From assembly GCA_005772855.1 (NCBI GenBank), contig SXIK01000008.1, positions 11,344-75,343 of the forward strand: a stretch of 64,000 nt of DNA. The letters are read 5' to 3'. Below, in pieces: positions 1 through 64,000 of the stretch. Positions within the stretch are counted from its first letter, which is position 1. Each line of letters begins with the position of its first letter. The DNA comes from Planctomycetia bacterium. GTDB lineage: Bacteria > Planctomycetota > UBA8108 > SXIK01. Made by a program: the position numbers and the translations under genes. The notes under the pieces were generated by a model. That model did no database searches and was not told where the DNA came from. It was given only the letters and a program-made list of their open reading frames with translations.

Positions 1-1709
1 TGGACGCTGCCCTTTCCAAAGGTCTTCTTGCCCAAAATCGTGGCACGGCCAAAGTCTTTCAGCGCGCCTGCGACAATTTCGGAAGCGCTGGCGCTTCGTT
101 GGTTCACAAGGACAATAATGGGATAGCTCGGGCGGGCGAATGGCTTTGCGTAGGTGGCCACTTCACCGCTTGTGTCACGGCTCCGCTTCCGGCCCTTCTG
201 CGTGACGATGGGTAGCTTGTCCTCGGAGATAAACTCGTCGACGATCTTGACCGCAGAGTCCAGTAGCCCTCCGGGATTATTTCGGAGATCGACGATGAGG
301 CCCGCCATGCCCTGCTTCTCGAGCTCGTCGAGAGCAGCGGTGAACTCCTCGGCGGATTTCTCACCGAACTGCGTGAGCTGCACGTAGCCAATCTTGCCGG
401 GCAGAATCTCCTGGTGCACGGAGGCCAATTCCACCTTGCGGCGCTCGATCTCGAAAACCTTGGGCTCGGACCAGCCACGGCGCAGAATCTTCAGCGTCGC
501 TTTTGAGCCCGCGGGCCCCTTGAGCTTTTCGATCGCTTCCTCGATCCCAAGTTCGTCAGTGCGAGTGCCACCGACTTCGATCACCCGGTCTCCCGAGTGG
601 ATGCCTGCCTTGTAGGCAGGGCCACCGTAGATGGGGCGCAAGATCTCAAGCGGCCTCCCATCCTGTGGCTTGCTCACCTGGGCGCCGATTCCAAAATACT
701 CGCCAGCAATGCTTTGTTTGAACGACTTCGTATCTTCCGGATCCATGAAGGAGGAGAAGTCGTCCAGCGCTCTGACCATGCCGCGAATTCCATTGAGGAT
801 CAGTTTTCCCCGGTCCGTATTGCCCTCGTCCACGTAAGATTTCTGTATCTGAAGGATGATCTCGTCCATCACGCCGTCCATGGGGCTGCGAGGACCGAGC
901 GCTGCGGCCGATTTCCCGGCCCGCTCCAATTTGTCCTCCAGCTCCCGGACACGATCTTCTTTCAGCTTGAGCAGCTTTGCGAGGTCCGTGCCTTCAAGGA
1001 CGATGTCGCCCTTTTCAAGTCCACGGTCGAGCTGGCGGCTCAGAGTCTGGATCCTGTCGAGAGCCGCAGCGCGGCGGCCCATAGGCGTCGGTTCCCGCTT
1101 GAGAGTGCGGAGAACTTCGCGGACGTCACCCTCGAAGTAATCAATCTCCGCCAGAGTCAACGCTGCCTGTTGTTTGACTTCGCTGTCCTGTGAGCCGAGG
1201 AGAGTGACCAGGAGGTCACGAGCCCGGGCCACGCGATCCACGTCCCAAAGGACGCGGGCCAGCGGGATCACGATGGCCGGGTCGGTCGTGCCGTCGAAGA
1301 CCTTCTCGAGAATTGGCAGCACGGCGTCCGGGTCACCATTCTCGCCAAGGATCTCCAGGGCGGCGACGCGCAGATCTTTTGGCAGCTCCGACTGGGAGAG
1401 CTCCTCAAGTGCATCGACTGCCTCCCCTCGGGCTTCCACGTCGCCAAGAAGCAGGATCGCCTTGGCACAGGCCAGTCGGACCTTGTTGCTCGCCTCCTTG
1501 AGCTTTGCACGGAGCGATGGGACCGCCTCCTTGCCGAGTCCTTCGAGCCTGGCCGCCAGGGCCCAATATTTCGCCCCTTCGCGGGAGTCGAGCTGGCTCG
1601 TCAGGCCGGTCACCAGCGCGCCGATGTCTTGTGTCGGTGCCTCATCGGCGTGGAGTGCGAGGCAGCCGGTGAGAAGAACGGCCAAAAGGTCGAATCGAGG
1701 CTTGTACAC
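1..1709 (-). CDS. ctpA: S41A carboxyl-terminal processing protease with N-terminal HEAT-like repeats and coiled coil; 3' end runs off the window
   Basis: Absent from the ORF track because no stop lies in the window. Manual translation from GTG at 1709 (GGAGA upstream) gives MYKPRFDLLAVLLTGCLALHA..., a PDZ entry (YFGIGAQV), DLRNNPGGLL, NQRSASASEIVAGAL and TFGKGSV. Confidence 0.9.
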   Translation of the reverse strand, partial: MYKPRFDLLAVLLTGCLALHADEAPTQDIGALVTGLTSQLDSREGAKYWALAARLEGLGKEAVPSLRAKLKEASNKVRLACAKAILLLGDVEARGEAVDALEELSQSELPKDLRVAALEILGENGDPDAVLPILEKVFDGTTDPAIVIPLARVLWDVDRVARARDLLVTLLGSQDSEVKQQAALTLAEIDYFEGDVREVLRTLKREPTPMGRRAAALDRIQTLSRQLDRGLEKGDIVLEGTDLAKLLKLKEDRVRELEDKLERAGKSAAALGPRSPMDGVMDEIILQIQKSYVDEGNTDRGKLILNGIRGMVRALDDFSSFMDPEDTKSFKQSIAGEYFGIGAQVSKPQDGRPLEILRPIYGGPAYKAGIHSGDRVIEVGGTRTDELGIEEAIEKLKGPAGSKATLKILRRGWSEPKVFEIERRKVELASVHQEILPGKIGYVQLTQFGEKSAEEFTAALDELEKQGMAGLIVDLRNNPGGLLDSAVKIVDEFISEDKLPIVTQKGRKRSRDTSGEVATYAKPFARPSYPIIVLVNQRSASASEIVAGALKDFGRATILGKKTFGKGSV

Positions 1710-1809
1710 TGAGTGGGTGTCTCCGTAAGAGTTTCGGCGATAAGCCGTCACAAATCCTAACACCGCGCCGAAAGCGGCGGCAAAGATTTCTGTTCCCGGT
1801 ACTTGCCGG

Positions 1810-1818
1810 TGTGGATAA
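1810..1818 (-). promoter_or_regulatory. Single perfect DnaA box (TTATCCACA) in the ctpA/comM divergent intergenic region
   Basis: TGTGGATAA at 1810-1818 on + is an exact consensus match. It is only one copy. Confidence 0.3.
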
Positions 1819-1883
1819 CATGCCGCTTCCTGCCCTGCCGCCGCGACCGCGCCGGGAGCCTCGTGTCCCCCCGAGGATTCCCC

Positions 1884-3563
1884 ATGGCTCACGAACCTGT
1901 CGTTGCAAACTCTCCAGCCGAGGCCCTCCAATCCGCCGGGGCCGAGATCCGGTCCGAAGCGTCAGGCCTTCCAGCAAGAAGCATGGTGCGTCTCCTGAGC
2001 GGAGATTTCTTTGGTATTGAGGGTCGACCCGTGGAGGTGCAGGTCGATGTCTCCGACAGGGGCACGCCTGGTTTTAGTATTGTGGGACTTGTCGGGAAGT
2101 CCATCCGTGAAAGCCGGGAGCGCATTCGCTCGGCCATCGCCAACTCTGGTTTCGAGTTCCCGTTCAAGGCGCGAATCCTTGTCAATTTGGCTCCAGCGGC
2201 CCAGGAGAAACAGGGCTCGGGGTTCGATTTGGCGATTGCTCTGGGGATCTTGCTCGCAAGCCGGCAATCGCCCGGAAAGGAGCGCTGCTTCTCCGACGAT
2301 GGGCTCGTCAGGGGGGTAGGGTTCGTGGGGGAACTCGGCTTACAAGGTGAGCTACGGCGAGTGCCAGGCGTACTTCTCGTCGGGCACACACTTCGGCGGA
2401 CTCGAGGCGTCGAGCGTATGGTCGTCCCCAGGGAAAATGCGAGCGAAGCGGCTCTTGTGGAAGGGATCGAGGTCGCTCCTGCGGCGGACTTGCACGAGGC
2501 CCTCGGATCGCTGGATGTTGGTCTGCCCATCCCGGGCCGTCTTGCCCACGACCCACGCAACTGCTCGCGGGATTCTTCGGGCACGGTTTCTCGGACCATC
2601 GAGGAACAGCTCGATTTCATTGATGTGCGAGGGCAGGAGGCAACGAAGCGAGGGCTCGCAGTTGCGGCAGCGGGGGGCCACAACGTCCTGCTCTGCGGCC
2701 CCCCCGGGGCCGGAAAAACCATGTTGGCGAGGCGGCTGCCCGGAATTCTGCCTCCGATGGATTTTCAGGAAGCCATGGACGTGACGGGGATCCTGAGCGT
2801 GCTCGGGCACGAAATTCGTGACCGCCTCTTCGAGGCCCGGCCATTCCGCGCTCCTCACCACACGATCAGCTACGCTGGGCTGGTGGGTGGAGGCAGCCGT
2901 CTTCGCCCCGGCGAGGTCACCCGTGCGCACCGAGGCGTGCTCTTCCTCGACGAGCTCCCCGAGTTCCACCGGCAGGCGCTTGAGGCCCTCAGAGAGCCAC
3001 TCGAGGAGGGGCACATCTCGATCAGTCGCAGCTCAGGTTGCGTCCAGTTTCCGGCCCGGTTCTTGCTTGTTGGAGCGATGAACCCCTGCCCTTGTGGTTA
3101 CCTTGGCCATGGGAAGCGACTCTGTTCATGTAGCACAAGCGAAGTAAAAAGCTATCGGCAGCGGATCTCTGGGCCACTGCTTGATCGAATTGACCTCCAC
3201 ATTACCGTCAGTGCGGTCGATCCCTCGGAGCTCGTCGCCATCGCCTCTTCAAGGGGGCCAAACCTCTTGAGTACCAGGGCACTCCGGGAGGGTGTCACGA
3301 CCGCCCGCAACATCGCTGCGGACAGATGGGGTGGCAATCTGTTGAACGCCACCATTCCCTTCGCGCGGCTGTTGAATGGGGGCACTGTGCGCCAGGCTGC
3401 TTTCGCGAGGCTTCACCGTTGCGCGGAGAGGCTGAACCTCTCGGCGCGAGGGCTTACACGGTGCCTCCGAGTTGCCCGGACCGTGGCTGACATGGAGCGA
3501 TCGCTCATGGTCGAGGTGGAACATGTTGAAGAGGCCCTGTTGTTTCGCGAAATTGGCTGGTAG
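1884..3563 (+). CDS. comM: ComM/YifB Mg-chelatase-like AAA+ ATPase
   Basis: Motifs VEVQVDV, GFDLAIALG, GELGLQGELR, GPPGAGKT, PFRAPHHTIS, LFLDELPEF, AMNPCPCG, ISGPLLDRID and ARTVAD. Start set at ATG 1884 (GAGGA upstream); ATG 1983 is an alternative. Confidence 0.93.
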   Translation: MAHEPVVANSPAEALQSAGAEIRSEASGLPARSMVRLLSGDFFGIEGRPVEVQVDVSDRGTPGFSIVGLVGKSIRESRERIRSAIANSGFEFPFKARILVNLAPAAQEKQGSGFDLAIALGILLASRQSPGKERCFSDDGLVRGVGFVGELGLQGELRRVPGVLLVGHTLRRTRGVERMVVPRENASEAALVEGIEVAPAADLHEALGSLDVGLPIPGRLAHDPRNCSRDSSGTVSRTIEEQLDFIDVRGQEATKRGLAVAAAGGHNVLLCGPPGAGKTMLARRLPGILPPMDFQEAMDVTGILSVLGHEIRDRLFEARPFRAPHHTISYAGLVGGGSRLRPGEVTRAHRGVLFLDELPEFHRQALEALREPLEEGHISISRSSGCVQFPARFLLVGAMNPCPCGYLGHGKRLCSCSTSEVKSYRQRISGPLLDRIDLHITVSAVDPSELVAIASSRGPNLLSTRALREGVTTARNIAADRWGGNLLNATIPFARLLNGGTVRQAAFARLHRCAERLNLSARGLTRCLRVARTVADMERSLMVEVEHVEEALLFREIGW

Positions 3564-3599
3564 GGAAAGTCCGGTGAAGTTGCCCCCTCATCCTTACAT

Positions 3600-3635
3600 T
3601 TGCCGCTCGAATCCAAACGGCTATAAGCCTATAAT
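3600..3635 (+). promoter_or_regulatory. Putative sigma70-type promoter for the small ORF-asd-truA unit
   Basis: TTGCCG (3600-3605), 16-nt spacer, TATAAG (3622-3627); a perfect TATAAT also lies at 3630-3635. Confidence 0.4.
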
Positions 3636-3661
3636 TGTGGCCTTTACAAGGACATGACGGA

Positions 3662-3787
3662 ATGGCGTTCGGCTGGTCGTTTCCCAAGTTGATGGTCGTC
3701 GTTTCGGTGGCATTCCTCCTCTTTGGAGTGCCCATCATGACCTTCATCATGGTCCTGATGGAGAGGCGAAGGAAAAGGAAGGAGTAA
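3662..3787 (+). CDS. 41-aa single-pass membrane protein, below the ORF-track cutoff
   Basis: MAFGWSFPKLMVVVSVAFLLFGVPIMTFIMVLMERRRKRKE*: a hydrophobic span followed by a basic tail. AAGGA lies upstream and the stop is 1 nt before the asd ATG. Confidence 0.65.
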   Translation: MAFGWSFPKLMVVVSVAFLLFGVPIMTFIMVLMERRRKRKE

Positions 3788-3788
3788 T

Positions 3789-4820
3789 ATGCAGAGGCGC
3801 AAGCTTCGGGTGGCCGTCGTGGGCGCCACCGGGGCGGTCGGCGAAGAAATGCTGCGGGTCCTTGAGACAAGGCAGTTTCCGGTTTCCGACTTGGTTCCGC
3901 TGGCGTCCGAGCGTTCCCGCGGCAGGTCGGTGGCCTTTCGCGGCAAACCCGTAGACATTCGTGTATTGGGAAAGGAATCTTTCCAGGGCATCGATCTGGC
4001 CTTGTTCTCCGCAGGTGCCAGCATTTCCCGTGAATTCGCGCCGCAGGCTGTCAGAGCCGGTGCCGTGGTAGTTGACAACTCGTCAGCATTCCGCATGGAT
4101 CCAGAGATCCCTCTGATCGTTCCAGAAGTGAATTCCGAGATGATTTCCAGGCACAAGGGGATCATCGCGAACCCCAATTGCTCGACGATCATCATGGTCG
4201 TCGCCATCGCGCCCATTCACAGGCTCTCCCCGATCCAGCGCATCGTCGCTTCGACCTATCAGGCTGCCTCTGGCGCCGGGGCGAAGGGTATGGACGCGCT
4301 ACTGCGGGAGGTGGAGGGCGAGAACCAGAGATCGACCAGCGTGCCACTGAACTCCAGGGCCAAGGACTCCCCCTTTCCCCATCGTTTGGCGGGAAACTTG
4401 ATCCCAAGAATCGACGTTCTCCAGGAAAACGGGTACACGAAGGAGGAGATGAAGCTGGTGTTTGAGACCCGGAAGATCATGGGCCTGCCCCCGATTCCGA
4501 TCAGCGCCACCTGCGTCAGGGTTCCGGTGGAGAGGGCCCATTCGGAGTCCGTGCAGATCACTACCCGCGATCCGCTCAGCCTCGAGGAGATCCGCGAGGC
4601 GATCCAGAATTCCCCTGGTGTACAGCTCCAGGACTCGCCGCGGGAGGACGTCTATCCGATGCCTCTTATCGTCAGCGGCGAGGACGACGTCTTCGTCGGC
4701 AGAATCAGAAAGCACCCCGATGAGCGCAATACTTACGATCTGTGGATCGTCGGGGATCAAATTCGCAAGGGCGCTGCGCTGAACGCGGTTCAGATCGCCG
4801 AAAAACTTTTAGATGGCTGA
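3789..4820 (+). CDS. asd: Aspartate-semialdehyde dehydrogenase
   Basis: VGATGAVG, LALFSAG, VVDNSSAFRMD, IIANPNCST (catalytic Cys), TCVRVPV..HSE, DQIRKGAALNAVQIAE. Confidence 0.97.
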   Translation: MQRRKLRVAVVGATGAVGEEMLRVLETRQFPVSDLVPLASERSRGRSVAFRGKPVDIRVLGKESFQGIDLALFSAGASISREFAPQAVRAGAVVVDNSSAFRMDPEIPLIVPEVNSEMISRHKGIIANPNCSTIIMVVAIAPIHRLSPIQRIVASTYQAASGAGAKGMDALLREVEGENQRSTSVPLNSRAKDSPFPHRLAGNLIPRIDVLQENGYTKEEMKLVFETRKIMGLPPIPISATCVRVPVERAHSESVQITTRDPLSLEEIREAIQNSPGVQLQDSPREDVYPMPLIVSGEDDVFVGRIRKHPDERNTYDLWIVGDQIRKGAALNAVQIAEKLLDG

Positions 4821-5634
4821 GACGGCAGCTTCCGGAGGTGCGCACAACATCCACCTGACCCTGGCTTACGACGGCACCGATTTCCATGGTTGGCAGGTTC
4901 AGCCGGGGCTTCGTACCGTCGAGGGCGTGCTCGAGTCCGCCCTTTCGGACCTCGAGGGCCTTCCCGTCGATGTCCACGGAGCCAGTCGAACTGATCAGGG
5001 CGTGCATGCCCTCGGGCAGTCGGCGAGCTTTGTCACCAGCTCACGAATACCCGTGGAGCGTTACGTCAAGGCCCTGAATGCTCGTCTGCCGCTGGACCTG
5101 CGAGTCTGCGCCGCTCGATCGATGCCGCTGGAATTTCACGCACGGTTTTCGGCAGTGGGCAAGCACTATCGCTATTGCCTCGACGGGTCGAGTGTTCCCG
5201 CCATTTTTTCCGCAAGATACACACTTCACTATCCCTACCCATCGTTGCGCCTCGATGACTTGCGTCTCGCTGCCAAGGTGTTGGAGGGGGAGCACGACTT
5301 CGCTTCGTTTCAGTGCCAGTCCGAGGATGCGCCCTTGACCTCAGTACGACGGGTGGACGCCATCCTTGTGACGGAGAATGGGTCGCTCCTCCACATCGAT
5401 GTGTGGGGCCGCAGTTTCTTGTACAAGATGGTACGCACAATGGTCGGAACGCTCCTTGAAGTCGGCCGTGGAAAATGGAGCGCAGCCAGAGTCAAGGAGG
5501 CCCTCGAGGCGAGAGATCGTCGCCTGGCCGGGCCCACGGCACCGGCGCACGGGCTGACGCTTTGCTCCGTTGCGTACGAGCTTGCCGCCATGTATCCTGC
5601 GATTCGTGAAGCGTGCTCCGGTCCGAATGGTTGA
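4813..5634 (+). CDS. truA: tRNA pseudouridine(38-40) synthase
   Basis: LAYDGTDFHGWQVQP, GASRTDQGVHA, FHARFSA, GEHDFASF, SFLYKMVRTMVG, GPTAPAHGL. Confidence 0.96.
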   Translation: MAETAASGGAHNIHLTLAYDGTDFHGWQVQPGLRTVEGVLESALSDLEGLPVDVHGASRTDQGVHALGQSASFVTSSRIPVERYVKALNARLPLDLRVCAARSMPLEFHARFSAVGKHYRYCLDGSSVPAIFSARYTLHYPYPSLRLDDLRLAAKVLEGEHDFASFQCQSEDAPLTSVRRVDAILVTENGSLLHIDVWGRSFLYKMVRTMVGTLLEVGRGKWSAARVKEALEARDRRLAGPTAPAHGLTLCSVAYELAAMYPAIREACSGPNG

Positions 5635-6001
5635 CGCTCCGGCCCTTTTGCGTTGGGCTATCGATTGGATTCAAGACGTTTCCCCGAAACACTTTGCAGC
5701 CGAAATTGTGGGAAGTTCGAGGCGAATGGGTGGCCCGGCGAGCAATCGCTCGGACCTCCGATCGGTTCCTTTCTTGCCACGCGGTGGGGACTGTGAGGAA
5801 AGCTGCCCCGCAAGCGGCCTACTTGTGCCACGGAAAGAAGGGTGTATTGTGAGAGAGCCCCGGATGCTTGGCTTTCCGTCTTCTCGCTCCTTGAATGGGC
5901 CAGAAGTGCCCGTTGGACCGATTGAGGCTGGACCCGGGACAGCTCCGCACCAAAATGCACCGATCGAGGTAAGTACCCATGAGCTCAGAGGAGAATCCCC
6001 C

Positions 6002-6412
6002 ATGGCAATGATTGTCGTCACCGGCAGAGACGGGCAGGTCACATCACGAAACCGGGAACATGCGGAAGATAAAATCACGAAACTCGAGAGGTATTTTGAC
6101 GGGATTAACAGGATCGAGGCGATCCTCAGCCACTCGGGCGATGTGGCCAAAGCGGAGCTGGTGATCACCGTTCCAAGGGGACGGCCCATTGTGTGCCACT
6201 CCGAGGCCAAGGATCTCTACGCAGCGATTGATCTTGTCGTCGACAAGGCCGAGATTCAGCTGACGAAGTTCAAGGAACGGTTGAAAGACCACAAGGCCTC
6301 GCGGGGTGGACCGCCCAAAGCACCTTCGGCGGGGGCCCAGACTTCTCCGCGCGGCGGGGATGATGAAGGGCTTGAGTCGTACGACGAAGTAATTGAAAAG
6401 AGGGACTTTTAG
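6002..6412 (+). CDS. hpf: Ribosome hibernation promoting factor (RaiA/HPF) with short acidic tail
   Basis: AGAGGAG upstream of ATG 6002; KITKLERYFD and DLYAAIDLVVDKAEIQLTKFKERLKDH. The upstream extension in the ORF track is not homologous. Confidence 0.9.
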   Translation: MAMIVVTGRDGQVTSRNREHAEDKITKLERYFDGINRIEAILSHSGDVAKAELVITVPRGRPIVCHSEAKDLYAAIDLVVDKAEIQLTKFKERLKDHKASRGGPPKAPSAGAQTSPRGGDDEGLESYDEVIEKRDF

Positions 6413-6415
6413 CGA

Positions 6416-6892
6416 ATGACGTTAGTTGAAGTCTTTCCCCCTTCCGCATGGATCCATGACCTAAAGGCCCGCGACAAGAGAAACGCGCTCAAGGAGCTTC
6501 TGCAGCACTTGGTGACTCTGGGCCACCTGAAGGGCGAGAGCGTCAAGAAGGCGGAAAAGGCCGTTCAGTCCAGAGAGCAGCAAGGCTCCACCGCGATTGG
6601 CAAGGGTCTGGCGATTCCTCATGCCAAGGGGTGCTCGTTCGCGAAAAATGTCCTGGGGGTTTTCGCGAGGTCTAGCGAAGGGGTGCCCTTCGACGCCGTC
6701 GACGGGGGGCTTGTGCATGTCCTCTTCCTGGTGATTTCTCCCGAGAAGCTTGTGAACGAGCACACGGATCTCATGCGGCGCATTGCTCGGTTCCACATGG
6801 ACGAGAAGACCCTACGATTCCTTGCAAAGAGCCAATTCCTCGACAATCTTCAGGAAATCTTTAAGGAAGTCGATGACTACTTCGTCAGCTGA
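6416..6892 (+). CDS. ptsN: PTS IIA (fructose/mannitol/Ntr family) protein
   Basis: REQQGSTAIGKGLAIPHAK (phosphorylated His), GVPFDAVDG and VLFLVISP; hpf context. Confidence 0.85.
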   Translation: MTLVEVFPPSAWIHDLKARDKRNALKELLQHLVTLGHLKGESVKKAEKAVQSREQQGSTAIGKGLAIPHAKGCSFAKNVLGVFARSSEGVPFDAVDGGLVHVLFLVISPEKLVNEHTDLMRRIARFHMDEKTLRFLAKSQFLDNLQEIFKEVDDYFVS

Positions 6893-7922
6893 TCGCTTCC
6901 CGTCCGAGAGTGACGCCATCGTTGCTGCCAGTACTGTTCGTGCCGTTGCCTTCGGTGGGGGAACGGGCATGGCCGCACTACTGGCCGGCCTCAAGGCCTT
7001 TACCCCCAATATAACGGCAGTTGTTACCGTCACCGACAACGGCGGAAGCTCGGGCCGGCTCAGGAATGACTTCGACATGGCCGCCCCGGGGGATCTCCGT
7101 AATTGCATTATCGCCCTTGCCGACGTGGATCCTGTTCTTGCCAAGGTCTTCCAGTACCGGTTCCACGAGGCAGAATTTCGTGACCACTGCTTCGGAAATC
7201 TCTTCATCACAGTGCTTACGCGAGTGGTGGGAGACTTTGAGGAGTCGATCCGGATTTTGAACGGGCTGTTGAAGGTCCGTGGTCGCGTGATCCCGGCGAC
7301 GAGCAGCAAGGTCTCTCTTGTCGCGCATCATCCGGGCGGATCAAAAAGCACCGGAGAGGTACAAATCACCCGATCGAGGAAGCCAATTGACCGAATCGAG
7401 CTGCGGCCATCTCCCGTGCCGCTTTCCCGAGAGATTCGAGAAGCGATTCAAGCCGCAGATCTCTTCCTCTTCGGTCCGGGCAGTTTGTTTACGAGCGTGA
7501 TTCCCAATTTGCTCCTGGAGGGGATTGTGGAGGCGATCAACGAGAGTGGGAAGCCGCGGGTCTACATCGGAAATATCATGACGCAGCCAGGTGAGACGGA
7601 TGGGTTTCAGTTGAGTGATCACATTCGGGCGCTCCGGCGCCATGTGGGCGCGGATTTCCCGGACAGTGTAATAGCCCACGAAGGAGCCATTCCGGAGCAG
7701 TTGGCCGAGAAATATTTCGAGTTAGGCTCCACCCCCGTGCTGCCCGACCTGGAAGGCAAGCCGGAGTTCGAGGGTATCCGGGTCATCAGAAGAAATCTGC
7801 TCGCATCGGGGGGGACAGCCCGGCACGATTCTGACAAGCTGGCGCATGTGATTCGCGACGAGTTTCTCATCCCGATTGCAAGATCATTGAAGCCACTGCT
7901 TTCGGGGGTCTCATGGAAGTGA
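6873..7922 (+). CDS. yvcK: YvcK/GlmR/CofD-like UDP-sugar-binding protein
   Basis: AFGGGTG, VTDNGGSSGRLR, PGDLRNC, FQYRF, HCFGNL, GPGSLFTSVIPNL, NIMTQPGETDG, RHDS. Confidence 0.92.
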   Translation: MTTSSADRFPSESDAIVAASTVRAVAFGGGTGMAALLAGLKAFTPNITAVVTVTDNGGSSGRLRNDFDMAAPGDLRNCIIALADVDPVLAKVFQYRFHEAEFRDHCFGNLFITVLTRVVGDFEESIRILNGLLKVRGRVIPATSSKVSLVAHHPGGSKSTGEVQITRSRKPIDRIELRPSPVPLSREIREAIQAADLFLFGPGSLFTSVIPNLLLEGIVEAINESGKPRVYIGNIMTQPGETDGFQLSDHIRALRRHVGADFPDSVIAHEGAIPEQLAEKYFELGSTPVLPDLEGKPEFEGIRVIRRNLLASGGTARHDSDKLAHVIRDEFLIPIARSLKPLLSGVSWK

Positions 7923-8188
7923 GCCACACAATTGAACTGACCAACCTGTACGGGCTTCATGCCCGTTCGTCCTCCCTGCTCGCCCAGACCGCTCAACAAT
8001 TCAAGGCTGCAATTCGCCTTGGACGGTTGGGTGCCAACGATGAGGTTGACGCCAAGAGCATTTTGGCCTTGCTGACTCTTGGCGCCTCCAAGGGCCAAGC
8101 CCTGTTGATACGTGCCTCGGGTGAAGACGCCGAGAAGGCAGTCGTCGCGTTGACTGAACTCATTGGGAAGAACTTTGGGGAGGAGTAA
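7913..8188 (+). CDS. ptsH: HPr phosphocarrier
   Basis: GLHAR (His15), DAKSILALLTLG (Ser46 region) and ASGEDAEKAV. Confidence 0.93.
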   Translation: MEVSHTIELTNLYGLHARSSSLLAQTAQQFKAAIRLGRLGANDEVDAKSILALLTLGASKGQALLIRASGEDAEKAVVALTELIGKNFGEE

Positions 8189-8511
8189 GTCCACCTCTCC
8201 ATGGTTGCAAAGCACCGTCACCTTCAGTTCACGCCCCAAGGCTGAAGGAGAGGCCGCCGGAGGAGCAGAGACCGCGACCGCCCGGGGGGAGTATCTTTGC
8301 AGTGTGCGCCCGACGAGGTAAAGTAGGCTTGCAAGTGGCCGTGGCCAACACCGAATTTTGGAATAGGCTTGAACAGTCAGTCTAAAATCCGGGCCACAAC
8401 TGAGGGTGATTTAAAGGTCCGGACCGACGTCAGGCGACAGAGACAGCGCACGGAAGACCCAGCTCTGAGGGTATTTTCTTGCGGTCGACGTTAACCAAGG
8501 AGTTATTTGCA

Positions 8512-10242
8512 GTGGAGACGAGGAGAGGCATCCCAGTCTCACCAGGGATTTGCCTTGGCGAGGCGGTCGTCCTCGGCCACGAGGACCTTCGAATCGAAGT
8601 TCGAACGATCCTGCCAGAGAACGTCGAGGCGGAGATCCATAAGTTCGACAGTGCCGTCGCGAGAGTTGTCGAGGAGATCACCCAGGAAATCACCAGATTT
8701 GGAGATACCCTCCGAATTACGCGCCAGATCCTGGAGAGCCACCGGGGAATGGTTACTGACCCAGGGTTGCGGGAGGAAATCGTCTCGCGCATCCGCGATA
8801 GCCACCAGAGTGCCGAATATGCCCTGACGCTCGTCCTGCGTGGTTACCACAAGCGGTTCGAGCAGATGGAGTCGGAATACCTCTCCGAACGATCACACGA
8901 CCTCGCGGACATCGAGCGAAAGCTACTGCGGGCCTTGCTGGGGAAACAGCTTGCAAGGCTACAGGAGCGCGGCAGCGATGCGGTCCTCGTGGGGCACAAC
9001 CTGACCCCCGGCGAGGCAGTAACCTTGGATCCGAACTGGGTGAAAGCCTTCGCCATCGACGTGGGAGGTCGAACCTCACACACGGCAATCATGGCCCGTG
9101 CGCTGCAGATACCTGCGGTGGTGGGTCTCAAGAACATCTCGGAACTGATCTCCGGGGGCGAGCAAGTCGTTGTGGATGGTTACACGGGGCTCGTGATCAT
9201 TGATCCAGACTCGAAGACTCTTGAGCTCTATCGAGGTCGCGCAACGAGCTCACGGGATTTCTATCGCCGTCTTCACCGTGAGATCGGCCTACCTGCCGAG
9301 ACGGTCGACGGCTACACGATCAGCCTGGCGGCCAATATCGAGATGCCGCAGGAGATCCATGTGGCGCTCGAGTGGGGCGCTTGCGGGATTGGGCTTTACC
9401 GCACCGAGTTCCTCTACGAGAAAGGGGAACCGGACGAGGAGCTGCACTTCCGAACCTACAAGAAGGCGATTCGGGACTTGAAAGGAAAGTACCTCGTCAT
9501 TCGAACGCTGGATGCCGGCGCCGACAAGTTTCACCGGGAGGCTGTGGGAGGTCACGAGCACAACCCTTTCCTGGGCTGCCGGTCGATCCGTCTATGTTTT
9601 CAGCGCCCCGAGCTCCTCAAGGATCAGCTTCGCGCTATCCTTCGAGCATCGGTTTTCGGACCGGTACGCATCCTGTTTCCGATGATCTCGAGCCTTGATG
9701 AGCTTCGTGGGGCCCGGGCCATGCTGAAGGAGGTCGAGGATGGGCTCACCCGAGACGGCATCGAATTCAACAGTAATATTCCTGTGGGGATCATGGTTGA
9801 GATCCCCTCCGCCGCACTGCTTGCTGACATCTTCGCCAGAGAGGTGGACTTTTTCAGCATTGGGACCAATGATCTCATTCAGTACTGTTTGGCAGTGGAT
9901 CGCGTGAACGAGCGGGTGGCACACCTCTATCAGCCAGCCCACCCTGCCATTCTCAGGCTGGTGGCCGGGGTGATTGATGCCGGGAGACGCCATGGTATCG
10001 ACGTATCTATTTGTGGTGAGATGTCCAGCGAACCCATCTACACGATCTTGCTACTTGGGCTTGGGCTGCGGAGCTTCAGCGTGAGCCCCATCTCGATCCC
10101 CACAGTGAAGCGGCTCATACGCCAGCTCAACATGCGGGATGCTGCCGAGGTGGCAAAGGCCTGTCAGCAGTTCGAGACTTCCGAGGAGACTCTGGCCTTC
10201 ATTGAGTCTCGCGTGAAGAAGTTCCTTCCAGACTTTTCCTGA
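8512..10242 (+). CDS. ptsI: PTS Enzyme I without a GAF domain
   Basis: [57 protein letters not shown] 8512 has AAGGAG upstream; TTG 8479 is an alternative start. Confidence 0.96.
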
Positions 10243-10576
10243 CTTGCCAGGTCTCGACTCGGAGTACCTGAAAACGAAGGGCATCCATTTCCGGCACGCG
10301 GGCGACTCGTGATGGACGGCGTGTGCACGGTTTGTCAGTGAAGGTGCTGGCGAATAACAGCCGCTGAGCACACCCGTGGAGTCTTCGTTCTTCCCCAGCG
10401 GGACTGATAAGGCCTGCCTCTTGCCCACAGTTTCGAAAGGCTATCAAGTCGCACGGTAGTCTTCTCCGATCCTCTGTTGGTTTCACAACTCCTAAAGCTG
10501 TTCATGGCCCTTTGTGGATCGATTAACTCTCGTGGGTTATCGCCTGGGGCCCAGCTGTACAAAAGCGGATGGGTCT

Positions 10577-11617
10577 ATGCTGGGTAAGAAAAAGAGCTTA
10601 GTCGGGCTCGACATCGGCTCGAATGAAGTCAAGGCGATCGAGTTAACCCAGATCGGCGACCAGCTGAAAATTACTGGGTTCGGTCATGCTCCAATACTCT
10701 CGAAAGATGGGCTAAAGGACACCATCTCCGAAGTTTTTCGTCGCTCCGGTATAAAGACGAAGCGCGTTGCGACGGCCGTTTCAGGCAGGGCAGTGATTGT
10801 CCGTTATATCAACATGATGAAGATGGCGGACGATGAGTTGAAAAGTGCGCTCCGGTTCGAGGCCGATAAATACATCCCCTTTCAGGTGGACGAGGTTGTG
10901 TTGGACTGCACGCGCCTTCCCGATTTCGGGGAGCCAACCTCGCCAGACGCCGAGAAGGAAATGAAAGTTCTCTTGGTTGCTGTCAAGCAGACACTGATCG
11001 AGGAGCACTTGCAAGTCATTCAGAGCCTTGGCCTCACGCCGACAGTCATCGACGTGGACACCTTTGCACTTGGCAACGCGTTCGAGCTCAGTTCGATGCA
11101 TAGCCCCCGGGTGGAGGACGAAGAGAAAGTCTTCGCCTTGGTCGACGTCGGATCGTTGAAGACGAATATCAATATTATCAAGAACAACACTTCTTACTTT
11201 TCGCGCGAAGTCTACCTGGCAGGTAATGATTTCACCGAAGCGATCGCAAGAAGGCTCGGGACTGATAATGCCGAGGCAGAAAAGCTGAAGCTAAATCCCC
11301 AAGGAAAAGAAGAGGCGATCGAGGAGAGCATTCTGCCGACTCTGGACGACCTGGGAAATGAGATCCACCTTTCGTTCGACTACTACGAGAATCAGTATGA
11401 CCGTGAGGTCGACGAGGTCTTTATTTCGGGCGGGAGCGCAAAAATCTGCGGGTTAAAGGCGGCCTTCGAGCGAGTCTTCGATCGAAGGGTTCATGGCTGG
11501 GACCCGACAGAAAATCTCGAAGTCAAGAGCGATCGTGTCGATTTACAGGACATGAAGGACCACAGCGCGCAGCTTAGCGTGGCGGTTGGCCTCGCGTCTA
11601 GAATTCTCGATCGGTAA
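10577..11617 (+). CDS. pilM: Type IV pilus assembly protein PilM (actin/FtsA-like)
   Basis: VGLDIGSNEVKAIEL, EADKYIPF, ALVDVGS, AGNDFTEAI, FISGGSA, VAVGLA. Confidence 0.92.
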   Translation: MLGKKKSLVGLDIGSNEVKAIELTQIGDQLKITGFGHAPILSKDGLKDTISEVFRRSGIKTKRVATAVSGRAVIVRYINMMKMADDELKSALRFEADKYIPFQVDEVVLDCTRLPDFGEPTSPDAEKEMKVLLVAVKQTLIEEHLQVIQSLGLTPTVIDVDTFALGNAFELSSMHSPRVEDEEKVFALVDVGSLKTNINIIKNNTSYFSREVYLAGNDFTEAIARRLGTDNAEAEKLKLNPQGKEEAIEESILPTLDDLGNEIHLSFDYYENQYDREVDEVFISGGSAKICGLKAAFERVFDRRVHGWDPTENLEVKSDRVDLQDMKDHSAQLSVAVGLASRILDR

Positions 11618-11637
11618 GCAGCAAGGAAATTCCCTCC

Positions 11638-12309
11638 ATGATCCGCATTAATTTACTTCCCAAAGAGCTTCAGCATGCAGCTCAAACGCCCGCCAAGCTG
11701 TTCATCACGGTGCTGGCTTGTGTGGCTCTTGGCCTCGTCCTGGTTTGCACCTACATTTACTTCTGGTTCAGCGTCATCGTCTTTCAGGAGCGCGTGGAGC
11801 GCAAGAAAGATGAAGTCGAGCAGCTCCAGAAGGCTGCGGCTGAGGTGGATGCCCTGCTGGACGACATCGCCGAATACAAGGAGCGTGAGAAGGCTATTAT
11901 CAGTATCAAGACCAACCGTGTGCTTTGGTCGAAGAAACTGGATGAACTTACAAGAATCACCCCTTCCTATGTCTGGATAGTTAGACTCGACATGCGGGAG
12001 CTCGATCCCAGTGAATACAAGTGGGACCAGAAGCAAACGCAGACCGGCGGTTTCCTGCGGCTGAAATGCTATTCACTTGGTAACGACGTTGATCGCATGA
12101 CAGCCTACAGGAAGACCCTCAAGAGCGCCGATGAGTTTTATCTGAAATTCATGCAAGAACAGGTCAAGCCTGAAAATTTTTACTCTGATTTTGTCAATAT
12201 TACTCAGCCAGAGTGGCGACTTGTATTGCTGAAAGGGTTCAGAGAACCAACCAATATTCGTTTTTCGGTTCGCCTCGACCTCAGGCCACTAGTGGAGCGC
12301 AAGGCATAG
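11638..12309 (+). CDS. pilN: Type IV pilus assembly protein PilN
   Basis: N-terminal MIRINLLP PilM-binding motif, one TM segment, coiled coil, and WSKKLDELTRITPSYVWI. Confidence 0.85.
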   Translation: MIRINLLPKELQHAAQTPAKLFITVLACVALGLVLVCTYIYFWFSVIVFQERVERKKDEVEQLQKAAAEVDALLDDIAEYKEREKAIISIKTNRVLWSKKLDELTRITPSYVWIVRLDMRELDPSEYKWDQKQTQTGGFLRLKCYSLGNDVDRMTAYRKTLKSADEFYLKFMQEQVKPENFYSDFVNITQPEWRLVLLKGFREPTNIRFSVRLDLRPLVERKA

Positions 12310-12311
12310 TC

Positions 12312-12950
12312 ATGGTCAGACTCAACGACAAGCAGAAGATCTTCGTGGCAGCGGGAATCTTTGTTCTCGTGACCGGCGGACTTGGCGCTCTGAACTACCT
12401 GAAGTACCGCGAGCGTGCGCAGCTTCAGGCTCAGATCAACAAGTATACCGAGGAGGAGCAGGTTGCGACCGCCAAGATCAAGCAGATTCCAGAACTTCGC
12501 GAAAAGCGGGCCAAGCTCATCAGTAATCTCGAGCAGTACGCGGAAATTCTCCCAAGAGAAGAGCACGTCCAGCACGAGGCTTTCATGGAAATTATCGATG
12601 GGTACCGCAAGGACTCCAAGATTGTGATCCAGAAGGCTGAATACGTGAAAGTCAAGGAGGATGAAAAAGCGCCCAAGCAGGACAGCTTCATTCGGCATCG
12701 CTACAAGTTCAAACTGCTTGGAACGGTTCCGGATTTTGTTGAGTTTGTTAACAAGATTGAAAACCACACGCGATTTCTCAAGGTTGACACATTCAACATC
12801 CGGCCGCTTGGAACCATGGAGGAAAGCGGTGCTGAGCTGGACGACAAGGCCGACGACACGGAACTGAGTGCGGCGAGTGATCCCATCAAGGAAATTGAGC
12901 TCACGGTCAGCACGTACACCTATTCGAGGGGCGAGGCCAAGAAAGTATAG
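12312..12950 (+). CDS. pilO: Type IV pilus assembly protein PilO-like
   Basis: N-terminal TM, coiled coil, EILPRE, LLGTVPDFVEFVNKIE; position after pilN. Confidence 0.75.
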   Translation: MVRLNDKQKIFVAAGIFVLVTGGLGALNYLKYRERAQLQAQINKYTEEEQVATAKIKQIPELREKRAKLISNLEQYAEILPREEHVQHEAFMEIIDGYRKDSKIVIQKAEYVKVKEDEKAPKQDSFIRHRYKFKLLGTVPDFVEFVNKIENHTRFLKVDTFNIRPLGTMEESGAELDDKADDTELSAASDPIKEIELTVSTYTYSRGEAKKV

Positions 12951-12952
12951 TC

Positions 12953-14542
12953 ATGACGCATCGCACAGAGAAGGTACTAACAAACAGAATCGTTGAGCCC
13001 GGAGAAGAGTTTCCCGTCCCGGCCATTCGTTGCCTGGGGGCCATGAGGAGTGTTCTGGATCTGATCAATGGCAGGCCAGGTGCACCCCCCCCGGGAAGGA
13101 GCACTGCATTCCAGCGGCCGATTTCAGGGACTGGCCTCCTCGGCGCCGTTCTCGGAACCGCCATCGTCCTTGCTTTGTGCGGTGGAACACGTCGCCTGGA
13201 GGCCCAGGCGCCACAGGTCCAGGTGGAGGATGAAGTTCGGGCTGCCCTGCCCTCGGGCAAACCCACCCTGGATGCGCCACAGAATCCCGACGCAGCGCCG
13301 GGGGCGAACAGTCTGTGGAATGTGATCTCGAAAGGCGTCGGCGGTTCCGGAGCTCAGAGCGGCATGGGGGCTGGGCCACCTGAGGCTGGTGCGAACGAGG
13401 AGATGCAGAAAAAGGTCAATGAGCATGTGCGCCTTGCGCACCAAAACATGGAGAAGGGTCGTGTCTCGGAGGCTCTGAAGAATGTCAACGAGCTGGTCTC
13501 CCTGCGGCCTTACGAGTCAGAATACCACCTCGCGCTGGGGCTCTGTTTCCGGCGTGAAGGCAAGTATGCCGAGGCACAGAAAAAATACCAGGATGCGCTG
13601 GACCTGGGTGGGCCCAAGGCGCTTGTCGCTCTACTGAAAGCAGAGGCTGCCGCAGCGGAGGGCAAGCATGAAAAGGTCTTTGAGCTCTTGAAAGAAGCAG
13701 CGATCGGAGGACGAAACATCATCAATGATGTCCGGCTCTTGCCCCTGCTGAGCGTATTCCAGAATGACTCGGAATTTGTGAAGCTGGCTCTCCAGCTTGA
13801 GCATGTGACAGTCACATCCACCAGGTCGTTTGACCCTTTCACGAATCCTTTTCCTCGATCCGACCTGAAAGGGGACAAGGGTGGGCAAAATATTGCGGAA
13901 ACTGTTACGGCCCTGGCTCCCGAGGAGCAAGAAAAGCTCCTGCAAGAGGCCCGCAAGACCCTGGAGCGTGTTCTCTTCTATATTAAACTTGACGATGACA
14001 ACAAGGCCATGAAAGCCTACGGTAGTTTGAAAGAGATGATTCGTAAGAAGGAAATGATTACGGTTCCGCGAATCATTAATGACTTCAAGAGTTTGGCCAG
14101 CCGACTTGAGAGCCTCGAGGTAGAGATCCAGGGAATTCGCCTGAAGTACTACTACAATCTCGCACAGTCCAAGTTGAAGCAAATGAAGGACTCCTTCATG
14201 GACGGAGAGTATGAGAAGGTCGAAGGCACTCACGGCGAAGTGATCAAGTTGACGCAGGAAATGGAGGCGACCAATGCCAACTACAAGCCAGTCGCCGAGC
14301 AGATTGTAAGTGCCTCCAGCAAATGGGTAGCACGAGCGCGGGTCCGTCAGGATTTCGAATCGCGGAAGCCAAGCATACAGGGCATTGTCATTTCAGATGA
14401 TGCGAAGGTCGCGCTGCTGAATGATCGTTTTGTGAAACAGGGAGAGTACTTGGACGATGTTCGCATTGTAAAGGTGGAGTCGAACAAGGTGACTTTCCGA
14501 TACAAAGGGGAAGAGATTCCCTTGATTTTCAGACGGTATTGA
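12953..14542 (+). CDS. Exported TPR/coiled-coil protein with C-terminal PilP/GspB/MshK-like beta domain; start uncertain (12953 or 13043)
   Basis: Hydrophobic segment ending LEA-Q, TPRs (EYHLALGLCFRREGKYAEAQKKYQDAL), RSFDPFTNPF, and C-terminal SIQGIVISDDAKVALLNDRFVKQGEYLDDVRIVKVESNKVTF. It sits in the pilP slot between pilO and the secretin. Confidence 0.7.
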   Translation: MTHRTEKVLTNRIVEPGEEFPVPAIRCLGAMRSVLDLINGRPGAPPPGRSTAFQRPISGTGLLGAVLGTAIVLALCGGTRRLEAQAPQVQVEDEVRAALPSGKPTLDAPQNPDAAPGANSLWNVISKGVGGSGAQSGMGAGPPEAGANEEMQKKVNEHVRLAHQNMEKGRVSEALKNVNELVSLRPYESEYHLALGLCFRREGKYAEAQKKYQDALDLGGPKALVALLKAEAAAAEGKHEKVFELLKEAAIGGRNIINDVRLLPLLSVFQNDSEFVKLALQLEHVTVTSTRSFDPFTNPFPRSDLKGDKGGQNIAETVTALAPEEQEKLLQEARKTLERVLFYIKLDDDNKAMKAYGSLKEMIRKKEMITVPRIINDFKSLASRLESLEVEIQGIRLKYYYNLAQSKLKQMKDSFMDGEYEKVEGTHGEVIKLTQEMEATNANYKPVAEQIVSASSKWVARARVRQDFESRKPSIQGIVISDDAKVALLNDRFVKQGEYLDDVRIVKVESNKVTFRYKGEEIPLIFRRY

Positions 14543-14770
14543 TTCTTTTCGAAAAGCCGTGCAGCAGTATCGAGGAATCACAGCAGAGATTTGTAACACG
14601 CGAAGTTGAAGTTGATTATTTCCAATGCGGACTCTCCCTGGTGGGAGTGACGGTGCCGCTCGTGTCTAGGAATGTGGGTTGAGCCCTTCAAAGGCTTGAC
14701 CTCAACGGAATAAACACTCAAGGTTTGGGTTGGCCTCGTAGGCAATCGAGGCGATACCGTTGGAGGAACC

Positions 14771-16759
14771 ATGCGGTTGAAGTCTTTCAGGGTGGCATTT
14801 TTCGGTAGCCGAGGCCTTTGGGCTCTCTGCGCCATTGTCTCAACGTTCACTGCTCTCAAGGGGCAGGAGCCGACACAAGACGTCGAGGCGGTGAAAGGCG
14901 CCACGAATATTCAGGATTACAATACAAGTCCTGAACAGTCTGCGAACGACAACCGTGAGTATATTTGGCTCGATGTCAAGGGCAAGGATCTTCATGAAAT
15001 CCTTGCCTCAATCTCGAAGCGTGTTGACGTAAACATCATCGCCGACCCGGAAGTGAAGGAAAAAGTCACTATCCAGCTGGACCGGGTTGAGTGGCGAAAC
15101 GCGCTCGCTGTCATCGCCCGGCAAACAAATTGCAGAATCATCGAGGAGAGCGACCGTCTGATTCGCTTTTCTCAGCCGCCGTCGATCAGCATGGAGTTCC
15201 AGGACGCGGATATCAAGATCGTCCTCGAACTCCTCGCGAAACAGGCTGGCGCCAACATTGTCATGAACGCCGACGTGCAGGGCAAGGTGAGCCTGAGCCT
15301 GCGCGAGGTCCCCTGGCGTGAGGCTCTGGACACGATCGTGAAGACGGCAGGGTATGTTGTCGTGAAATCCGAGACGTCATCTGGAAACGAGATCATCCGC
15401 GTCGTGCGCCCCGAGTCTCTCAAGGAGCAGCTCGAGTCGCGCACCTTCCGTCTCTTGTACGTGAGGCCGGACGATCCCTATGGCGCGATCATGAGCGACA
15501 TCGAAAAGTGGTCCAAGACTCCGGGCGGGGGGCGTCCATCCTCTGGCGGAGGAGGTGGTGCAGACCGAGACATTGGCGGAGGTGGTGAGTCGAGCAGTCG
15601 GGGCGTCTCGTCCAGCGACGAGCCCTTCAGCCTCGAATCAGCGCTGCAGAAGGCGATTTCCAAGGACGGTTCGCTTCAGTACGACAAGTATACGAACACG
15701 TTTATCGTGAAAGACATCAAGCCGAAGCTTGACGAAATCGCGGAAATGATTCACCTCATTGATGTGAGGCCGGCTCAGGTGTTCGTCGAGGTCAAGTTCA
15801 TCCGGACGACGAACGCGGATCTACTCGAGCGCGGGATCAAGTTCGACTTGCCGAACACCCCAGAGCGGGACGGATTCCAGATCACCGCCCGGGGCGCTGA
15901 TCCAGACAGCACGTCATCGGATCCGCTCCGCCTCTTTGGTGGCACGTTTCCTTTCGACATTGGCCGTATCGACAATGTGCCCAAGGATTTCCAGGCCCTG
16001 GGCATCCTCGACTTCACGCAGACCCGACTTGTTCTCAGCATGATCAAGGATGATGAAAACAGCCGTATCGTGCAGGAGCCAATGCTCAACATGCTTGATA
16101 ACAAGCCAGGAACGATATTTGTTGGTGAAACGGTGCCTTTTGCAGTTCAGAAGATTCAGTCGGACCAAAACGGAAACATCACGGTTGCCATCGACGAGAA
16201 CAAGAGGTCGCCGATCAACATTGGCTTCACGCTCTACTTGACTCCCCACGTGATCCCGGGAACGGACATGGTGGACTTGACCGTGATTCCCAAGGTCTCG
16301 GCTCTCTCTGGAACGACCTCTGCGATCGAAGGATTCGAGCGCTTTTCGTTCACTTCCGAGGATTCAGGCACCCAGTCCTTTATCGACCTGCCCCGGGAGT
16401 CGGCGCAGACGGTCGTTACCTCCCTCAGGGTACATGACAGGCACACGGCGGTCATCGGAGGCCTGCAGACCGAGAGAAAGACGGAGATTGAGAGCAAGGT
16501 TCCCATTCTTTCGAGCATTCCCATTCTTGGGAATTTCTTCACCTGGCGGAGAAAAAAGAACAACATCGACTCCCTGATCATCATGATCACGCCCCATATC
16601 GTGAAGAACGTCGGGGACGAGGACAAGATTCTTGAGGATGCCAACAACAGGCACAAGGAAAAGGACTTTTTCTACCAGAAGTATGAAAAGCCCGTGCAGG
16701 AGAGCGAGCCGCAGAAGTCGGGGGCCAAGACTGCCGACACGCAAGTCCAGGGAAACTAA
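14771..16759 (+). CDS. pilQ: Secretin (PilQ/GspD family) with two N0-like domains
   Basis: Signal peptide, ISMEFQDADIKIVLELLAK..VSLSLREVPWREALDTI, IDVRPAQVFVEVKF, TAVIGGL, KVPILSSIPILGNFF, LIIMITPHIV. Confidence 0.88.
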   Translation: MRLKSFRVAFFGSRGLWALCAIVSTFTALKGQEPTQDVEAVKGATNIQDYNTSPEQSANDNREYIWLDVKGKDLHEILASISKRVDVNIIADPEVKEKVTIQLDRVEWRNALAVIARQTNCRIIEESDRLIRFSQPPSISMEFQDADIKIVLELLAKQAGANIVMNADVQGKVSLSLREVPWREALDTIVKTAGYVVVKSETSSGNEIIRVVRPESLKEQLESRTFRLLYVRPDDPYGAIMSDIEKWSKTPGGGRPSSGGGGGADRDIGGGGESSSRGVSSSDEPFSLESALQKAISKDGSLQYDKYTNTFIVKDIKPKLDEIAEMIHLIDVRPAQVFVEVKFIRTTNADLLERGIKFDLPNTPERDGFQITARGADPDSTSSDPLRLFGGTFPFDIGRIDNVPKDFQALGILDFTQTRLVLSMIKDDENSRIVQEPMLNMLDNKPGTIFVGETVPFAVQKIQSDQNGNITVAIDENKRSPINIGFTLYLTPHVIPGTDMVDLTVIPKVSALSGTTSAIEGFERFSFTSEDSGTQSFIDLPRESAQTVVTSLRVHDRHTAVIGGLQTERKTEIESKVPILSSIPILGNFFTWRRKKNNIDSLIIMITPHIVKNVGDEDKILEDANNRHKEKDFFYQKYEKPVQESEPQKSGAKTADTQVQGN

Positions 16760-16821
16760 GACTCTGGCCTTCGATGGCGTCAGAAAGTCATCGAAAAGGT
16801 GATGGGTTCTGAGTATCATGT

Positions 16822-16868
16822 GCCGTGGGAGAGAGCTTCAAGAAGCTCTCTCCCACGGCGTTTTTTTT
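16822..16868 (+). terminator. Rho-independent terminator ending pilus operon 1
   Basis: Perfect 17-bp stem GCCGTGGGAGAGAGCTT / AAGCTCTCTCCCACGGC with a CAAG loop, followed by G and eight T. Confidence 0.92.
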
Positions 16869-17163
16869 GGCAGCGCGCTGTCAGGTCACTACAGCTCTGC
16901 TGCAGGGAGCAGGAGAAATAATTTCAGAGCCACCGAAAGGCGAATTGCCCGTTGAGGACGAAACGAAAGCGTGATGGCTTGCAGCCTCGCCGCCGAGCGA
17001 CACCAAGTGCCGGTGACAGGCTCTCTCTGGCGCGATCTTGCGGCCGGGTGAGCACGACGAAAGCAAGAGATTTCAAGGCGCGGCGAGTCCCACCTTGTCC
17101 TGCGTCTTCACTTGTTGCAACCTCAACGCTTGTAGCCCCTTCGTAGCTTGGAGGAAGAAGCCC

Positions 17164-20100
17164 TTGTCAGACACAAGTCCAGATCAAAAAGGCAACAACA
17201 CGGCTGGGTCGGGGGAGGAACCATTCGGATTCGGTCTTTTCGAGGAAAAGCGAACGTCCACTCCCAAGACTCCCAGGAGCGGCGAGCCCGCCGTCCGCGA
17301 GATTGTGGATCGAGTGCCTCCTTCGGGAATGTCGCCCCGGCCTGCAGTGCAGCGACCCGGAAGCCTGTCGGATTCAACCGCACAACTTGCGCAGGCAGAG
17401 ACAAGACCAGGCAATATTGTGGACAAGGGGTCGGAGACTCCGTGCCAGGTGGTACCAGACAATGAGTTGCCGCCTCCCCGCGATTCCCGCAGGCGCCGAG
17501 GCCTTGGTGCTCCAGTTCGATCGACGAGCCGCCTTCGCCGAGCGAAGGTTCCCGGGCAGGAGGAGACCTCCGAGGGAGGTGAGGCTGCACTCTCGGAGGC
17601 CCCTCGCCCGATCGGTCCTGTGGGGTTGGAGCCCAGTTCTCTCAAAGCCGACCGTACCCTCGACGATAAGCGGCCCGCCAAGGAGAGGCGTCCGGCGGAG
17701 CCTCTTCCTTCCGCGGGCCCTCCGCCCATGGAAGTCCCAAAACCTTTGCCTTGCGAGATGCCAGCGACCAGTTTGGACGACGAAGCCGAGTTCACGGCCG
17801 CGATTCCGGGTACTGCTGCGGAGGCCAGTGAGCAGGCCCCGAGAGTGGCACCAGCTCAGCGTCGGGAGCCCGATTCCCTGAGGGGTGAGCGTCGAGATCG
17901 CAGGGATCATCGGGATTCCGTTGAAGCACGAGTCCAGGGGGCAGCACAAGGCAATGGTCCGCAGAAGGAGCTCAACGAAGGAGAGGAGCGGCGAGATCGC
18001 CCAGGACGCTCGCGTCGGCGCAGGGGGCGAGGTCGTGATGGATTCCGGGACGAGGGGGCTCCACGCGCGGATCTGCGAGCTCGCAAGGAGGTCCCGATGC
18101 GAGAAGCCCCTTCGGACATCTCCCTGAGAAACCCCTTGCTCAAGGATCGGGAGATAGTCGTTGGCCCGACTGGCTTTCGATACCAGCCGCGATCAGCTCA
18201 GGGCGAGCGAGACTATTCCGATAGGCCCGCCGAGCGGCTTGAGAAGCCAAAGCCACAGCCTCCCCTTCCACCGCGAAGGCGGGATAGCGGTGCCCTGGAG
18301 TCCCGGGAGATGTCGGCCAGGGAGCGCCCCGCCGGGGTTTCCGGTGCTGCTCCGATACCCGAACTCCCCGATCCTGGCCGTCGCCGGGGGCGAGCGAGGG
18401 GGCGAGGTCGGCAAGGTTTCCAGTCGCGCTTTGTTGAGGAATCGCCAAGACGTCCCGCCGAGGAGCTGGATTCCTGGGATGCGCCTCTGGAGCACCGGAT
18501 TAGTCCGCCGCAAGGGGAGGGTCTGGGTCGCGCCGTTCCTGTACCACGCATGGAGCCAGCGTTGCCTGTGGATCCGGAAATATCGACCGAAGGTCCCGAG
18601 ATCGACGTCCCATCCTGGGTTGAGCCAGAGCTGGAGGAAGGCAGGAGGTCGAGGCGATTCTTGCCCAAGAATCAGCGAGGCGCCGGTCCCGAGCTTCTGC
18701 CGGCTGGGGAAGGGATCGAGCCTGAGGACGAGGAGCTCGAGGACCCACTTCCCGAGGCGCTACCTCGGGGGGGAGAAGAGCTGGCAGTAAGCCAGAAGCA
18801 GATCTTGATCAATGCGATCGACCCGGAGGAGGTTCGTATCGCGGTGTTGGAGAAGGGACTACTTGAGGAGCTTTATTACGAGCGTCCGACGGAGAAGAAG
18901 TATCTAGGAAATATCTACAAGGGCCGGATTGTCAATCTGGAGCCAGGAATTCAGGCCGCATTTGTCGACATTGGCATTGGCCGCAATGGATTTCTGCACG
19001 TCTCTGACGTGCTCCCAGCGTACAAGGAAGCAACAGGGATCCCCATGGATTCCCTCTCGACCCGGTTACCGGACCGCCGACGCCTCAAGATTCAAGAGAT
19101 TCTTCGCAAGGGGCAAGAAATCCTTGTCCAGATCTCGAAAGATGCCATCGGCACCAAAGGGCCCAGTCTTACTACCTATGTCTCCATCCCGGGTAAGTAC
19201 CTCGTCCTCATGCCCGGAGTGAGTCGCCACGGGGTCTCCAAGCGCATTCAGGATGATGATGAACGATCCAGTCTGAGGGCGAAACTCTCGCAGCTCAACC
19301 CGCCCAAGGGCGTGGGTTACATTGTGCGCACGGCGGGCCAGCACCGGCCTCAAGCTGACCTTGAGAAAGACTTCGGCTACCTGATGAAGATGTGGGAGGA
19401 GCTCCGGACGAAAGTTACGGGCCAGCCGACGCCCTCCATCGTCTACGCGGAGACAGACCTTGTCACCCGCACCATGCGGGACTTGTTCGGGCCCGACGTC
19501 TCGGAGATCTTGATTGATGAGGGGGTTGTTTACCAGCAGGCCCGAAAATTCCTGGACGAGGTGATGCCCCAGGCTGCCCGGAGGCTGAAGAGCTATTCCG
19601 GGGCGATCCCACTTTTTTCAAGGTTCTGCGTTGAAGAAGAGATCGAAAAAATCTACAATCGTCGGGTTCCACTACCCAGCGGGGGTCACATAGTGCTGGA
19701 GCAGACCGAAGCTCTGGTGGCTATTGACGTCAACTCGGGGAAGTACCGCGACGAAGATGACCTCGAGGCCACGGCCTTGAAAACCAATCTCGAGGCCGCG
19801 CAGGAGATCGCCCGACAGCTTCGGCTCAGAGATCTCGGCGGAGTCATCGTCAACGACTTCATCGACATGGAGACGGAAGCCAACCGCCGGGCGGTGGAGC
19901 GAGCGCTTCGAGTTGCCCTGAAGCGGGACCGAGCCAAGAGCTGGATCTCTCGGATCTCCCGTTTTGGGATCATCGAGATGACGCGACAGAGAGTTCGGCC
20001 GAGTTTCGAGCGGTCGAATCATGAGTCGTGCAGGTTCTGTCGGGGAACCGGCGGGGTCAAATCGGCCAGGAGCTGCGGAATCGCGATCTTGCGCCAGATT

Positions 20101-20286
20101 AGAGCCGCCCTTGGAGTCCAACGGCGGGAAGTCTGCGAAGTCATTGCACATCCGCAAGTGGTCGATTACCTTCTGAACGACCGCCGACACCACTTGGTGG
20201 AGCTTGAAAAACAATACAACAAGACGATCTTTATCCGGGCCGATGCAGGTTTCAGCCCAGACCAACAGGTGATCCGGTACCACTGA
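17164..20286 (+). CDS. rne: RNase E/G family endoribonuclease with ~540-aa N-terminal disordered extension
   Basis: Catalytic domain from ~18793: LGNIYKGRIVN, AAFVDIG, IDVNSG, RQLRLRDLGGVIVNDFIDM, FGIIEMTRQR, Zn-link CRFC. Start taken at TTG 17164 (GGAGG upstream). Confidence 0.93.
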   Translation: MSDTSPDQKGNNTAGSGEEPFGFGLFEEKRTSTPKTPRSGEPAVREIVDRVPPSGMSPRPAVQRPGSLSDSTAQLAQAETRPGNIVDKGSETPCQVVPDNELPPPRDSRRRRGLGAPVRSTSRLRRAKVPGQEETSEGGEAALSEAPRPIGPVGLEPSSLKADRTLDDKRPAKERRPAEPLPSAGPPPMEVPKPLPCEMPATSLDDEAEFTAAIPGTAAEASEQAPRVAPAQRREPDSLRGERRDRRDHRDSVEARVQGAAQGNGPQKELNEGEERRDRPGRSRRRRGRGRDGFRDEGAPRADLRARKEVPMREAPSDISLRNPLLKDREIVVGPTGFRYQPRSAQGERDYSDRPAERLEKPKPQPPLPPRRRDSGALESREMSARERPAGVSGAAPIPELPDPGRRRGRARGRGRQGFQSRFVEESPRRPAEELDSWDAPLEHRISPPQGEGLGRAVPVPRMEPALPVDPEISTEGPEIDVPSWVEPELEEGRRSRRFLPKNQRGAGPELLPAGEGIEPEDEELEDPLPEALPRGGEELAVSQKQILINAIDPEEVRIAVLEKGLLEELYYERPTEKKYLGNIYKGRIVNLEPGIQAAFVDIGIGRNGFLHVSDVLPAYKEATGIPMDSLSTRLPDRRRLKIQEILRKGQEILVQISKDAIGTKGPSLTTYVSIPGKYLVLMPGVSRHGVSKRIQDDDERSSLRAKLSQLNPPKGVGYIVRTAGQHRPQADLEKDFGYLMKMWEELRTKVTGQPTPSIVYAETDLVTRTMRDLFGPDVSEILIDEGVVYQQARKFLDEVMPQAARRLKSYSGAIPLFSRFCVEEEIEKIYNRRVPLPSGGHIVLEQTEALVAIDVNSGKYRDEDDLEATALKTNLEAAQEIARQLRLRDLGGVIVNDFIDMETEANRRAVERALRVALKRDRAKSWISRISRFGIIEMTRQRVRPSFERSNHESCRFCRGTGGVKSARSCGIAILRQIRAALGVQRREVCEVIAHPQVVDYLLNDRRHHLVELEKQYNKTIFIRADAGFSPDQQVIRYH

Positions 20287-20347
20287 GCCCTACAAGCTTG
20301 GTCATTGAGGTTCCGGAAACTCAAGACTCAGAAACAACAGAAAGCCG

Positions 20348-20662
20348 ATGGAAGCAGTCATTCAGCACTCAGGGCGGCAGTTCAAGGTCAAAGAAGGCAT
20401 TACGATCGATCTGGATCTGTGCCCGCTTGAGGCCGGGAGCGTGATTGAGTTTGGCGAGGTCCTCTACGTGGGTAAGGAGGGAGGCCCCTCGAGCCTCGGG
20501 AAGCCCCTCGTTGCAGGTGCGAAAGTCATAGGCAAGGTTCTTGGCGAAAAGCGTGGTCCGAAGCTAATATCCGCCAAGTTTCGTCGGCGAAAAAACTCTC
20601 GACGACGTATCGGGCACCGTCAGAGCTACACTTCGGTCCTCATTGAATCAATCCAGGCATAA
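20348..20662 (+). CDS. rplU: 50S ribosomal protein L21
   Basis: SGRQFKVKEG, KFRRRKNSRRRIGHRQSYT. Confidence 0.96.
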   Translation: MEAVIQHSGRQFKVKEGITIDLDLCPLEAGSVIEFGEVLYVGKEGGPSSLGKPLVAGAKVIGKVLGEKRGPKLISAKFRRRKNSRRRIGHRQSYTSVLIESIQA

Positions 20663-20686
20663 CTTCTTGCTATAGAGGTCGAGAAC

Positions 20687-20941
20687 ATGGCTCACAAGAA
20701 AGGTCAAGGCGCCAGCTCAAACGGGCGCGATTCCAACCCCCAGTTTCGCGGGGTCAAGGTCTATGGAGGCGGTGCTGTCCAACCAGGTCAGATCATCGTC
20801 CGACAGTGCGGTACACGATTCCGGCCGGGCTTCGGCGTCGGCATGGGAAGCGACTACACGATCTTCTCACTGATTGATGGCCGGGTAAAGTTCGAGAGCC
20901 GTGGCCGTATTAGCGTCTATACCCAAGTTGACCCAACGTAG
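20687..20941 (+). CDS. rpmA: 50S ribosomal protein L27
   Basis: [34 protein letters not shown]. Confidence 0.97.
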
Positions 20942-20982
20942 CCTTCGATTGCTCGCCTGCTGCTTGGCCAAGACCCTGTCCC

Positions 20983-22017
20983 ATGTTCCTTGACGAAGCG
21001 ATTATTACCGTGAGGAGTGGCGACGGGGGGCGGGGGTGCGTGAGTTTCCGGAGGGAGAAGTATATTCCTAGAGGCGGGCCGGATGGTGGTGATGGAGGTC
21101 GAGGAGGCAGCGTTTGTCTTGTCGCAAACCGCGATTTGACGACGCTGAGTGACCTCTCGCGTCAGGCACGCTACACGGCTGACCACGGCGAAAAGGGTGG
21201 CGGTAATAACCGTTCCGGCGGTACGGCTCGAGACCTTGACATCGAGGTTCCCCTGGGGACGTTGGTGCGTGAGGTCGTACCGGGAATTCCAGCCCTGGAG
21301 GGTCGACTCCTGGGCGAACTCCTTGAGCACGGTCAGCGTCTTGTGGTGGCAAGAGGGGGCCGGGGTGGCAAGGGCAACAAGGCGTTCACCTCTTCCACGC
21401 GCCAGGCGCCGCGTGAGGCGGAAGACGGCGAACCGGGGGAGGAACGAAAGCTCCATCTCGAGCTGAAGCTCCTCGCCGACCTGGGTATTATCGGTCTTCC
21501 CAACGCGGGCAAGTCAACCCTCCTTGCGCGGGTGAGCGCTGCGACACCCAAGATCGCCGACTACCCATTCACCACGCTCAAACCGAACCTCGGCATCGCC
21601 GAACTGGATGACTTCGAGCGTCTCGTGATCGCCGACATTCCTGGACTCATCGAGGGCGCTCACGAGGGCGCAGGGCTTGGAATCGAGTTCCTGAGGCACA
21701 TTGAGCGTACCAGTATTCTCGTCCACCTCGTGTCGGTCGAGGTGGGCTCTGCGGAGAGAATGGCGAACGATTACAAGACCGTCGAATCGGAGCTTGCCAG
21801 CTACAGCGAGCCGCTGGGCCGAAAGCAGCGGATCGTGGTCGCCTCAAAGATTGATGTCCTGGCCCCGGAGGAGAAGACCGCACTCATCAGCGCGTTCTCC
21901 GAGGCCATCGGAGCTCCGGTAATGCCTCTGTCCGCGGTGACGGGCGAAGGCCTTCGGGATCTCCTCCTGGCTGCCGTGCAGTTGTTGAGACAAACGAAAG
22001 CCCAGGCGGAGCGTTGA
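20983..22017 (+). CDS. obgE: GTPase Obg/CgtA
   Basis: FRREKYIPRGGPDGGDGG, GLPNAGKS, YPFTTL, DIPGLIEGA, FLRHIERT. Confidence 0.97.
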   Translation: MFLDEAIITVRSGDGGRGCVSFRREKYIPRGGPDGGDGGRGGSVCLVANRDLTTLSDLSRQARYTADHGEKGGGNNRSGGTARDLDIEVPLGTLVREVVPGIPALEGRLLGELLEHGQRLVVARGGRGGKGNKAFTSSTRQAPREAEDGEPGEERKLHLELKLLADLGIIGLPNAGKSTLLARVSAATPKIADYPFTTLKPNLGIAELDDFERLVIADIPGLIEGAHEGAGLGIEFLRHIERTSILVHLVSVEVGSAERMANDYKTVESELASYSEPLGRKQRIVVASKIDVLAPEEKTALISAFSEAIGAPVMPLSAVTGEGLRDLLLAAVQLLRQTKAQAER

Positions 22018-22090
22018 CCTCTGGTCGTCGTCAAGATCGGGCCATCGTAGACTTCCGGGGAAACTTTGCCATTACCCCCGGAGGAGCGAG

Positions 22091-23185
22091 ATGGAATTTC
22101 ACGAGATGCTCAGAAAGATGGTCATTGAGAAGGCGTCGGACCTGATTCTGAAGGTTGGAAGCCCTCCCTCGCTTCGCATAGATGGTGCGATTCAATTTTT
22201 GGAGACCGACGAGATCACGCAGCAGGATTCGCTCGAGATCTTCGAGATCATAGAGGACTCCAAGAAGGATGGCTTCGATACCAAGGTGGACATCGATGTT
22301 GCTTACGAGTTGCCGGGCATTGGCCGCTTTCGTGTCAACATCTTCCGACAGAAAGGCCACCTTGGATTTGTCCTCAGGCACATTGAAAGCCAAGTGCCAT
22401 CGTTTGAGGACTTGAGTCTCCCCGCGGCCGTGCTCACGAAGCTTGCCTGTGCAAATCGCGGGCTCATCCTCGTCACGGGGCAGGCTGGAAGCGGGAAGTC
22501 CACGACCCTTGCGGCCATGATCAACTACATGAACGAGAAGTTCAACAAGCACATCATCACCATCGAGGATCCCATTGAGTACGTCTTTCGCGACCGCAAG
22601 TCGATCGTCAATCAGCGGGAAATTGGCCCAGATACTCCGAACTTCATCCAGGCTTTGAAGATGGCAGTTCGCCAGAGTCCCGACGTGATCCTCATTGGCG
22701 AAATGCGTGATCGTGAGACCATGGAGGCTGCACTTTCGGCCGCCGAGACGGGTCACCTGGTGTTGAGCACGTTGCACACAGTCAACGCGACGCAAACGGT
22801 TGAACGCATCATCCACTATTTCCCGCCGCACCAGCACGACTTGATCCGGCTTCAGCTTTCGCTGGTGCTGACGGGGGTGATCTCGCAGCGTCTTCTGCCC
22901 AGAAAGAGCTCAAATGGGCGAGTGCCTGCAGTGGAGCTCATGATCGACTCGCCCATGATTCGAGACCTCCTTCGCCGAGGGAAGACAGAGGAGTTGTACA
23001 CTGCCGTCAAGAGTAGCGAGTACTTCGGCTGCCAGAGCTTTAACCAATCACTGAAGAAGCTGTACCAGGATGAGCTGATCACCCTCGAGAACGCTCTTGG
23101 GTCGTCCGACTATCCGGAGGAGCTCAAACTGGATTTGAAGGGTATCACTCGGGGCGCCAAGGCAGACTTCCAGTTCAACTATTGA
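22091..23185 (+). CDS. pilT: Type IV pilus retraction ATPase (PilT/PilU family)
   Basis: RFRVNIFRQ, GQAGSGKSTT, TIEDPIE, RQSPDVILIGEMRD, TGHLVLSTLHT. The AIRNLIRE position reads MIRDLLRR, so PilT versus PilU is unresolved. Confidence 0.88.
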   Translation: MEFHEMLRKMVIEKASDLILKVGSPPSLRIDGAIQFLETDEITQQDSLEIFEIIEDSKKDGFDTKVDIDVAYELPGIGRFRVNIFRQKGHLGFVLRHIESQVPSFEDLSLPAAVLTKLACANRGLILVTGQAGSGKSTTLAAMINYMNEKFNKHIITIEDPIEYVFRDRKSIVNQREIGPDTPNFIQALKMAVRQSPDVILIGEMRDRETMEAALSAAETGHLVLSTLHTVNATQTVERIIHYFPPHQHDLIRLQLSLVLTGVISQRLLPRKSSNGRVPAVELMIDSPMIRDLLRRGKTEELYTAVKSSEYFGCQSFNQSLKKLYQDELITLENALGSSDYPEELKLDLKGITRGAKADFQFNY

Positions 23186-23210
23186 TGGTTGAGGGTCTGC
23201 TCGCGGCGCG

Positions 23211-23219
23211 TGCTACAAT
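23211..23219 (+). promoter_or_regulatory. Extended -10 promoter (TGcTACAAT), probably leaderless for coaX
   Basis: The -10 ends 7 nt before ATG 23227 and no SD-like sequence is present. Confidence 0.55.
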
Positions 23220-23226
23220 CCGCCTC

Positions 23227-23988
23227 ATGCTGCTTGGACTCGTCGCCGGAAACACCAGCCTGCGAATCGGACTTTTTAGCGCACGGACGATCCTCGAGTG
23301 GCGGCGCATCGAATGGGCCGAGTTGGACCGACGGGGTTCGGAAATCTCGGCTCTTGTGGCGGGTGGCTCGGTCTCGGAATGCGTAGCGGGCTCTGTTCGG
23401 GATGACCTACTGGACCTTGTCGGCGCTTGGTTGCCGCACGGGCTTTGGCCGCCCCAGTTGGCCCGGCGAGACTTCCCAATCCCGATAGAGAATCGCTACT
23501 TCCCTCCCGAGGACGTCGGCACTGACCGTTTGCTGAACGCGCTCGCAGTGCGGGAGTTGTCGCAAGTGGGGGCTTCAGTTGCGGTTGATTTTGGAACCGC
23601 TGTGAGCGTGAGCGTTGTTTCGTGGGACAGAGTTTTTGTGGGAGGCGCAATAGCCGCTGGGGGAAAAACCCTGGCGCAGGGTCTCAAGGCCGCGGCGCCG
23701 AGGTTGCCACTCGTCGAGCCGGCAACCGTGAGCGGTTGGATTCAGAATCGCACGGTGGAGGGAGTCCAGAGCGGCGTCTACTGGCAGGTGGCAGGAGGCG
23801 TGCGCGCGATAGTCCAGGGCATCTTGCGAGAGCTGGGCCCAAGTCACTCCGGAGCCACCACACGGCCGCGAGTTTTTGCGACGGGAGGTGAGGCGCACCT
23901 GTTTGCTCCTGCCATCGCCGAGATTGACGAGGTCGTTCCCGAGTTGACCCTTCAGGGACTTGCCTACGCAAGTTCACTTCGAGAGTGA
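23227..23988 (+). CDS. coaX: Type III pantothenate kinase; Asp of the DxGNT motif is replaced
   Basis: LVAGNTS, GTDRLLNA, VDFGTA, GGAIAAG, TVEGVQSG, ATGG, LTLQGL. Confidence 0.85.
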   Translation: MLLGLVAGNTSLRIGLFSARTILEWRRIEWAELDRRGSEISALVAGGSVSECVAGSVRDDLLDLVGAWLPHGLWPPQLARRDFPIPIENRYFPPEDVGTDRLLNALAVRELSQVGASVAVDFGTAVSVSVVSWDRVFVGGAIAAGGKTLAQGLKAAAPRLPLVEPATVSGWIQNRTVEGVQSGVYWQVAGGVRAIVQGILRELGPSHSGATTRPRVFATGGEAHLFAPAIAEIDEVVPELTLQGLAYASSLRE

Positions 23989-23992
23989 CCCC

Positions 23993-25192
23993 ATGAAGGA
24001 AGGGATCTGGTTTCACCGCTCGACACCGCGGGGTGAAGGCGGGATCTTTGTTTTTGAGCTCTATGGCGCAGAATCGAAGGCCGGTCTCGAGAAAATTTTT
24101 CGGCCGCGCAGCGGCCACTTGCCCGACGAGGGTCGACTCCGACTGGGAGATCTCGTTGACTTGCGAGGAGAAGTTATCGATGAGTGCGTACTCGCGAGGG
24201 TTGCTCCTGGCTCTGCCTGGTCGAAGCTCCCGACCTGGGCCCTGAGCGTTCACGGCGGCCCCTGGGTCCAGGAAAAAACCACCGAATCGCTGCATGCGTT
24301 GGGAGCCATGGAGCTGGATCTTCGAGGCGTCTTGTTACGCTCCCTTCAAGAGGGGAGTCTTGACTGTATCGAGGCTGCCGCCCATGAACTCCTTGTCAGT
24401 GCCCGGACGGAGAAGGCTGCTTGTTTCTTCGCCCGCCAGCATGTCGGCGAGCTTTCGGCGCTCCTGCGGGAGGGGCTTGAGGCCGTCAAGCGGGGTCATC
24501 TCGATGTCTCCCGGGAGATTGCGCGCAGTGCCATTCTTTACGCGCAAGAGGCGTATCGGCTCGGTCATCCACTTCGCGTCTTGATCGCGGGTCCTCCGAA
24601 CGCGGGCAAGTCGACACTGTTTAACCGTCTCGCCGGGGAGGAGCGGGCCATCGTTTCGCCAATTCCGGGGACCACCCGAGATTCGCTGGAGGAGACCGTG
24701 GTCGTGGAAGGGTTTCCCGTGCTCGTGAGGGATTCGGCAGGCATCCGCGATCTTGACTTCACAAGGGAGGTCGAACGTCTCGGGATTGAAAGGACGCTCG
24801 AGCGGCTGGATGACTCGGTTCTCTACTTGATTCCCTATCCGTGGCGGCTGACTGAGGATGATCGGCAGTTCATGGATCGCTGGCCTTCTGAGAGGCTCGA
24901 GCTTGTACACAGCTTGGCCGATCTGACTTCCGAAAAAACGTCCTCTTTTGAGCCATTGCGACTTTCGGCTCTCAGGGGCGACGGTGTAGACTTATTAAAG
25001 CGTCAGATTGTGGCTCGGTGGCTTTCGCCGCGGCTTGAGCCAACGAACCACGTGCCTGTCGCTGCATTTACTCCGCGCCTCGAGGCTGCCTTGCGACGGA
25101 TCGAGGCGGTCGAAGGCAGGACGTTGGCCGCCGCACTTGACGCCCATCGCAGCGCCTACTTAGAATGCTTGAACTTTTCCTGGCCCCAATGA
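23993..25192 (+). CDS. mnmE: MnmE/TrmE-like GTPase, atypical (G4 degenerate, no C-terminal FCxGK)
   Basis: STPRGEGGI, SVHGG, GELS, GPPNAGKSTLFNRL, AIVSPIPGTTRD, DSAGIR, VERLGIER; 399 aa. Confidence 0.75.
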   Translation: MKEGIWFHRSTPRGEGGIFVFELYGAESKAGLEKIFRPRSGHLPDEGRLRLGDLVDLRGEVIDECVLARVAPGSAWSKLPTWALSVHGGPWVQEKTTESLHALGAMELDLRGVLLRSLQEGSLDCIEAAAHELLVSARTEKAACFFARQHVGELSALLREGLEAVKRGHLDVSREIARSAILYAQEAYRLGHPLRVLIAGPPNAGKSTLFNRLAGEERAIVSPIPGTTRDSLEETVVVEGFPVLVRDSAGIRDLDFTREVERLGIERTLERLDDSVLYLIPYPWRLTEDDRQFMDRWPSERLELVHSLADLTSEKTSSFEPLRLSALRGDGVDLLKRQIVARWLSPRLEPTNHVPVAAFTPRLEAALRRIEAVEGRTLAAALDAHRSAYLECLNFSWPQ

Positions 25193-25782
25193 GATCAGCT
25201 CCACTACCTATTCCCCCCGAGTCCACGGGGCCAGCCTCCACCCAGCGGTTCCATTGCATGGGGCCAGCCGAGTTCAAGGTTGTGTTTGCTGAGTGGCAGC
25301 AGAAGATATCGCGCACTCTCGGTTCCAGCAAGACGCCGTGGGCCATCGTGGGGATAAAAAGGCGTGGAGCGGTGCTCGCTCGTCGGCTCTGTGGCATGTT
25401 CCAGGGCGAGGGTTCTTCGGTTCTCCACTACGGCGAGATTGACATTTCCCTCTATCGCGACGACTACCACCTGCGGTCTTCAAAGCCAATGGTGCTGGGC
25501 AGTGAGATCACGTTTCGGGTGGAAGGCCTCAACATACTCCTTGTCGATGACGTCCTTTTTTCGGGACGTACGGTGCGTGCAGCGCTGGACCTGATCCTTG
25601 ACTTCGGTCGCCCTAGACAGATCTCCCTGGCTGTCTTTATTGATCGAGGTTACAGGGAACTTCCCATCGCCGCCAATGTTGTCGGTCGGGAGATTGCGAC
25701 GGAGCCGGGTGACCAAGTCCTCGTGACGCTCGAGGAGATGGGCGAGACGGACGGCGTCGACTTGTTGAGGAAGAATCCATAG
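25189..25782 (+). CDS. pyrR: PyrR bifunctional pyr regulator / uracil phosphoribosyltransferase
   Basis: GIKRRG, DISLYRDD, LVDDVLFSGRTVRAALD, DRGYRELPI. ATGA overlap with the mnmE stop. Confidence 0.93.
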   Translation: MRSAPLPIPPESTGPASTQRFHCMGPAEFKVVFAEWQQKISRTLGSSKTPWAIVGIKRRGAVLARRLCGMFQGEGSSVLHYGEIDISLYRDDYHLRSSKPMVLGSEITFRVEGLNILLVDDVLFSGRTVRAALDLILDFGRPRQISLAVFIDRGYRELPIAANVVGREIATEPGDQVLVTLEEMGETDGVDLLRKNP

Positions 25783-25806
25783 CCTGGAGGATCGAAAGTT
25801 AAACCC

Positions 25807-26820
25807 ATGGAGGACTTCGGCAAGGAGCGGGTGGAGTGGACCAGAAAAGACCTACTGGGTCTCGAGGGCCTGTCGAAAAACGAAATCTACGCAATACTTG
25901 ACCTCGCCGACGGCTTCAGGGAAGTCTCAACTCGCAGTATCAAGAAAGTACCCGCACTGCGGGGCAAGGTCGTCGTCAACCTCTTCTTCGAGGCTTCCAC
26001 TCGGACGCGCATCAGCTTTGAGTTGGCCGGAACTCGCCTCTCGGCGGACGTTATCAATTTCTCGGGCGCCAGCAGCTCCACGGTGAAGGGGGAAACCCTG
26101 ATGGACACGGCCCGAAATATCCAGGCCATGGGCGTCGACATTCTGGTCCTGCGTCATCCATGCTCGGGGGCGGCCTACCAGATCTCCAGGGGCGTGACGG
26201 CGAGCGTCGTGAATGCAGGAGACGGGGCGCATGAGCATCCGACGCAAGCGTTGCTCGATATTTTCACAATCCGTGCTCGGTTAAATCGGGTCGAAGGCTT
26301 GAAGGTAGCCATCGTTGGGGACGTGAGCCACAGCCGGGTTGCTCGCTCCAATATCTGGGGTCTCCAGAAACTCGGTGCGGAGGTCTACGCGGTTGGGCCG
26401 CCAACCCTTGTGCCGCGAGGGCTCGCCAAGATGGGAGTAAAAGTCTCGCACTATCTCGATGAAATCCTGCCCGAGATCGACGTCTTTAACATGCTCCGAA
26501 TTCAGAGTGAGCGGCAGGATCAGGGGCTTTTCCCGACGATTCGGGAATACTCTCGTCTCTTTGGGTTAAACCGGGAGCGTATGAAGCGCGTGAAACCCGA
26601 GGCCATTATTCTTCACCCTGGCCCAATCAACCGCGGAGTAGAAATTACGCCAGATGTCGCCGATGGGCCCCAGTCGGTGATTTTGGAACAGGTGGCGAAC
26701 GGACTGGCCGTGCGAATGGCTGTCCTCTATCTTGTTGGGACTCGGGTCACCCAGCCTCTTGGGACGCCGCAGCATCCTGCTCCGGCCGTGTTGCCGGCTG
26801 CAGGAGGGCCAGAGGCATGA
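25807..26820 (+). CDS. pyrB: Aspartate carbamoyltransferase catalytic subunit
   Basis: [62 protein letters not shown]. Confidence 0.97.
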
Positions 26821-28127
26821 GCGAGAAACGCTTCGTGCTCGTTCGAGGCGGCCGCCTTGTTGACCCCGCCACCGGGCGCGATGGGACGGGCGACCTCCTG
26901 ATTGAGGGGACCCGTATTCGTGCCCTCGGGCATTTCGAGCTGCCTTCCGCCGAGGACACCTTGGTGGTGGAGGCCAGTGGGCTGATTGTTACCCCGGGTC
27001 TCATCGACATGCATGTTCATCTTCGCGAGCCGGGCAACGAGGAGGAGGAAACGATCTGGAGTGGATCCAGGGCGGCGATCGCCGGAGGCGTCACGAGCGT
27101 GGCGTGCTTTCCCAACACTGAACCTGCCCTTGACAATGAAGCCGCAGCCGAGTTCGTCGTGCTTCAGGGTAAACGAGCCAATCTTGCAAACGTCTTTCCG
27201 GTGGGAGCGGTGACGCTCGGCCGGGAAGGGGTGCGGCTTGCGGAAATGGGTGGCCTGGCGAGAGCGGGCGCTGTGGCCTTCAGCGACGCGGACCGATGCT
27301 TGCGGTCTGCGGAGGTCATGAGGCGTGGCCTGCTCTACGCGAGGCTGTTCGACCTTCCTGTCATCGCCCACTGCGAGGACATGGACCTGCGCGGATCAGG
27401 AGTGATGAATTACGGGCGCGTTGCGCTGAACCTTGGGCTCCCGGGCATTCCCGATGTCGCCGAGGATATTGTGATTGCCCGCGATCTCTTGCTCGCCGAG
27501 ATAACCATGGCCACGCTTCACATCGGGCACATGAGCACCCGGGGAGCGGTCGATCTCTTGCGGGAGGCCAAGGCGAAGAAACTCGAGGTCACGGGTGAGG
27601 TTAACCCACCCCACTTTGCGCTCACGGAGGAGAGCCTCGTCACGTACGACCCCAATTTTAAATTGGTCCCGCCGCTGCGTGCTGCGGTTGATGCCGAGGC
27701 GTTGATCAGGGGCCTGCGGGACGGCGTGATCGACGTGATCTCGTCCGGACATGCGCCGCATTCGACAGAGGAAAAGGAGCTGGAGTTCGTTTACGCGCCA
27801 CCGGGCGTGGTGGGGCTTGAGACTCTTTTTCCCGTCTGCTACACGGTGCTCGTGGAGCGGCATGGCTTTTCGCTCCTGAAGCTACTCGAGAAGCTCACCA
27901 TGAACCCCGCTCGCATCCTGCGCCTGTCGAAACAGCGTGGGAGCCTCGCACCTGGCATGCTCGCGGACGTGAGCGTCTTCGACATTTCGAAAGAGCGCGT
28001 TGTGCGGTCCTCCGAGTTTCGCTCGAAGAGCCGCAACACGTGTTTCGAGGGCTGGCGCGTCAAGGGCACGACCGTGCATGTCTTCGTTTCGGGCCGTTGT
28101 GTGTTCCAGGATGGTGAATTCTGCTGA
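26817..28127 (+). CDS. pyrC: Dihydroorotase-family protein, probably a catalytically inactive PyrC'
   Basis: [17 protein letters not shown] and H..HMST are retained. FxDDG reads FSDAD, KxNPPLR reads KLVPPLR and TDHAPH reads SGHAPH. Confidence 0.88.
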
Positions 28128-28139
28128 ACTGGAGTGTTT

Positions 28140-28161
28140 GCGGGCGATCAGGATCGCCCGC
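28140..28161 (+). other. 9-bp GC hairpin between pyrC and the kinase gene, without a U tract
   Basis: GCGGGCGAT-CAGG-ATCGCCCGC, directly followed by GGGGAGG. Confidence 0.5.
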
Positions 28162-28239
28162 GGGGAGGCGATGCGTCAGCCATTTCAGCACACCGCGCAG
28201 CTCAATCACCAGTGACCCGACGATGTTATACTCCAACGT

Positions 28240-29130
28240 ATGCTAGAAGCAGTCGAAGGGACAGAGACCGAAGAGTGTCTCCGCAGTGAGATTGCACGGT
28301 TGAAGCGCGTTTTGATTGAACGCACCGAGGCGCTACTCGTCGCCCGAAAGGAACTGGGGGTCCTTGAACAGATGAAGCGGGACTTTATCGCGCTCGTCTC
28401 GCACGAGTTGCGTACCCCCCTCACGAGCGTTATCGGGATCTCCGACCTGATTCAGCAGGGCTTGTACGATTCCGGTGAAGATTTGCGGCAAATGTCCGCG
28501 AACCTTTCGATCGAGGCGAAGCGCCTGGGTCACTTTGTCGACGACGTCATCGAGTTCGTTCAGTGGAGTTCCGGCCTTGTCTCCTTGAAGATCCAACAAT
28601 TTGACCTTGTTGCCTGCGTCAAGGAATCCGCCCACAAAGCTGCTTCGCAACATGCTGAAAAGGGGCTTGAGCTTGTTCTCAAGACGGCAGAGGAGCTTTG
28701 GATCGAGGGTGATGCGAGCTTGATTGCGGACTGCTTTCTCAGGATTCTCGACAACTCCTGCAAGTTCTCCCCTGCCGGGGGAAAAGTAGAAGTTTGTGTC
28801 GAGTGGGTCTCCTGCCCCGGATTCGAGGCTGAAGGCCGAGCCGTGGTCCTTGTGAGGGATCACGGCGCAGGAATTCAATCCGAAAATCTCCACGACCTTT
28901 GCAAGGTGTTCACGCTCTGCCACTCCTGCCAGAACCATGTGCGGGGAAAGGGGCTGGGACTCGCGATTTGTTGGGAGATCCTGAAGGCCCACGCCGGGAC
29001 GATCCGGGTCGAAAGCCCTGTGGAGGAGAAGGGTTGCGGAGTGATTGTCACCCTGCCGCTGTCTCCGCGGGGGCCTCAGCCAGGCGACCAGGGTGATACC
29101 GTCATTTCTCGGGTGTCTACCCGCGTCTGA
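28240..29130 (+). CDS. Orphan sensor-less histidine kinase (coiled coil, HisKA, HATPase_c)
   Basis: FIALVSHELRTPLTSV (H box), ILDNSCKFS (N box), VRDHGAGI (G1), GKGLGLAI (G2). Confidence 0.88.
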   Translation: MLEAVEGTETEECLRSEIARLKRVLIERTEALLVARKELGVLEQMKRDFIALVSHELRTPLTSVIGISDLIQQGLYDSGEDLRQMSANLSIEAKRLGHFVDDVIEFVQWSSGLVSLKIQQFDLVACVKESAHKAASQHAEKGLELVLKTAEELWIEGDASLIADCFLRILDNSCKFSPAGGKVEVCVEWVSCPGFEAEGRAVVLVRDHGAGIQSENLHDLCKVFTLCHSCQNHVRGKGLGLAICWEILKAHAGTIRVESPVEEKGCGVIVTLPLSPRGPQPGDQGDTVISRVSTRV

Positions 29131-29283
29131 ATAGACTGCCGAACGCTCCGTACAATCAGATGAGCGTTTGACCATCTACTTGGGTCTTGCTCTTCCGTGA
29201 TTTTGCGCAAGACTTGTTGCAAGAGCTTCTTCGGGGATGTCAGCCCGAAGAAACCCCGGAGACTCCATCGGCTTGGGGGTGCC

Positions 29284-31656
29284 ATGAGAATACACAGTTT
29301 TATTTTGGCGGCGATTCTTGTTACCTGCGGCATCTTGGGCTCAGCAACCCTCGAAGCCCAGTCTCGGGGCCGAATCTCCTCCGGCGGGGGCTCCGGGAGT
29401 AGGAGTGGCGGCGGGTCACGATCGTTCTCCGCGCCTTCAAGTGGCGGCACGCGATCCTTCTCGGCTCCCTCGCGTGCATCGCGAAGCTTTTCCGCCCCAT
29501 CGATCGGCAGTCCGAGATCCTCTTCGGCCCCCTCGGGCCCTTCACGACTCTCCGGCCGCACTCCTGGCGCTCCGCCGGTGTCTCGCGGTGCTCCACGGAA
29601 TTTTCAAGGAAGCAGCGATCGTGGAGCTTCTGCCTCAAGCACTCGATCCTTTTCGGCCCCCCGGATGACCCCCCGATTACCCTCAGGCTCGGGCTCAAGT
29701 CCGACTTTCCGTTCGGGTCAGTCACCGACGGTCTTAACTTTACCTCGCGCAACGTCACAGATGGGTTCCTCCCAGCGTGCGTCGCGCCCCTTGAATCCGA
29801 GGAGTACTCGGGGCCCAAAGGCAGGTGCAAGCTCGACGAGCGACCAGGGCCAGAGCGTGCGACGAATGACTCCTTCCACTGGAAGTTTCTCCTCTGGAAG
29901 GCCTGCAACTCTCCAGGATCGCAGGCCGAATGCCCCTTCAGTCATGGGCGCTGGGGAAGCGCGGTCTGGATCGATCTTACGATACAACTCACCTTCCCTC
30001 GGCACGACTGAAGGGGTGAAGTCAACGGCGCCCTGGCGCTCCGATGGATCCCGCCGGATGATCACACCCACTGGAATACAGACAGCGGGCGGGTCTTCCA
30101 TTCTTCGTGCCGGCGGGTCGGGAGACGGCGCAAGCCCTGTCCGTGGCGTCCTCCGGCCTCGCATGGGCTCCGCCAATGGCATCTCAGGGTCATCATCGGA
30201 GGGCATGTCCTACCTCAGCCAGCGGGCGGGTGCTTCGAGAGGCGCCTTGACCCCATCGGGTGGTTTGACCCCTCGGCTTCATGCTCGATCGGGGCTGCAG
30301 GAGGCCGGGACTTTTTCCCGGAGTACCCACTCAAGCGCCTCTGCGATTCGCGGTGATGCTGCTGCTTTCTCGGTTCGACCTTCGCGGGGCAGCGTGGCCT
30401 CTGCCGCGAGGTTCTCGGCGAATGTGCCCGACCTTCGCTCGGCCAGTGTCGTCCATTCTGACCGCTTTCGTGTGCGCGATGTCTCGCGCTTTCACAGCTA
30501 CCGTGGCTATCCCTACTACAGGCCTTCTTTTTATGGCCATGCTTATCCTTTCGGGTTCAGCTTTGGAATGAGTTTTGGTTACCCGTACTACGCTGGCTTC
30601 CACAACTTCTGGGCGCCTTATAACTCGGTGTATGTAGCCTTTCCCTTTGTCGGCTATTACTACTCGTATCCATACCCCTACCTCTCCATCTATTCGCACT
30701 ACGATTGCGATTTTTACGACGGCTACTACGTCCGATTCGGTCGCTGGCGTACCAGCTACTATGCCTCCTGCTCCGGCTATGGCTGTCATGAGTGGAACCA
30801 CCACCACAGCCACGTTCACGCGTGTTCGGTCCATGGCTCGCACCACTACCATGTTCGAGACTGCTCGCTCTGCTATCCCGAAGGAGATAGTCATGTCCGC
30901 GACGATCTCCAGGTTCCGGACATTGCTGCAGAAGCTGTGTCGGCACCGGCGTCTCCGCCGCAAGCCGAGGCTGCACCGTCTGTGCTTCTGCCGGCCGAGG
31001 CTGTGGAGCCAGAACCGCGCCCAGTAAGTCGCCAGGAGGCCTTCTTCGCGAGCCTCAAACCGGCACAGCTCAGTTTTGCTCTTGGGCTCGTGCAGTTCCG
31101 CAATGGCGGTTATGGGGAGGCCTCTGAGTCATTTTACAACGCGTCTATCGAGGATCCCGAGTCCAAGCTCGTGAAGGTCTTCCTCGGAGTGAGCCTCTTC
31201 GCGGTGGGTGAGTATCAGTTTGCCGCGGAGTACCTGCGGCTTGGACTTGAGGAGTGGCCGACTTTCCCGACGTATCGATGGAGTGTTCAGGGTCTCTACG
31301 GCAGCTCCTCCGATCTGGGCTCCCAGCTTGCGCTCCTTGAGGAAGAAACCCGGCGAAATCCGGGCGATGTCGACGCGGCCTTGGTGTTGGCCTTCCTCGG
31401 AATGTCAGGAGCTCCGGCCCCGTCCATTGCGGTGGGCGAGTCCGTGGACAGGGTTCGCCTGCTCTCGGAAGATCCAGTCGACCAGATTTTGGTCGATCGC
31501 TACGTCGCCGAGATCGAGGCGCGTAGTGGCCTGTTCCCTGCGGCCACGGAATCCAACAACGACCTCGCCATGGCCGCCTCCGTCGAGGATCCCACCATGA
31601 CGGTCTTCCTCCAAAGCCTTGAGCTGGGATACGTTCCCGCGCTGCCAATTCGATAG
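29284..31656 (+). CDS. Secreted low-complexity protein: Ser/Gly/Arg-rich repeats, Tyr-rich segment, His/Cys cluster, C-terminal TPRs
   Basis: Signal peptide MRIHSFILAAILVTCGILGSATLEA-Q; RS(F/S)SAP x5; TPR-like LGLVQFRNGGYGEASESFYNASIEDPE and LGVSLFAVGEYQFAAEYLRLGLEEWP. Confidence 0.8.
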   Translation: MRIHSFILAAILVTCGILGSATLEAQSRGRISSGGGSGSRSGGGSRSFSAPSSGGTRSFSAPSRASRSFSAPSIGSPRSSSAPSGPSRLSGRTPGAPPVSRGAPRNFQGSSDRGASASSTRSFSAPRMTPRLPSGSGSSPTFRSGQSPTVLTLPRATSQMGSSQRASRPLNPRSTRGPKAGASSTSDQGQSVRRMTPSTGSFSSGRPATLQDRRPNAPSVMGAGEARSGSILRYNSPSLGTTEGVKSTAPWRSDGSRRMITPTGIQTAGGSSILRAGGSGDGASPVRGVLRPRMGSANGISGSSSEGMSYLSQRAGASRGALTPSGGLTPRLHARSGLQEAGTFSRSTHSSASAIRGDAAAFSVRPSRGSVASAARFSANVPDLRSASVVHSDRFRVRDVSRFHSYRGYPYYRPSFYGHAYPFGFSFGMSFGYPYYAGFHNFWAPYNSVYVAFPFVGYYYSYPYPYLSIYSHYDCDFYDGYYVRFGRWRTSYYASCSGYGCHEWNHHHSHVHACSVHGSHHYHVRDCSLCYPEGDSHVRDDLQVPDIAAEAVSAPASPPQAEAAPSVLLPAEAVEPEPRPVSRQEAFFASLKPAQLSFALGLVQFRNGGYGEASESFYNASIEDPESKLVKVFLGVSLFAVGEYQFAAEYLRLGLEEWPTFPTYRWSVQGLYGSSSDLGSQLALLEEETRRNPGDVDAALVLAFLGMSGAPAPSIAVGESVDRVRLLSEDPVDQILVDRYVAEIEARSGLFPAATESNNDLAMAASVEDPTMTVFLQSLELGYVPALPIR

Positions 31657-31723
31657 CTGTGCGAGTGGAAGCTCAAGCGCATCGGTCGTCCTGTTTCCTT
31701 CGGACCGATTCTGTGGTAAGACC

Positions 31724-33523
31724 ATGCGCTCTGCGCAGAGAGACGCCTGCGCCGAAGGAGCTGGAGGGATGGAGATCGGTCCGAATGAAGGCCCCAGAGT
31801 GAAGAGCCGGCAGGCGTGGAAACGCTACGTGGTCTTCGCTTTCCTCTGCGTGGGGGCGCTGGGAGGCGCCTGGTTTTTTCTGTCCCCCCGTTCCATACCT
31901 TCGGGCTCCATGCTAGTCCTGGACCTGACAGCGCCGACGGAAGAGCGTAGCGGGGAAGGGCTCTCGCAATTGCTTGCGGGCGCCGAGATAGACGTCGTCG
32001 ATCTGTGGCGATGTCTTCGCTCAGCAGCGAGCGACCCCAGGGTCGAAGGACTTCTCCTCCGTATTTACCCCGGAGCCGTGCAGTTGGGTCTAGTCGATGA
32101 GCTGCGTGGACTTGTCACTCAGTTTCGATCGAGCGGGAAAGTCACCATCGCCCAACTGAATGCGCCAGACACCCCTGGCTATTTTCTTGCGACCGCGGCC
32201 GAGGAGGTCCTGCTCGACAGGAGCACCACGCTCGACACCGTGGGTGTGAGAATGAACGCCTACTTCCTCAAGGATGCTCTTGGCGCCATGGGAGTTGAAG
32301 CTGACCTTGTGCGCGTCGGCAGCTTCAAGGGAGCCTTCGAGGAGCTATCGCGGTCGGTGCCGAGTCCGGAGTTTGAGGTTTCCATGAATGCCCTGGTCGA
32401 CTCCCTCTTCGAGTCGATCCTGGAGCCTATTGCTTCCGCGCGAAGGATCAACGTCAATGCAGTGCGAGCGGCCTTTGATCGATCGCCCCTCGGGCCCGAT
32501 GAGGCTCAGGCAGAAAAACTCATCGATGGGGTGATCTCTACCCATGAAGTGCGGCGGCGGATCGAGGAGAAGGCAGGGAAGCCGCTTCACTGGATCAGTG
32601 TCGCGGAGTATCGGTCGACCCTGAGTGCCGGACCCGGGGCCAGGCGCCTCGCCCTCGTGCACGTACTGGGCACATTGATCGAGGGCGAGTCGCGGGAATT
32701 GCCCTGGATCGGCTTCTCCACCGGCGCCGACACGGTCGTTCGATCGCTCAATGCGGCTCTGGAGGATCCAGGGATCGTCGGAATATTGCTCAGAATTGAC
32801 AGCCCGGGAGGCGTGGTGTCCGCCGCCGAAAAGGTGCAACTTGCGGTGGAATCTGCGCGCAAGTTGAAGCCGGTCGTGGCCAGCTGTGGCCGGGTCGCGG
32901 CCTCGGGAGGCTACTATGCAGCCTGCAGCGCAGAACGGATCCTGGCGCATCCAACGACGTTGACGGGCTCAATTGGCATTTTTGGAGGCAAGATCGTTCT
33001 CGGTGATCTGCTTGCACGCCTCAAGGTCGAGGCTCGCACCTACTCGCGCGGCGAACATGCCACGATGAACGACTTTACCCGCAAGTACACTGCGGAGGAG
33101 CGGCTGGCGCTGAAGTCCATGCTGGAGAACTCCTATCGCAAGTTTGTCAGCAAGGTGGCCCTGGGTCGCAAGAAGAGCTTTGAGGCGATCGACGCCGTTG
33201 CGCAGGGCCGAGTCTGGACAGGCCGCGCAGCTCTGGCCGCTGGGCTTGTCGATCGGCTGGGAGGGTTTTTCGAGGCCGTCGATGCTCTCGTGGAGTTTGC
33301 TAACCTGGATCTTGGGGAGGCCATCGAGTTGGAGTTGTTTCCCGCGCAAAAAACGATTTGGGAAGCTCTTTCTGGACTCAAGAGGCCTGCCACGGGCGTC
33401 GGGCAAAGCTTGGAGGTTCAAAGTTTCGAGTTTTTGCAGAACCTGAGTTCGTTCCAGCAGGCTGGTCTTCTGGACGGTATCTCGGCGCTGTCCTGGATGC
33501 CATTTTCACTTGAGACAAGATAG
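31724..33523 (+). CDS. sppA: Signal peptide peptidase SppA, long two-domain type
   Basis: N-terminal TM, GYFLATAA, VGSFKGAFE (Lys), LRIDSPGG, AASGGYYAA (Ser), TLTGSIGI, VAQGRVWTG. Confidence 0.93.
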   Translation: MRSAQRDACAEGAGGMEIGPNEGPRVKSRQAWKRYVVFAFLCVGALGGAWFFLSPRSIPSGSMLVLDLTAPTEERSGEGLSQLLAGAEIDVVDLWRCLRSAASDPRVEGLLLRIYPGAVQLGLVDELRGLVTQFRSSGKVTIAQLNAPDTPGYFLATAAEEVLLDRSTTLDTVGVRMNAYFLKDALGAMGVEADLVRVGSFKGAFEELSRSVPSPEFEVSMNALVDSLFESILEPIASARRINVNAVRAAFDRSPLGPDEAQAEKLIDGVISTHEVRRRIEEKAGKPLHWISVAEYRSTLSAGPGARRLALVHVLGTLIEGESRELPWIGFSTGADTVVRSLNAALEDPGIVGILLRIDSPGGVVSAAEKVQLAVESARKLKPVVASCGRVAASGGYYAACSAERILAHPTTLTGSIGIFGGKIVLGDLLARLKVEARTYSRGEHATMNDFTRKYTAEERLALKSMLENSYRKFVSKVALGRKKSFEAIDAVAQGRVWTGRAALAAGLVDRLGGFFEAVDALVEFANLDLGEAIELELFPAQKTIWEALSGLKRPATGVGQSLEVQSFEFLQNLSSFQQAGLLDGISALSWMPFSLETR

Positions 33524-33526
33524 GCG

Positions 33527-35260
33527 ATGATCAGGGTCTTGAGTTTCTCAGTTGCGCTTTCCTTGACTGCCCACTGGCTCGTTGGTTGCTCCGGCCCCCA
33601 GCTATTCGTGGACGCCGCTCGTGAGGGCGATCTCGAGTTCATAAGCTACTCGGGAGACCATCTTTGGTATTTGATCGATACGCTTGGATCGGGTCTTGCG
33701 GCAGGGGACTATGACGGCGATGGAGATCCTGATCTCTTTCTCTGCACGGGGCACGCCATCCTTGACAGCTACCAGGAAGAGGCGAACGAGTACACGAACG
33801 CGTTGTGGCGGAACGACGGCAACGGGCGATTCACCGACGTCACCGACGTCGCGGGGCTGAAGGCTTCGGGCTGGTCGAATGGCGCTGTTTTTGCCGACTA
33901 CGACGGAGATGGCGACCTGGACATCTTCGTTGCTCGCCACGGCCCAAACTGGCTCTACCGCAATGAGGGAAACGGTGCATTTACGGAGGTTGGGAAAGCG
34001 GCCGGGGTTGACCATCCGGGTTGGGGTGCCGGAGCGTGCTTTGCTGACTTTGACGGGGATCAGGACCTCGACCTGTACGTCACCAACTACGCACACTTTG
34101 ACATCGCAGAGCAGAAGGGCACCGTCGACTGGTTTGACAAGGGAGTGAAACAATTCCCTCAATACTTTGAGCCCGAGGACAACGTCCTTTACCGAAATAA
34201 CGGTGACGGGACGTTCACGGACGTCACGGTGGAGGCGGGTGCTCAAGGGACGGGGCGTTCACTCGCCTGTATTGCGGGGGATTTCGACGACGACGGGGAC
34301 CTCGACATCTTCGTCGCCAATGACGTTGGCTTCAACAACCTGCTCAAGAATGAGGGCGGCAAGTTTACGGACGTCGCCTTCGAGGCCGGGGTTGCTGGCA
34401 ATGCCAACGGGGAGTTCGAAGCTTCCATGGGGGCGGCGGCCGGTGACTACGACGGAGATGGTGACATCGATCTGATCGTCACGAACTACGCCGGTGAGCA
34501 AAATACACTCTATCGTAACGAAGGCGGTGGCATCTTCACCGATGGCACTGCTTCGGCCGGTTTGCGGAATCAGCGCATCTTTGATTGCGTCGGTTGGGGG
34601 GTTGGGTTGTACGACTTGGACCTTGATGGGCACTTGGATCTTCTTGTCGTCAATGGACACGTGCTTTCAAATTGGGTGCTCTGGTACATGCGTAACTTTT
34701 TCACCAGTGGGAAGGAGGACATCCCCCAGATGGGTCCCCAGGCCTTCAACCTGGGAAGCGAGCAGCCCAAGTTGCTCTTTCTTGGGAATGGTGACGGAAA
34801 CTTCGAGGACATCACTGACAGGGCCGGCAGCATGATCCACGGTGAGCGTCAGGGAAGGGGGGCCGCGTTTGCTGACTTCGACGGCGATGGGCGCATCGAC
34901 GTTGCCGTCTCCAACAAGAATGCTCCGGCGCAATTGCTTCTGAACCGTATGCCCACAAGAGGGAATTGGACCATCCTCAAACTTCGTGCCCCGCCGCCCA
35001 ACGTTTTTGCCGTCGGAGCGCGAGTCGTGATCTCGGCCGGGGGACGGACCTTTACGCGAGAGATTTATGCAGGTACAAGCTACCTCTCCGGAGATGACTT
35101 CGACGTCCACTGCGGCCTGGGTGGCGCTCAGGCCATCGGGAGTGTGACGGTGCATTGGCCTGGAGGACTTGTCGAGACATTTCGAGATTTCCTGATCAAC
35201 AGGCAGTACCTCCTGCGGAGGGGCCAGTCGGCCCAGCTGTTGCCGTCGGCAAGGTCGTGA
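33527..35260 (+). CDS. CRTAC1-family lipoprotein (FG-GAP/VCBS repeats plus ASPIC/UnbV)
   Basis: Lipobox LVGC; about seven D[YF]DGDGDxD repeats with LYRNxG; C-terminal AVGARV..GTSYLSG..VHCGLG. Confidence 0.9.
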   Translation: MIRVLSFSVALSLTAHWLVGCSGPQLFVDAAREGDLEFISYSGDHLWYLIDTLGSGLAAGDYDGDGDPDLFLCTGHAILDSYQEEANEYTNALWRNDGNGRFTDVTDVAGLKASGWSNGAVFADYDGDGDLDIFVARHGPNWLYRNEGNGAFTEVGKAAGVDHPGWGAGACFADFDGDQDLDLYVTNYAHFDIAEQKGTVDWFDKGVKQFPQYFEPEDNVLYRNNGDGTFTDVTVEAGAQGTGRSLACIAGDFDDDGDLDIFVANDVGFNNLLKNEGGKFTDVAFEAGVAGNANGEFEASMGAAAGDYDGDGDIDLIVTNYAGEQNTLYRNEGGGIFTDGTASAGLRNQRIFDCVGWGVGLYDLDLDGHLDLLVVNGHVLSNWVLWYMRNFFTSGKEDIPQMGPQAFNLGSEQPKLLFLGNGDGNFEDITDRAGSMIHGERQGRGAAFADFDGDGRIDVAVSNKNAPAQLLLNRMPTRGNWTILKLRAPPPNVFAVGARVVISAGGRTFTREIYAGTSYLSGDDFDVHCGLGGAQAIGSVTVHWPGGLVETFRDFLINRQYLLRRGQSAQLLPSARS

Positions 35261-35272
35261 CCGCTCAGGACT

Positions 35273-36868
35273 CTACAGGCGAACCCTGTTGGATAAACTC
35301 TCGTTATCCAGAAGTCGGTACCGCTTCAGTCTGCGATAAAGAACCGTGCGTGAGATCCCGAGGAGTCGCGCAGCCTCGGAGCGATTTCCTCCCGAGCGGC
35401 GCAAGGCTTCGACGAGCATTGGCGCGATCGTGTTGCGCTCGAGCTCCTGGAGGCTGCGAGGGGTAAGGGCCCATCCACCCCTGGAACGAACATTTCCACG
35501 GCTGATTCTTCGGGAGAGTTGCTCTACATCCACCACGGCACGTTCCGAGCAGGCATGCCGCCAGACTTCGTTCTGCAGCTCCCGGACGTTGCCTGGCCAG
35601 GGGTGGCTCGCGAGCATTTCCAGCGCGGCCTCTGTGAACGTGACGGGGTCCCTGCCCGTATCCTCGGCAAAGAGACGTGCGAAGTGCAGGAGGAGGAGTG
35701 GGACGTCCTCGGGTCTCTCCCGCAGTGGGGGCATGTGGATCGTCGTGACCTCAAGACGATAGAAAAGATCCTCGCGAAACTGGCCTCTGGCAACCATCTC
35801 CTCCAGCACTCGGTTTGTGGCAGAGACCAGGCGAAAGTCGACAGTAACCGTTTTCTGGCCTCCAAGGCGGCGCACTTCCCGCTCCTGGAGAACGCGCAGA
35901 AGTTTTCGCTGGAGAGCGATTTCCATCTCGCCCACCTCGTCGAGGAAGACCGTGCCGCCGCCAGCTCTCTCGAAAATCCCTGCCCGCGCCTGATCCGCCC
36001 CGGTAAAAGCGCCTCTCTCGTGGCCGAAGAATTCGGATTCGACCAGGTTCTCGGGCAGAGCTCCGCAGTTTTCGCAGAGGAAGGGTCGTCCGGCTCGGCG
36101 GCTGACACGGTGAATGGCGCGAGCCACGAGCTCTTTTCCCGTGCCGCTCTCTCCTTCGATCAGGACGGGAATGTCGGACTTGGCTGCCAGCAGGACGCTC
36201 TGAAGAATCCCGGCCATGATGCTGCTCCGGGTCACGATCTCCGGGAATGCGCCAAGAGCCTGACTGGTTGCCATGATGGGCGGATCCCCCCCGAGTGGGA
36301 ACTCAAGCAAGAGGCCTCTCGCACCTGCTGGCTTCGCTGAGGGTCGAGGCGGGCAGGGTCCAGCTTCGGCTTTGTCGGGTGGCTCTGTGTTTCCAGGCTT
36401 GAGGCTTTCGATGGCGGACGCCAACGCGATCAACCCGGCCAGGTGGTTCGAGTCGGCCGTTTCCGTCAAGGTCGTTGGCGAGGGGCAAGGACCACAGCCT
36501 TCAAGCAAGACGCCGCATTCGTGGCCGGGCGGCCAGTCTACCTTGATGCCTGCGCGCCAGGATTCGTGTGGATGATCGAGAATGAACCATTCTGAAGATG
36601 GCTGAGATGCAAGCCCGGCGAAATCCAGCAAGTCACAATTGAAGTTGTCCTGAAGACGGCACACCGCTCCGTCTTCGACTTGAGCCACTGGCTGAGGTTC
36701 ATTGGACCGCAGCCTGTAAAGCAGAACTCGCCGGGCCCCCGTCGCCATTGCGAGCGCCCTGCCAAGCTCCTCGGGAGCTCTCAGGCTGGGCTTGTCAATG
36801 GCACGCAGGAGCGACTCTTCGAACGGACGACTGTGAGATGCAGTGGGCTCCTTCGTCGCAGGGGGCAT
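35273..36868 (-). CDS. Sigma54-dependent transcriptional activator (GAF-like N-terminus, AAA+, Fis HTH)
   Basis: GESGTGKE, ESEFFGHERGAFTGA, FLDEVGEM, LLRVLQE, FREDLFYRL, WPGNVRELQN, AARLLGISRTVLYRRLK. No receiver domain. Confidence 0.92.
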   Translation of the reverse strand: MPPATKEPTASHSRPFEESLLRAIDKPSLRAPEELGRALAMATGARRVLLYRLRSNEPQPVAQVEDGAVCRLQDNFNCDLLDFAGLASQPSSEWFILDHPHESWRAGIKVDWPPGHECGVLLEGCGPCPSPTTLTETADSNHLAGLIALASAIESLKPGNTEPPDKAEAGPCPPRPSAKPAGARGLLLEFPLGGDPPIMATSQALGAFPEIVTRSSIMAGILQSVLLAAKSDIPVLIEGESGTGKELVARAIHRVSRRAGRPFLCENCGALPENLVESEFFGHERGAFTGADQARAGIFERAGGGTVFLDEVGEMEIALQRKLLRVLQEREVRRLGGQKTVTVDFRLVSATNRVLEEMVARGQFREDLFYRLEVTTIHMPPLRERPEDVPLLLLHFARLFAEDTGRDPVTFTEAALEMLASHPWPGNVRELQNEVWRHACSERAVVDVEQLSRRISRGNVRSRGGWALTPRSLQELERNTIAPMLVEALRRSGGNRSEAARLLGISRTVLYRRLKRYRLLDNESLSNRVRL

Positions 36869-37180
36869 GGAGAAAGCTCGGGCTCCACGAAAGTGTCATG
36901 ACGTTTGCAAGAAAAGTAACAACTTGACCAGGATGCCGCCTGGGTCCACGGGCACGAGTGTACCTGGAACTTGCGCATTATATATTATATTTCCACAAAT
37001 CAAGACGAATCTTCGAGGTGTGATAGGAACGTATTGGCTCCTCCGCCGGGCAGATTTGCTGATCATTTTCATTGTGAGCGCGGCCCTGGCCAGAGAGGGA
37101 CGAGCACGTGGCCCTGCCCGCCCTGGCGCCTGTGTGATAGCATTCCCGGCTTCAAACACTTTGGAACCAGCTGATCCCTT

Positions 37181-40162
37181 ATGAGCGACCCACCCATCCC
37201 TTCGCCTCCAGCCTCCCGAGATGCTCTTCGCTACAACTCTGCCCTCGCGCAAGCTATTGAGCGGAAGTGGCAGGATCGTTGGGAGCGAGAACAAACCTTT
37301 CACGCGCCCAGCCCCGGCGAGCGTGGCTTTGATCCCAGGAAGAGCAAGAAGGTAATTCTTGACATGTTTCCGTACCCCTCGGGAGTGGGTCTTCATGTTG
37401 GGCATCCTCTGGGGTATATCGCGACGGATGTCTATGCCCGATTTCTTCGAATGGCGGGCCACAACGTGCTTCACCCCATGGGGTACGATGCCTTTGGCCT
37501 CCCCGCCGAGCAGTTCGCCGTGCAGACAGGTCAGCACCCGCGAATCACGACCGAGCGCAACATCGCGACAATGCGTGTACAGATGCGTCGTCTCGGTCTC
37601 GGCCACGACCCCAGTCGCACCCTGGCCACCACCGACGTTGGGTTCTACAAGTGGACCCAGTGGATCTTTCTTCAGATCTTCAATTCCTGGTATGACGCGC
37701 AAACCGATCGAGCCCGCCCGATCCAGGATCTCATTGCGGACTTCGAATCTGGGCGCCGTGCGCCCCGGTACGGCGAGAGCCGTGCAGGAGCGCTCGAGAG
37801 AGACGTTGCCGGTCGAGCGTGGAAGGAATTGAGTGCTCTGGAGCAGCGAATGGTTATTGATAGCCACCGCCTTGCTTATCTCGCGGAGGTGCCTGTCAAC
37901 TGGTGCCCCGCTCTTGGAACGGTCCTCGCCAATGAGGAGGTGACCGCGGACGGACACAGCGAACGTGGAAACCATCCCGTTTTCAAGCGTCCGCTCAAGC
38001 AGTGGATGATGCGGATCACTGCTTATTGCGACCGCCTGCTGCGCGACCTTGAGCCACTTGACTGGCCCGAGCCCATCAAACTGCTCCAGCGGAACTGGAT
38101 CGGGCGCAGCGAAGGCGCCGAGGTCGATTTTGTCGCCGAGAAGGGGGCTCTTCACCTGCCATCGTGGTTTGAGGCGCGCAAGCGGGCCGGCTGGCAGGCC
38201 GTGAAGCCCTCGGAGAGCCACGTGCTGCGCGTGTTCACCACTCGCCCTGACACACTCCATGGAGCCACGTACATGGTTCTTGCGCCGGAGCATTTGCTAG
38301 TCGATGCGCTCGTCGCTGACGAATGGCCCAGGGGGTACTCGGGGTCGCGGGGCATGTTCCCAGGCCAGCCGGCCTCCTCGTCGCCTCGAGACCTCGTGTC
38401 GGCCTATCGACGCTACGTGGGTGGGAAGTCGGACGTCGAACGCCAGGTGGAGGTGAAGGAGAAGACGGGTGTTTTCATCGGCGCTTTTGCGATCAATCCC
38501 GTTAACAGAGAAAGAATACCAATTTTCATCGCCGACTATGTCCTCATGGGATACGGCACCGGAGCCATCATGGCGGTGCCTGCCCACGATGAGCGAGACT
38601 TCGCCTTTGCCAGGCAACTCTCACTGCCAATTCGCACCGTCGTGAGGCCCATGGCTGGACTTGCCCCGGCGAGCGGTGCCCAGCTCGAGGCTGCGTTTAG
38701 TGGAGATGGAGTCGCGGTCAACTCGAGCTTGATTGACGGGCTTCCGACTGTGCGAGCGATACGGAAGATTACCGAGTGGCTCGAGGCCGAGGGTCTGGGC
38801 AGGGGGGCCGTGAACTTCCGATTGCGAGACTGGCTTTTTAGCCGGCAGCGTTACTGGGGTGAACCATTTCCGATTGTGTACGACGAGACAGGCCTGCCCA
38901 TCGCAGTTGACGAATCGTCGCTGCCTGTTGAGCTTCCCGAGATGACGGATTATGCGCCCGAAACAAGCGATGATCCCAGCACGCCGCCGCGCCCGCCTCT
39001 GGCGCGGGCGAAGGACTGGGCTTCGTTCACGAGCGGAGGGAAAAAGTACACTCGTGAGCTCAACACCATGCCGAATTGGGCCGGCTCGTGCTGGTACTAT
39101 CTACGCTACCTGGATCCACAGAACTCGACCCGGTTTGTGGATCGCGACGTCGAGCGATACTGGAGCATGGCTCCGGGCGACGACCCGCGATCCCCAGACG
39201 GCGCAAATGGCCGTCTGGGCGCCGTGGACCTCTATGTCGGCGGCGTGGAGCATGCCGTGCTACACCTTCTCTATGCCCGTTTTTGGCACAAGGTCCTCTT
39301 CGATCTGAATTACGTGTCAACCCCCGAGCCGTTTCAGCGGCTTTTCAACCAGGGGTATGTTCAGGCCGCCGCTTTCAAGGATGCTCGTGGCGTTTACGTC
39401 GAGGCGAGCGACGTGGAGGAAAAGGATGGCCGTTTTCTTCACCAGGGAAAGCCCGTGACTCGGGAGTTTGGCAAGATGGGAAAGAGCCTCAAGAACGCCG
39501 TTTCGCCGGACGAGATTTGCGTCGAGTATGGGGCCGATACGCTCCGGCTCTATGAAATGTACATGGGGCCGCTCGAGGCCTCGAAGCCATGGAACACGCG
39601 CGATATCGTGGGTGTTTTTCGCTTCCTTCAGCGGTTCTGGCGCAATCTGGTGGACGAGGAATCGGGAGCGCTGAGGGTCTCTGCGGTTCCCGCTTCCGAT
39701 GATCTGCGACGACACCTTCACAGGACCATTCAACGCGTTCGGGACGACATGGCATCGCTCCACTTCAACACTGCGATAGCCCACTTGATTGAGCTGAACA
39801 ACACGATTACAGGCACTGCTCGTGTTCCGAGCGAGGTCGCCGTGGCAATGGTGAAGATGCTGGCGCCTCTCTCCCCGCATGTGGCGGAGGAACTCTGGGA
39901 AAAGCTCGGAAACAAGTCCGTGATCACCTACGAGCCGTTTCCGGAGGCCGACCCAGCGCTTCTTCTGGAGGAGTCTGTTGAGGTGCCCGTCATGATTCAG
40001 AAGAAAGTCCGCGCAAGGATTGACGTGCCAGCAGGTACGAGCGCGGAGGCGCTCGAGAGGGCTGCGCTCGCGGATCCGAGCGTGAAGGAGGCCGTGGTCG
40101 GCAAGAAGATCCTCAAGGTGATTACTGTGCCTGGTCGCATGGTAAATATCGTGCTGGAGTGA
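37181..40162 (+). CDS. leuS: Leucine--tRNA ligase
   Basis: DMFPYPSGVGLHVGH, VNWCPALGTVLANEEV, FTTRPDTL, GTGAIMAVPAHDERD, RQRYWGEP, GGVEHAVLHLLYARF, KMGKS. Confidence 0.98.
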   Translation: MSDPPIPSPPASRDALRYNSALAQAIERKWQDRWEREQTFHAPSPGERGFDPRKSKKVILDMFPYPSGVGLHVGHPLGYIATDVYARFLRMAGHNVLHPMGYDAFGLPAEQFAVQTGQHPRITTERNIATMRVQMRRLGLGHDPSRTLATTDVGFYKWTQWIFLQIFNSWYDAQTDRARPIQDLIADFESGRRAPRYGESRAGALERDVAGRAWKELSALEQRMVIDSHRLAYLAEVPVNWCPALGTVLANEEVTADGHSERGNHPVFKRPLKQWMMRITAYCDRLLRDLEPLDWPEPIKLLQRNWIGRSEGAEVDFVAEKGALHLPSWFEARKRAGWQAVKPSESHVLRVFTTRPDTLHGATYMVLAPEHLLVDALVADEWPRGYSGSRGMFPGQPASSSPRDLVSAYRRYVGGKSDVERQVEVKEKTGVFIGAFAINPVNRERIPIFIADYVLMGYGTGAIMAVPAHDERDFAFARQLSLPIRTVVRPMAGLAPASGAQLEAAFSGDGVAVNSSLIDGLPTVRAIRKITEWLEAEGLGRGAVNFRLRDWLFSRQRYWGEPFPIVYDETGLPIAVDESSLPVELPEMTDYAPETSDDPSTPPRPPLARAKDWASFTSGGKKYTRELNTMPNWAGSCWYYLRYLDPQNSTRFVDRDVERYWSMAPGDDPRSPDGANGRLGAVDLYVGGVEHAVLHLLYARFWHKVLFDLNYVSTPEPFQRLFNQGYVQAAAFKDARGVYVEASDVEEKDGRFLHQGKPVTREFGKMGKSLKNAVSPDEICVEYGADTLRLYEMYMGPLEASKPWNTRDIVGVFRFLQRFWRNLVDEESGALRVSAVPASDDLRRHLHRTIQRVRDDMASLHFNTAIAHLIELNNTITGTARVPSEVAVAMVKMLAPLSPHVAEELWEKLGNKSVITYEPFPEADPALLLEESVEVPVMIQKKVRARIDVPAGTSAEALERAALADPSVKEAVVGKKILKVITVPGRMVNIVLE

Positions 40163-40171
40163 GGGGATACC

Positions 40172-40834
40172 ATGGCGTTCGGGAAGAACTGGGAATGGAG
40201 AGGGTTCGGAGCGATTCCGCCCGAGTTGCGAGAGAGGCTTGAGTTGCTGCCCTCCAGGTACCCGTCGAGGCAGGATCTCACCGACGAATACCTCTGGGTG
40301 CAGGGAAGCCCTGTGAATATCAAACTTCGTTTTTCGGACCTCAAGTTCAAGCGGCTCATCGAGCGAGACTGCGGCCTTGAGCGCTGGCTGGAAGATCCGG
40401 CGGAGAATTACTCGTTTCCAATAGGAAGGGAAGTCCTCTTACAGCTTGCGACCGACCTTGGCGTGAGCATCCCGGTCATGCCGCATGGCGCTGTCGATCG
40501 GTCCGCACTGCTGGCTCTACTGGAAAAGTCGACACCCGCGGTGCGGCTCGTGGCTGTGACCAAGAGTCGTTGGCAACGCAAGTGGACAGAGGGTGGGTCC
40601 GCGGGGGAGGGTGTGACGGTGGAGGTAGCTCAAATCCTTTCTCCGGAGATCACCTGGTCCGTGGGGGTCGAGAGCCCGGAATCTGACCTTGTGAGAAAAG
40701 CAGTGGAAGCACTGGGCCTGGAAGGTGTGCTGCGTAGGCTGAACTATCTCGAGGCGCTCGGAGTGTGGGTCAAGGGTCACCGCGTCTCTGCCGAGAAGAC
40801 TTCCCAGGGTCCCGGTCTTCGCCGGTCGCCTTGA
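40172..40834 (+). CDS. Putative CYTH-like (triphosphate tunnel) domain protein
   Basis: N-terminal WEWR, TDEYL, NIKLR, LKFK, VTKSR, VEVAQ and late NYLE resemble the CYTH layout; GAGGGG SD upstream. Confidence 0.5.
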   Translation: MAFGKNWEWRGFGAIPPELRERLELLPSRYPSRQDLTDEYLWVQGSPVNIKLRFSDLKFKRLIERDCGLERWLEDPAENYSFPIGREVLLQLATDLGVSIPVMPHGAVDRSALLALLEKSTPAVRLVAVTKSRWQRKWTEGGSAGEGVTVEVAQILSPEITWSVGVESPESDLVRKAVEALGLEGVLRRLNYLEALGVWVKGHRVSAEKTSQGPGLRRSP

Positions 40835-40884
40835 CTCGACTCGTCCTGGGTCCTCCTGAAAGAGTGTAAGCTCTCCTCGGAGTA

Positions 40885-41706
40885 TCAGAAGGGGCCTGTC
40901 CCAAGATCCTTGACGAAGCGGACGCCGACGTCGCCGTAGCCGGCCGTTTTCTTGCGGCGGAGCGGGTGTGTTGGAGGCACGCCATTGCGGCCACCGCCAC
41001 GGCAAGTGCCGTAGCCCTGGCGAGAAAGCTGATCCTCACTCGATTCAACGACCCATTCGAAGAGCCCAGGGATGAATGTGATCCTCTCCGCGTAGGGAGC
41101 CGCCCAACTCGAACTCTTGTCCGCTGCGAGCCTTGCCAATCGGTCCCACTCCTCTTCCGTGGGGAGGCGTTTTCCCTGGGAGGCCGCCAGAAGGTGCGCA
41201 TCGCTGAATTCGATCCCTGTCACTGCGGTGAGACGGGCCCATTCGGCCGCTTCACCGCGGCACTCTGGCCTTGCATCGGCCAGAAATGCAGTCGATTTTT
41301 GATGGTCGGTTCCATACGCCGCCAGGCGCCCGGGGCGTGGGAGGTCTTCCTCCCCCGGGAGGAGTCTCTTCCCCCCGGCCGGAACCAGCACCATGCCCTC
41401 GTCGCGCAAGAGCCCTTCGAGGACCCTTGCGCGAAGTGCGCGCACTTCCTCCGTGGCGCTCACCTGTACATCCACCTGAAAGAGCAACTCCACGGCCCGG
41501 ATCCAGTTCCTGGCGTCCGCGTAGGTTCGAGCCTTCACGAGGAGCGAGGCCACACGTTCCAGGATTTGATCCAACCGCTGGAGAGCTTTCTCACGGGACT
41601 CCTTCACCCGGGTCTCAAAGGGAGAGTCTCGGTAGACCGTCTCGAGTTGCTGCCAGCGCTTTTCGGCCTCGGGACGGCTTTCAGTGGGCTCTCGGTCCAC
41701 TGACAA
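40885..41706 (-). CDS. Helical segment plus degenerate FGE-sulfatase (SUMF1) domain; probably the 3' half of the frameshifted kinase gene
   Basis: MVLVPAG, GKRLPTEEEW, EWV, RGG, DVGVRFVKD. The frame overlaps the 3' end of 41604-43322 in -1. Confidence 0.65.
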   Translation of the reverse strand: MSVDREPTESRPEAEKRWQQLETVYRDSPFETRVKESREKALQRLDQILERVASLLVKARTYADARNWIRAVELLFQVDVQVSATEEVRALRARVLEGLLRDEGMVLVPAGGKRLLPGEEDLPRPGRLAAYGTDHQKSTAFLADARPECRGEAAEWARLTAVTGIEFSDAHLLAASQGKRLPTEEEWDRLARLAADKSSSWAAPYAERITFIPGLFEWVVESSEDQLSRQGYGTCRGGGRNGVPPTHPLRRKKTAGYGDVGVRFVKDLGTGPF

Positions 41707-43322
41707 AGCTCCCTCAACTTGTCGGCCACGATCTGTGCCACTGCCTGGTCGGCTCGAGCCGGGTCAGAAAATGCTCTGAGTTCCCTGTACCAGCCGATGC
41801 TTGCGAAGATCAGGATCACGACGACCAGGACCAGGGCCGCAGGTGCAGCCATGTGAGGTCTCAAGCGTTTGAGCCCCAGAAGAATCGCCCTGTGGGCGCC
41901 GCGACCTGAAAATATTCTGCGGTCCCGAGATTCTCTTCCGGCAGTCTCGAGCCATCGCAGCGCTTCGGCGGCGGATTCGGGCCGCTCGGACGGATCCTCG
42001 GCGGTGAGGGTTGCCGCCAAGCCGCGGAGAAGCTTCCACTCTCTGGGCGCACCCTGTGAGTTCACCGACGCTGGTTCGGACTTCGGGAGCATGTCCTTGA
42101 GCATCTGCCCCACAGCGAAAATGTCGGAACTGAAACTCGAGGCTGCGCCGAGTGCCACCTCTGGCGCAAGAGAGCTTACCCTGTCGAACAGACGGAGCAC
42201 ACGCTCCCCCGGTGGGAGCCCTTCGAGAAGCAGTTGCAACCCGGGATCGACAAGAGCTACTCCATTTTCAGCAAGGAGAACGTTCTCTGGCCGCAAGTTG
42301 CCGTGAACCAATTGGGCGGAATGGAACTCATGAAGCGCTTGCAGCATGGACTCCAGCATTGTCTGGACACCAGCCGGTGAAGCGAGGCTAGCATCGCCGG
42401 CAACGATTCTTGCTCGAAGGCTGTCGGGCTTCTGTCCCAGGAATGGGCGCAATAGGTAGCTCGTCAGTCCCTCGCGGAAAAGTCGAACTGGTTTTGCCGT
42501 TACGGCTCCAGGCAGGTCCTGGACCTTCCGCATGTAGTCCACCCAGGCCCTGACTCTCTCCTTGTCCTTCGTGAGGGTCTGATCGAAGACCTTGATGACG
42601 GACGCTCCCGGTTTTTCCTCCACGAGATAAAGTCTCCCGAAGGGGCTCACGCCGAGCAACTCCCGTGGACGGAACTTTGTGATTTCACGCCTGGATTCGA
42701 GTTCCTCCTTCGCCAGCTCGATGAACTGACGCGTCGAGAGGTCAATTCGGGGGACGATGCCACTACCGCGTTGGTCAGCTTCGTTTCCTGAAGCCGTCAA
42801 GGCGTGGACAGGCTGGGTGCCTCCTGGGGGCTCGGAAGCATTCGTGGGGGGAGGGTCAGGAGTGCGGCGATGGATCGAAAGCGTACTACTGGAGGCCCGG
42901 GAGTCGGGAGCCTTCACGTCGCTCTTGGCTGCACGGGTGAGGTCCTCTTCCGGGATCCTTTCGTAGGAGTATGTAATGCGCGCCTGGCAATTCTTGCAGT
43001 GGATTCCTCCCGAGAGGTCGGTCATCGAAAGAGGCGTCTGTTTCTTGCAGTCCTTGCAGCGGATCCAGTACTTCGACGCCTCTTCCCATACTTTCGTGAC
43101 CACTTCACGCGTGGAGAGCTCTCGCTCCAACAGTATCGAGCTCAAGTTCCGCTGAATGCCCGCTTGCCCCAACTCCTCCTGAATGACTCTTGCACGCGCG
43201 AGTTCGCCAGGGGCGATGGCTTTGTTCCTCAGGGATAACTCGTAGAAGACGCAGTCCTTTGTCGTTGGCACTTGATGTTTTGTCTCAGCGGACTTGGTTG
43301 GCGGGCAGTATTGCCGCAGCAA
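41604..43322 (-). CDS. Membrane-anchored Ser/Thr pseudokinase: MshEN/GspE-N-like helices, CxxC-CxxC ribbon, kinase fold, TM
   Basis: CKDC..CKNC; LLGVSPFG, VIK, LVHGNLRPENVLL, VDPGL, LAPE, SDIFAVG, DPSERP; TM APAALVLVVVILIFASIGWY. GTG 43271 is an alternative start. Confidence 0.75.
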   Translation of the reverse strand: MLRQYCPPTKSAETKHQVPTTKDCVFYELSLRNKAIAPGELARARVIQEELGQAGIQRNLSSILLERELSTREVVTKVWEEASKYWIRCKDCKKQTPLSMTDLSGGIHCKNCQARITYSYERIPEEDLTRAAKSDVKAPDSRASSSTLSIHRRTPDPPPTNASEPPGGTQPVHALTASGNEADQRGSGIVPRIDLSTRQFIELAKEELESRREITKFRPRELLGVSPFGRLYLVEEKPGASVIKVFDQTLTKDKERVRAWVDYMRKVQDLPGAVTAKPVRLFREGLTSYLLRPFLGQKPDSLRARIVAGDASLASPAGVQTMLESMLQALHEFHSAQLVHGNLRPENVLLAENGVALVDPGLQLLLEGLPPGERVLRLFDRVSSLAPEVALGAASSFSSDIFAVGQMLKDMLPKSEPASVNSQGAPREWKLLRGLAATLTAEDPSERPESAAEALRWLETAGRESRDRRIFSGRGAHRAILLGLKRLRPHMAAPAALVLVVVILIFASIGWYRELRAFSDPARADQAVAQIVADKLRELCQWTESPLKAVPRPKSAGSNSRRSTETLPLRPG

Positions 43323-43477
43323 TCCTCCGCATTGAAACTACAACGTGGTCTGGGCAGTGACCATGAGACGATCCGAAAACCCCGAGCCGGGACATGTTGG
43401 CGGAACTACGGCCAGGGGGGGTTGCTGCGGAGGGGAGTGCGCATCCTATCTTCATCGGAAGGAGTCGGTCTTTCGCC

Positions 43478-46201
43478 ATGGCCCCCAGGAAGTGTATTAC
43501 CGGCAGAATAGGTGACGCCTCGTTTCAGGAGGTCCTCTCCCTCATTCAATGGGGTACCGAAGAGGCTATATTTTCCGTCCACCGCGGAGATGCCGAGAAG
43601 ATCATTCACTTTGCCCCGGGGCGGGCCCTTGTCCTGGAGTTGCCATCTCCAGACCGTGGGCCAGCGAGGGATGCCTTGACAGGAAGCACGCTGTCGGAGG
43701 CTCTACTCGAGGCGGCCGCGTGGCAAGGCGCTCTCTTTGAATACCTTGAAGGTCCCGCGCCGGGCACGTTTGCAGAGGCCAAGGGGGTTATCACCATCGA
43801 CGAGGCAGCTCGCGAGCGGGTCGCCGGGCATACGGAGTCCGTGGCCCGTGGCTCGGTGCCCACGTTGCTTCCAGGTTCGGATAGCGATCCGCTCCGCAGG
43901 ATTGACGCCTTCGTCCCGCTCTTGCCGACAGCGCAGGCAAAAGGCCTCTTTCTCCGCGAACTGGCGGATTGCTACAAGGCCATCGGCTGCACAAGGCGGG
44001 CCGTCCTGTGTCTCCGGCAACTTGCCGCCCACCAGGTGGAGTGGGGTGCTCTCTTGAATGCCATCAAGACGCTCGAAGACGCGATCCGCATCTGTCCGAG
44101 TGACTTTCCTGCCGCCAGCGAACTGGTCCTGCTTGCGCAGCGCGTCAAGGATCCACGACTGGCGGAAAACACTGCAAAGTCAGTATGCACGGAGCTCCAC
44201 AAACACGGGTTGGGAGACGAGGCCGCCCGGCTCTGTCGACTCCTGCTCGAGAGTCCATCAGACCCCTTTCTCAAGTCCATTGTGGGCGAACTGCGGCTCG
44301 ACCGAGGCGACGTCAAGGGAGGCGTGAGGGAGCTCTGGTTCGCGGCCCAAGCCCATGAGGAGAGCAAGTCTCTCCTGGCCTCCGAGCGGGTCCTGAGGCG
44401 CATTCTGGCGGTGGACCCGACGCATGCCGGGGCTCGCAAGAAGTTACGCAGCCTTCGGAACCGACGTGTCCTGGTATCGCAGCTGAGACGCTGGGCGACA
44501 CTGCTCACCGCGCTCGTGATCATCGGGGGCTGGTATTCCTGGGATTTCAGGTCCGTCTCCGCGTCTGCGGCCCTGCGCCAATCGGGGGAGTCCATGGAGC
44601 CCCGAGAGGCAATCCAGCTTGTGAGAGACGCCGCCTTCCAGTATCCCGTCACTCTCCACGTAGAACGCATGGCGAGCCTGGAACGGGCTCTGGTCGCAAA
44701 ATCCTTTGAGGATGACCGGCAGCAACTCTCGCAGGCGCTCGCAAAGCTGGAGGACGGCCGACTTACTGAGGCCAGGGCGATCCTTGAGAAAGTCAACAAG
44801 AGTTCCCTATTCCAATTGATTCGTGACCGCTCCCACTCTGGCATGGACGAGATTCAGCATCGCCGCAAGACGGTGGAAACTCGAATCGGAGAGGCTTCAG
44901 AGCACCTGAAGGAGCACCGATACGACCGGGCATTCGAAGTTTACCGAGAGCTCCTGTCTGTCGGTGTGGATCCCGAGATCGTCTCGAGCTTACTGGTCCC
45001 GATTCGAGTCGAGACTTTTCCTCAGGGAGGACGGCTGCGCGTCGCTGATCGGGAGGTTGGCGCAACTCCGAATTGGGTGCTCATGCCTGCCGAGCGTGAG
45101 TGCAAGCTTGAGATCTTCATGCCGGGGTTTACCAGGACGGAGATCCTGGGACCAGTCTGGGATTCTGTGGAGCGAAAGGATCCAGTGCTGCGGGTCCCGC
45201 TTCTCCCCGAGAAGCTCGTGGAGGTTCCTACGGCTGGAGGGGTCTTTGCCTCCGGCATGATGCACAACCTGTCCGTTGTTGTGGTGCTTGGGGCCGACGG
45301 CGTCCTTCGGGCCCTGTCGGCAGCGAAGCCTGTGCGTTGGGAGCTGGTATTGGATTTGAATTGGGCCAGCTACAGCGCCCCGTGCATGGTTTCAAAAACC
45401 ATCGTGCTCGGGTCGACTCAGGGAAGGGCCTTCGGGTATTCCGCGCTGCTTGGAAATCTTCAGTGGGAATGTGCACTTGGGAAAAAAGGGGGCCTGGTGA
45501 CCGTCGGGCCGAGTCTTGGCGGACAGGTGTTGGCCACCGGATCTGAGGGGGCGATGCTGATCAATGCCGAGACGGGCCGAGTTACCCGGCAGCTCGACGT
45601 GCCCCTCGCGCGACGCTTTGCATTCCAGAGTATTGCAGGTGAGACCGCCGTCTTCCTGTTGGATGGTGGAGACTGGATCGGGGTAGACGTGCGGACGGGG
45701 AGACGAGTCTTCGAGCAGCGGAGACAGTTTCCGAGCGTTGAGTGGATCACCACGGCTGGCAACCACGTCGTCGTCGGTGGGCGTGATGGAAATGTCATGG
45801 TGATGTCGATGGATTCGCGAGTGGAACGTTGGCGAAAGTCGTTTGCGGAGCGATCCCTGGGCGCTTTCGCAATCGATTCAAAGCTTGTCGTCATTGGAAC
45901 GAGCGCGGGATTGCTTTTTGGGTTCCATCTGCAAACAGGCGATGTGGCGTGGCAGGCAGACCTTCGTGCTCCAATTACCGAGCTGACTGTTTGCCCGACG
46001 GGTGAATCGAGGACTCTTGTCGCGCACACCGATCGTCGGGGCGAACGGGTTTTTGTTTGTGTCAGCACGTGGGATGGCCGAGCTCTCTGGGAGGCGCCGT
46101 TGGGTCCCACAGGGGCTTCATGGGCTGCCATCAACAAGGGGTGTGTCGGCCTCAGCACGGCAGCGGGCGGTGTGTTGCTCCTGAGGTCGCCGGGACGATG
46201 A
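43478..46201 (+). CDS. DUF4388-like, TPR, TM, PEGA-like and PQQ-like beta-propeller protein
   Basis: ITGRIGDASFQEVLSLIQ; TPRs ending ILAVDPTHAGARKKL; TM WATLLTALVIIGGWYSW; VETFPQGGRLRV..VGATP; propeller blades GNLQWE, GRRVFE, ERWRK, GDVAWQ, GRALWE. AAGGAG upstream. Confidence 0.75.
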   Translation: MAPRKCITGRIGDASFQEVLSLIQWGTEEAIFSVHRGDAEKIIHFAPGRALVLELPSPDRGPARDALTGSTLSEALLEAAAWQGALFEYLEGPAPGTFAEAKGVITIDEAARERVAGHTESVARGSVPTLLPGSDSDPLRRIDAFVPLLPTAQAKGLFLRELADCYKAIGCTRRAVLCLRQLAAHQVEWGALLNAIKTLEDAIRICPSDFPAASELVLLAQRVKDPRLAENTAKSVCTELHKHGLGDEAARLCRLLLESPSDPFLKSIVGELRLDRGDVKGGVRELWFAAQAHEESKSLLASERVLRRILAVDPTHAGARKKLRSLRNRRVLVSQLRRWATLLTALVIIGGWYSWDFRSVSASAALRQSGESMEPREAIQLVRDAAFQYPVTLHVERMASLERALVAKSFEDDRQQLSQALAKLEDGRLTEARAILEKVNKSSLFQLIRDRSHSGMDEIQHRRKTVETRIGEASEHLKEHRYDRAFEVYRELLSVGVDPEIVSSLLVPIRVETFPQGGRLRVADREVGATPNWVLMPAERECKLEIFMPGFTRTEILGPVWDSVERKDPVLRVPLLPEKLVEVPTAGGVFASGMMHNLSVVVVLGADGVLRALSAAKPVRWELVLDLNWASYSAPCMVSKTIVLGSTQGRAFGYSALLGNLQWECALGKKGGLVTVGPSLGGQVLATGSEGAMLINAETGRVTRQLDVPLARRFAFQSIAGETAVFLLDGGDWIGVDVRTGRRVFEQRRQFPSVEWITTAGNHVVVGGRDGNVMVMSMDSRVERWRKSFAERSLGAFAIDSKLVVIGTSAGLLFGFHLQTGDVAWQADLRAPITELTVCPTGESRTLVAHTDRRGERVFVCVSTWDGRALWEAPLGPTGASWAAINKGCVGLSTAAGGVLLLRSPGR

Positions 46202-46242
46202 TGGGCCTACCGCGGCACGATTCGGAGTGACCTTCCGGGTAA

Positions 46243-47241
46243 TCAGAACGCTGCGAAGGCTGCGTTGACGAACGTGCTTACGGGCGCCTGTTCCCGGAGA
46301 TCCTCAATCGTCTCGCGGCCGAGGACCAGGATGCGGACCAGCTCATCCCAGGCCTTGGGGTTGTTTACGATCTGGCCGAGCGTCCCCTGGCCCGTGTTGA
46401 CCTTGTGAACCACGTCGTGGAAGTCTGCAATGATGGCAGAGAGCTGGTTGGCAAGCTCCTTGTCGTTGATGAGGCGCGAGGCGATGCCACCGCCCTCTTT
46501 CACCTCGGTAATGATCTCGTTCAGTCTTTCCACGGTGGAGCGCAGGCTCTCCTTGGCCTTCTCGTCGCGTAGAAGGTAGGAAACGATCCCCTTGTCGTTC
46601 GTCACGTCCTCACGAAGCTTGGCAATTGTTTCGCTGGCATCCGAAATGAGCTTCTCGGCCTTGTCTCCCATGCCCTTGTCCCGGATCAGGCGCCCGAGCA
46701 AGCCTTCTCCGACGTTCGCCGAGCGGAAAGTTTCCTTGAACTCGTTGACCGCGCTGTTCATGTTCTCAAGGAGTTGCGTCACCTTGCCGTTCTCCTGAAC
46801 GAGCTGAGCGAGCTGCTTGAAGAGGTCGCCGGTGGCTTCTCCCACGAAGGCCGAGGTCGGGGCCTGGGGCTTGTCGTTCGGTGGGGCCGGCTGGATCTCC
46901 AGATAGCGGCCGCCGAGAGGCCCTGCGCTGTAGACCTTGAAGCTCGTTCCGCTGCCAATCCGCCCGAGAATTTCCCTTGGGACACTGCACTCAACCACGA
47001 TGGGCGTGGCCGGGGCTGTGTCCGGATCGTAGGAGATTCGGTCGACCTGTCCGACGCGAAGTCCATGAATTACCACGTCGTCTCCTTGCTCGAGCTGGTC
47101 GACAGAAGCAAAGCGTACGCTCAGGGCTTCCGCCTTGTTGAGAAATGGAATCGAGCTGATCTTGAGCGTCGCGACCCCCAGGATGCCGAGGCTCCCAAGG
47201 AACACAAGTCCCACGATCAGGTTTCTGGCGGCGTTGACCAT
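46243..47241 (-). CDS. mlaD: MCE/MlaD protein with long repeated helical C-terminus
   Basis: N-terminal TM NLIVGLVFL, LEQGDDVVIHGLRVGQV, GPLGGRYLEIQP; four GxxxxL[IL]xD-type helical repeats. Confidence 0.85.
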   Translation of the reverse strand: MVNAARNLIVGLVFLGSLGILGVATLKISSIPFLNKAEALSVRFASVDQLEQGDDVVIHGLRVGQVDRISYDPDTAPATPIVVECSVPREILGRIGSGTSFKVYSAGPLGGRYLEIQPAPPNDKPQAPTSAFVGEATGDLFKQLAQLVQENGKVTQLLENMNSAVNEFKETFRSANVGEGLLGRLIRDKGMGDKAEKLISDASETIAKLREDVTNDKGIVSYLLRDEKAKESLRSTVERLNEIITEVKEGGGIASRLINDKELANQLSAIIADFHDVVHKVNTGQGTLGQIVNNPKAWDELVRILVLGRETIEDLREQAPVSTFVNAAFAAF

Positions 47242-47261
47242 TCGAATCCTCCTTTGATTTC

Positions 47262-48074
47262 TCAGTGCTTGTTCTGGGCCAGGAGTCCATCCGTGATCGG
47301 GCCATGCGGGGAGCCCGTGATGAACTGCTGGACCACCGGATGGTTTGTACTCTTGATCTCCTCGGGTGTCCCGGAGGCAATGATTCGGCCCTCGTAGAGC
47401 ATGGCGATTCGATGACCGACTCTGTAAGCGCTATCCATGTCGTGAGTGACGACGACTTGTGAGGCCTTGAGGGTCTTGCCTGTGTTGGCGATGACCTCGT
47501 CGATGGTGCGGGCGATCACGGGGTCCAGGCCGCTGGTCGGCTCGTCGTAAAGAATGATTCTTGGGCCGAGCACAATCGCCCTGGCGAGTGCTGCGCGTTT
47601 CTTCATGCCGCCCGAAATTTGCCCCGGATACTTGCCGGCCGCTGCTTCCATCTCAACGAGCTTCAGTTTTTCGGCCACGAGTTGACGCCTCTCGGAGGCG
47701 CTCAGGTCGGCCCGGTGTTCGAGGAGGGGCAGCTCCACGTTTTCCTCAATCGTCATCCAATTCAGAAGTGCCGAAGACTGAAAAAGGTAGCCCATGCGGA
47801 GGCGAGCCTGATCGCGCTCCTTGCGGGACAGCTTGGCCATGTCCCGGCCGAACACAAGGACCTGACCTCGGTCCGGTGCCTCAAGTCCGACGACGTGCTT
47901 GATCGTCACGCTCTTGCCCGAGCCGCTCCTGCCGATGACGACGAGAGTCTCGCTCTCGAAGAGCTTGAGATCGACTCCACGGAGCACTTTTTGCGTCCCA
48001 AACGCCTTCTCAACGCCGAGCAGCTCGACGAGGGGTTCCAGGGTCTGCTGGCTTGCGGGCGTTTCGCTCACCAC
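47262..48074 (-). CDS. mlaF: MlaF-type ABC ATPase
   Basis: GRSGSGKS, GYLFQSSALLNWMT, ISGGMKKRAALARA, LYDEPTSGLDP, VVTHD, HPVVQQFI. Confidence 0.92.
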   Translation of the reverse strand: MVSETPASQQTLEPLVELLGVEKAFGTQKVLRGVDLKLFESETLVVIGRSGSGKSVTIKHVVGLEAPDRGQVLVFGRDMAKLSRKERDQARLRMGYLFQSSALLNWMTIEENVELPLLEHRADLSASERRQLVAEKLKLVEMEAAAGKYPGQISGGMKKRAALARAIVLGPRIILYDEPTSGLDPVIARTIDEVIANTGKTLKASQVVVTHDMDSAYRVGHRIAMLYEGRIIASGTPEEIKSTNHPVVQQFITGSPHGPITDGLLAQNKH

Positions 48075-48856
48075 TCAATCCGGAAGAAAATGAAGGTCAC
48101 GTAGTAGCCCAGGATAATGATCAGCAGGTACGAGATGACGACGGCCCGTCTCGTGGCGAGGCCCACACCAATGGCTCCGCCACTTGTGCGCAGACCCTGG
48201 GAACAACCCACGACCGCGATCACAATGCCAAAGATGAACGCCTTGAGGAGGCCTGTGTACATGTCCTTGTTGGTCAGAGCATTGAGTGCTTCCGTCTTGA
48301 ATCTGAGATAGCTCACGCCGTACTGGCTCGAGCTGACGACTGCCGCCCCAAGAATTCCCACGAGGCTTGTGTAAACGGTGAGGACCGGCGTCATGATCGC
48401 CATCGCGATCAGTCGTGGCAGCACGAGGAACCTGGCGGGCTCAATGGCCATGATCTCGAGGGCGTCGATCTCCTCCGAAACCTTCATCGTGCCCAGTTCG
48501 GCCGCCATGGCGGATCCGACACTGGCCGCAAGTATGAGCGCTGTCATGAACGGGCCCATCTCGCGAGTCATGGAGATTGTGACGATCTGCCCGATCAGGG
48601 CCTCCTGGCCCAACTTCGCCAGGGTGATTCCTCCGTTCAAGGCCAGAATCATTCCTGTGAATACGCTCACGACCATGACCACGGGGATCGTCGTGATCCC
48701 ACAGATAAACAACTGACGAAAAAGTGCTGCTCGGTAGTGCCATCGGATCAAAGTGCCAACGAGCAGGCTCGTCCTGGCAAGAAGCGCGAGACCGAAGCCT
48801 GCGCCCTCGGAGGCCCTCGAGATGAACTCGCCTGTCTGTGTGATCCAGCGAATCAT
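48068..48856 (-). CDS. mlaE: MlaE-type ABC permease
   Basis: VFTGMILAL, REMGPFMTALILAASVGSAMAAELGTMKVSEEIDALEIM, FLVLPRL, VGLATRRAVV. Confidence 0.94.
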   Translation of the reverse strand: MIRWITQTGEFISRASEGAGFGLALLARTSLLVGTLIRWHYRAALFRQLFICGITTIPVVMVVSVFTGMILALNGGITLAKLGQEALIGQIVTISMTREMGPFMTALILAASVGSAMAAELGTMKVSEEIDALEIMAIEPARFLVLPRLIAMAIMTPVLTVYTSLVGILGAAVVSSSQYGVSYLRFKTEALNALTNKDMYTGLLKAFIFGIVIAVVGCSQGLRTSGGAIGVGLATRRAVVISYLLIIILGYYVTFIFFRIEW

Positions 48857-48863
48857 GGGGCGA

Positions 48864-50324
48864 TCATCTCCAGGGTGAGACCCAGGGAAGGTAGAAGAGT
48901 CTTAGCGACGCCGAGCCGCCACGTTTCCCCACCTCGAACAGACCGCCCAACACGCTGAAGAGCGCATCGCCTTGCGGGGGCTCGACGCGATACATCAAGA
49001 CTCCGTAGAGGAACTCCCACCCGGAGATTTCGGGTTTCCACCGGTATCTGAAAATGTTGAACCACCTGGAGTAGAGCCGGTCGTAGTCGTCTCTGCGGAG
49101 CCAGAGAGGGGAAAAGAGATCAAACGAGGCGATTGCGCCGACGTGCCTGTTTCGAAGGAGAGGCCACAGGGTCCACTCGCTTTCGATCTCGAGCGTATCT
49201 TTGTCAATGTAATGGAAATGCCACAGGAGGGGAAGGAGCCAGAACCGGGTAGTCTCCTCGAGGCCGTCCGTGGTCCACTCATAGCGTTCGAAAGGCCAGA
49301 GGAAGAAGTGCCGATAAGTTCGGCGAATGACACCGCCGAGATCCGTACCGTGGCTGGTTCGTTTCACCCCAAAAAATGGCCACAGATCCGTCTGCCCGTC
49401 CGTGAATCGGTAGGGGATGAGGAACCCGAGGTAGGTCTTGCGGTCGTACTTCCGGTCGTAATGCGTCTGGAAAAACGGCCAGAGGTAGGTGTAGGTCTCC
49501 GTGCGCTGATTCGTCCTTGCGCCATAGAAGGGCAGCGAGAAGAAGACCTCCGTCGGATCGATGTGCGCCTGATCCTTGCGGCGGATGTAAAAGGGCCATA
49601 GCAAGAACCCCCTGTCGTGGCGAAGCTTTCCATCTTCGCCGATCGATCGATAACGTCCGTAGAAAGGCCAGAGGCGCGAGCCGGATTCTTCCCCCTGCCA
49701 CGCATTGGTTCCCCAGACACGATTGTAGAATGGCCAAACAATATGAAGCGAGTGGCGTTCGCGGTCTCGGGCATGCCACCACAGCGGGAAGAGCCAGAAG
49801 GTGATCTCGTCCTGCGCGAGGAGGCCTTTGAGTTTGCCAGCAAGGGGAAAAAATGCGAAGTAGGAGCCCTCGTCGGGATCGGAGCCGCCGAAGAAAAAAG
49901 GGAGCAAGAACCAGTCACTGTCTTCCCCCGATTGTGGCTGCGGATAACTACGGTATTGAAATACTGGGAGTACCGAGTACCGGTGGCCATCGAGGCCCCA
50001 GTGGAAGTCCAGCAATGGGCTCAGGAACCTCACGTGATGGCCTGTGGCGCGGAAATGCGAGCCCGAGCCCGGTGTCAGCATGCGGGCTTGCGTCTTGGTC
50101 GTGGACGCGCTTTCGAGATCCTCGTAGCTTCCGAGTGGACGGAAGAAGTACTCGTGCCCGTGCTCGGAGCCGACACTGGAGGGAGTGTCGTAGACCTCGA
50201 AGACGGGTGGCACGCCCCAGGTGCCTTCAGGGGTACGGCAGCCGGAGAGAGCGAGAGTCAGCAGGGCAGCCAGGCAGGTGATTACCCGGCGTGCGGGAGT
50301 CGTCCCTGGCGACTTGTAGATCAC
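48864..50324 (-). CDS. Lipoprotein with about 18 aromatic xx[WLF]P[FL]x repeats; function unknown
   Basis: Lipobox LALSGC; repeats IVWPFY, RLWPFY, LLWPFY, YLWPFF, DLWPFF, FLWPFE, TLWPLL and others. GTGA overlap with the upstream giant gene; 7-nt gap to mlaE. Confidence 0.8.
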   Translation of the reverse strand: MIYKSPGTTPARRVITCLAALLTLALSGCRTPEGTWGVPPVFEVYDTPSSVGSEHGHEYFFRPLGSYEDLESASTTKTQARMLTPGSGSHFRATGHHVRFLSPLLDFHWGLDGHRYSVLPVFQYRSYPQPQSGEDSDWFLLPFFFGGSDPDEGSYFAFFPLAGKLKGLLAQDEITFWLFPLWWHARDRERHSLHIVWPFYNRVWGTNAWQGEESGSRLWPFYGRYRSIGEDGKLRHDRGFLLWPFYIRRKDQAHIDPTEVFFSLPFYGARTNQRTETYTYLWPFFQTHYDRKYDRKTYLGFLIPYRFTDGQTDLWPFFGVKRTSHGTDLGGVIRRTYRHFFLWPFERYEWTTDGLEETTRFWLLPLLWHFHYIDKDTLEIESEWTLWPLLRNRHVGAIASFDLFSPLWLRRDDYDRLYSRWFNIFRYRWKPEISGWEFLYGVLMYRVEPPQGDALFSVLGGLFEVGKRGGSASLRLFYLPWVSPWR

Positions 50325-53300
50325 TCCAGCGTGACCTTCGGGAAGAAGTTGGGAATGATGAAGCGCCAGACGGGGCTATTTTTCTGATTGCGTGGCAGGA
50401 GGTGACAGGGATTGATGCTCAATGTCTTGGTTGCGCCCTGGCCTCGGTCGTCGTCCGTGAGAAGCAAGCTCAGCCCAAAGGTGTAGCCGCCGGGAGGCGG
50501 TGTTCGCTCGAAGGTCGACTGAAAGGACGCCCACGGCAGGCCCACCTCATAAATCGCTCCCGAGTTGTCGTCTTTCTTCTTTACCGAAAAAAGTCCTGCA
50601 GGTTTTCGCTCCTCATCCTCGTCCTCTTCCTCGTCATCACCGTCTGGTGAGTCATCGTCCTTCTTGGGCTTGTCGAGTTTGTTGCGCTTGGGTACTGTGA
50701 GCGCGAGTGTCATGAGCTGGTCGTTTCCGTGCTGCCAGTACCCACCGTCGTTGGTCGGGTCGAGGCCAATGATCAGGCAGTCCCCTTTCCAGTTCTCGGC
50801 ATCCCGGTCATAGGGGTAGATGTTGTCGTCGGAAACGTCCAGCGCGAAGTAGAAGAACTTCTCATCCCAGCCAGTGTAGAGTATGGCAGAGAGGTCCTCG
50901 TCTCCTTCCCAGTCGCGCAGCTGCTCCGGCACTGGAATCGTCCCGACGTACTTGGGGCCTGAAAGCGTGACTCGTGTCGAGACGTCCCATGGGTCGCTCA
51001 GGTCGCCGTCAATGGCCGGCGGTGTCGAAAAATGGCGAGCTGAGAGTGTGGGCACGCTCTCCTTCATCCATTCTTCCTTGAGGCCGTCGAGCATGTAACT
51101 GAGGAGAAACCGCTTCTCGGCTCCACGTTCGTTGAGAATCTCCTCCGAGAGTAATGCGCGGTTGAGTATGTTCATCGCCGAGGGGAGGTCATTGCCTCGA
51201 AAGTACTCCAGCGCGAGGCGGGTGGTGTTCTCCACGGCCCCGGGATTCGACAGGAAGAGCTTCAGTGCTCGCGTGCCGAAGCTTGAGCCCGACCCGGGGA
51301 GGGCCTCGAGAGTGATGGGGGAAGATTGGGTGCTCAGGAGCCCTCCGTCGGCGCCATCCTGGGGAGGCTGCTGGGGGGTGAAAGGGATCTTTCGTGCAAG
51401 CTTTGTCGAATCTGCTGACTCGAACGCGCAGTCGCCGCCGTCGGTGAGAATGACGAGCTTGCCCTGGAGCACGGCAAAGGAGCAGTCTTTCTTCTCAGCC
51501 AGGAATGTTCCTACCATGGACGCCTGCGCGGAGCGAGGAGCCCCGGTCGACTTGTCGAAAGTTGCTATGGAGTTGGGAGCATCGAGAAAGAAGATACTAT
51601 CACCGCCTGCTTGAATCCTGTCGGGAATGGCGCCGAATCCACCTCCGAGTTGTGCCTCGGCCGGCCAGAGAGGCTCGACGAGCTGTTTCTCGCCGGCGAC
51701 TCCCTCCCGCACTTGAAGGGCGACCAGCTTCCAGGTCCCTTGCCCATAGACTACATAGAATTTATTCCGATCCCGGGTGATTGCGACAGATGAGGCTTCG
51801 GGCTTGAACTTCTCAAAACTCCACAGCTCTCGGCCGCTGGCGAGGTCGATCATGACCAGGATTGGCCACCGATTGGCCTTGCTTTGCATGGAAAGCAGGC
51901 ATTCGTCGGGTGCCTCCGCGAAGTGGAAAGCGTCCTCGATCGTGCCGGTCCGTTTGTATTCCCAGCGCACACGTTTTTCCACCAAGTCGAGGAGCTTGAT
52001 CGTGCCGCCGTTCGTGAGCCCAACGCGCCCGCCTTCGAGGCTCAAGGCCACGCGGTAGACCCCGTCCTTGAGCGAGGCAAGCGCCCTGGAGAGCTCCTCA
52101 TCCTCAATTTCCTCTCCGCTCGCTGCCGCGTGAATGCGAAGGCCGAACGGCTGAGTGATCACGTAGAGTCGGTCTCCCAGAACAATGGGCTGTTCCACGG
52201 CAACGTTGTAGCCCTTCCCAACTCTTGCTTCCCAGACGAGTTCGCCCTGCAGGCTCAGGCGAAGTACCCGAGAGCGGGTTGTCGCAAAAATGCCCTGGGC
52301 GGTAATTTGAACGCCGCGTAGCTTTTCGCGCAGGCGAACTCGTAATGGCTCGGAAGGGTCGCCAGGCTCCTCGTTGCCCCCTATGGGTAGGTGCCACCTG
52401 ACCGTGCCCCTGACCGGTTCCACCGCAAAGAGGTTCTGTTCGTCATTCAGGACGAGCAAGGTCTCTTCCTTGGCGCTACTCGTGACAGAAGGCATGTACC
52501 GGCCACTGAAGGCCAATCGCCCAACTCTTGGGAGATGAAACCCACGGCCGAGGCCAGGGTCGTTGAACCGGAAGCCGGGGATCATCTCCAGGTTGATCTT
52601 CCACACAGGCAAGCCGCTCTCCACCTCGCGCATCTCGATCACGTCCTCTGACTGCGTGAGGAAACAATTCTTCGAACGTTCCGGTGGTGTGCCACGCGGG
52701 GCGAGAAAGCTGCGCTTGATGGCCTGCAAGTCCGCCGGAGACCGCCAGGACATTCGGATTGGGAATCGGAGCGGGCGTACCTGCTCCATCGCAGCCTCGG
52801 CAAGGCTGGAATCGCCCAGAAGCGGACGGATATAAGCTTCGACGGCCTCGCCGGGTCGTGCGCCTTCCACGCCTTCGACAGGGCTTGCCCCGTGGTGCTC
52901 GAGGAGGTCCAGGTAACGGTCTCGAGCCGCCTTGGCTTGCCCTGACTGGCGCAGCAGGTTGGCAGCCAGGAGCTTCACCTTCACAAGATCCTGACCTTCG
53001 GGGAAGTCACGGAGGTACCCGTCGAGCGCGTTGATGGCCTGCTCGTAGCCCTGAGCGTCACGGTAGAGCCGGGCGAGGTCCAGGTAGGCCTCGGCGGCGC
53101 TCGGAGTGAAGGGGAACAGGCGAAGGAGATCGCGATAAGCACCAGGTGTCTTGATCTTGCTCCGCGCCCGACGCAGCGCCTCGCTAGCGATCGCATCGAC
53201 CTTCTGGAAAACGTTGGAGGTTTCACCTGAGCTCTTGCGCAGCTCCAGGATCTTGTCGCGGATGTAGTCGACGCTCTCCACGGCCAGGACGCCGTCGGGC

Positions 53301-55990
53301 GAGTACGTCGTCTGTGGGTTCTCGCTCAGAAGCGCCTCATGGAGGGTCTCGGCGGCCCCCGTTGCGTCGCCAAGCTGATCGAGCTTTGCCGCCAACTCGA
53401 TCGCGGCCGTGACTCTCCGGCTGGGCGTACGTTCGAGTCGCACCCGGTAGCGAAGGAGATCGGCGACTTGCTTCTCATCGTTCCAGAGGCGAGATACCTC
53501 CTGCGCTAGCTCCGCGACATCAAGGTGCAAGTGGTCCAGCGGAGAATTGGGTTGCGGGCTTGGTGGGGCACTGTCCACCCATGTCTTGAGGGCCTCAAGG
53601 CCCCCTGGGACGTCCCCAACGCGCAACTCGAGCTTCGCGCGTTCGAGGAGCGCCTCGGTGCGGTCGGCTGGGAGGCCAGCGACCCTCTTTCGATAGAGGT
53701 CCATGCCGTTATATAAGTAGTTGCCCGACGCGTTCGAGACAGCCAGAATTCGGGTGGCACCGCCCACGAGGAGCAAGTTGCCGCCGCCACGAGCCAGCTC
53801 CCACGAAGTCCGCCACAGCGTATGGCCGTCCTCGGGCGAGAGCGCCAAGAGGGCTTCACGAGTCGGGAAAAGGAGCTGCCCATTTTCGAGGAACGGACGG
53901 CCCGAGGCCTGGAGAGGGCGCGAGCTCTGCGAGGCAGTGGCGAGTGAGTCGACCCTCCAGAGTGTCTGGCCGCGCTGGGGCCCCGAGTGAGCCACCGCGG
54001 AGGCGCCGCTTCCCGTGAGGAAACATGCCCGGGCGTCGGCTCCGATGAGCGCGGTCCGTGCGTCTCGAGGTGCCGTCCAGAGGGTCTCGCCCGAATGCGG
54101 ATCCAGGGCAAAGAGGAGCGCAGAATCCTGTGGCGCGACGATGAGCTGACCTTCGACGAGGAGGAGCGGATTGGGATGCCAGCGGTTCTCCACGCGGACC
54201 GACTCGCGGCGACCGCGGGCGCTCAGGGTCGCCGTCGAGCGGACCCATCGGATCGCTCCATCGGCTCTGTCGACCTTCGCGAGGCATCCGATGTTGGTGA
54301 GATGGAAGATGGCGTCATCCGTGACGATGGGCAGCGATGCCGCGCCTCCGAGGCCAAGATAGTTCCCTCCCTGAGACGAGCCCAAGAAAATCTGCCACTC
54401 AAGTTCACCATCGGACCGCAAGCTCAAGAGGTGCTGAAGAGATTCCTGGCCGATTCTCACACTGACACTCACCACGATCGATTCGCCACACTCGGCGGCA
54501 GGCGAGAGCGAGTAGAGAGTGCGTGGCCGCGAACCAGGCAACCCCTTCTTTGCTACGAGCTTCCCGGACGGAGCTCTTTTCTTTTTCTTTTCAGGCTTGT
54601 GGTCCTCGTCGGGGGGGGCCAGGTCTGGACCTTCTGGCGCCTCGGTTTTCTCCCCTGACTCGGCATCGGGTTTTTCGTCCGGATTCTTGTCAGTGGGCGT
54701 AGATTCCTCGTTCTCCGTTTCCAGAGGGTCCTCCAAGGAAAAAGCGGGCGCTGGCCCATCGATGATTCGCATCGTCCTGGTGGATCGGTCGTAGACGCAG
54801 GTTTTTTGCCAGAGGCTTCTGCCGTCCGCCGAATCGAGCGCTGCGAGCGTACGGCCTCTGGTATGGAAAACCCTGGAGGCCGTAAGCAATGGCATCCGCA
54901 CGCTCGAGAGATCCTCGTCCTCTCCCGAGATGTCCACTGACCAGAGCTCACGTGACGTTTCAGCGTCGTAGGCCTGGAGCCGATCTGCGTGCTCAAGCAG
55001 GATCACCCCGCCGCGGGACGAGGGGAAATAGGGCGTTGGCGGCTCACGTTCGCTCGAGCCTCGCGACCTCTCCTCAACGAACGCCCGGATCTGCGCACCA
55101 GGCACCCGGTGTTCCCAGACGATTTCGCCAAGTCGGTAGGGCGGCGCGTCGGCGCTCGCGCCCGCAGGCGCTCGAGCCTCGAAGGACCCTTCAGCCCGGG
55201 GAGCGATCCCTTCGCGTCGAGATGCCGGCATGTCCAGCACGGCTGCTGCGATGAGGCCATCGAGGAGACGAAGCAGCTCCGGCGGCAGGCTCTCCGGTTT
55301 TACAGTCCTTCGCAGCTGATCGATCGCACGGATTTCGTCGCGAGCCCGAATCGACTCCCCTGTCGAAGCCAGGGCCTGCGCCCGGATCACGCGCGCGCGC
55401 AGCGCGTCCTCGGCCCCTGGGGCAAGGTCCAGTAGCGCCGCGCTCGAGCGCAGAACAGCCTGCCAGTCGCCGACCTCAAAGGATTGGTCGACCTCTTCCT
55501 TGAGTCCTTCCAAATAAACCTCGCTGAAGGGTAGGTCACGCAGGAATACGCTGCGCAGCCGTCGATGCGCTTCGGGCTCATCCCGCAGCCGGGACTGTCT
55601 CCAGAGGTCCGAGAGAAGGGGGTTCACTCGTGTCTTGAACCGGGCGAGCTCTTCCGGAGGCAGGTTCATGACAAATTCGCGAAAAACTTCGCGAATTCCC
55701 CGAGATAGCTCGCCACCGATCTCGAGTACCGAGCTCATTTGCGGGTCGACGATCAGGGTAGTGAATCGTGTTAGCCCTTCGAGCAGCGCCCTGGAGTCTC
55801 CACGCTCGCGGGCTTTCTCGATTTGGCGCCACAAGAGATTGTGCTCAGTATGGGTGGGGAAGAAGACTCCACCCGGGGACTTGTCGCTGGCGCATTCGCA
55901 CTGCCTTGGATTGTGAAGCAGCCAAACAAAGGCCAGGGAAAGCCCCAATCCTGGCAAACTCCGCATCCGCAGGTTCAAGGTCCTCAACAT
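50321..55990 (-). CDS. ~1,890-aa exported protein: TPR/BamD-like helices, multiple PQQ-like propellers, C-terminal CBM9/DOMON-like domain
   Basis: Hydrophobic N-terminal segment; many GxxxW blades (GRSLWQ, GELEWQ, GAIRWV, GETLWT, GHTLWR, GTVRWH, GELVWE, GRELWS); YRDLLRLFPFTPSAAEAYLDLA; C-terminal PPAIDGDLSDPW..WDEKFFYFALDVSDD..YEVGLPW. Start at ATG 55990 (alternatives 55966, 56119). Confidence 0.82.
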   Translation of the reverse strand: MLRTLNLRMRSLPGLGLSLAFVWLLHNPRQCECASDKSPGGVFFPTHTEHNLLWRQIEKARERGDSRALLEGLTRFTTLIVDPQMSSVLEIGGELSRGIREVFREFVMNLPPEELARFKTRVNPLLSDLWRQSRLRDEPEAHRRLRSVFLRDLPFSEVYLEGLKEEVDQSFEVGDWQAVLRSSAALLDLAPGAEDALRARVIRAQALASTGESIRARDEIRAIDQLRRTVKPESLPPELLRLLDGLIAAAVLDMPASRREGIAPRAEGSFEARAPAGASADAPPYRLGEIVWEHRVPGAQIRAFVEERSRGSSEREPPTPYFPSSRGGVILLEHADRLQAYDAETSRELWSVDISGEDEDLSSVRMPLLTASRVFHTRGRTLAALDSADGRSLWQKTCVYDRSTRTMRIIDGPAPAFSLEDPLETENEESTPTDKNPDEKPDAESGEKTEAPEGPDLAPPDEDHKPEKKKKRAPSGKLVAKKGLPGSRPRTLYSLSPAAECGESIVVSVSVRIGQESLQHLLSLRSDGELEWQIFLGSSQGGNYLGLGGAASLPIVTDDAIFHLTNIGCLAKVDRADGAIRWVRSTATLSARGRRESVRVENRWHPNPLLLVEGQLIVAPQDSALLFALDPHSGETLWTAPRDARTALIGADARACFLTGSGASAVAHSGPQRGQTLWRVDSLATASQSSRPLQASGRPFLENGQLLFPTREALLALSPEDGHTLWRTSWELARGGGNLLLVGGATRILAVSNASGNYLYNGMDLYRKRVAGLPADRTEALLERAKLELRVGDVPGGLEALKTWVDSAPPSPQPNSPLDHLHLDVAELAQEVSRLWNDEKQVADLLRYRVRLERTPSRRVTAAIELAAKLDQLGDATGAAETLHEALLSENPQTTYSPDGVLAVESVDYIRDKILELRKSSGETSNVFQKVDAIASEALRRARSKIKTPGAYRDLLRLFPFTPSAAEAYLDLARLYRDAQGYEQAINALDGYLRDFPEGQDLVKVKLLAANLLRQSGQAKAARDRYLDLLEHHGASPVEGVEGARPGEAVEAYIRPLLGDSSLAEAAMEQVRPLRFPIRMSWRSPADLQAIKRSFLAPRGTPPERSKNCFLTQSEDVIEMREVESGLPVWKINLEMIPGFRFNDPGLGRGFHLPRVGRLAFSGRYMPSVTSSAKEETLLVLNDEQNLFAVEPVRGTVRWHLPIGGNEEPGDPSEPLRVRLREKLRGVQITAQGIFATTRSRVLRLSLQGELVWEARVGKGYNVAVEQPIVLGDRLYVITQPFGLRIHAAASGEEIEDEELSRALASLKDGVYRVALSLEGGRVGLTNGGTIKLLDLVEKRVRWEYKRTGTIEDAFHFAEAPDECLLSMQSKANRWPILVMIDLASGRELWSFEKFKPEASSVAITRDRNKFYVVYGQGTWKLVALQVREGVAGEKQLVEPLWPAEAQLGGGFGAIPDRIQAGGDSIFFLDAPNSIATFDKSTGAPRSAQASMVGTFLAEKKDCSFAVLQGKLVILTDGGDCAFESADSTKLARKIPFTPQQPPQDGADGGLLSTQSSPITLEALPGSGSSFGTRALKLFLSNPGAVENTTRLALEYFRGNDLPSAMNILNRALLSEEILNERGAEKRFLLSYMLDGLKEEWMKESVPTLSARHFSTPPAIDGDLSDPWDVSTRVTLSGPKYVGTIPVPEQLRDWEGDEDLSAILYTGWDEKFFYFALDVSDDNIYPYDRDAENWKGDCLIIGLDPTNDGGYWQHGNDQLMTLALTVPKRNKLDKPKKDDDSPDGDDEEEDEDEERKPAGLFSVKKKDDNSGAIYEVGLPWASFQSTFERTPPPGGYTFGLSLLLTDDDRGQGATKTLSINPCHLLPRNQKNSPVWRFIIPNFFPKVTLE

Positions 55991-55997
55991 AGGCCGG

Positions 55998-56003
55998 ATT
56001 GTA
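55998..56003 (-). promoter_or_regulatory. -10 box (TACAAT) 7 nt before ATG 55990; probable leaderless promoter of the MCE operon
   Basis: The minus strand reads TACAAT-CCGGCCT-ATG, with no SD. Confidence 0.5.
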
Positions 56004-56166
56004 GGAGGCGTGGGATGGGCCGTCAAGGAAGCCGACCTCCCGCCGCCCTCGAGGCTGAATGGCCGGGCAGCAAGGGCAGGCGGTCCGAGTTTCTGATCTT
56101 GGGCAAGCCCGCTGAGCAAGTCCGTGCACCAGCGCTGCCAGCACCACTGGTTTCAGCCAGGCTTTG

Positions 56167-56194
56167 TTGACACACCGGATCGCTCCGTTACCAT
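56167..56194 (+). promoter_or_regulatory. sigma70-type promoter upstream of lptD
   Basis: TTGACA (56167-56172), 16-nt spacer, TACCAT (56189-56194). Confidence 0.65.
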
Positions 56195-56287
56195 CCGCCG
56201 CGTGTTACCTCGTGGTGGAGCTTTCTTTGCGCTGGTGGTAATGGTTGCGATCGTACCCGGACACCGGTCGCGGGAGATCAGGGCATC

Positions 56288-58882
56288 GTGAGGATTATTG
56301 TCCAGTGCCTCGTCCTGCTTTGTTGCCTCGCTGGCGTGGCTCGTGGACAGGAACCCGGGAAAGACTTGCCCAAGCCTGCTGCTCCGCCTCGGTTGCGATT
56401 CGACCCGTCAAGCTATCCCGATTCGGTCTCGAACAACTTCACGTTCACCGAGCGAGAAATGGCTGGCTACTTCTCTGGCAGTGTCGTCTGGACCTACGAG
56501 ATTCAGGGAACCCAGGCCCATCTGTATGCTGACCGGGTCATGATCCTTGCGAAGTCGCCGAGGAAGGAACATGGCTCGGGGGGGGAGCCGCGGGAGAACG
56601 ACGCGAAGGGGCTGGATCTTCGCGAGTGGACCGACTGGACACTTTACGCCGAGAATGCTCGACTGGAGCTGCCTGCAAGGCACACCTCGATCGAGGCTGA
56701 ATCGCTCCTTTACGACCGCTCAACGGGCCGTGCTGTCGCGCGAGGCGTTCGCTTGCACACCATCGTTGGCTTTGCCAAGGCCGTGCCAACCATCGCGACC
56801 GCGAAAAACTGGTGGAGAGGCCTCGAGGCGCTCGATCATGCGGCGGAAGATGACGAGGGCGTGGCCCGAACTCCCCTGAGCATTCATGCCAGGGTGCTTC
56901 GCATGACGGACTTCGAGGAATTCGACGGCGAAGATATCGAGTTTTCCACCTGCGAGTTTGGCGTGCCCCACATGGCCTTCCACTCTGAACGGGTCACGGT
57001 CACACCCACCGAGAATGAGGAGTCGCGGAAGACATCCGGGGCTCCTGTTGGGGTGAACCCACGGGGGGCACCAACGCCAGATTCCAGCCAGCCTGCTCTG
57101 GCGCAACGCGACTTCCTCATTGATCCGGAACATACCTGGCTCGAGCTCGAGGGCCATTCCATCTTGCCTATGCCCCTTGCCTACTGGAACACACGCTGGG
57201 ATGCGCAACTTCCGATCCGGCACTTCGACTTTGGCCACTCGGGCCAATTCGGGTATTTCGGGGAAGTCAACTGGAACGTGAATTACTTCCTGAATCTCTT
57301 GCCCACGACCCGGTTCCTTCCGGTCAAGATCGAGGACTCGAAGTTGGGTCTCGAGACTGACTACTTCCAGAAGCGAGGAGTTGGGATTGGCCCCAACGCC
57401 GAGTACGGCCGCAATCCCGAGCGCTGGGATCCCTGGCAACTCCAGCTACACCAGTGGCAATACTACGGCGAGGCCGAATATTACTTCATCAACGACAGGG
57501 GCAAGAAAGATCGCTCGACTCGCCAGGACGTTCCCCGTGAGAATCGGTACTGGGGCCACGCGTGGCATCGCCAGTCGGTGCCGTATCTGGGCCTGTTCGA
57601 CCTGGAGTACTCCAAGATCTCCGACAGCGCCTTCCTGAGCGAATACTTCGAGCGTATTTCCAAGGAGGAAAAAGAGCAGGAGACGCTAATCTACTGGCGG
57701 CGCAATATTCGTGACAACCTCGCCTTGACGGGACTTTACTCGCAACGCATCAATGACTTTCAGACTCAGGTTGAGCGGGCTCCGGAAGGGAAGATACTGC
57801 TCATGGAGCAGCCGATCTTCGAGACGGGCCTTTACACGGATTTGAATCTCCAGGCGGCCTACCTCCACCGGCTCGAGAACGACGCCTTGGGGGCAGCCCC
57901 CCGGGGCTTCTCGCGAGCCGATATCTTCAACGAATGGGCCTACCCGGTACACTGGACGCCGTATCTTGAGGCACGGCCCTTTGCGCTTCTGAGATACACG
58001 GACTACCGCGAGGTCCTGGACGCCTCCGAGAGCTCCGAGGATCGCGCGTCCTTCGGGGCGGGAGTTGCCGTGAGCCAGCACTGGTCGAGGATTTACCAAT
58101 TCACGCCAGATTCCTTCGCCGCCTGGTTGCTAGGCGTCCCTCGCTTGAAGCATGTCATCTCCCCGAAAGTGACCTATTTGAACCTGTTCGCGAACGACCT
58201 CGATCCCGAGGATACGATTCCCGTCGATGCCGTCGATACGGTCGACCTTGAGGAGTCAATTGCCTTCTCGCTCCGCAACGAAATCTTCGGCAGGAGTTTG
58301 CTCGCCAAGAAGCGGCCGCCCAGGGTGCGCCCCTACCTCCAGGATCGGGAGGGCGAGCTCGAGACGCTGCCCCATGAGTCCCGCCGACTGCTCGACAGCG
58401 AGGTGAGCTTTGCCCTGTTTCCCCGGGCCCAGCGTGACAATGGAGGCGACCGAAGCTCGCTTCTGATCCTTGACAACACCGCTTCCTTGATCACCCACGT
58501 GGAAGCGAGGGCCTGGTTCGAGCTGGATCCGAACCGAGACTTTCGGGGGGAGCGAGTCGATGCCTCCCTCACATACGACATCGTGCCGAAAACGCTCTCG
58601 GTGACCGTTGGTGACCGTTTTACACGCAAGCGCTCGAACGTGGGCTACACGTTCCTGAACTGGGCGGTGAGCGACAAATGGGTGGTGGATGCCTACTATT
58701 CCCGCGATTTTGAGGCGAGGAGGGATGTTGAGTACAACTTCTCACTGAGCAGGATCTTTCACCGGATGGCCCTGAACCTTGAGTATTCCCAGGATGTCGG
58801 GGAAGATCGCAATACCACCGTGTACGTGAACATCATGCCCGTGGAGATGCTGCGCGTCAGCCGGCACGGGCACAGACGCTGA
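56288..58882 (+). CDS. lptD: LPS-assembly outer-membrane beta-barrel, LptD/OstA-like
   Basis: Signal peptide; N-terminal jellyroll-like AESLLYDRSTG and FSTCEFGVPH; GHSGQFG; YSKISDSAFLSEYF; amphipathic C-terminal strands ending TTVYVNIMP. Confidence 0.72.
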   Translation: MRIIVQCLVLLCCLAGVARGQEPGKDLPKPAAPPRLRFDPSSYPDSVSNNFTFTEREMAGYFSGSVVWTYEIQGTQAHLYADRVMILAKSPRKEHGSGGEPRENDAKGLDLREWTDWTLYAENARLELPARHTSIEAESLLYDRSTGRAVARGVRLHTIVGFAKAVPTIATAKNWWRGLEALDHAAEDDEGVARTPLSIHARVLRMTDFEEFDGEDIEFSTCEFGVPHMAFHSERVTVTPTENEESRKTSGAPVGVNPRGAPTPDSSQPALAQRDFLIDPEHTWLELEGHSILPMPLAYWNTRWDAQLPIRHFDFGHSGQFGYFGEVNWNVNYFLNLLPTTRFLPVKIEDSKLGLETDYFQKRGVGIGPNAEYGRNPERWDPWQLQLHQWQYYGEAEYYFINDRGKKDRSTRQDVPRENRYWGHAWHRQSVPYLGLFDLEYSKISDSAFLSEYFERISKEEKEQETLIYWRRNIRDNLALTGLYSQRINDFQTQVERAPEGKILLMEQPIFETGLYTDLNLQAAYLHRLENDALGAAPRGFSRADIFNEWAYPVHWTPYLEARPFALLRYTDYREVLDASESSEDRASFGAGVAVSQHWSRIYQFTPDSFAAWLLGVPRLKHVISPKVTYLNLFANDLDPEDTIPVDAVDTVDLEESIAFSLRNEIFGRSLLAKKRPPRVRPYLQDREGELETLPHESRRLLDSEVSFALFPRAQRDNGGDRSSLLILDNTASLITHVEARAWFELDPNRDFRGERVDASLTYDIVPKTLSVTVGDRFTRKRSNVGYTFLNWAVSDKWVVDAYYSRDFEARRDVEYNFSLSRIFHRMALNLEYSQDVGEDRNTTVYVNIMPVEMLRVSRHGHRR

Positions 58883-58895
58883 TGCCCCCCAAGCC

Positions 58896-59393
58896 ATGTC
58901 CAAGGTCCAATCTCCCAGAATCGCCCTTTACCCTGGCAGCTTTGACCCCGTCACCCTGGGTCACCTGGACGTCATTGGTCGCGCTGCTCGATTGTTCGAT
59001 CGAATTGTTGTCGGGGTGATCGACAACCCGTCAAAATCCGCGCTCTTCACGGCGGAGGAGCGCAGGGCAATGATCTGCGGTGAGCTCGAGGGCCTGGGCG
59101 GCGTCACTGTCAAGACGTTCACGGGACTTGCTGTCGATGCGGCGGCGCAGGTGGGGGCCCAGTGGATCGTGCGTGGGCTTCGGTCGGCTGCCGACGCCCT
59201 GTATGAGCTGCCGATGGCTCACTCGAACCACCATTGCGGCAAGGTGGAGATCGAGACGATCTTTGTGGCAGCCAGTCCGGAAGTTTCCTTTATCTCCTCG
59301 AGCCTCGTGCGCGAGATTGCTGCACGAGGGGGCCGGCTTGGTGCTTTCGTGACGTCGGCGGTTGAGGACAAGCTGCGTAAGAAGTTGACCTGA
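58896..59393 (+). CDS. coaD: Phosphopantetheine adenylyltransferase
   Basis: YPGSFDPVTLGHLDVI, IVRGLRS, FISSSLVREIA. Confidence 0.97.
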   Translation: MSKVQSPRIALYPGSFDPVTLGHLDVIGRAARLFDRIVVGVIDNPSKSALFTAEERRAMICGELEGLGGVTVKTFTGLAVDAAAQVGAQWIVRGLRSAADALYELPMAHSNHHCGKVEIETIFVAASPEVSFISSSLVREIAARGGRLGAFVTSAVEDKLRKKLT

Positions 59394-59400
59394 GCGAGCA

Positions 59401-59459
59401 CTTGAGGTGGTCCTCCTCTGCCCATTCGGAATGTCTCACGTGTGGGCGCGCGAGGTATA
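59401..59459 (+). repeat. 59-bp direct repeat, copy 1; includes the -10 region of udg
   Basis: CTTGAGGTGGTCCTCCTCTGCCCATTCGGAATGTCTCACGTGTGGGCGCGCGAGGTATA; 56/59 identical to 60461-60519. Confidence 0.92.
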
Positions 59460-59466
59460 ATCCCGC

Positions 59467-60264
59467 TTGGTGGAGACTCCCGACCTTGGCCAGATCGCGA
59501 AGCAGGCCCGCGAACGTATCGAGATCCTCAAGCTCTTTGGCTGGGGCGTGCCCCTCTCTCGCTCCGCCCTGAGCTCCCGGTCCCTGCCTCCGATCGCCTC
59601 CGGAGCGGCTGCTTCGCCACGGCGCACATCTGAGGGGTCCCCGGCAGCCGAGCCGAGCCTCACGGGTTTGCCGGAGCGGCTGGGAAGGGAGGCATTGCTC
59701 TCGCCGATACGGGAGGCGGTCGCGGCATGCGACCAATGCGTGCTTTGCCGCTCGAGGACCCAGGCCGTCTTTGGTGTTGGAGACCCGACGACGCGCCTGA
59801 TGCTGGTGGGGGAGGCGCCCGGCTCCGAGGAGGATCGCCAGGGTGAGCCTTTCGTTGGGGCTGCTGGGCAGCTTTTGAACGACATCATCCGCGCCATGGG
59901 CCTCCAGCGGCCGGAAGTCTACATTGCCAACGTGATCAAGTGCCGGCCTCCCATGAACCGCGCGCCCGAGCCCGGCGAGATCGCCTCCTGCAGGGTCTAC
60001 CTTGAGCGGCAGATTGAGATCGTGAGGCCCGAAGTGATCCTCGCCCTCGGCGCCGTGAGTGCCAGGGCCCTCCTCGGGACGGAGGAGTCGATTGGGCGCC
60101 TCAGAACGCGCTTCCACGAGTACAAGGGCATCCCGGTCATGCCGACTTACCACCCGGCTTACCTCCTGCGAAACCCCGGCGAGAAGCGCAAGGTTTGGCA
60201 GGACGTACAGCTCGTCATGGCGAGGCTGGGGCTCAAGAGGCCGGCGGAGTCGCCACCTCCGTAA
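59467..60264 (+). CDS. Family 4 uracil-DNA glycosylase (4Fe-4S)
   Basis: CDQCVLC, VGEAPGSEEDRQGEPFVGAAG, NVIKCRPPMNR, IASC, LALGAVS, PTYHPAYLLRNP. Confidence 0.95.
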   Translation: MVETPDLGQIAKQARERIEILKLFGWGVPLSRSALSSRSLPPIASGAAASPRRTSEGSPAAEPSLTGLPERLGREALLSPIREAVAACDQCVLCRSRTQAVFGVGDPTTRLMLVGEAPGSEEDRQGEPFVGAAGQLLNDIIRAMGLQRPEVYIANVIKCRPPMNRAPEPGEIASCRVYLERQIEIVRPEVILALGAVSARALLGTEESIGRLRTRFHEYKGIPVMPTYHPAYLLRNPGEKRKVWQDVQLVMARLGLKRPAESPPP

Positions 60265-60460
60265 TTTATTCCGCAAGCGGGCAGTGATGAGACCTTTCGC
60301 AGGCTGCAAGAGTTTGCGGCTGCTCGCGCCAGAAGCGCCCGACGCCCATCAGGTGCCGGGGAGGGAGAGACCGCGTGTCGTTGTTGCCTCCACCCTCGCT
60401 CCGCTCGGAGGCGAGCCGACGTGGGGGAGGGTCCGCCCACCAGCAGAAACGAGTAGCAGA

Positions 60461-60519
60461 CTTGAGCTGGTCCCCCTCTGCCCATTCGCAATGTCTCACG
60501 TGTGGGCGCGCGAGGTATA
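60461..60519 (+). repeat. 59-bp direct repeat, copy 2
   Basis: CTTGAGCTGGTCCCCCTCTGCCCATTCGCAATGTCTCACGTGTGGGCGCGCGAGGTATA, 1060 bp downstream of copy 1. Confidence 0.92.
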
Positions 60520-61013
60520 CCACCGTGGTCCAGGGATATCAGGTGGGGAATTGTTCGACCGGCTCTCCGATGGCCCCCTCGGGGCCCCCGCTTGCCAGTG
60601 GCCTTGACTTTCGCTTTGCGTCGCCCGTACACTCTGATCGTCGCTCAAGACTTGACGAGCGGAATCGCTCGCGACAAGCCAGGCGGCACCCATCGAAAGC
60701 GAGCACAAGGAGAAATGGGGACTCTTTTCGGTGGAAGTTGCTGGTTTCCCGAAAAAGGAAGGCGCCTTGAGGGCCTTGGCTCCAAGTGGAGTGTTTCCTC
60801 CAGGGGTCCACCTCCAAGGTGTGTTTTCACTGGATTGGTCTGACTTTTTCCGTTGCTTCCCGGCGAAGGAATTGTTCACTCTTCGCTCGCACACTCGACT
60901 TGAAATCGTAAGTTCTTGAAGCTTCAGCGCGCTGCTTACCTGCAGTCTTGTGCTGACCCAAGGCCATCGGATGGGTATTGCCAGGTGTTGTCGGCCAAAC
61001 ACTATTGTTGAGA

Positions 61014-61043
61014 TTGACACTTTATCGGAGGTTATGCTACGAT
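61014..61043 (+). promoter_or_regulatory. sigma70-type promoter, probably for the second pilus operon
   Basis: TTGACA (61014-61019), 18-nt spacer, TGc-TACGAT (61035-61043). Confidence 0.6.
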
Positions 61044-61473
61044 CCAATCTTTGTTAAGTTTCCGAGATTTGGACCCATAGAGCCTATTTCAGTTGCCGCT
61101 CCTGGCTTCGGCAGGCTGCACGCTCGCGATGCTATCCCGCCGCTCTCTACGCCTTGTGCGAGCACAGCTCGGACTCGCTGTATTCTCCGTAATACTTCTT
61201 CGTCCTTGCTCCCGGGGTACCCGCGAGAGCGGGTCGCGCGGGCGTTCGCTCGTGCCTCGGGCCTTACGGATCGACTGCTAAAATAGGCTCTTGGAGGGAC
61301 GATCCAGGAGGATCTCAAGCGCATGGGGATTTCGAGGCAGTAAGCCCACCCGAGTCCTGAGCTCCTGTTTTGTTGAGAGAGTTTTCAGCCTTTACATATC
61401 CACAATGCATCCCGTTGCCTGATTGGCCTCTGGGCTTGACGTTGGCCCCAAGCGGGACGGAATAAACTCGTCT

Positions 61474-63438
61474 ATGGCTTTGCAAACAATTTGGAGCGTT
61501 GACCTCGGGAAAGCCGCCTTGAAGGCTGTGAAGCTTCGACGTGAGAAAAACAGCGTGGAGATCCTGGCTGTCGACAAGGTGGACTATCCACTGAGCGAAA
61601 ACGGAGTCGACGTCGCGGCTCAGCAGAAGGAAGCGCTCAATGTCTTCAGGACGCGCAACGAGGTCAAGGATCCGGTCGTGGTCGCCCACCCGGGTCAGGG
61701 CACCTTTTCCCGCTTCATCAAGGTGCCGGCGATTGATTCGAAAAAAGTTCGCGACATGGTCCGTTACGAGGCGTCGCAGCAGATCCCCTTCCCGCTCGAT
61801 GAGGTCATCTGGGACTACCACATAGTCGATCGGGCGTATCTGGCCGGGGAGGAGCGAGAGGTCGGCCTTTTCGCCGTCCGCAAGGAGGCGATCGACGACT
61901 ACATCCTGGAGTTCACGCAGGAGGGCCTTTCGGTCGAGTTGCTCTCGATTGGTTATTTGGGACTCTTGAATTTCATCCGCTTCGACATCAACCCCGAGGA
62001 GCCTTCGATCATCATCGACGTCGGCGCGGCCCATACGGACCTGGTTATCGTTGACGGTCCGCGTTTCTGGATTCGCCCTTTGCCGCACTCGGGGAACGAC
62101 ATCTCGAAGGCCATCATGTCGCGCTTCAAGCTGGGGTTTCCTGAAGCCGAGAAGCTCAAGATTGAGACAGGCAAGGCTCCTCAGCAGGCTGAGAAGATAT
62201 TCAAGGCTGTGATTCAGCCGAAGCTCCAGGAGCTCGTGCAGGAGGTGCAGCGGTCCCTCGGCTATTACCGAAGCCAGCATGGCGAGACCCAGTTCACGAA
62301 GGTCTACCTCCTCGGAGGCGGCTCAAAGGTCGTTGGAATCAAAAAGTTCCTCGAAGACTCCCTCGGCATGCCGGTGGAGAAAGTTGCGTCGATCGGTCGC
62401 ATGCGCGTGAGCCGCGACGTGAACGTCAAGCTGCTTCAGAGCGACCTTCCTGCTTTCGGCACGGCCCTTGGCCTTGGGATTCAGGCGGTGGGCGCCGGGC
62501 AGTGTCAGGTCGACCTCGTGCCCAAGGAGGAGAAGGTAAGGAAGCAGATCAGCCGCAAGCGGAAGCACGTGTTTTTCGCTGCCGGAATTTTGTTCCTGGC
62601 GATCCTGGCTTCCTGGGGCTTCATTGAAAGCCGGATCAAGAAAGTGGACGACCTGATCGCGGAAGTCACAAAAGGTAGGATCGTCCAGGAAGCTTCGAGC
62701 AAGGCCATGCAAGAAAAGATCAAGAGTCTTGAGCAGCAGAGCAACAAGACGCTCTCGAAAGTGCTTGAGGATCTTGAACAGCTCGGAGAAGTCCGCCAGG
62801 GCGTACTCGCGGGTCTCAGGGCTCTCGAGCGTGTCGAGGCGCAGTTTGCCCGCAAGGAGCCCCTGGAGGGTCAAGTGACCGCCGGCGACGACGACGCGAG
62901 GAAAAAATTGGTTGAAGATGCCCAGATCCGCATGAAGGAACGCGCCTGGATTCCCTACTTGAAGGCGGAGTTGGTGCATTACCCCGAGGATTCAGCTCGA
63001 TCCACGGGTGGAGCTGCCAAAGCCCCGGGCGGTTCTCGTAGTGAGCAAAAGCCAACCGCCCCGGGCTACAAGTTCACTGCTTATGCGGTAGTGAAGGAGG
63101 CGGAAAATCAGCAAGCTTCGGCCGAGGCGATCAAGACCCTTGTGACGACTCCACTGAAGAATGAGCTGAACAACCCTGCCCGAAAGTGGACGAAGCTTCT
63201 GGATATAGAGGTGAAAGCTGGTGTCTCGGGGCTCAAGAACATCTCCCATGCTTCCGGGGGCGGCCAGGGCACCACCAGGGATGACCTGCCGGAGACGCAG
63301 GGTGGGCCCTTCTTCGGCCAGGAGCTCCAGTGGTACATGTTGCCGCGGTTTGCCGCGCAACCCCGGGTTCCTGAAGCCTCGCCTGAAGAGGTCTCAGAGG
63401 TCGGAAAAAAGCCCCCAGTGAAAAAGCAGAAGCCGTAG
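61474..63438 (+). CDS. pilM: Second PilM, fused to a PilN-like TM/periplasmic part
   Basis: WSVDLGKAALKAVKL, VRYEASQQIPFPLDEVIWDY, IIDVGA, SGNDIS, LLGGGS, ALGLG; then VDLVP, a TM segment and a coiled coil. Confidence 0.88.
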   Translation: MALQTIWSVDLGKAALKAVKLRREKNSVEILAVDKVDYPLSENGVDVAAQQKEALNVFRTRNEVKDPVVVAHPGQGTFSRFIKVPAIDSKKVRDMVRYEASQQIPFPLDEVIWDYHIVDRAYLAGEEREVGLFAVRKEAIDDYILEFTQEGLSVELLSIGYLGLLNFIRFDINPEEPSIIIDVGAAHTDLVIVDGPRFWIRPLPHSGNDISKAIMSRFKLGFPEAEKLKIETGKAPQQAEKIFKAVIQPKLQELVQEVQRSLGYYRSQHGETQFTKVYLLGGGSKVVGIKKFLEDSLGMPVEKVASIGRMRVSRDVNVKLLQSDLPAFGTALGLGIQAVGAGQCQVDLVPKEEKVRKQISRKRKHVFFAAGILFLAILASWGFIESRIKKVDDLIAEVTKGRIVQEASSKAMQEKIKSLEQQSNKTLSKVLEDLEQLGEVRQGVLAGLRALERVEAQFARKEPLEGQVTAGDDDARKKLVEDAQIRMKERAWIPYLKAELVHYPEDSARSTGGAAKAPGGSRSEQKPTAPGYKFTAYAVVKEAENQQASAEAIKTLVTTPLKNELNNPARKWTKLLDIEVKAGVSGLKNISHASGGGQGTTRDDLPETQGGPFFGQELQWYMLPRFAAQPRVPEASPEEVSEVGKKPPVKKQKP

Positions 63439-63463
63439 TCACCCGAGAAATAGCCGCATACTC

Positions 63464-64000
63464 ATGGAAAAGCTCAAGCAGCACGGATTTCTGATTGCGG
63501 TCGGGGCCACCGGTCTCGTCTTGATCAGCCTCATGATCTTCCTCGTCTTCCAGCCGATCGGGCACCTCGCCGATGCTCGAAGCCGACTGGAAGCCAAGAT
63601 CAAGCAGGTGAACGACCTTTCCAAACGCAAGGATCCTCTCTCGAAGGAAATCCAGCCTTATACGAAGAAGTACGAGGCATTCCTCGACAAGAAGAAGGCT
63701 GCATTTGAGGAGGCCAGAGAGAAGGGGGTTGAGGCTTACGTGGCGCTCTCGAGGTCCTTCACTCTTTTCTTCGATGACCAGGAGACGCCTCCGCCCCTGT
63801 CGGAATTTAGCGCGAGGTACAAGGATGAGCTTGACAAGCTGATCAAGGACTACCGGGACAAGTTCAACATCAAGCCTGATCCTGCTCTGGTGCCGGGGCA
63901 GGAAGCCGACAAGGACCCAACTCCACCCAGGATCGATCGGGTCACAGAGCAGCTGGACAGCGAAGAAAAAGTCCCGCTGGTCATGCGGGAGTTTTGGTTT
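63464..64000 (+). CDS. Bitopic coiled-coil protein in the PilO position of the second operon; runs off the window
   Basis: Manual translation MEKLKQHGFLIAVGATGLVLISLMIFLVFQP... is open to 64000. It is absent from the track because there is no stop. Confidence 0.7.
   Translation, partial: MEKLKQHGFLIAVGATGLVLISLMIFLVFQPIGHLADARSRLEAKIKQVNDLSKRKDPLSKEIQPYTKKYEAFLDKKKAAFEEAREKGVEAYVALSRSFTLFFDDQETPPPLSEFSARYKDELDKLIKDYRDKFNIKPDPALVPGQEADKDPTPPRIDRVTEQLDSEEKVPLVMREFWF

Follow-up and report, generated by a model that had tools for sequence, protein, structure and literature searches.

Does the gene directly downstream of pyrB in this planctomycete still encode a dihydroorotase (DHOase) and, if not, which enzyme makes dihydroorotate and what keeps the protein in place? 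The pyrC-like gene in the window (the whole stretch of 64,000 nucleotides analysed here) departs from the DHOase motifs, and a preliminary description had taken its product for an inactive PyrC' that partners aspartate carbamoyltransferase (ATCase). Our analysis makes it probable that pyrC' encodes a dead type I DHOase produced together with PyrB, most likely as a subunit of a class A2-like ATCase, and that dihydroorotate would be supplied by a second enzyme, here called P0002.

The gene is the third member of a pyrR–pyrB–pyrC' cluster (Table 1). PyrB has intact STRTR, HPTQ, HSRVARS, LRIQ and HPGP motifs and is Pseudomonas-like, with both N- and C-terminal extensions; it is 54% identical to PyrB of P. 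aeruginosa and 39% identical to the Aquifex and S. aureus proteins. The coupling of pyrC' to pyrB through an ATGA overlap, pointed out previously, is present in the sequence and conserved among relatives: the two genes are adjacent at all 21 related loci, and most junctions consist of equivalent ATGA, GTGA or TGATG stop/start overlaps. At 20 of these loci pyrR lies upstream of pyrB, the sole exception being a short contig that begins within pyrB. As regards pyrR itself, the first start codon may not be the true one, and the real start may lie further downstream. Genes pyrD and pyrF were also found in the genome.

Table 1. Features of the pyrR–pyrB–pyrC' locus; positions refer to the window, and residues of the pyrC' product are paired with those of Aquifex DHOase
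Feature	Position	Strand	Remarks
pyrR (PyrR regulator / uracil phosphoribosyltransferase)	25165..25782	+	NF003549, E 4.8e-45, 153 bits (cut-off 138)
pyrB (aspartate carbamoyltransferase catalytic chain)	25807..26820	+	NF002032, 407 bits (cut-off 263)
ATGA, overlap of pyrB stop and pyrC' start (translational coupling)	26817..26820	+	
pyrC' (putative pseudo-dihydroorotase, P0001), 436 aa, no internal stop	26817..28127	+	Matches TIGR00857 and Aquifex DHOase
His66-Val-His68 = Aquifex His61/His63, HxH metal motif kept	27012..27020	+	Clade 81/82 and 82/82
Asp157-Ala158-Asp159 = Aquifex Asp152-Asp153-Gly154; zinc ligand Asp153 replaced by Ala	27285..27293	+	
His185 = Aquifex His180 (beta-site); conserved here, replaced by Phe in part of the order	27369..27371	+	Clade H73/F9
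His238 = Aquifex His232 (beta-site); conserved here, replaced by Gln in about half of the clade	27528..27530	+	Clade H43/Q37/N2
Gly311 (GGA) = Aquifex Asp305, lost; catalytic Asp of strand 8 and fifth zinc ligand	27747..27749	+	

By overall sequence and predicted fold, the pyrC' product is a type I DHOase homologue. It scores 381.5 bits against TIGR00857 (pyrC_multi; cut-off 279) and is 40% identical to the DHOase of Aquifex aeolicus (3d6n, E 4e-94). The AF2 model (pLDDT 93.6) finds its best structural match in the ATCase-bound form of that same enzyme (3d6n_A; TM 0.94/0.97, rmsd 1.5 Å), and CRMP proteins also figure among the fold matches. Purifying selection on the gene is strong: dN/dS was 0.08 (44.5 synonymous versus 11.5 non-synonymous differences) and 0.11, values close to those of pyrB. 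Thus the reading frame is otherwise intact, as the preliminary description had maintained.

The active site is another matter. Residue equivalences were taken from the alignment to 3d6n and are given in Aquifex numbering. In the Aquifex enzyme the first shell of zinc ligands includes Asp153, which forms the alpha-site set with His61 and His63, while Asp305 is the next ligand (PMC3880350). Both aspartates are missing here. The strand-8 residue that aligns with Asp305 is Gly311; the TDHAPH motif accordingly reads SGHAPH, as reported earlier, and its GGA codon is two changes away from GAY. The FxDDG motif reads FSDAD (TTC AGC GAC GCG GAC at 27279-27293), again in agreement with the earlier reading, and it is the second Asp of T-D152-D153-G154 that has been lost, leaving an alpha-site set with both histidines of the HxH motif, which had also been correctly described as intact, but with Ala158 in place of Asp153. 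The substrate-binding residues Arg65, Asn95 and His309 are retained as Arg70, Asn100 and His315 (82/82, 79/82 and 82/82 in the clade described below), as are His180, Cys181, His232 and His306. From the roles of the two lost residues we infer that the pyrC' product would be devoid of DHOase activity.

Four deviant motifs had originally been listed, and all four are real in the sequence; SGHAPH and FSDAD are diagnostic, whereas KLVPPLR and EVNPPH proved to be weak evidence. The latter was discarded as a marker of loss because it differs from the EVNPNH of the active Aquifex enzyme only where Aquifex itself lacks the His, namely at the first His position. The Asn of KxNPPLR (Asn277) was likewise dropped, this column being occupied by N, S, H, A, T, R or V in homologues whose set of catalytic residues is complete.

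The loss of the two aspartates is not peculiar to this genome. We compared 82 protein-cluster representatives at ≥57% identity, all of them degenerate, with 118 more distant, intact homologues. The Asp305 column is D in 118/118 of the latter and G71/A10/S1 in the former; the Asp153 column is D in 118/118 and A71/S6/G5, respectively, so that neither residue survives in any of the 82 clusters. These clusters are monophyletic (support 0.999), their sister pair keeps both aspartates, and the nearest relatives outside the clade, which come from other Planctomycetota and from other phyla, are type I DHOases without such losses. Orthologues recovered from the same order all lack Asp305 (17/17; G, A or S), and many of them have in addition exchanged His180 for Phe and His232 for Gln. 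The missing catalytic and zinc-ligand residues are therefore a trait of all orthologues of the order. Degeneration is focused: of the 80 positions that are ≥95% conserved in intact homologues, 69 remain ≥90% conserved in the clade, and among the 11 that have relaxed are Asp152, Asp153, Gly154, His180, His232, His259 and Asp305 (Fisher p 0.003). Both His232 and His259 have drifted to about 50%. At first sight, the exchanges at His180 and His232 would seem to prove that the protein is inactive; however, Aquifex DHOase is mononuclear and its His180Ala/His232Ala mutant is still active (PMC3880350), so these exchanges count as supporting evidence only.

Catalytic residues that deviate from the family consensus might also be expected of a decaying pseudogene, of an assembly or sequencing error, or of an amidohydrolase that has taken on another reaction, yet this group of readings is barely credible. 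Indeed, 82 independent clusters and 17 genomes all have an open frame, and the same losses throughout the clade, together with the low dN/dS and the confidently modelled fold, rule out both an error, which had already been considered unlikely, and a pseudogene. As for a new hydrolase, its activity would continue to depend on the ligands that strands 4 and 8 supply in this superfamily, both of which are gone, and the operon context is strictly pyrimidine.

If pyrC' is catalytically dead, the genome should encode another DHOase. A genome with no other DHOase, the finding that had been named as speaking against an inactive PyrC', is not what we found: a search identified P0002 on another contig (G000:C211:81385-82662, minus strand), with a fully intact active site, in line with the proposal that the active enzyme is encoded elsewhere. 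All predictions of the preliminary description that could be checked by computation were thus borne out. Its best PDB match is the DHOase of Methanocaldococcus jannaschii (7uof, E 1.3e-42), to which it corresponds in the HxH motif, the carboxylated-Lys position and both later His residues, as well as in EVTPHH, NPP(I/L)R and (T/S)DHAPH, although P0002 is a bacterial protein. All 13 active-site positions checked are invariant in 29/29 orthologues. The gene is not part of a pyr operon; its neighbours appear to be tig-clpP-clpX-rpmE-prfA, as read from translated open reading frames without a profile scan. P0002 is therefore a good candidate for the enzyme that makes dihydroorotate in place of pyrC', and it likely does so.

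Four other amidohydrolases of the genome were considered as hiding places for a DHOase and rejected: C116 encodes a TRZ/ATZ-type deaminase, C49 NagA, C121 a PRK09237-type metallohydrolase and C152 a PRK09061-type amidohydrolase. A type II DHOase was looked for in the genome and not found. Since the assembly is 96% complete and in 244 contigs, a further DHOase beyond P0002 may exist. Separately, contig C190 carries an array in which about five long reading frames match the Pfam amidohydrolase profile only in part, one translated frame containing more than one amidohydrolase-like unit.

Within the class, 25/25 good genomes carry the P0002-type gene, as does every genome that has pyrC'. By contrast, none of the 12 planctomycete genomes with an intact type I PyrC has a P0002-type gene. 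This complementary distribution, combined with the intact active site of P0002, suggests that the chemistry was taken over by the paralogue, the pyrB-linked copy surviving as a pseudo-enzyme. It also bears on the idea that PyrC' is still an active DHOase that works with substitute residues, for example with Asp159 binding the metal from its shifted position and a different residue acting as general base. The retention of HxH and of the substrate-binding residues, the conserved adjacent Asp at position 154 and the tolerance of the mononuclear Aquifex enzyme to the loss of His180 and His232 lend this idea some appeal. Nevertheless, we regard it as very improbable: the strand-8 Asp that is universal among intact homologues is here replaced by G, A or S, a variety typical of a site without chemical role, and every genome with pyrC' has a separate intact DHOase, which genomes with an intact type I enzyme lack.

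What, then, would an inactive PyrC' be retained for? The class A2 complexes of the pseudo-DHOase (pDHO) type are assemblies of roughly 480 kDa that comprise six PyrC' and six PyrB chains, and the PyrC' subunit is needed for assembly or activity of the ATCase. In P. aeruginosa and P. putida, pDHO (PyrC', PyrX) is the inactive subunit of this ATCase, as described in PMC7053772 (and by Schurr et al. 1995, cited there). The resemblance is close. In both cases a DHOase homologue of ~45 kDa, here by prediction without catalytic capacity and with its catalytic residues missing despite purifying selection, is the product of a gene that immediately follows pyrB and overlaps it, the active DHOase is (in our case, putatively) a separate protein encoded elsewhere in the genome, and the PyrB partners share end extensions. 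There are also differences. P. aeruginosa pDHO has lost HxH (DLSVALREPG in the partial pDHO sequence), while in the planctomycete protein it is Asp153 and Asp305 that are missing, HxH, Arg65, Asn95 and His309 being retained; furthermore, the active DHOase here is archaeal-type. Since the nearest relatives of pyrC' are intact type I DHOases, the catalytic loss was independent of that in Pseudomonas pDHO, and the retained HxH, like the intact sister and outgroup sequences, speaks against common descent with the proteobacterial lineage. As judged from sequence, PyrC' is thus the same kind of protein as Pseudomonas pDHO by convergence, not by lineage.

The closest solved structure by both sequence and fold, the Aquifex DHOase of the class A1 DHOase–ATCase dodecamer (3d6n), has the same domain layout and a partner ATCase homologous to the PyrB studied here but, unlike PyrC', possesses Asp153 and Asp305 and is catalytically active in the complex (PMC3880350). 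More distant parallels are provided by the fungal Ura2 pDHO domain and by CRMP/DPYSL, pseudo-enzymes of the cyclic amidohydrolase fold that have lost metal or catalytic residues and serve structural or scaffolding roles (PMC7053772). Like them, PyrC' has kept the fold and lost such residues; unlike it, they are eukaryotic and belong to other subfamilies with other partners.

By analogy with Pseudomonas and Aquifex, we infer that PyrC' would affect PyrB, most likely by acting as the scaffold in a class A2 ATCase of the Pseudomonas kind. The best fold match, to Aquifex DHOase in its complex, lends indirect support to this role, as do the degree of identity of PyrB to the pDHO-dependent P. aeruginosa protein and the shared end extensions, all the more as the PyrB proteins of families without pyrC' are only 38-45% identical. 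Two observations run counter to it. First, PyrB occurs without any PyrC' in sister families belonging to the class, and an ATCase of this class can therefore work without it. Second, the near-invariance of His61, His63, Arg65, Asn95 and His309 and the new Asp at position 154 are not obviously needed by a pure scaffold, which hints at residual binding of a metal or ligand.

The second point may be taken further. PyrC' could be a regulatory pseudo-enzyme whose half-pocket, together with the Asp at position 154, retains affinity for carbamoyl-aspartate, dihydroorotate or a metal but no turnover, thereby tuning ATCase, passing its product to the stand-alone DHOase or docking the archaeal-type DHOase. 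In a sensing form, binding would make the activity of ATCase respond to how much of its product is present. The pocket residues have indeed been conserved in 79-82 of the 82 clusters while His232 and His259 drifted in the same clade, HxH was not kept by Pseudomonas pDHO, and the Gly154 column has changed from G in 114/118 intact homologues (97%) to D78/E2/G2 in the clade, the clade-specific Asp (Asp159 here) being fixed at 95%. On the other hand, with 69 of 80 highly conserved positions retained overall, preservation of the pocket may reflect only a general constraint on the fold. We consider such a function rather unlikely; it overlaps with the ATCase-subunit role and would add to scaffolding. 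If sensing does occur, PyrC' would represent an intermediate stage of pseudo-enzyme evolution that is no longer visible in the fully stripped Pseudomonas pDHO.

Returning to the ATCase subunit, the likely history is as follows. The ancestor of the planctomycete class would have come to depend on a P0002-type enzyme, after which catalysis by the pyrB-linked copy would have become dispensable. The protein would then have been kept for a non-catalytic role in one order, and in a neighbouring family with a different pattern of decay, while in two other families the pyrB-linked copy would have been lost outright. In the present organism, the pyrR-pyrB-pyrC' operon would ensure that PyrC' is made in step with PyrB, and PyrC' would most likely join PyrB trimers in a class A2-like ATCase holoenzyme, comparable to that formed by Pseudomonas pDHO and to the complex of the active Aquifex DHOase.

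A search for literature combining dihydroorotase, planctomycetes and pyrB retrieved no paper. PyrB-linked pseudo-DHOases are known from Pseudomonas; pyrC' is a further, independently evolved case of this known kind of pseudo-enzyme and opens no new kind of biology. It does have consequences for annotation. The clade, which comprises at least 82 protein clusters and spans a whole planctomycete order, scores above the TIGR00857 cut-off and is called 'dihydroorotase' wherever it is named, so that metabolic reconstructions credit the wrong gene. P0002, the apparent real DHOase, falls just under the same cut-off (254 versus 279 bits). Moreover, screens for PyrC' proteins based on an absent HxH would miss this clade, because only Asp153 and Asp305 are gone. 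The planctomycete lineage offers a clean and datable example of an enzyme that was displaced yet persisted as a pseudo-enzyme: sister lineages are still intact, the loss took place in a single event, decay then advanced by degrees (His180, His232), and neighbouring families have given up the gene outright. It should therefore be useful for asking what ties ATCase to a DHOase-shaped partner.

The product of pyrC′ falls in the TIGR00857 'pyrC_multi' family (381.5 bits versus an NCBIfam cut-off of 279), contains the Pfam domains Amidohydro_1 and DHOase, and aligns end-to-end with the Aquifex aeolicus dihydroorotase (DHOase; 3d6n and related entries, E ~4e-94, 40% identity). The alignment proposed in the preliminary description was run, and the enzymes of B. 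anthracis, T. thermophilus and S. aureus align with the protein as well. Its AlphaFold model is confident (pLDDT 93.6, pTM 0.93), with the ATCase-bound Aquifex DHOase, 3d6n_A, as top structural match (TM 0.94/0.97, rmsd 1.5 Å).

In the Aquifex enzyme, whose numbering is followed here, zinc is bound by His61, His63 and Asp153, and Asp305 is the next ligand at 2.7 Å (PMC3880350). The suspected loss of catalytic aspartates is borne out at both places: GGA at 27747–27749 encodes Gly311, the counterpart of Asp305, and in FSDAD (27279–27293) numbering against 3d6n matches the Aquifex motif T-D152-D153-G154 to Asp157 (Asp152 kept), Ala158 (Asp153 lost) and Asp159 (Gly154). Since both Asp153 and Asp305 are replaced, two of the four residues that surround the catalytic zinc are missing, the strand-8 Asp among them. 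The HxH motif is intact, as had been read, with His61 and His63 both present; Arg65, Asn95, His180, Cys181, His232, His306 and His309 are also kept. Two further deviations listed in the preliminary description are real but weak evidence: EVNPPH replaces EVTPHH, yet the active Aquifex DHOase itself has EVNPNH, and the Asn of KxNPPLR is N, S, H, A, T, R or V in homologues keeping every catalytic residue. Judging from the roles of the lost residues, the pyrC′ protein is very probably unable to make dihydroorotate.

The loss characterizes a whole clade. Within the same order, the orthologues from 17 genomes, representing three families by database labels, have Gly, Ala or Ser instead of Asp305; position 153 is Ala and position 154 Asp without exception, and in many, His180 is changed to Phe and His232 to Gln. 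Among the best 120 cluster representatives from a search of 5.8 billion proteins, both aspartates are absent from all 82 full-length sequences of at least 57% identity and kept in all those of 56% or less. The 82 degenerate sequences form one clade in a maximum-likelihood tree (support 0.999), whose sister pair (P0077, P0085) retains Asp153 and Asp305. A further 80 homologues from named genomes (Planctomycetota of other orders, Acidobacteriota, Desulfobacterota and others) all keep Asp152, Asp153, His180, His232 and Asp305, so that in the pooled sets the two aspartates occur in 118/118 intact homologues versus 0/82 clade members. The intact set has 80 positions with conservation of 95% or more, and 69 of them hold at 90% or more in the clade. 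Among the 11 that are relaxed are Asp152, Asp153, Gly154, His180, His232, His259 and Asp305 (metal-centre set: Fisher p 0.003). Constraint has been relaxed specifically at the catalytic centre.

Position 154, adjoining the lost zinc ligand, is Gly in 114/118 intact homologues versus Asp in 78/82 of the clade; Phe98, Tyr342 and Phe338 are likewise clade-specific. The new Asp, together with the unusual pattern of decay in which HxH, Arg65, Asn95 and His309 are retained, would fit residual metal or ligand binding by the pyrC′ protein, which we nonetheless regard as improbable.

That an active DHOase would be encoded elsewhere agrees with the genome search. The assembly (5.03 Mb, 244 contigs, 96% complete) yielded no type II DHOase and one further DHOase-like gene, P0002, with intact motifs: HVH, the carboxylated-lysine position (YKAYMG), FHAED, CHLST, EVTPHH, NPPIR and TDHAPH. 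Its best family matches are TIGR00857 (254 bits, just below the cut-off of 279) and archaeal DHOase equivalogs, its closest solved relative is the M. jannaschii DHOase 7uof (E 1.3e-42), and its neighbours, read from ORF translations, resemble tig, clpP, clpX, rpmE and prfA. Orthologues occur in 25/25 good-quality genomes of the class, and the 13 catalytic and binding positions checked are all invariant in 29/29 orthologues, down to 44% identity. The genome also contains pyrD and pyrF; the other amidohydrolases scanned were NagA, a TRZ/ATZ-type deaminase, and PRK09237-type and PRK09061-type hydrolases. Elsewhere, nine clustered Pfam amidohydrolase-profile matches correspond by coordinates to about five long reading frames (423–828 aa), and the translated 828-aa frame contains more than one amidohydrolase-like unit.

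Coordinates of pyrC′, its neighbours and other features of the genome (window positions unless a contig is named)
Feature	Location	Strand	Remarks
mnmE-like GTPase gene	23960-25192		upstream
pyrR	25165-25782		NCBIfam score above cut-off
pyrB	25807-26820		NCBIfam score above cut-off
PyrB C-terminal tail	26740-26820		Pro/Ala-rich
pyrC′ ORF	26817-28127	+	436 aa; start inside pyrB stop (ATGA)
Asp159 codon (position 154)	27291-27293
Histidine kinase gene	28240-29130		296 aa; after pyrC′
P0002	G000 C211:81385-82662	-	426 aa; further DHOase-like gene, outside window
Amidohydrolase-profile cluster	G000 C190:7126-17878	-	outside window

P0002-type genes and intact type I PyrC have complementary distributions. 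In 12 planctomycete genomes carrying an intact type I PyrC the P0002-type gene is absent, the sole match in each being weak and, in the three compared by coordinates, the type I gene itself. P0002 accompanies the degenerate PyrC′ in the order studied here and, in the neighbouring family f4 of the same class (loci L033 and L034), a differently decayed pyrB-linked PyrC′, with Cys for His61, Asp for Asn95, Arg for His180 and Arg or Val for His309; one of the two keeps Asp305, and the other has Gln there. This pattern suggests that decay went on independently once catalysis was dispensable. Families f5 and f6 have P0002 only; their PyrB is only 38–45% identical, and in three f6 loci examined the same mnmE-like gene is followed by a pyrB that has no adjacent pyrR or pyrC′. 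In the simplest history, the class would have taken up an archaeal-type DHOase, thereby releasing the pyrB-linked copy from catalysis, and that copy would then have been either retained for another role or lost.

The coupling to pyrB through an ATGA overlap, reported earlier, is confirmed; pyrR, pyrB and pyrC′ make up a compact operon. Across 21 related loci pyrB lies 5′ of pyrC′ in every case, mostly with ATGA, GTGA or TGATG junctions, and pyrR lies 5′ of pyrB in 20, the exception being a short contig starting inside pyrB. Between pyrC′ and a 97%-identical metagenomic copy, 44.5 differences are synonymous and 11.5 non-synonymous (dN/dS 0.08); a 79%-identical copy gives a dN/dS of 0.11, and pyrB gives 0.15 and 0.075 in these two comparisons. 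Low dN/dS, the confident fold model and conserved pyrB linkage indicate that the protein is still needed. Linkage of the mnmE-like gene to pyrB persists across the class: it stands ahead of pyrR–pyrB–pyrC′ in the 79%-identical locus L156 and immediately before pyrB in f6 loci L177, L179 and L181. The gene following pyrC′, in L156 as here, encodes a soluble HisKA and HATPase_c histidine kinase in which neither a sensor nor a membrane segment is evident.

In Aquifex, DHOase of this type and ATCase form 6+6 complexes. By analogy, the pyrC′ protein is likely to be a subunit of the ATCase holoenzyme, given its conserved translational coupling with pyrB, the strong purifying selection, its descent from the complex-forming DHOase type, the precedent of the Pseudomonas pDHO, on which ATCase depends for trimer assembly and for activity (PMC7053772), and the resemblance of PyrB to the Pseudomonas chain, both in identity (54%, versus 39% with the chains of Aquifex and S. 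aureus) and in shared N- and C-terminal extensions. Strict dependence of PyrB on pyrC′ is disfavoured, because sister-family ATCases work without such a partner. The PyrB tail runs ~27 aa past the ATCase fold, and in relatives the part beyond the fold shows little or no alignment; a C-terminal extension is also present in P. aeruginosa PyrB.

Pseudo-DHOases linked to pyrB are already established in Pseudomonas, and by function pyrC′ is a PyrC′/pDHO. By descent it is outside the Pseudomonas lineage, because the HxH stretch differs (DLSVALREPG in P. aeruginosa pDHO, whereas pyrC′ keeps [10 protein letters not shown] at the same place) and the nearest relatives of the clade are intact enzymes. 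No paper joining dihydroorotase, planctomycetes and pyrB was found in the literature searched. The planctomycete pyrC′ is thus a new, independently evolved case of a known type. The finding has practical value for annotation: public records label proteins of the degenerate clade 'dihydroorotase', and since P0002, the genuine, archaeal-type DHOase of this genome, scores below the TIGR00857 cut-off, automatic annotation may skip it and give that name to the dead copy. It also provides a tidy example of enzyme displacement.

Follow-up and report, generated by a model that had tools for sequence, protein, structure and literature searches.

Gene X and its operon

Gene X encodes a repeat-rich lipoprotein and heads an operon with the genes for MlaE, MlaF and a needle-type MlaD. 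The window, i.e., the whole 64,000-nt stretch of DNA that was analysed, contained the following genes and features at this locus:

50321..56119, minus strand: upstream 1932-aa protein with BamB-like PQQ_2 propellers, TPR repeats and a C-terminal CBM9
48864..50324, minus strand: gene X, hairpin-repeat lipoprotein of 486 aa; open reading frame with a GTG start
50238..50324, minus strand: signal peptide and lipobox of X, residues 1–29 (...LALSG-C29)
49092..50219, minus strand: array of about 18 predicted beta-hairpins of X, residues 36–411 (AF2, coevolution, polarity profile)
49059..49091, minus strand: sole predicted helix of mature X, residues 412–422 (DDYDRLYSRWF), amphipathic (AF2)
48882..49052, minus strand: predicted C-terminal six-strand meander of X, residues 425–481 (AF2, coevolution)
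48068..48856, minus strand: MlaE permease, 262 aa (PF02405, 2.6e-69; TIGR00056 above its cutoff)
47262..48074, minus strand: MlaF-type ABC ATPase, 270 aa (PF00005, 8.5e-31)
46243..47241, minus strand: needle-type MCE protein MlaD, 332 aa (PF02470, TIGR00996, AF2 model)
46246..46287, minus strand: conserved hydrophobic C-terminal tail of MlaD (APVSTFVNAAFAAF-COOH), from an alignment of partner MlaDs

The genes for X, MlaE, MlaF and MlaD are co-directional and closely packed: mlaE begins 7 nt past the stop of X, mlaF overlaps mlaE by 7 nt, and a 20-nt gap separates mlaF from mlaD. The MlaF model NF008809 also matched the ATPase at 1.1e-46, a score below its cutoff. MlaD is modelled by AF2 as a TM helix (residues 2–28), an MCE domain (37–117) and five helical modules of approximately 30 residues each (140–331), and its best full-length fold matches were M. 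smegmatis Mce1A-F. The tail ...RE(Q/T)(A/S)P(I/V)(S/T)TF..F(S/G)AF was common to the MlaD partners in most of 55 loci. PA3213/PqiB (PMC13631591) suggests by analogy that this peptide may dock to X or to the outer membrane. On the other side of X, its start codon GTG shares bases with the stop of the gene upstream (GTGA), and the 1932-aa protein is translationally coupled to X. This protein was kept upstream in eight planctomycete loci only and is a lineage-specific addition outside the core module. The sequencing runs that contained the X locus were exclusively DNA metagenomes.

At the N-terminus of X, the lipobox LALSGC (residues 24–29) is preceded by a basic n-region and a hydrophobic h-region, and the segment is therefore a plausible lipoprotein signal peptide. 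C29 was invariant among the 30 closest homologues and is followed in X by Arg; a lipobox was detectable in 105 homologues, one of which has Asp directly after the Cys. The Asp+2 rule for lipoprotein sorting comes from E. coli and may not apply in the host of X. Non-lipidated clades of the family carry a type-I signal peptide in place of the lipobox.

The sequence of X contains 17–19 hydrophobic-Pro motifs approximately 20 aa apart, namely FFRPL (60–64), FLSPL (100–104), VLPVF (118–122), LLPFF (140–144), FFPLA (158–162), LFPLW (178–182), VWPFY (196–200), LWPFY (218–222 and 242–246), SLPFY (263–267), LWPFF (281–285 and 314–318), LIPY (302–305), LWPFE (342–346), LLPLL (363–367), LWPLL (386–390), FSPLW (404–408) and YLPW (478–481). 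Their spacing is mostly 17–24 aa (range 12–28), with two longer gaps, and W, F and Y together make up 19.5% of the residues. Mature X contains 14 matches to the strict pattern [FLWIVYM][FLWIVYM]P[FLWIVYM], compared with 1.73 ± 1.25 (maximum 9) in 20,000 shuffled sequences, and a position-specific matrix detected 15 strong repeats compared with 0.55 (maximum 4) in shuffles. The number of strong repeats is narrowly conserved in the family (median 15, 5–95% range 13–18, n = 220). No long hydrophobic helix beyond the signal peptide was present in the AF2 secondary structure. The lipobox, the motifs in the same order, the richness in aromatic residues and the lack of a long TM helix had all been described in a sequence-only reading of this DNA, and each was recovered here.

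Conservation of the linkage and search for relatives

Related X loci were collected from an alignment of 30 sequences. MlaE was encoded in 73 of the 74 assessable species-representative genome loci (adjacent to X in 72) and in 61 of the 63 assessable metagenome loci, whereas the full set of MlaE, MlaF and MlaD was found in 62/74 genome loci. The genome loci came from approximately nine phyla and included Planctomycetota, Verrucomicrobiota/Kiritimatiellia, Lentisphaerota, Desulfuromonadales and other Thermodesulfobacteriota, Nitrospirota, Methylomirabilota, Dadabacteria, Abyssobacteria and Leptospirales. The genes were arranged as F-X-E-D, E-F-D-X or X-E-F-D, and this varied order suggests that the linkage is functional rather than accidental. 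All-against-all clustering of the neighbours revealed no other widely conserved neighbour of X, and the partner MCE proteins in several loci of homologues carried PF28544 (Helical_needle). Two Thermodesulfobacterium loci (L001/L002) and locus L077 did not adjoin mla genes, MlaE was the only mla neighbour in L006/L022, and an MMPL/RND transporter lay directly upstream in one verrucomicrobial locus. Overall, the co-location with MlaE, MlaF and an MCE protein identifies X, by linkage, as a putative accessory subunit of the MlaFED/MCE module.

Searches for relatives returned no Pfam match for X at E ≤ 1 and none among 86 family members at E ≤ 0.01, no NCBIfam or PDB sequence relative was found for X, and no paper on the family was found in the literature. 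By these searches, X appears to belong to no named family. Homology to PqiC, MlaA, YD/Rhs or choline-binding repeats was rejected because the profile searches gave no match. PF03886 (PqiC-like) matched neither X (E ≤ 1) nor the 86 members (E ≤ 0.01), PF04333 (MlaA/VacJ) likewise matched neither X nor the 86 members, and the AF2 model does not show the helical ring fold of the latter family; the Pfam profiles of the YD motif and the choline-binding (CW_binding) GW...WYY repeat were unmatched in the 86 members.

Predicted fold and polarity of X

The AF2 model of X, built on 86 homologues (pLDDT 91.4, pTM 0.81), is all-beta, with 41 strands of 3–9 residues and one helix. In its secondary structure, each Phi-W-P-Phi motif falls in a 3–4-residue turn joining two strands. 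The tip consensus of the hairpins is [F/W]-x-L-[W/F]-P-[F/L]-[Y/F]-G, the edge opposite the hydrophobic tips consists of short polar or charged loops, and residues 71–94 form a low-confidence insertion. Since a tip immediately precedes helix 412–422 and the strand right after it starts from the tip edge, the helix should run along the hydrophobic rim. The tips of the C-terminal meander are LYGV, LGGL and YLPW.

The top coevolving pairs were hairpin pairs across both kinds of loop (G223–F240, H339–E346, W138–G146, E173–R186 and D237–K250). Pooled over 15 repeats, an antiparallel ridge across the proline turn had couplings of 0.2–0.36 (SE ca. 0.04), i.e., 5–8 SE over background. The AF2 turns and this ridge concur in indicating that the repeat is a true beta-hairpin with an L-W-P-F-Y tip. 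The contacts S405–L476 and R411–A472 join the C-terminal meander to the last regular hairpin; apart from these two, L104–I424 (1.46, rank 6; 1.32 in a second analysis) was the only long-range coupling clearly over noise, the others being at about noise level. Meff rose only from 289 to 318 once 80 metagenome loci were included, and the larger set did not bring out ring closure any more clearly. Many of the long-range couplings pair equivalent tip positions of separate repeats and are probably compositional or alignment artefacts.

The polarity profile was compiled from approximately 1460 repeats of 86 proteins, with positions counted from the proline. The tip Pro was 94% conserved, and charged residues accounted for 0%–6% at positions −2 to +2 compared with 38%–49% at |offset| ≥ 5, with no period-2 alternation in this charge profile. 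In X itself, positions −4 to +2 of a repeat add up to approximately −3.7 kcal/mol on the Wimley-White interfacial scale. Given that only about seven tip residues per hairpin are hydrophobic and both faces are otherwise charged, X is predicted to be neither a lipid groove nor a transmembrane barrel; the profile fits a single-layer sheet with one greasy edge. That the sheet has this form and that its tips are exposed is suggested by secondary structure, the sequence profile and weak coevolution. Cys29 lies only about six residues ahead of a 3-residue strand leading into a tip, so the lipid anchor would also be located on the hydrophobic edge.

Foldseek matches of the model in the PDB were only of the single-layer beta-sheet, YD/Rhs-shell and beta-belt types (query-normalised TM 0.08–0.18), the best being the ApoB100 beta-belt (0.18). 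Several propellers occurred among the Foldseek matches; a beta-propeller was rejected on their query-normalised TM of at most 0.18 and on the coupling of adjacent hairpins without period-2 breaks. A classical transmembrane barrel, which calls for strands of at least about nine residues with an alternating lipid-facing side and a hydrophobic band of about 24 Å, was rejected on strand length and the absence of alternation. OspA, teneurin/TcB-TcC and ApoB100 share with X a long, regular antiparallel hairpin meander, and YD repeats have a similar period of approximately 20 residues; however, these proteins have no hydrophobic proline-tip edge, no mla context and no sequence or Pfam relation to X. 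The beta-taco (beta-jellyroll) of Lpt/AsmA/TamB also serves envelope lipid transport, and the period of X would suit a half-strand pair joined by a kink. In X, the pooled couplings for such kinked-strand pairing (before kink i with after kink i+1) stayed within about ±0.12, the polarity profile indicated no hydrophobic inner face along the strands, and no Lpt/AsmA/TamB beta-taco was among the top 50 Foldseek matches. A beta-taco lipid groove was rejected on the pooled coevolution and the charge profile.

The sequence-only reading had thus anticipated the hairpin with a hydrophobic tip and the lack of a named family, and the match to a characterised family that it had set against itself did not appear in Pfam, NCBIfam or the PDB. 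Its lipid-conducting groove is not supported by the beta-taco couplings (|score| < 0.12) or by strand faces that are 38%–49% charged beyond about four residues from the proline, and the AlphaFold and Foldseek comparison that it had proposed for a groove or barrel gave no good barrel match and no beta-taco in the top 50. A membrane-embedded sheet holds in part: only the tip edge (ca. 7 residues per hairpin) has the hydrophobicity for membrane entry, whereas the rest of the sheet is charged. Lipid handling, detached from the groove, is supported in spirit because the gene lies in a MlaE-MlaF-MlaD operon whose linkage is conserved across phyla. This operon context, which had played no part in that reading, is the strongest clue to the function of X.

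A putative outer-membrane dock and its alternatives

In the PVC group, the long MlaD is without an outer-membrane barrel, which leaves its outer end unaccounted for, and MlaA and MlaC are mostly proteobacterial (PMC10665443). Because the X family is nearly always encoded beside a periplasm-spanning MlaE-MlaF-MlaD, X is probably the missing outer-membrane docking piece outside Proteobacteria. We assign a probability of roughly 0.6 to the reading that X is an outer-membrane-side dock for the MlaD needle, comparable to PqiC/PA3214 but with an unrelated fold. X would be an exported, N-terminally lipidated all-beta protein folded as one continuous antiparallel meander (ca. 41 short strands, ca. 20 hairpins). 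Its Phi-W-P-Phi tips would all lie on one long edge, producing a continuous hydrophobic aromatic stripe 12–15 Å deep, and both faces of the other half of the sheet would be densely charged, as in water-soluble single-layer beta-sheets. X would be the fourth subunit in a module of four genes, X-MlaE-MlaF-MlaD, whose MlaD bears the long helical needle. It would reside on the periplasmic leaflet of the outer rather than the inner membrane, with its lipid anchor and the inserted aromatic tip edge keeping it in place. The hexameric MlaD needle would dock there by its distal end, probably through the conserved hydrophobic C-terminal tail of MlaD, and this docking would seal the lipid tunnel of the needle to the membrane; the direction and identity of the cargo we likewise infer. 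X would thereby fill the role that PqiC/PA3214 rings or MlaA have in Proteobacteria.

A functional parallel is provided by the PqiC-like proteins (E. coli PqiC; P. aeruginosa PA3214; PF03886), which, like X, are lipoproteins encoded in an operon with a needle-bearing MCE protein. The PA3211-14 operon also includes a permease and an ATPase and follows the same four-part logic as X-MlaE-MlaF-MlaD. In that system, the lipoprotein ring (48 Å high, pore 30–40 Å) encircles a needle tip approximately 35 Å thick, and the MCE C-terminal peptide binds in a hydrophobic groove (PMC13631591). The MlaD partner of X has a length similar to that of the known needle MCE protein (332 vs. 312 aa) and likewise ends in a conserved hydrophobic peptide. 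Nevertheless, X and the PqiC-like proteins have no sequence similarity, and the shared lipobox and needle-MCE operon represent a functional parallel rather than homology. The PqiC-like ring is an octamer of an alpha/beta domain of ca. 190–210 aa, whereas X is a single 486-aa all-beta hairpin array whose aromatic edge looks suited to membrane entry; PA3214, by contrast, is proposed to stay out of the membrane.

MlaA (VacJ, PF04333) with OmpC/F is, as proposed for X, an outer-membrane lipoprotein partner of MlaFED, and it is located in the inner leaflet of the outer membrane (PMC10665443, PMC13631591). However, MlaA, an alpha-helical protein largely confined to Proteobacteria, cooperates with a short MlaD and the soluble shuttle MlaC, in contrast to X with its needle-type MlaD and lack of a PF04333 match. 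The C-terminal barrel of long MlaD (Veillonella parvula type) and the six-stranded tip barrel of Mce1 are also beta-structures that link an MCE needle to the outer layer (PMC10665443). These are domains of the MCE proteins themselves, with 10 strands or one strand per subunit, respectively, whereas X is a separate polypeptide with approximately 41 short strands and a hydrophobic band of only half a bilayer.

A more specific version of the docking reading, which we regard as possible and advance tentatively, is that X is a monomeric "beta-crown" in one leaflet of the outer membrane, i.e., a new kind of membrane protein encircling the MlaD needle tip. The ca. 41 short strands would be closed into a single-layer ring approximately 60–65 Å across and 25–30 Å high around a needle tip approximately 35 Å thick, and the ring would be held by approximately 20 Trp-Pro-Phe tips, the in-plane amphipathic helix and the lipid anchor. 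Against a docking role, not all members of the family are lipidated, several clades having ordinary signal peptides, and some homologues, as described above, are without mla neighbours or have MlaE only.

It is unlikely that X instead acts at the inner-membrane end or in the periplasm, as a collar of the MCE ring or as a scaffold or regulator of MlaFED assembly. Operon linkage tells only that X works with MlaEFD, not where; the lipoprotein sorting rules of X-bearing phyla may differ from those of E. coli, and X is the first gene and abuts mlaE. However, the inner-membrane end is already complete in the solved MlaFEDB and Mce1 structures, the partnerless end in X-bearing phyla is the outer one (PMC10665443), and Asp follows the lipobox Cys in just the single homologue (1/105).

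An integral outer-membrane beta-barrel of approximately 40 strands, assembled by BAM and serving as a pore or lateral gate for lipid delivery or extraction by the needle, is quite doubtful. The approximately 41 antiparallel strands, the aromatic C-terminus of the family (...RLLYLPWxxW), the L104–I424 contact, which ties the C-terminal part to an early hairpin, and the need for non-lipidated members to reach a membrane on their own are all consistent with it, and porin-like barrels are known MCE partners (PMC13631591, PMC10665443). In contrast, the strands comprise just 3–9 residues, and beyond about four residues from the tip both faces are 38%–49% charged without an alternating hydrophobic face, so that the hydrophobic band would be only about half a bilayer thick; furthermore, no large barrel was a good Foldseek match (query-normalised TM ≤ 0.18).

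We give little credence to a lipid-binding belt or carrier that wraps lipids or other cargo (e.g., hopanoids) for MlaFED and is MlaC-like rather than PqiC-like, although the long continuous hydrophobic edge, the top query-normalised TM to the ApoB100 beta-belt (just 0.18) and the MMPL/RND transporter upstream in one verrucomicrobial locus point in this direction. A hopanoid link was prompted by this MMPL neighbour and by PMC12324291, but that paper deals with the MlaA/MlaC-like HpnS/HpnM rather than with the X family. X and many homologues are lipid-anchored and hence could not shuttle, the periplasm-spanning needle of the partner MlaD would make a shuttle unnecessary, and the greasy surface of X is an edge rather than a face or pocket. 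Finally, an incidental mla association with an unrelated envelope role (adhesion, cell-wall binding or structure) is highly improbable: Thermodesulfobacterium homologues are without mla linkage and aromatic hairpin repeats of approximately 20 residues also occur in choline-binding and YD/Rhs proteins, but mla adjacency reaches 97%–99% over approximately nine phyla with variable gene order, and none of the 86 members matched those repeat families in Pfam.

Outside Proteobacteria, the route of phospholipids between the two membranes is still an open question. MlaEFD is regarded as the ancestral core of this machinery, and most phyla are without MlaA and MlaC (PMC10665443). The X family, widespread, unnamed, almost invariably beside needle-type MlaEFD and with an unusual membrane-seeking edge, is a concrete and testable candidate. 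Its recognition would supply Pfam and genome annotation with a name for several hundred clusters that now read "hypothetical protein", and its fold, which has no solved relative, would add a new architecture for peripheral membrane anchoring. If the beta-crown version of the docking reading is true, MCE lipid transporters would gain a third class of outer-membrane partner, one without structural precedent, and X would supply the outer end that the "ancestral" MlaEFD bridge is missing in PVC, Desulfobacterota, Nitrospirota and other phyla.

A repeat lipoprotein within a row of mla genes

The hairpin-repeat lipoprotein (hereafter X) is encoded by an open ORF in a co-directional row of genes, and Pfam and NCBIfam gave a clear identity for all three genes 3' of it.

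50321-56119 (-): 1932-aa protein; its stop overlaps the X start (GTGA)
48864-50324 (-): X, 486 aa, GTG start
48068-48856 (-): MlaE, permease; starts 7 nt past the X end; PF02405, 2.6e-69
47262-48074 (-): MlaF-type ABC ATPase; 7-nt overlap with mlaE; PF00005, 8.5e-31
46243-47241 (-): MlaD, MCE protein; 20-nt gap before it; PF02470, 9.2e-11, and TIGR00996

The upstream 1932-aa protein, translationally coupled to X via the GTGA overlap, contains BamB-like PQQ_2 propellers (7.7e-34), a C-terminal CBM9 and TPR repeats weakly resembling YfiO/BamD, and may be a lineage-specific scaffold that serves the same system in the periplasm or at the outer membrane. A second propeller/TPR protein (43394-46201 (+), 935 aa, with TPR and PQQ_2/BamB-like propeller repeats) lies beside the operon, convergent on mlaD. 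The ORFs at 56288-58882 (+; 864 aa) and 59290-60309 (-; 339 aa) had no Pfam match at E<=1e-4. Synteny with a 50%-identical planctomycete locus (L007) reaches past the operon (window 31619-36868), with a sigma-54 activator, an FG-GAP/UnbV_ASPIC protein and an S49 peptidase as neighbours in both.

X begins with a lipoprotein signal peptide (VIYKSPGTTPARRVITCLAALLTLALSG-C29). All 18 proline-centred motifs listed in the sequence-only reading were found, mostly spaced 17-24 residues apart, and the described richness in aromatic residues was borne out (W+F+Y = 19.5%). The strict pattern of two hydrophobic residues, Pro and a further hydrophobic residue occurred 14 times, compared with 1.7 +/- 1.25 in shuffles (n=20,000), and a position matrix derived from the family detected 15 strong repeats, compared with 0.55 in shuffles; the repeat is thus confirmed.

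A word-indexed search recovered 656 homologues, and an exhaustive HMMER search gave 576 clusters at 50% identity, of which 263 were < 1e-10. All homologues were annotated as 'hypothetical protein' and none carried a precomputed Pfam domain. As the earlier reading had supposed, no named family could be assigned: X had no match in Pfam or NCBIfam, 0 of 86 diverse members matched a Pfam family, no PDB sequence matched the family profile, and no description of the family was found in the literature searched. Signal peptides were present throughout. The planctomycete/verrucomicrobial clade and several others possess a lipobox, whose Cys is followed by Arg, Ala, Thr or Ser (Asp in just 1 of 105), whereas other clades have a plain type-I signal peptide. 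Lipidation is therefore frequent in the family without being universal. Among 220 proteins down to ~25% identity, the median number of strong repeats was 15 (5-95% range, 13-18). Some members are far longer (P0139, 850 aa; P0217, 883 aa; P0166; P0229; P0247); in these, the hairpin array forms the C-terminal half (e.g., residues 467-846), preceded by N-terminal extensions.

A polar sheet of hairpins with a hydrophobic edge

The AlphaFold2 model of X, built from an 86-sequence alignment, had a mean pLDDT of 91.4 (395 residues >= 90) and a pTM of 0.81, and comprised 41 strands, each 3-9 residues long, with 412-422 as the only helix. When the sequence was aligned with the predicted secondary structure, the alternation was strict: every instance of the hydrophobic-Trp-Pro-hydrophobic motif was a 3-4-residue turn joining two strands, and the loops on the opposite side were short and polar (RE, QR, DG, GEDGK, KDTLE and similar). 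The topology was tested independently of the model by mean-field direct-coupling analysis of 318 and later 385 sequences (Meff 289 and 318). The top couplings were cross-strand pairs spanning both kinds of loop (G223-F240, H339-E346, W138-G146, G319-F340, E173-R186 and D237-K250). When 15 repeats were pooled, pairs (P-k, P+m) around the motif proline scored 0.2-0.36 (SE about 0.04) along an antiparallel ridge, whereas the pairing expected of a beta-taco of kinked strands (P_i-k with P_i+1+m) stayed within about +/-0.12. The repeats are accordingly real hairpins with the proline motif at their tips, and the proposal of a hydrophobic-tipped hairpin per repeat holds in both the model and the couplings. 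All neighbouring-hairpin blocks were coupled above background without period-2 breaks, and the hairpins form a single continuous meander.

The consensus of about 1460 repeats from 86 proteins was [F/W](-4) x L(-2) [W/F](-1) P(0, 94%) [F/L](+1) [Y/F](+2) G(+3). Charged residues accounted for 0-6% at positions -2 to +2, 13-18% at -4/-3 and 38-49% at each offset >= 5 in both directions, and no alternation was seen; the two faces of the sheet therefore do not differ as they would in an amphipathic one. Both faces are polar, and the hydrophobic part is one continuous aromatic edge of about 4 residues plus the turn, with an estimated depth of 12-15 Å. This shallow edge and the lack of charge alternation argue against a classical transmembrane barrel. 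The lipid-conducting groove of the sequence-only reading is not supported: a strand-lined groove is at odds with two polar faces and hydrophobicity at the edge alone, and the flat beta-taco couplings also argue against it. In its polarity X resembles the single-layer sheet of OspA.

On the Wimley-White interfacial scale, the seven query positions from -4 to +2 sum to ~ -3.7 kcal/mol per repeat, a very strong drive of the tip residues towards the membrane interface. In the predicted secondary structure, just ~6 residues separate Cys29 from a 3-residue strand running into a tip; the lipid anchor would therefore sit on the hydrophobic edge. Amphipathic helix 412-422 starts directly past a tip and ends directly before a strand beginning at the tip edge, and is therefore expected to lie along the rim.

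Foldseek against the PDB returned weak generic matches to OspA, teneurin/Rhs YD shells, Tom40, ApoB100 and propellers, all with a query-normalised TM <= 0.18; OspA was among the top matches, with the highest match probabilities. The fold has no solved relative. The coupling L104-I424 (1.46, rank 6 overall, with 318 sequences; 1.32 in the later analysis), together with S405-L476 and R411-A472, links the C-terminal unit with two hairpins, one early and the other the last of the regular series. Other long-range couplings were at noise level; many of them connect equivalent positions at the tips and may be artefacts. The pTM of 0.81, the L104-I424 coupling and the narrow range of repeat number favour a compact or closed arrangement, although the noise among the other long-range couplings calls for caution; if the sheet closes, simple arithmetic (41 strands x 4.8 Å) would give a ring ~60-65 Å across.

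Conserved linkage of X with mlaE, mlaF and mlaD

Look-ups of distant homologues revealed that the neighbours of X recur in other phyla in varied order: MlaF-X-MlaE-MlaD in Abyssobacteria, MlaE-MlaF-MlaD-X in Syntrophaceae, and X-MlaE-MlaF-MlaD in Verrucomicrobiota and Planctomycetota. From one-genome-per-species collections, 80 loci were taken, 74 with enough flanking DNA, and their six-frame ORFs were scanned with HMMs made from the window and the distant loci. MlaE was present in 73 of the 74, immediately adjoining X in 72 of those, and all three Mla proteins occurred together in 62/74. Among 80 metagenome loci, MlaE was found in 61 of the 63 assessable. All-against-all clustering of nearby ORFs identified no further widely common neighbour; the core module therefore consists of four genes. 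Homologues (~1850 aa) of the giant propeller/TPR/CBM9 protein preceded X in eight planctomycete loci only, and a ~335-aa TPR protein lay directly upstream in 18 loci, mostly of Desulfuromonadales (e.g., L024:5520-6539), which together hint at a recurring TPR-type accessory.

Exceptions were a Thermodesulfobacterium homologue (L001:8001-9995) without mla neighbours, a locus without MlaE (L077), and one Planctomycetota contig (L006/L022) with MlaE after X and no MlaF or MlaD within 6 kb, where an ArsP-type permease and a two-component system take their place; this module may be split or degenerate. The Thermodesulfobacterium gene is directly followed by a 167-aa cytidylyltransferase-like gene, and the window has a 165-aa member of that Pfam family (58896-59393 (+)) about 8.5 kb away from X, probably by coincidence. 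One Verrucomicrobiota MAG encodes an MMPL/RND-family transporter of 905 aa (L005:1344-4061) immediately 5' of X-MlaE-MlaF-MlaD on the same strand, which may hint at the lipid cargo.

A putative docking subunit for a needle-type MCE transporter

In the AlphaFold2 model of the window MlaD, a TM helix and an MCE domain were followed by five helical repeat modules of about 30-35 residues, each opened by a conserved G-(E)-G-T-L-G-x-L-x-x-D-x-x-L-Y (alignment A4); the G-x-G-T-L-G motifs coincide with breaks separating the predicted helices. The closest full-length structural matches of this MlaD were the needle-forming Mce1A-F of M. smegmatis, and Pfam 'Helical_needle' was detected on partner MlaD in four other loci, in three of which it fell short of the top confidence class. 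In most of the 55 partner MlaD sequences extracted, the C-terminus is a conserved hydrophobic stretch, ...D(L/F)RE(Q/T)(A/S)P(I/V)(S/T)TF..F(S/G)AF-COOH, with the variant ...GP(L/V)SALG.V.GT(L/F)F in Desulfuromonadales; the window MlaD terminates in APVSTFVNAAFAAF.

MlaEFD is the widespread core of these systems, MlaA and MlaC being largely proteobacterial; long MlaD forms are common, the C-terminal outer-membrane barrel of MlaD is 'completely absent' in the PVC and FCB groups, and possible unidentified partner proteins have been raised (Grasekamp et al., PMC10665443). Known outer-membrane partners of MCE systems are porin-like barrels and MlaA-like and PqiC-like lipoproteins (Giacometti et al., PMC13631591). 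In PA3211-PA3214, an octameric lipoprotein ring (48 Å high, outer diameter 95 Å, pore 30-40 Å) surrounds the tip of a rod 170 Å long and about 35 Å thick, built from a 312-aa MCE protein whose last seven residues bind the hydrophobic groove of the ring on its outer-membrane-facing side (Giacometti et al., PMC13631591). The X module has the same four-part logic, with an MlaD of similar size and a conserved C-terminal peptide, but X is unrelated to the ring lipoprotein in sequence and fold.

The repeat in the sequence, the hairpin topology, the distribution of charge, the absence of known relatives and the conservation of the operon are all observed; we infer where X resides, that it inserts into a membrane and touches MlaD, and which cargo moves in which direction. 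The best explanation, with a probability of roughly 0.6, is that X docks a needle-type MlaEFD transporter on the outer-membrane side, putting just its Trp-Pro-Phe edge into a single leaflet. X would thereby join the accessory lipoproteins of MCE transporters, a known kind of component, while being built on a fold without a solved relative.
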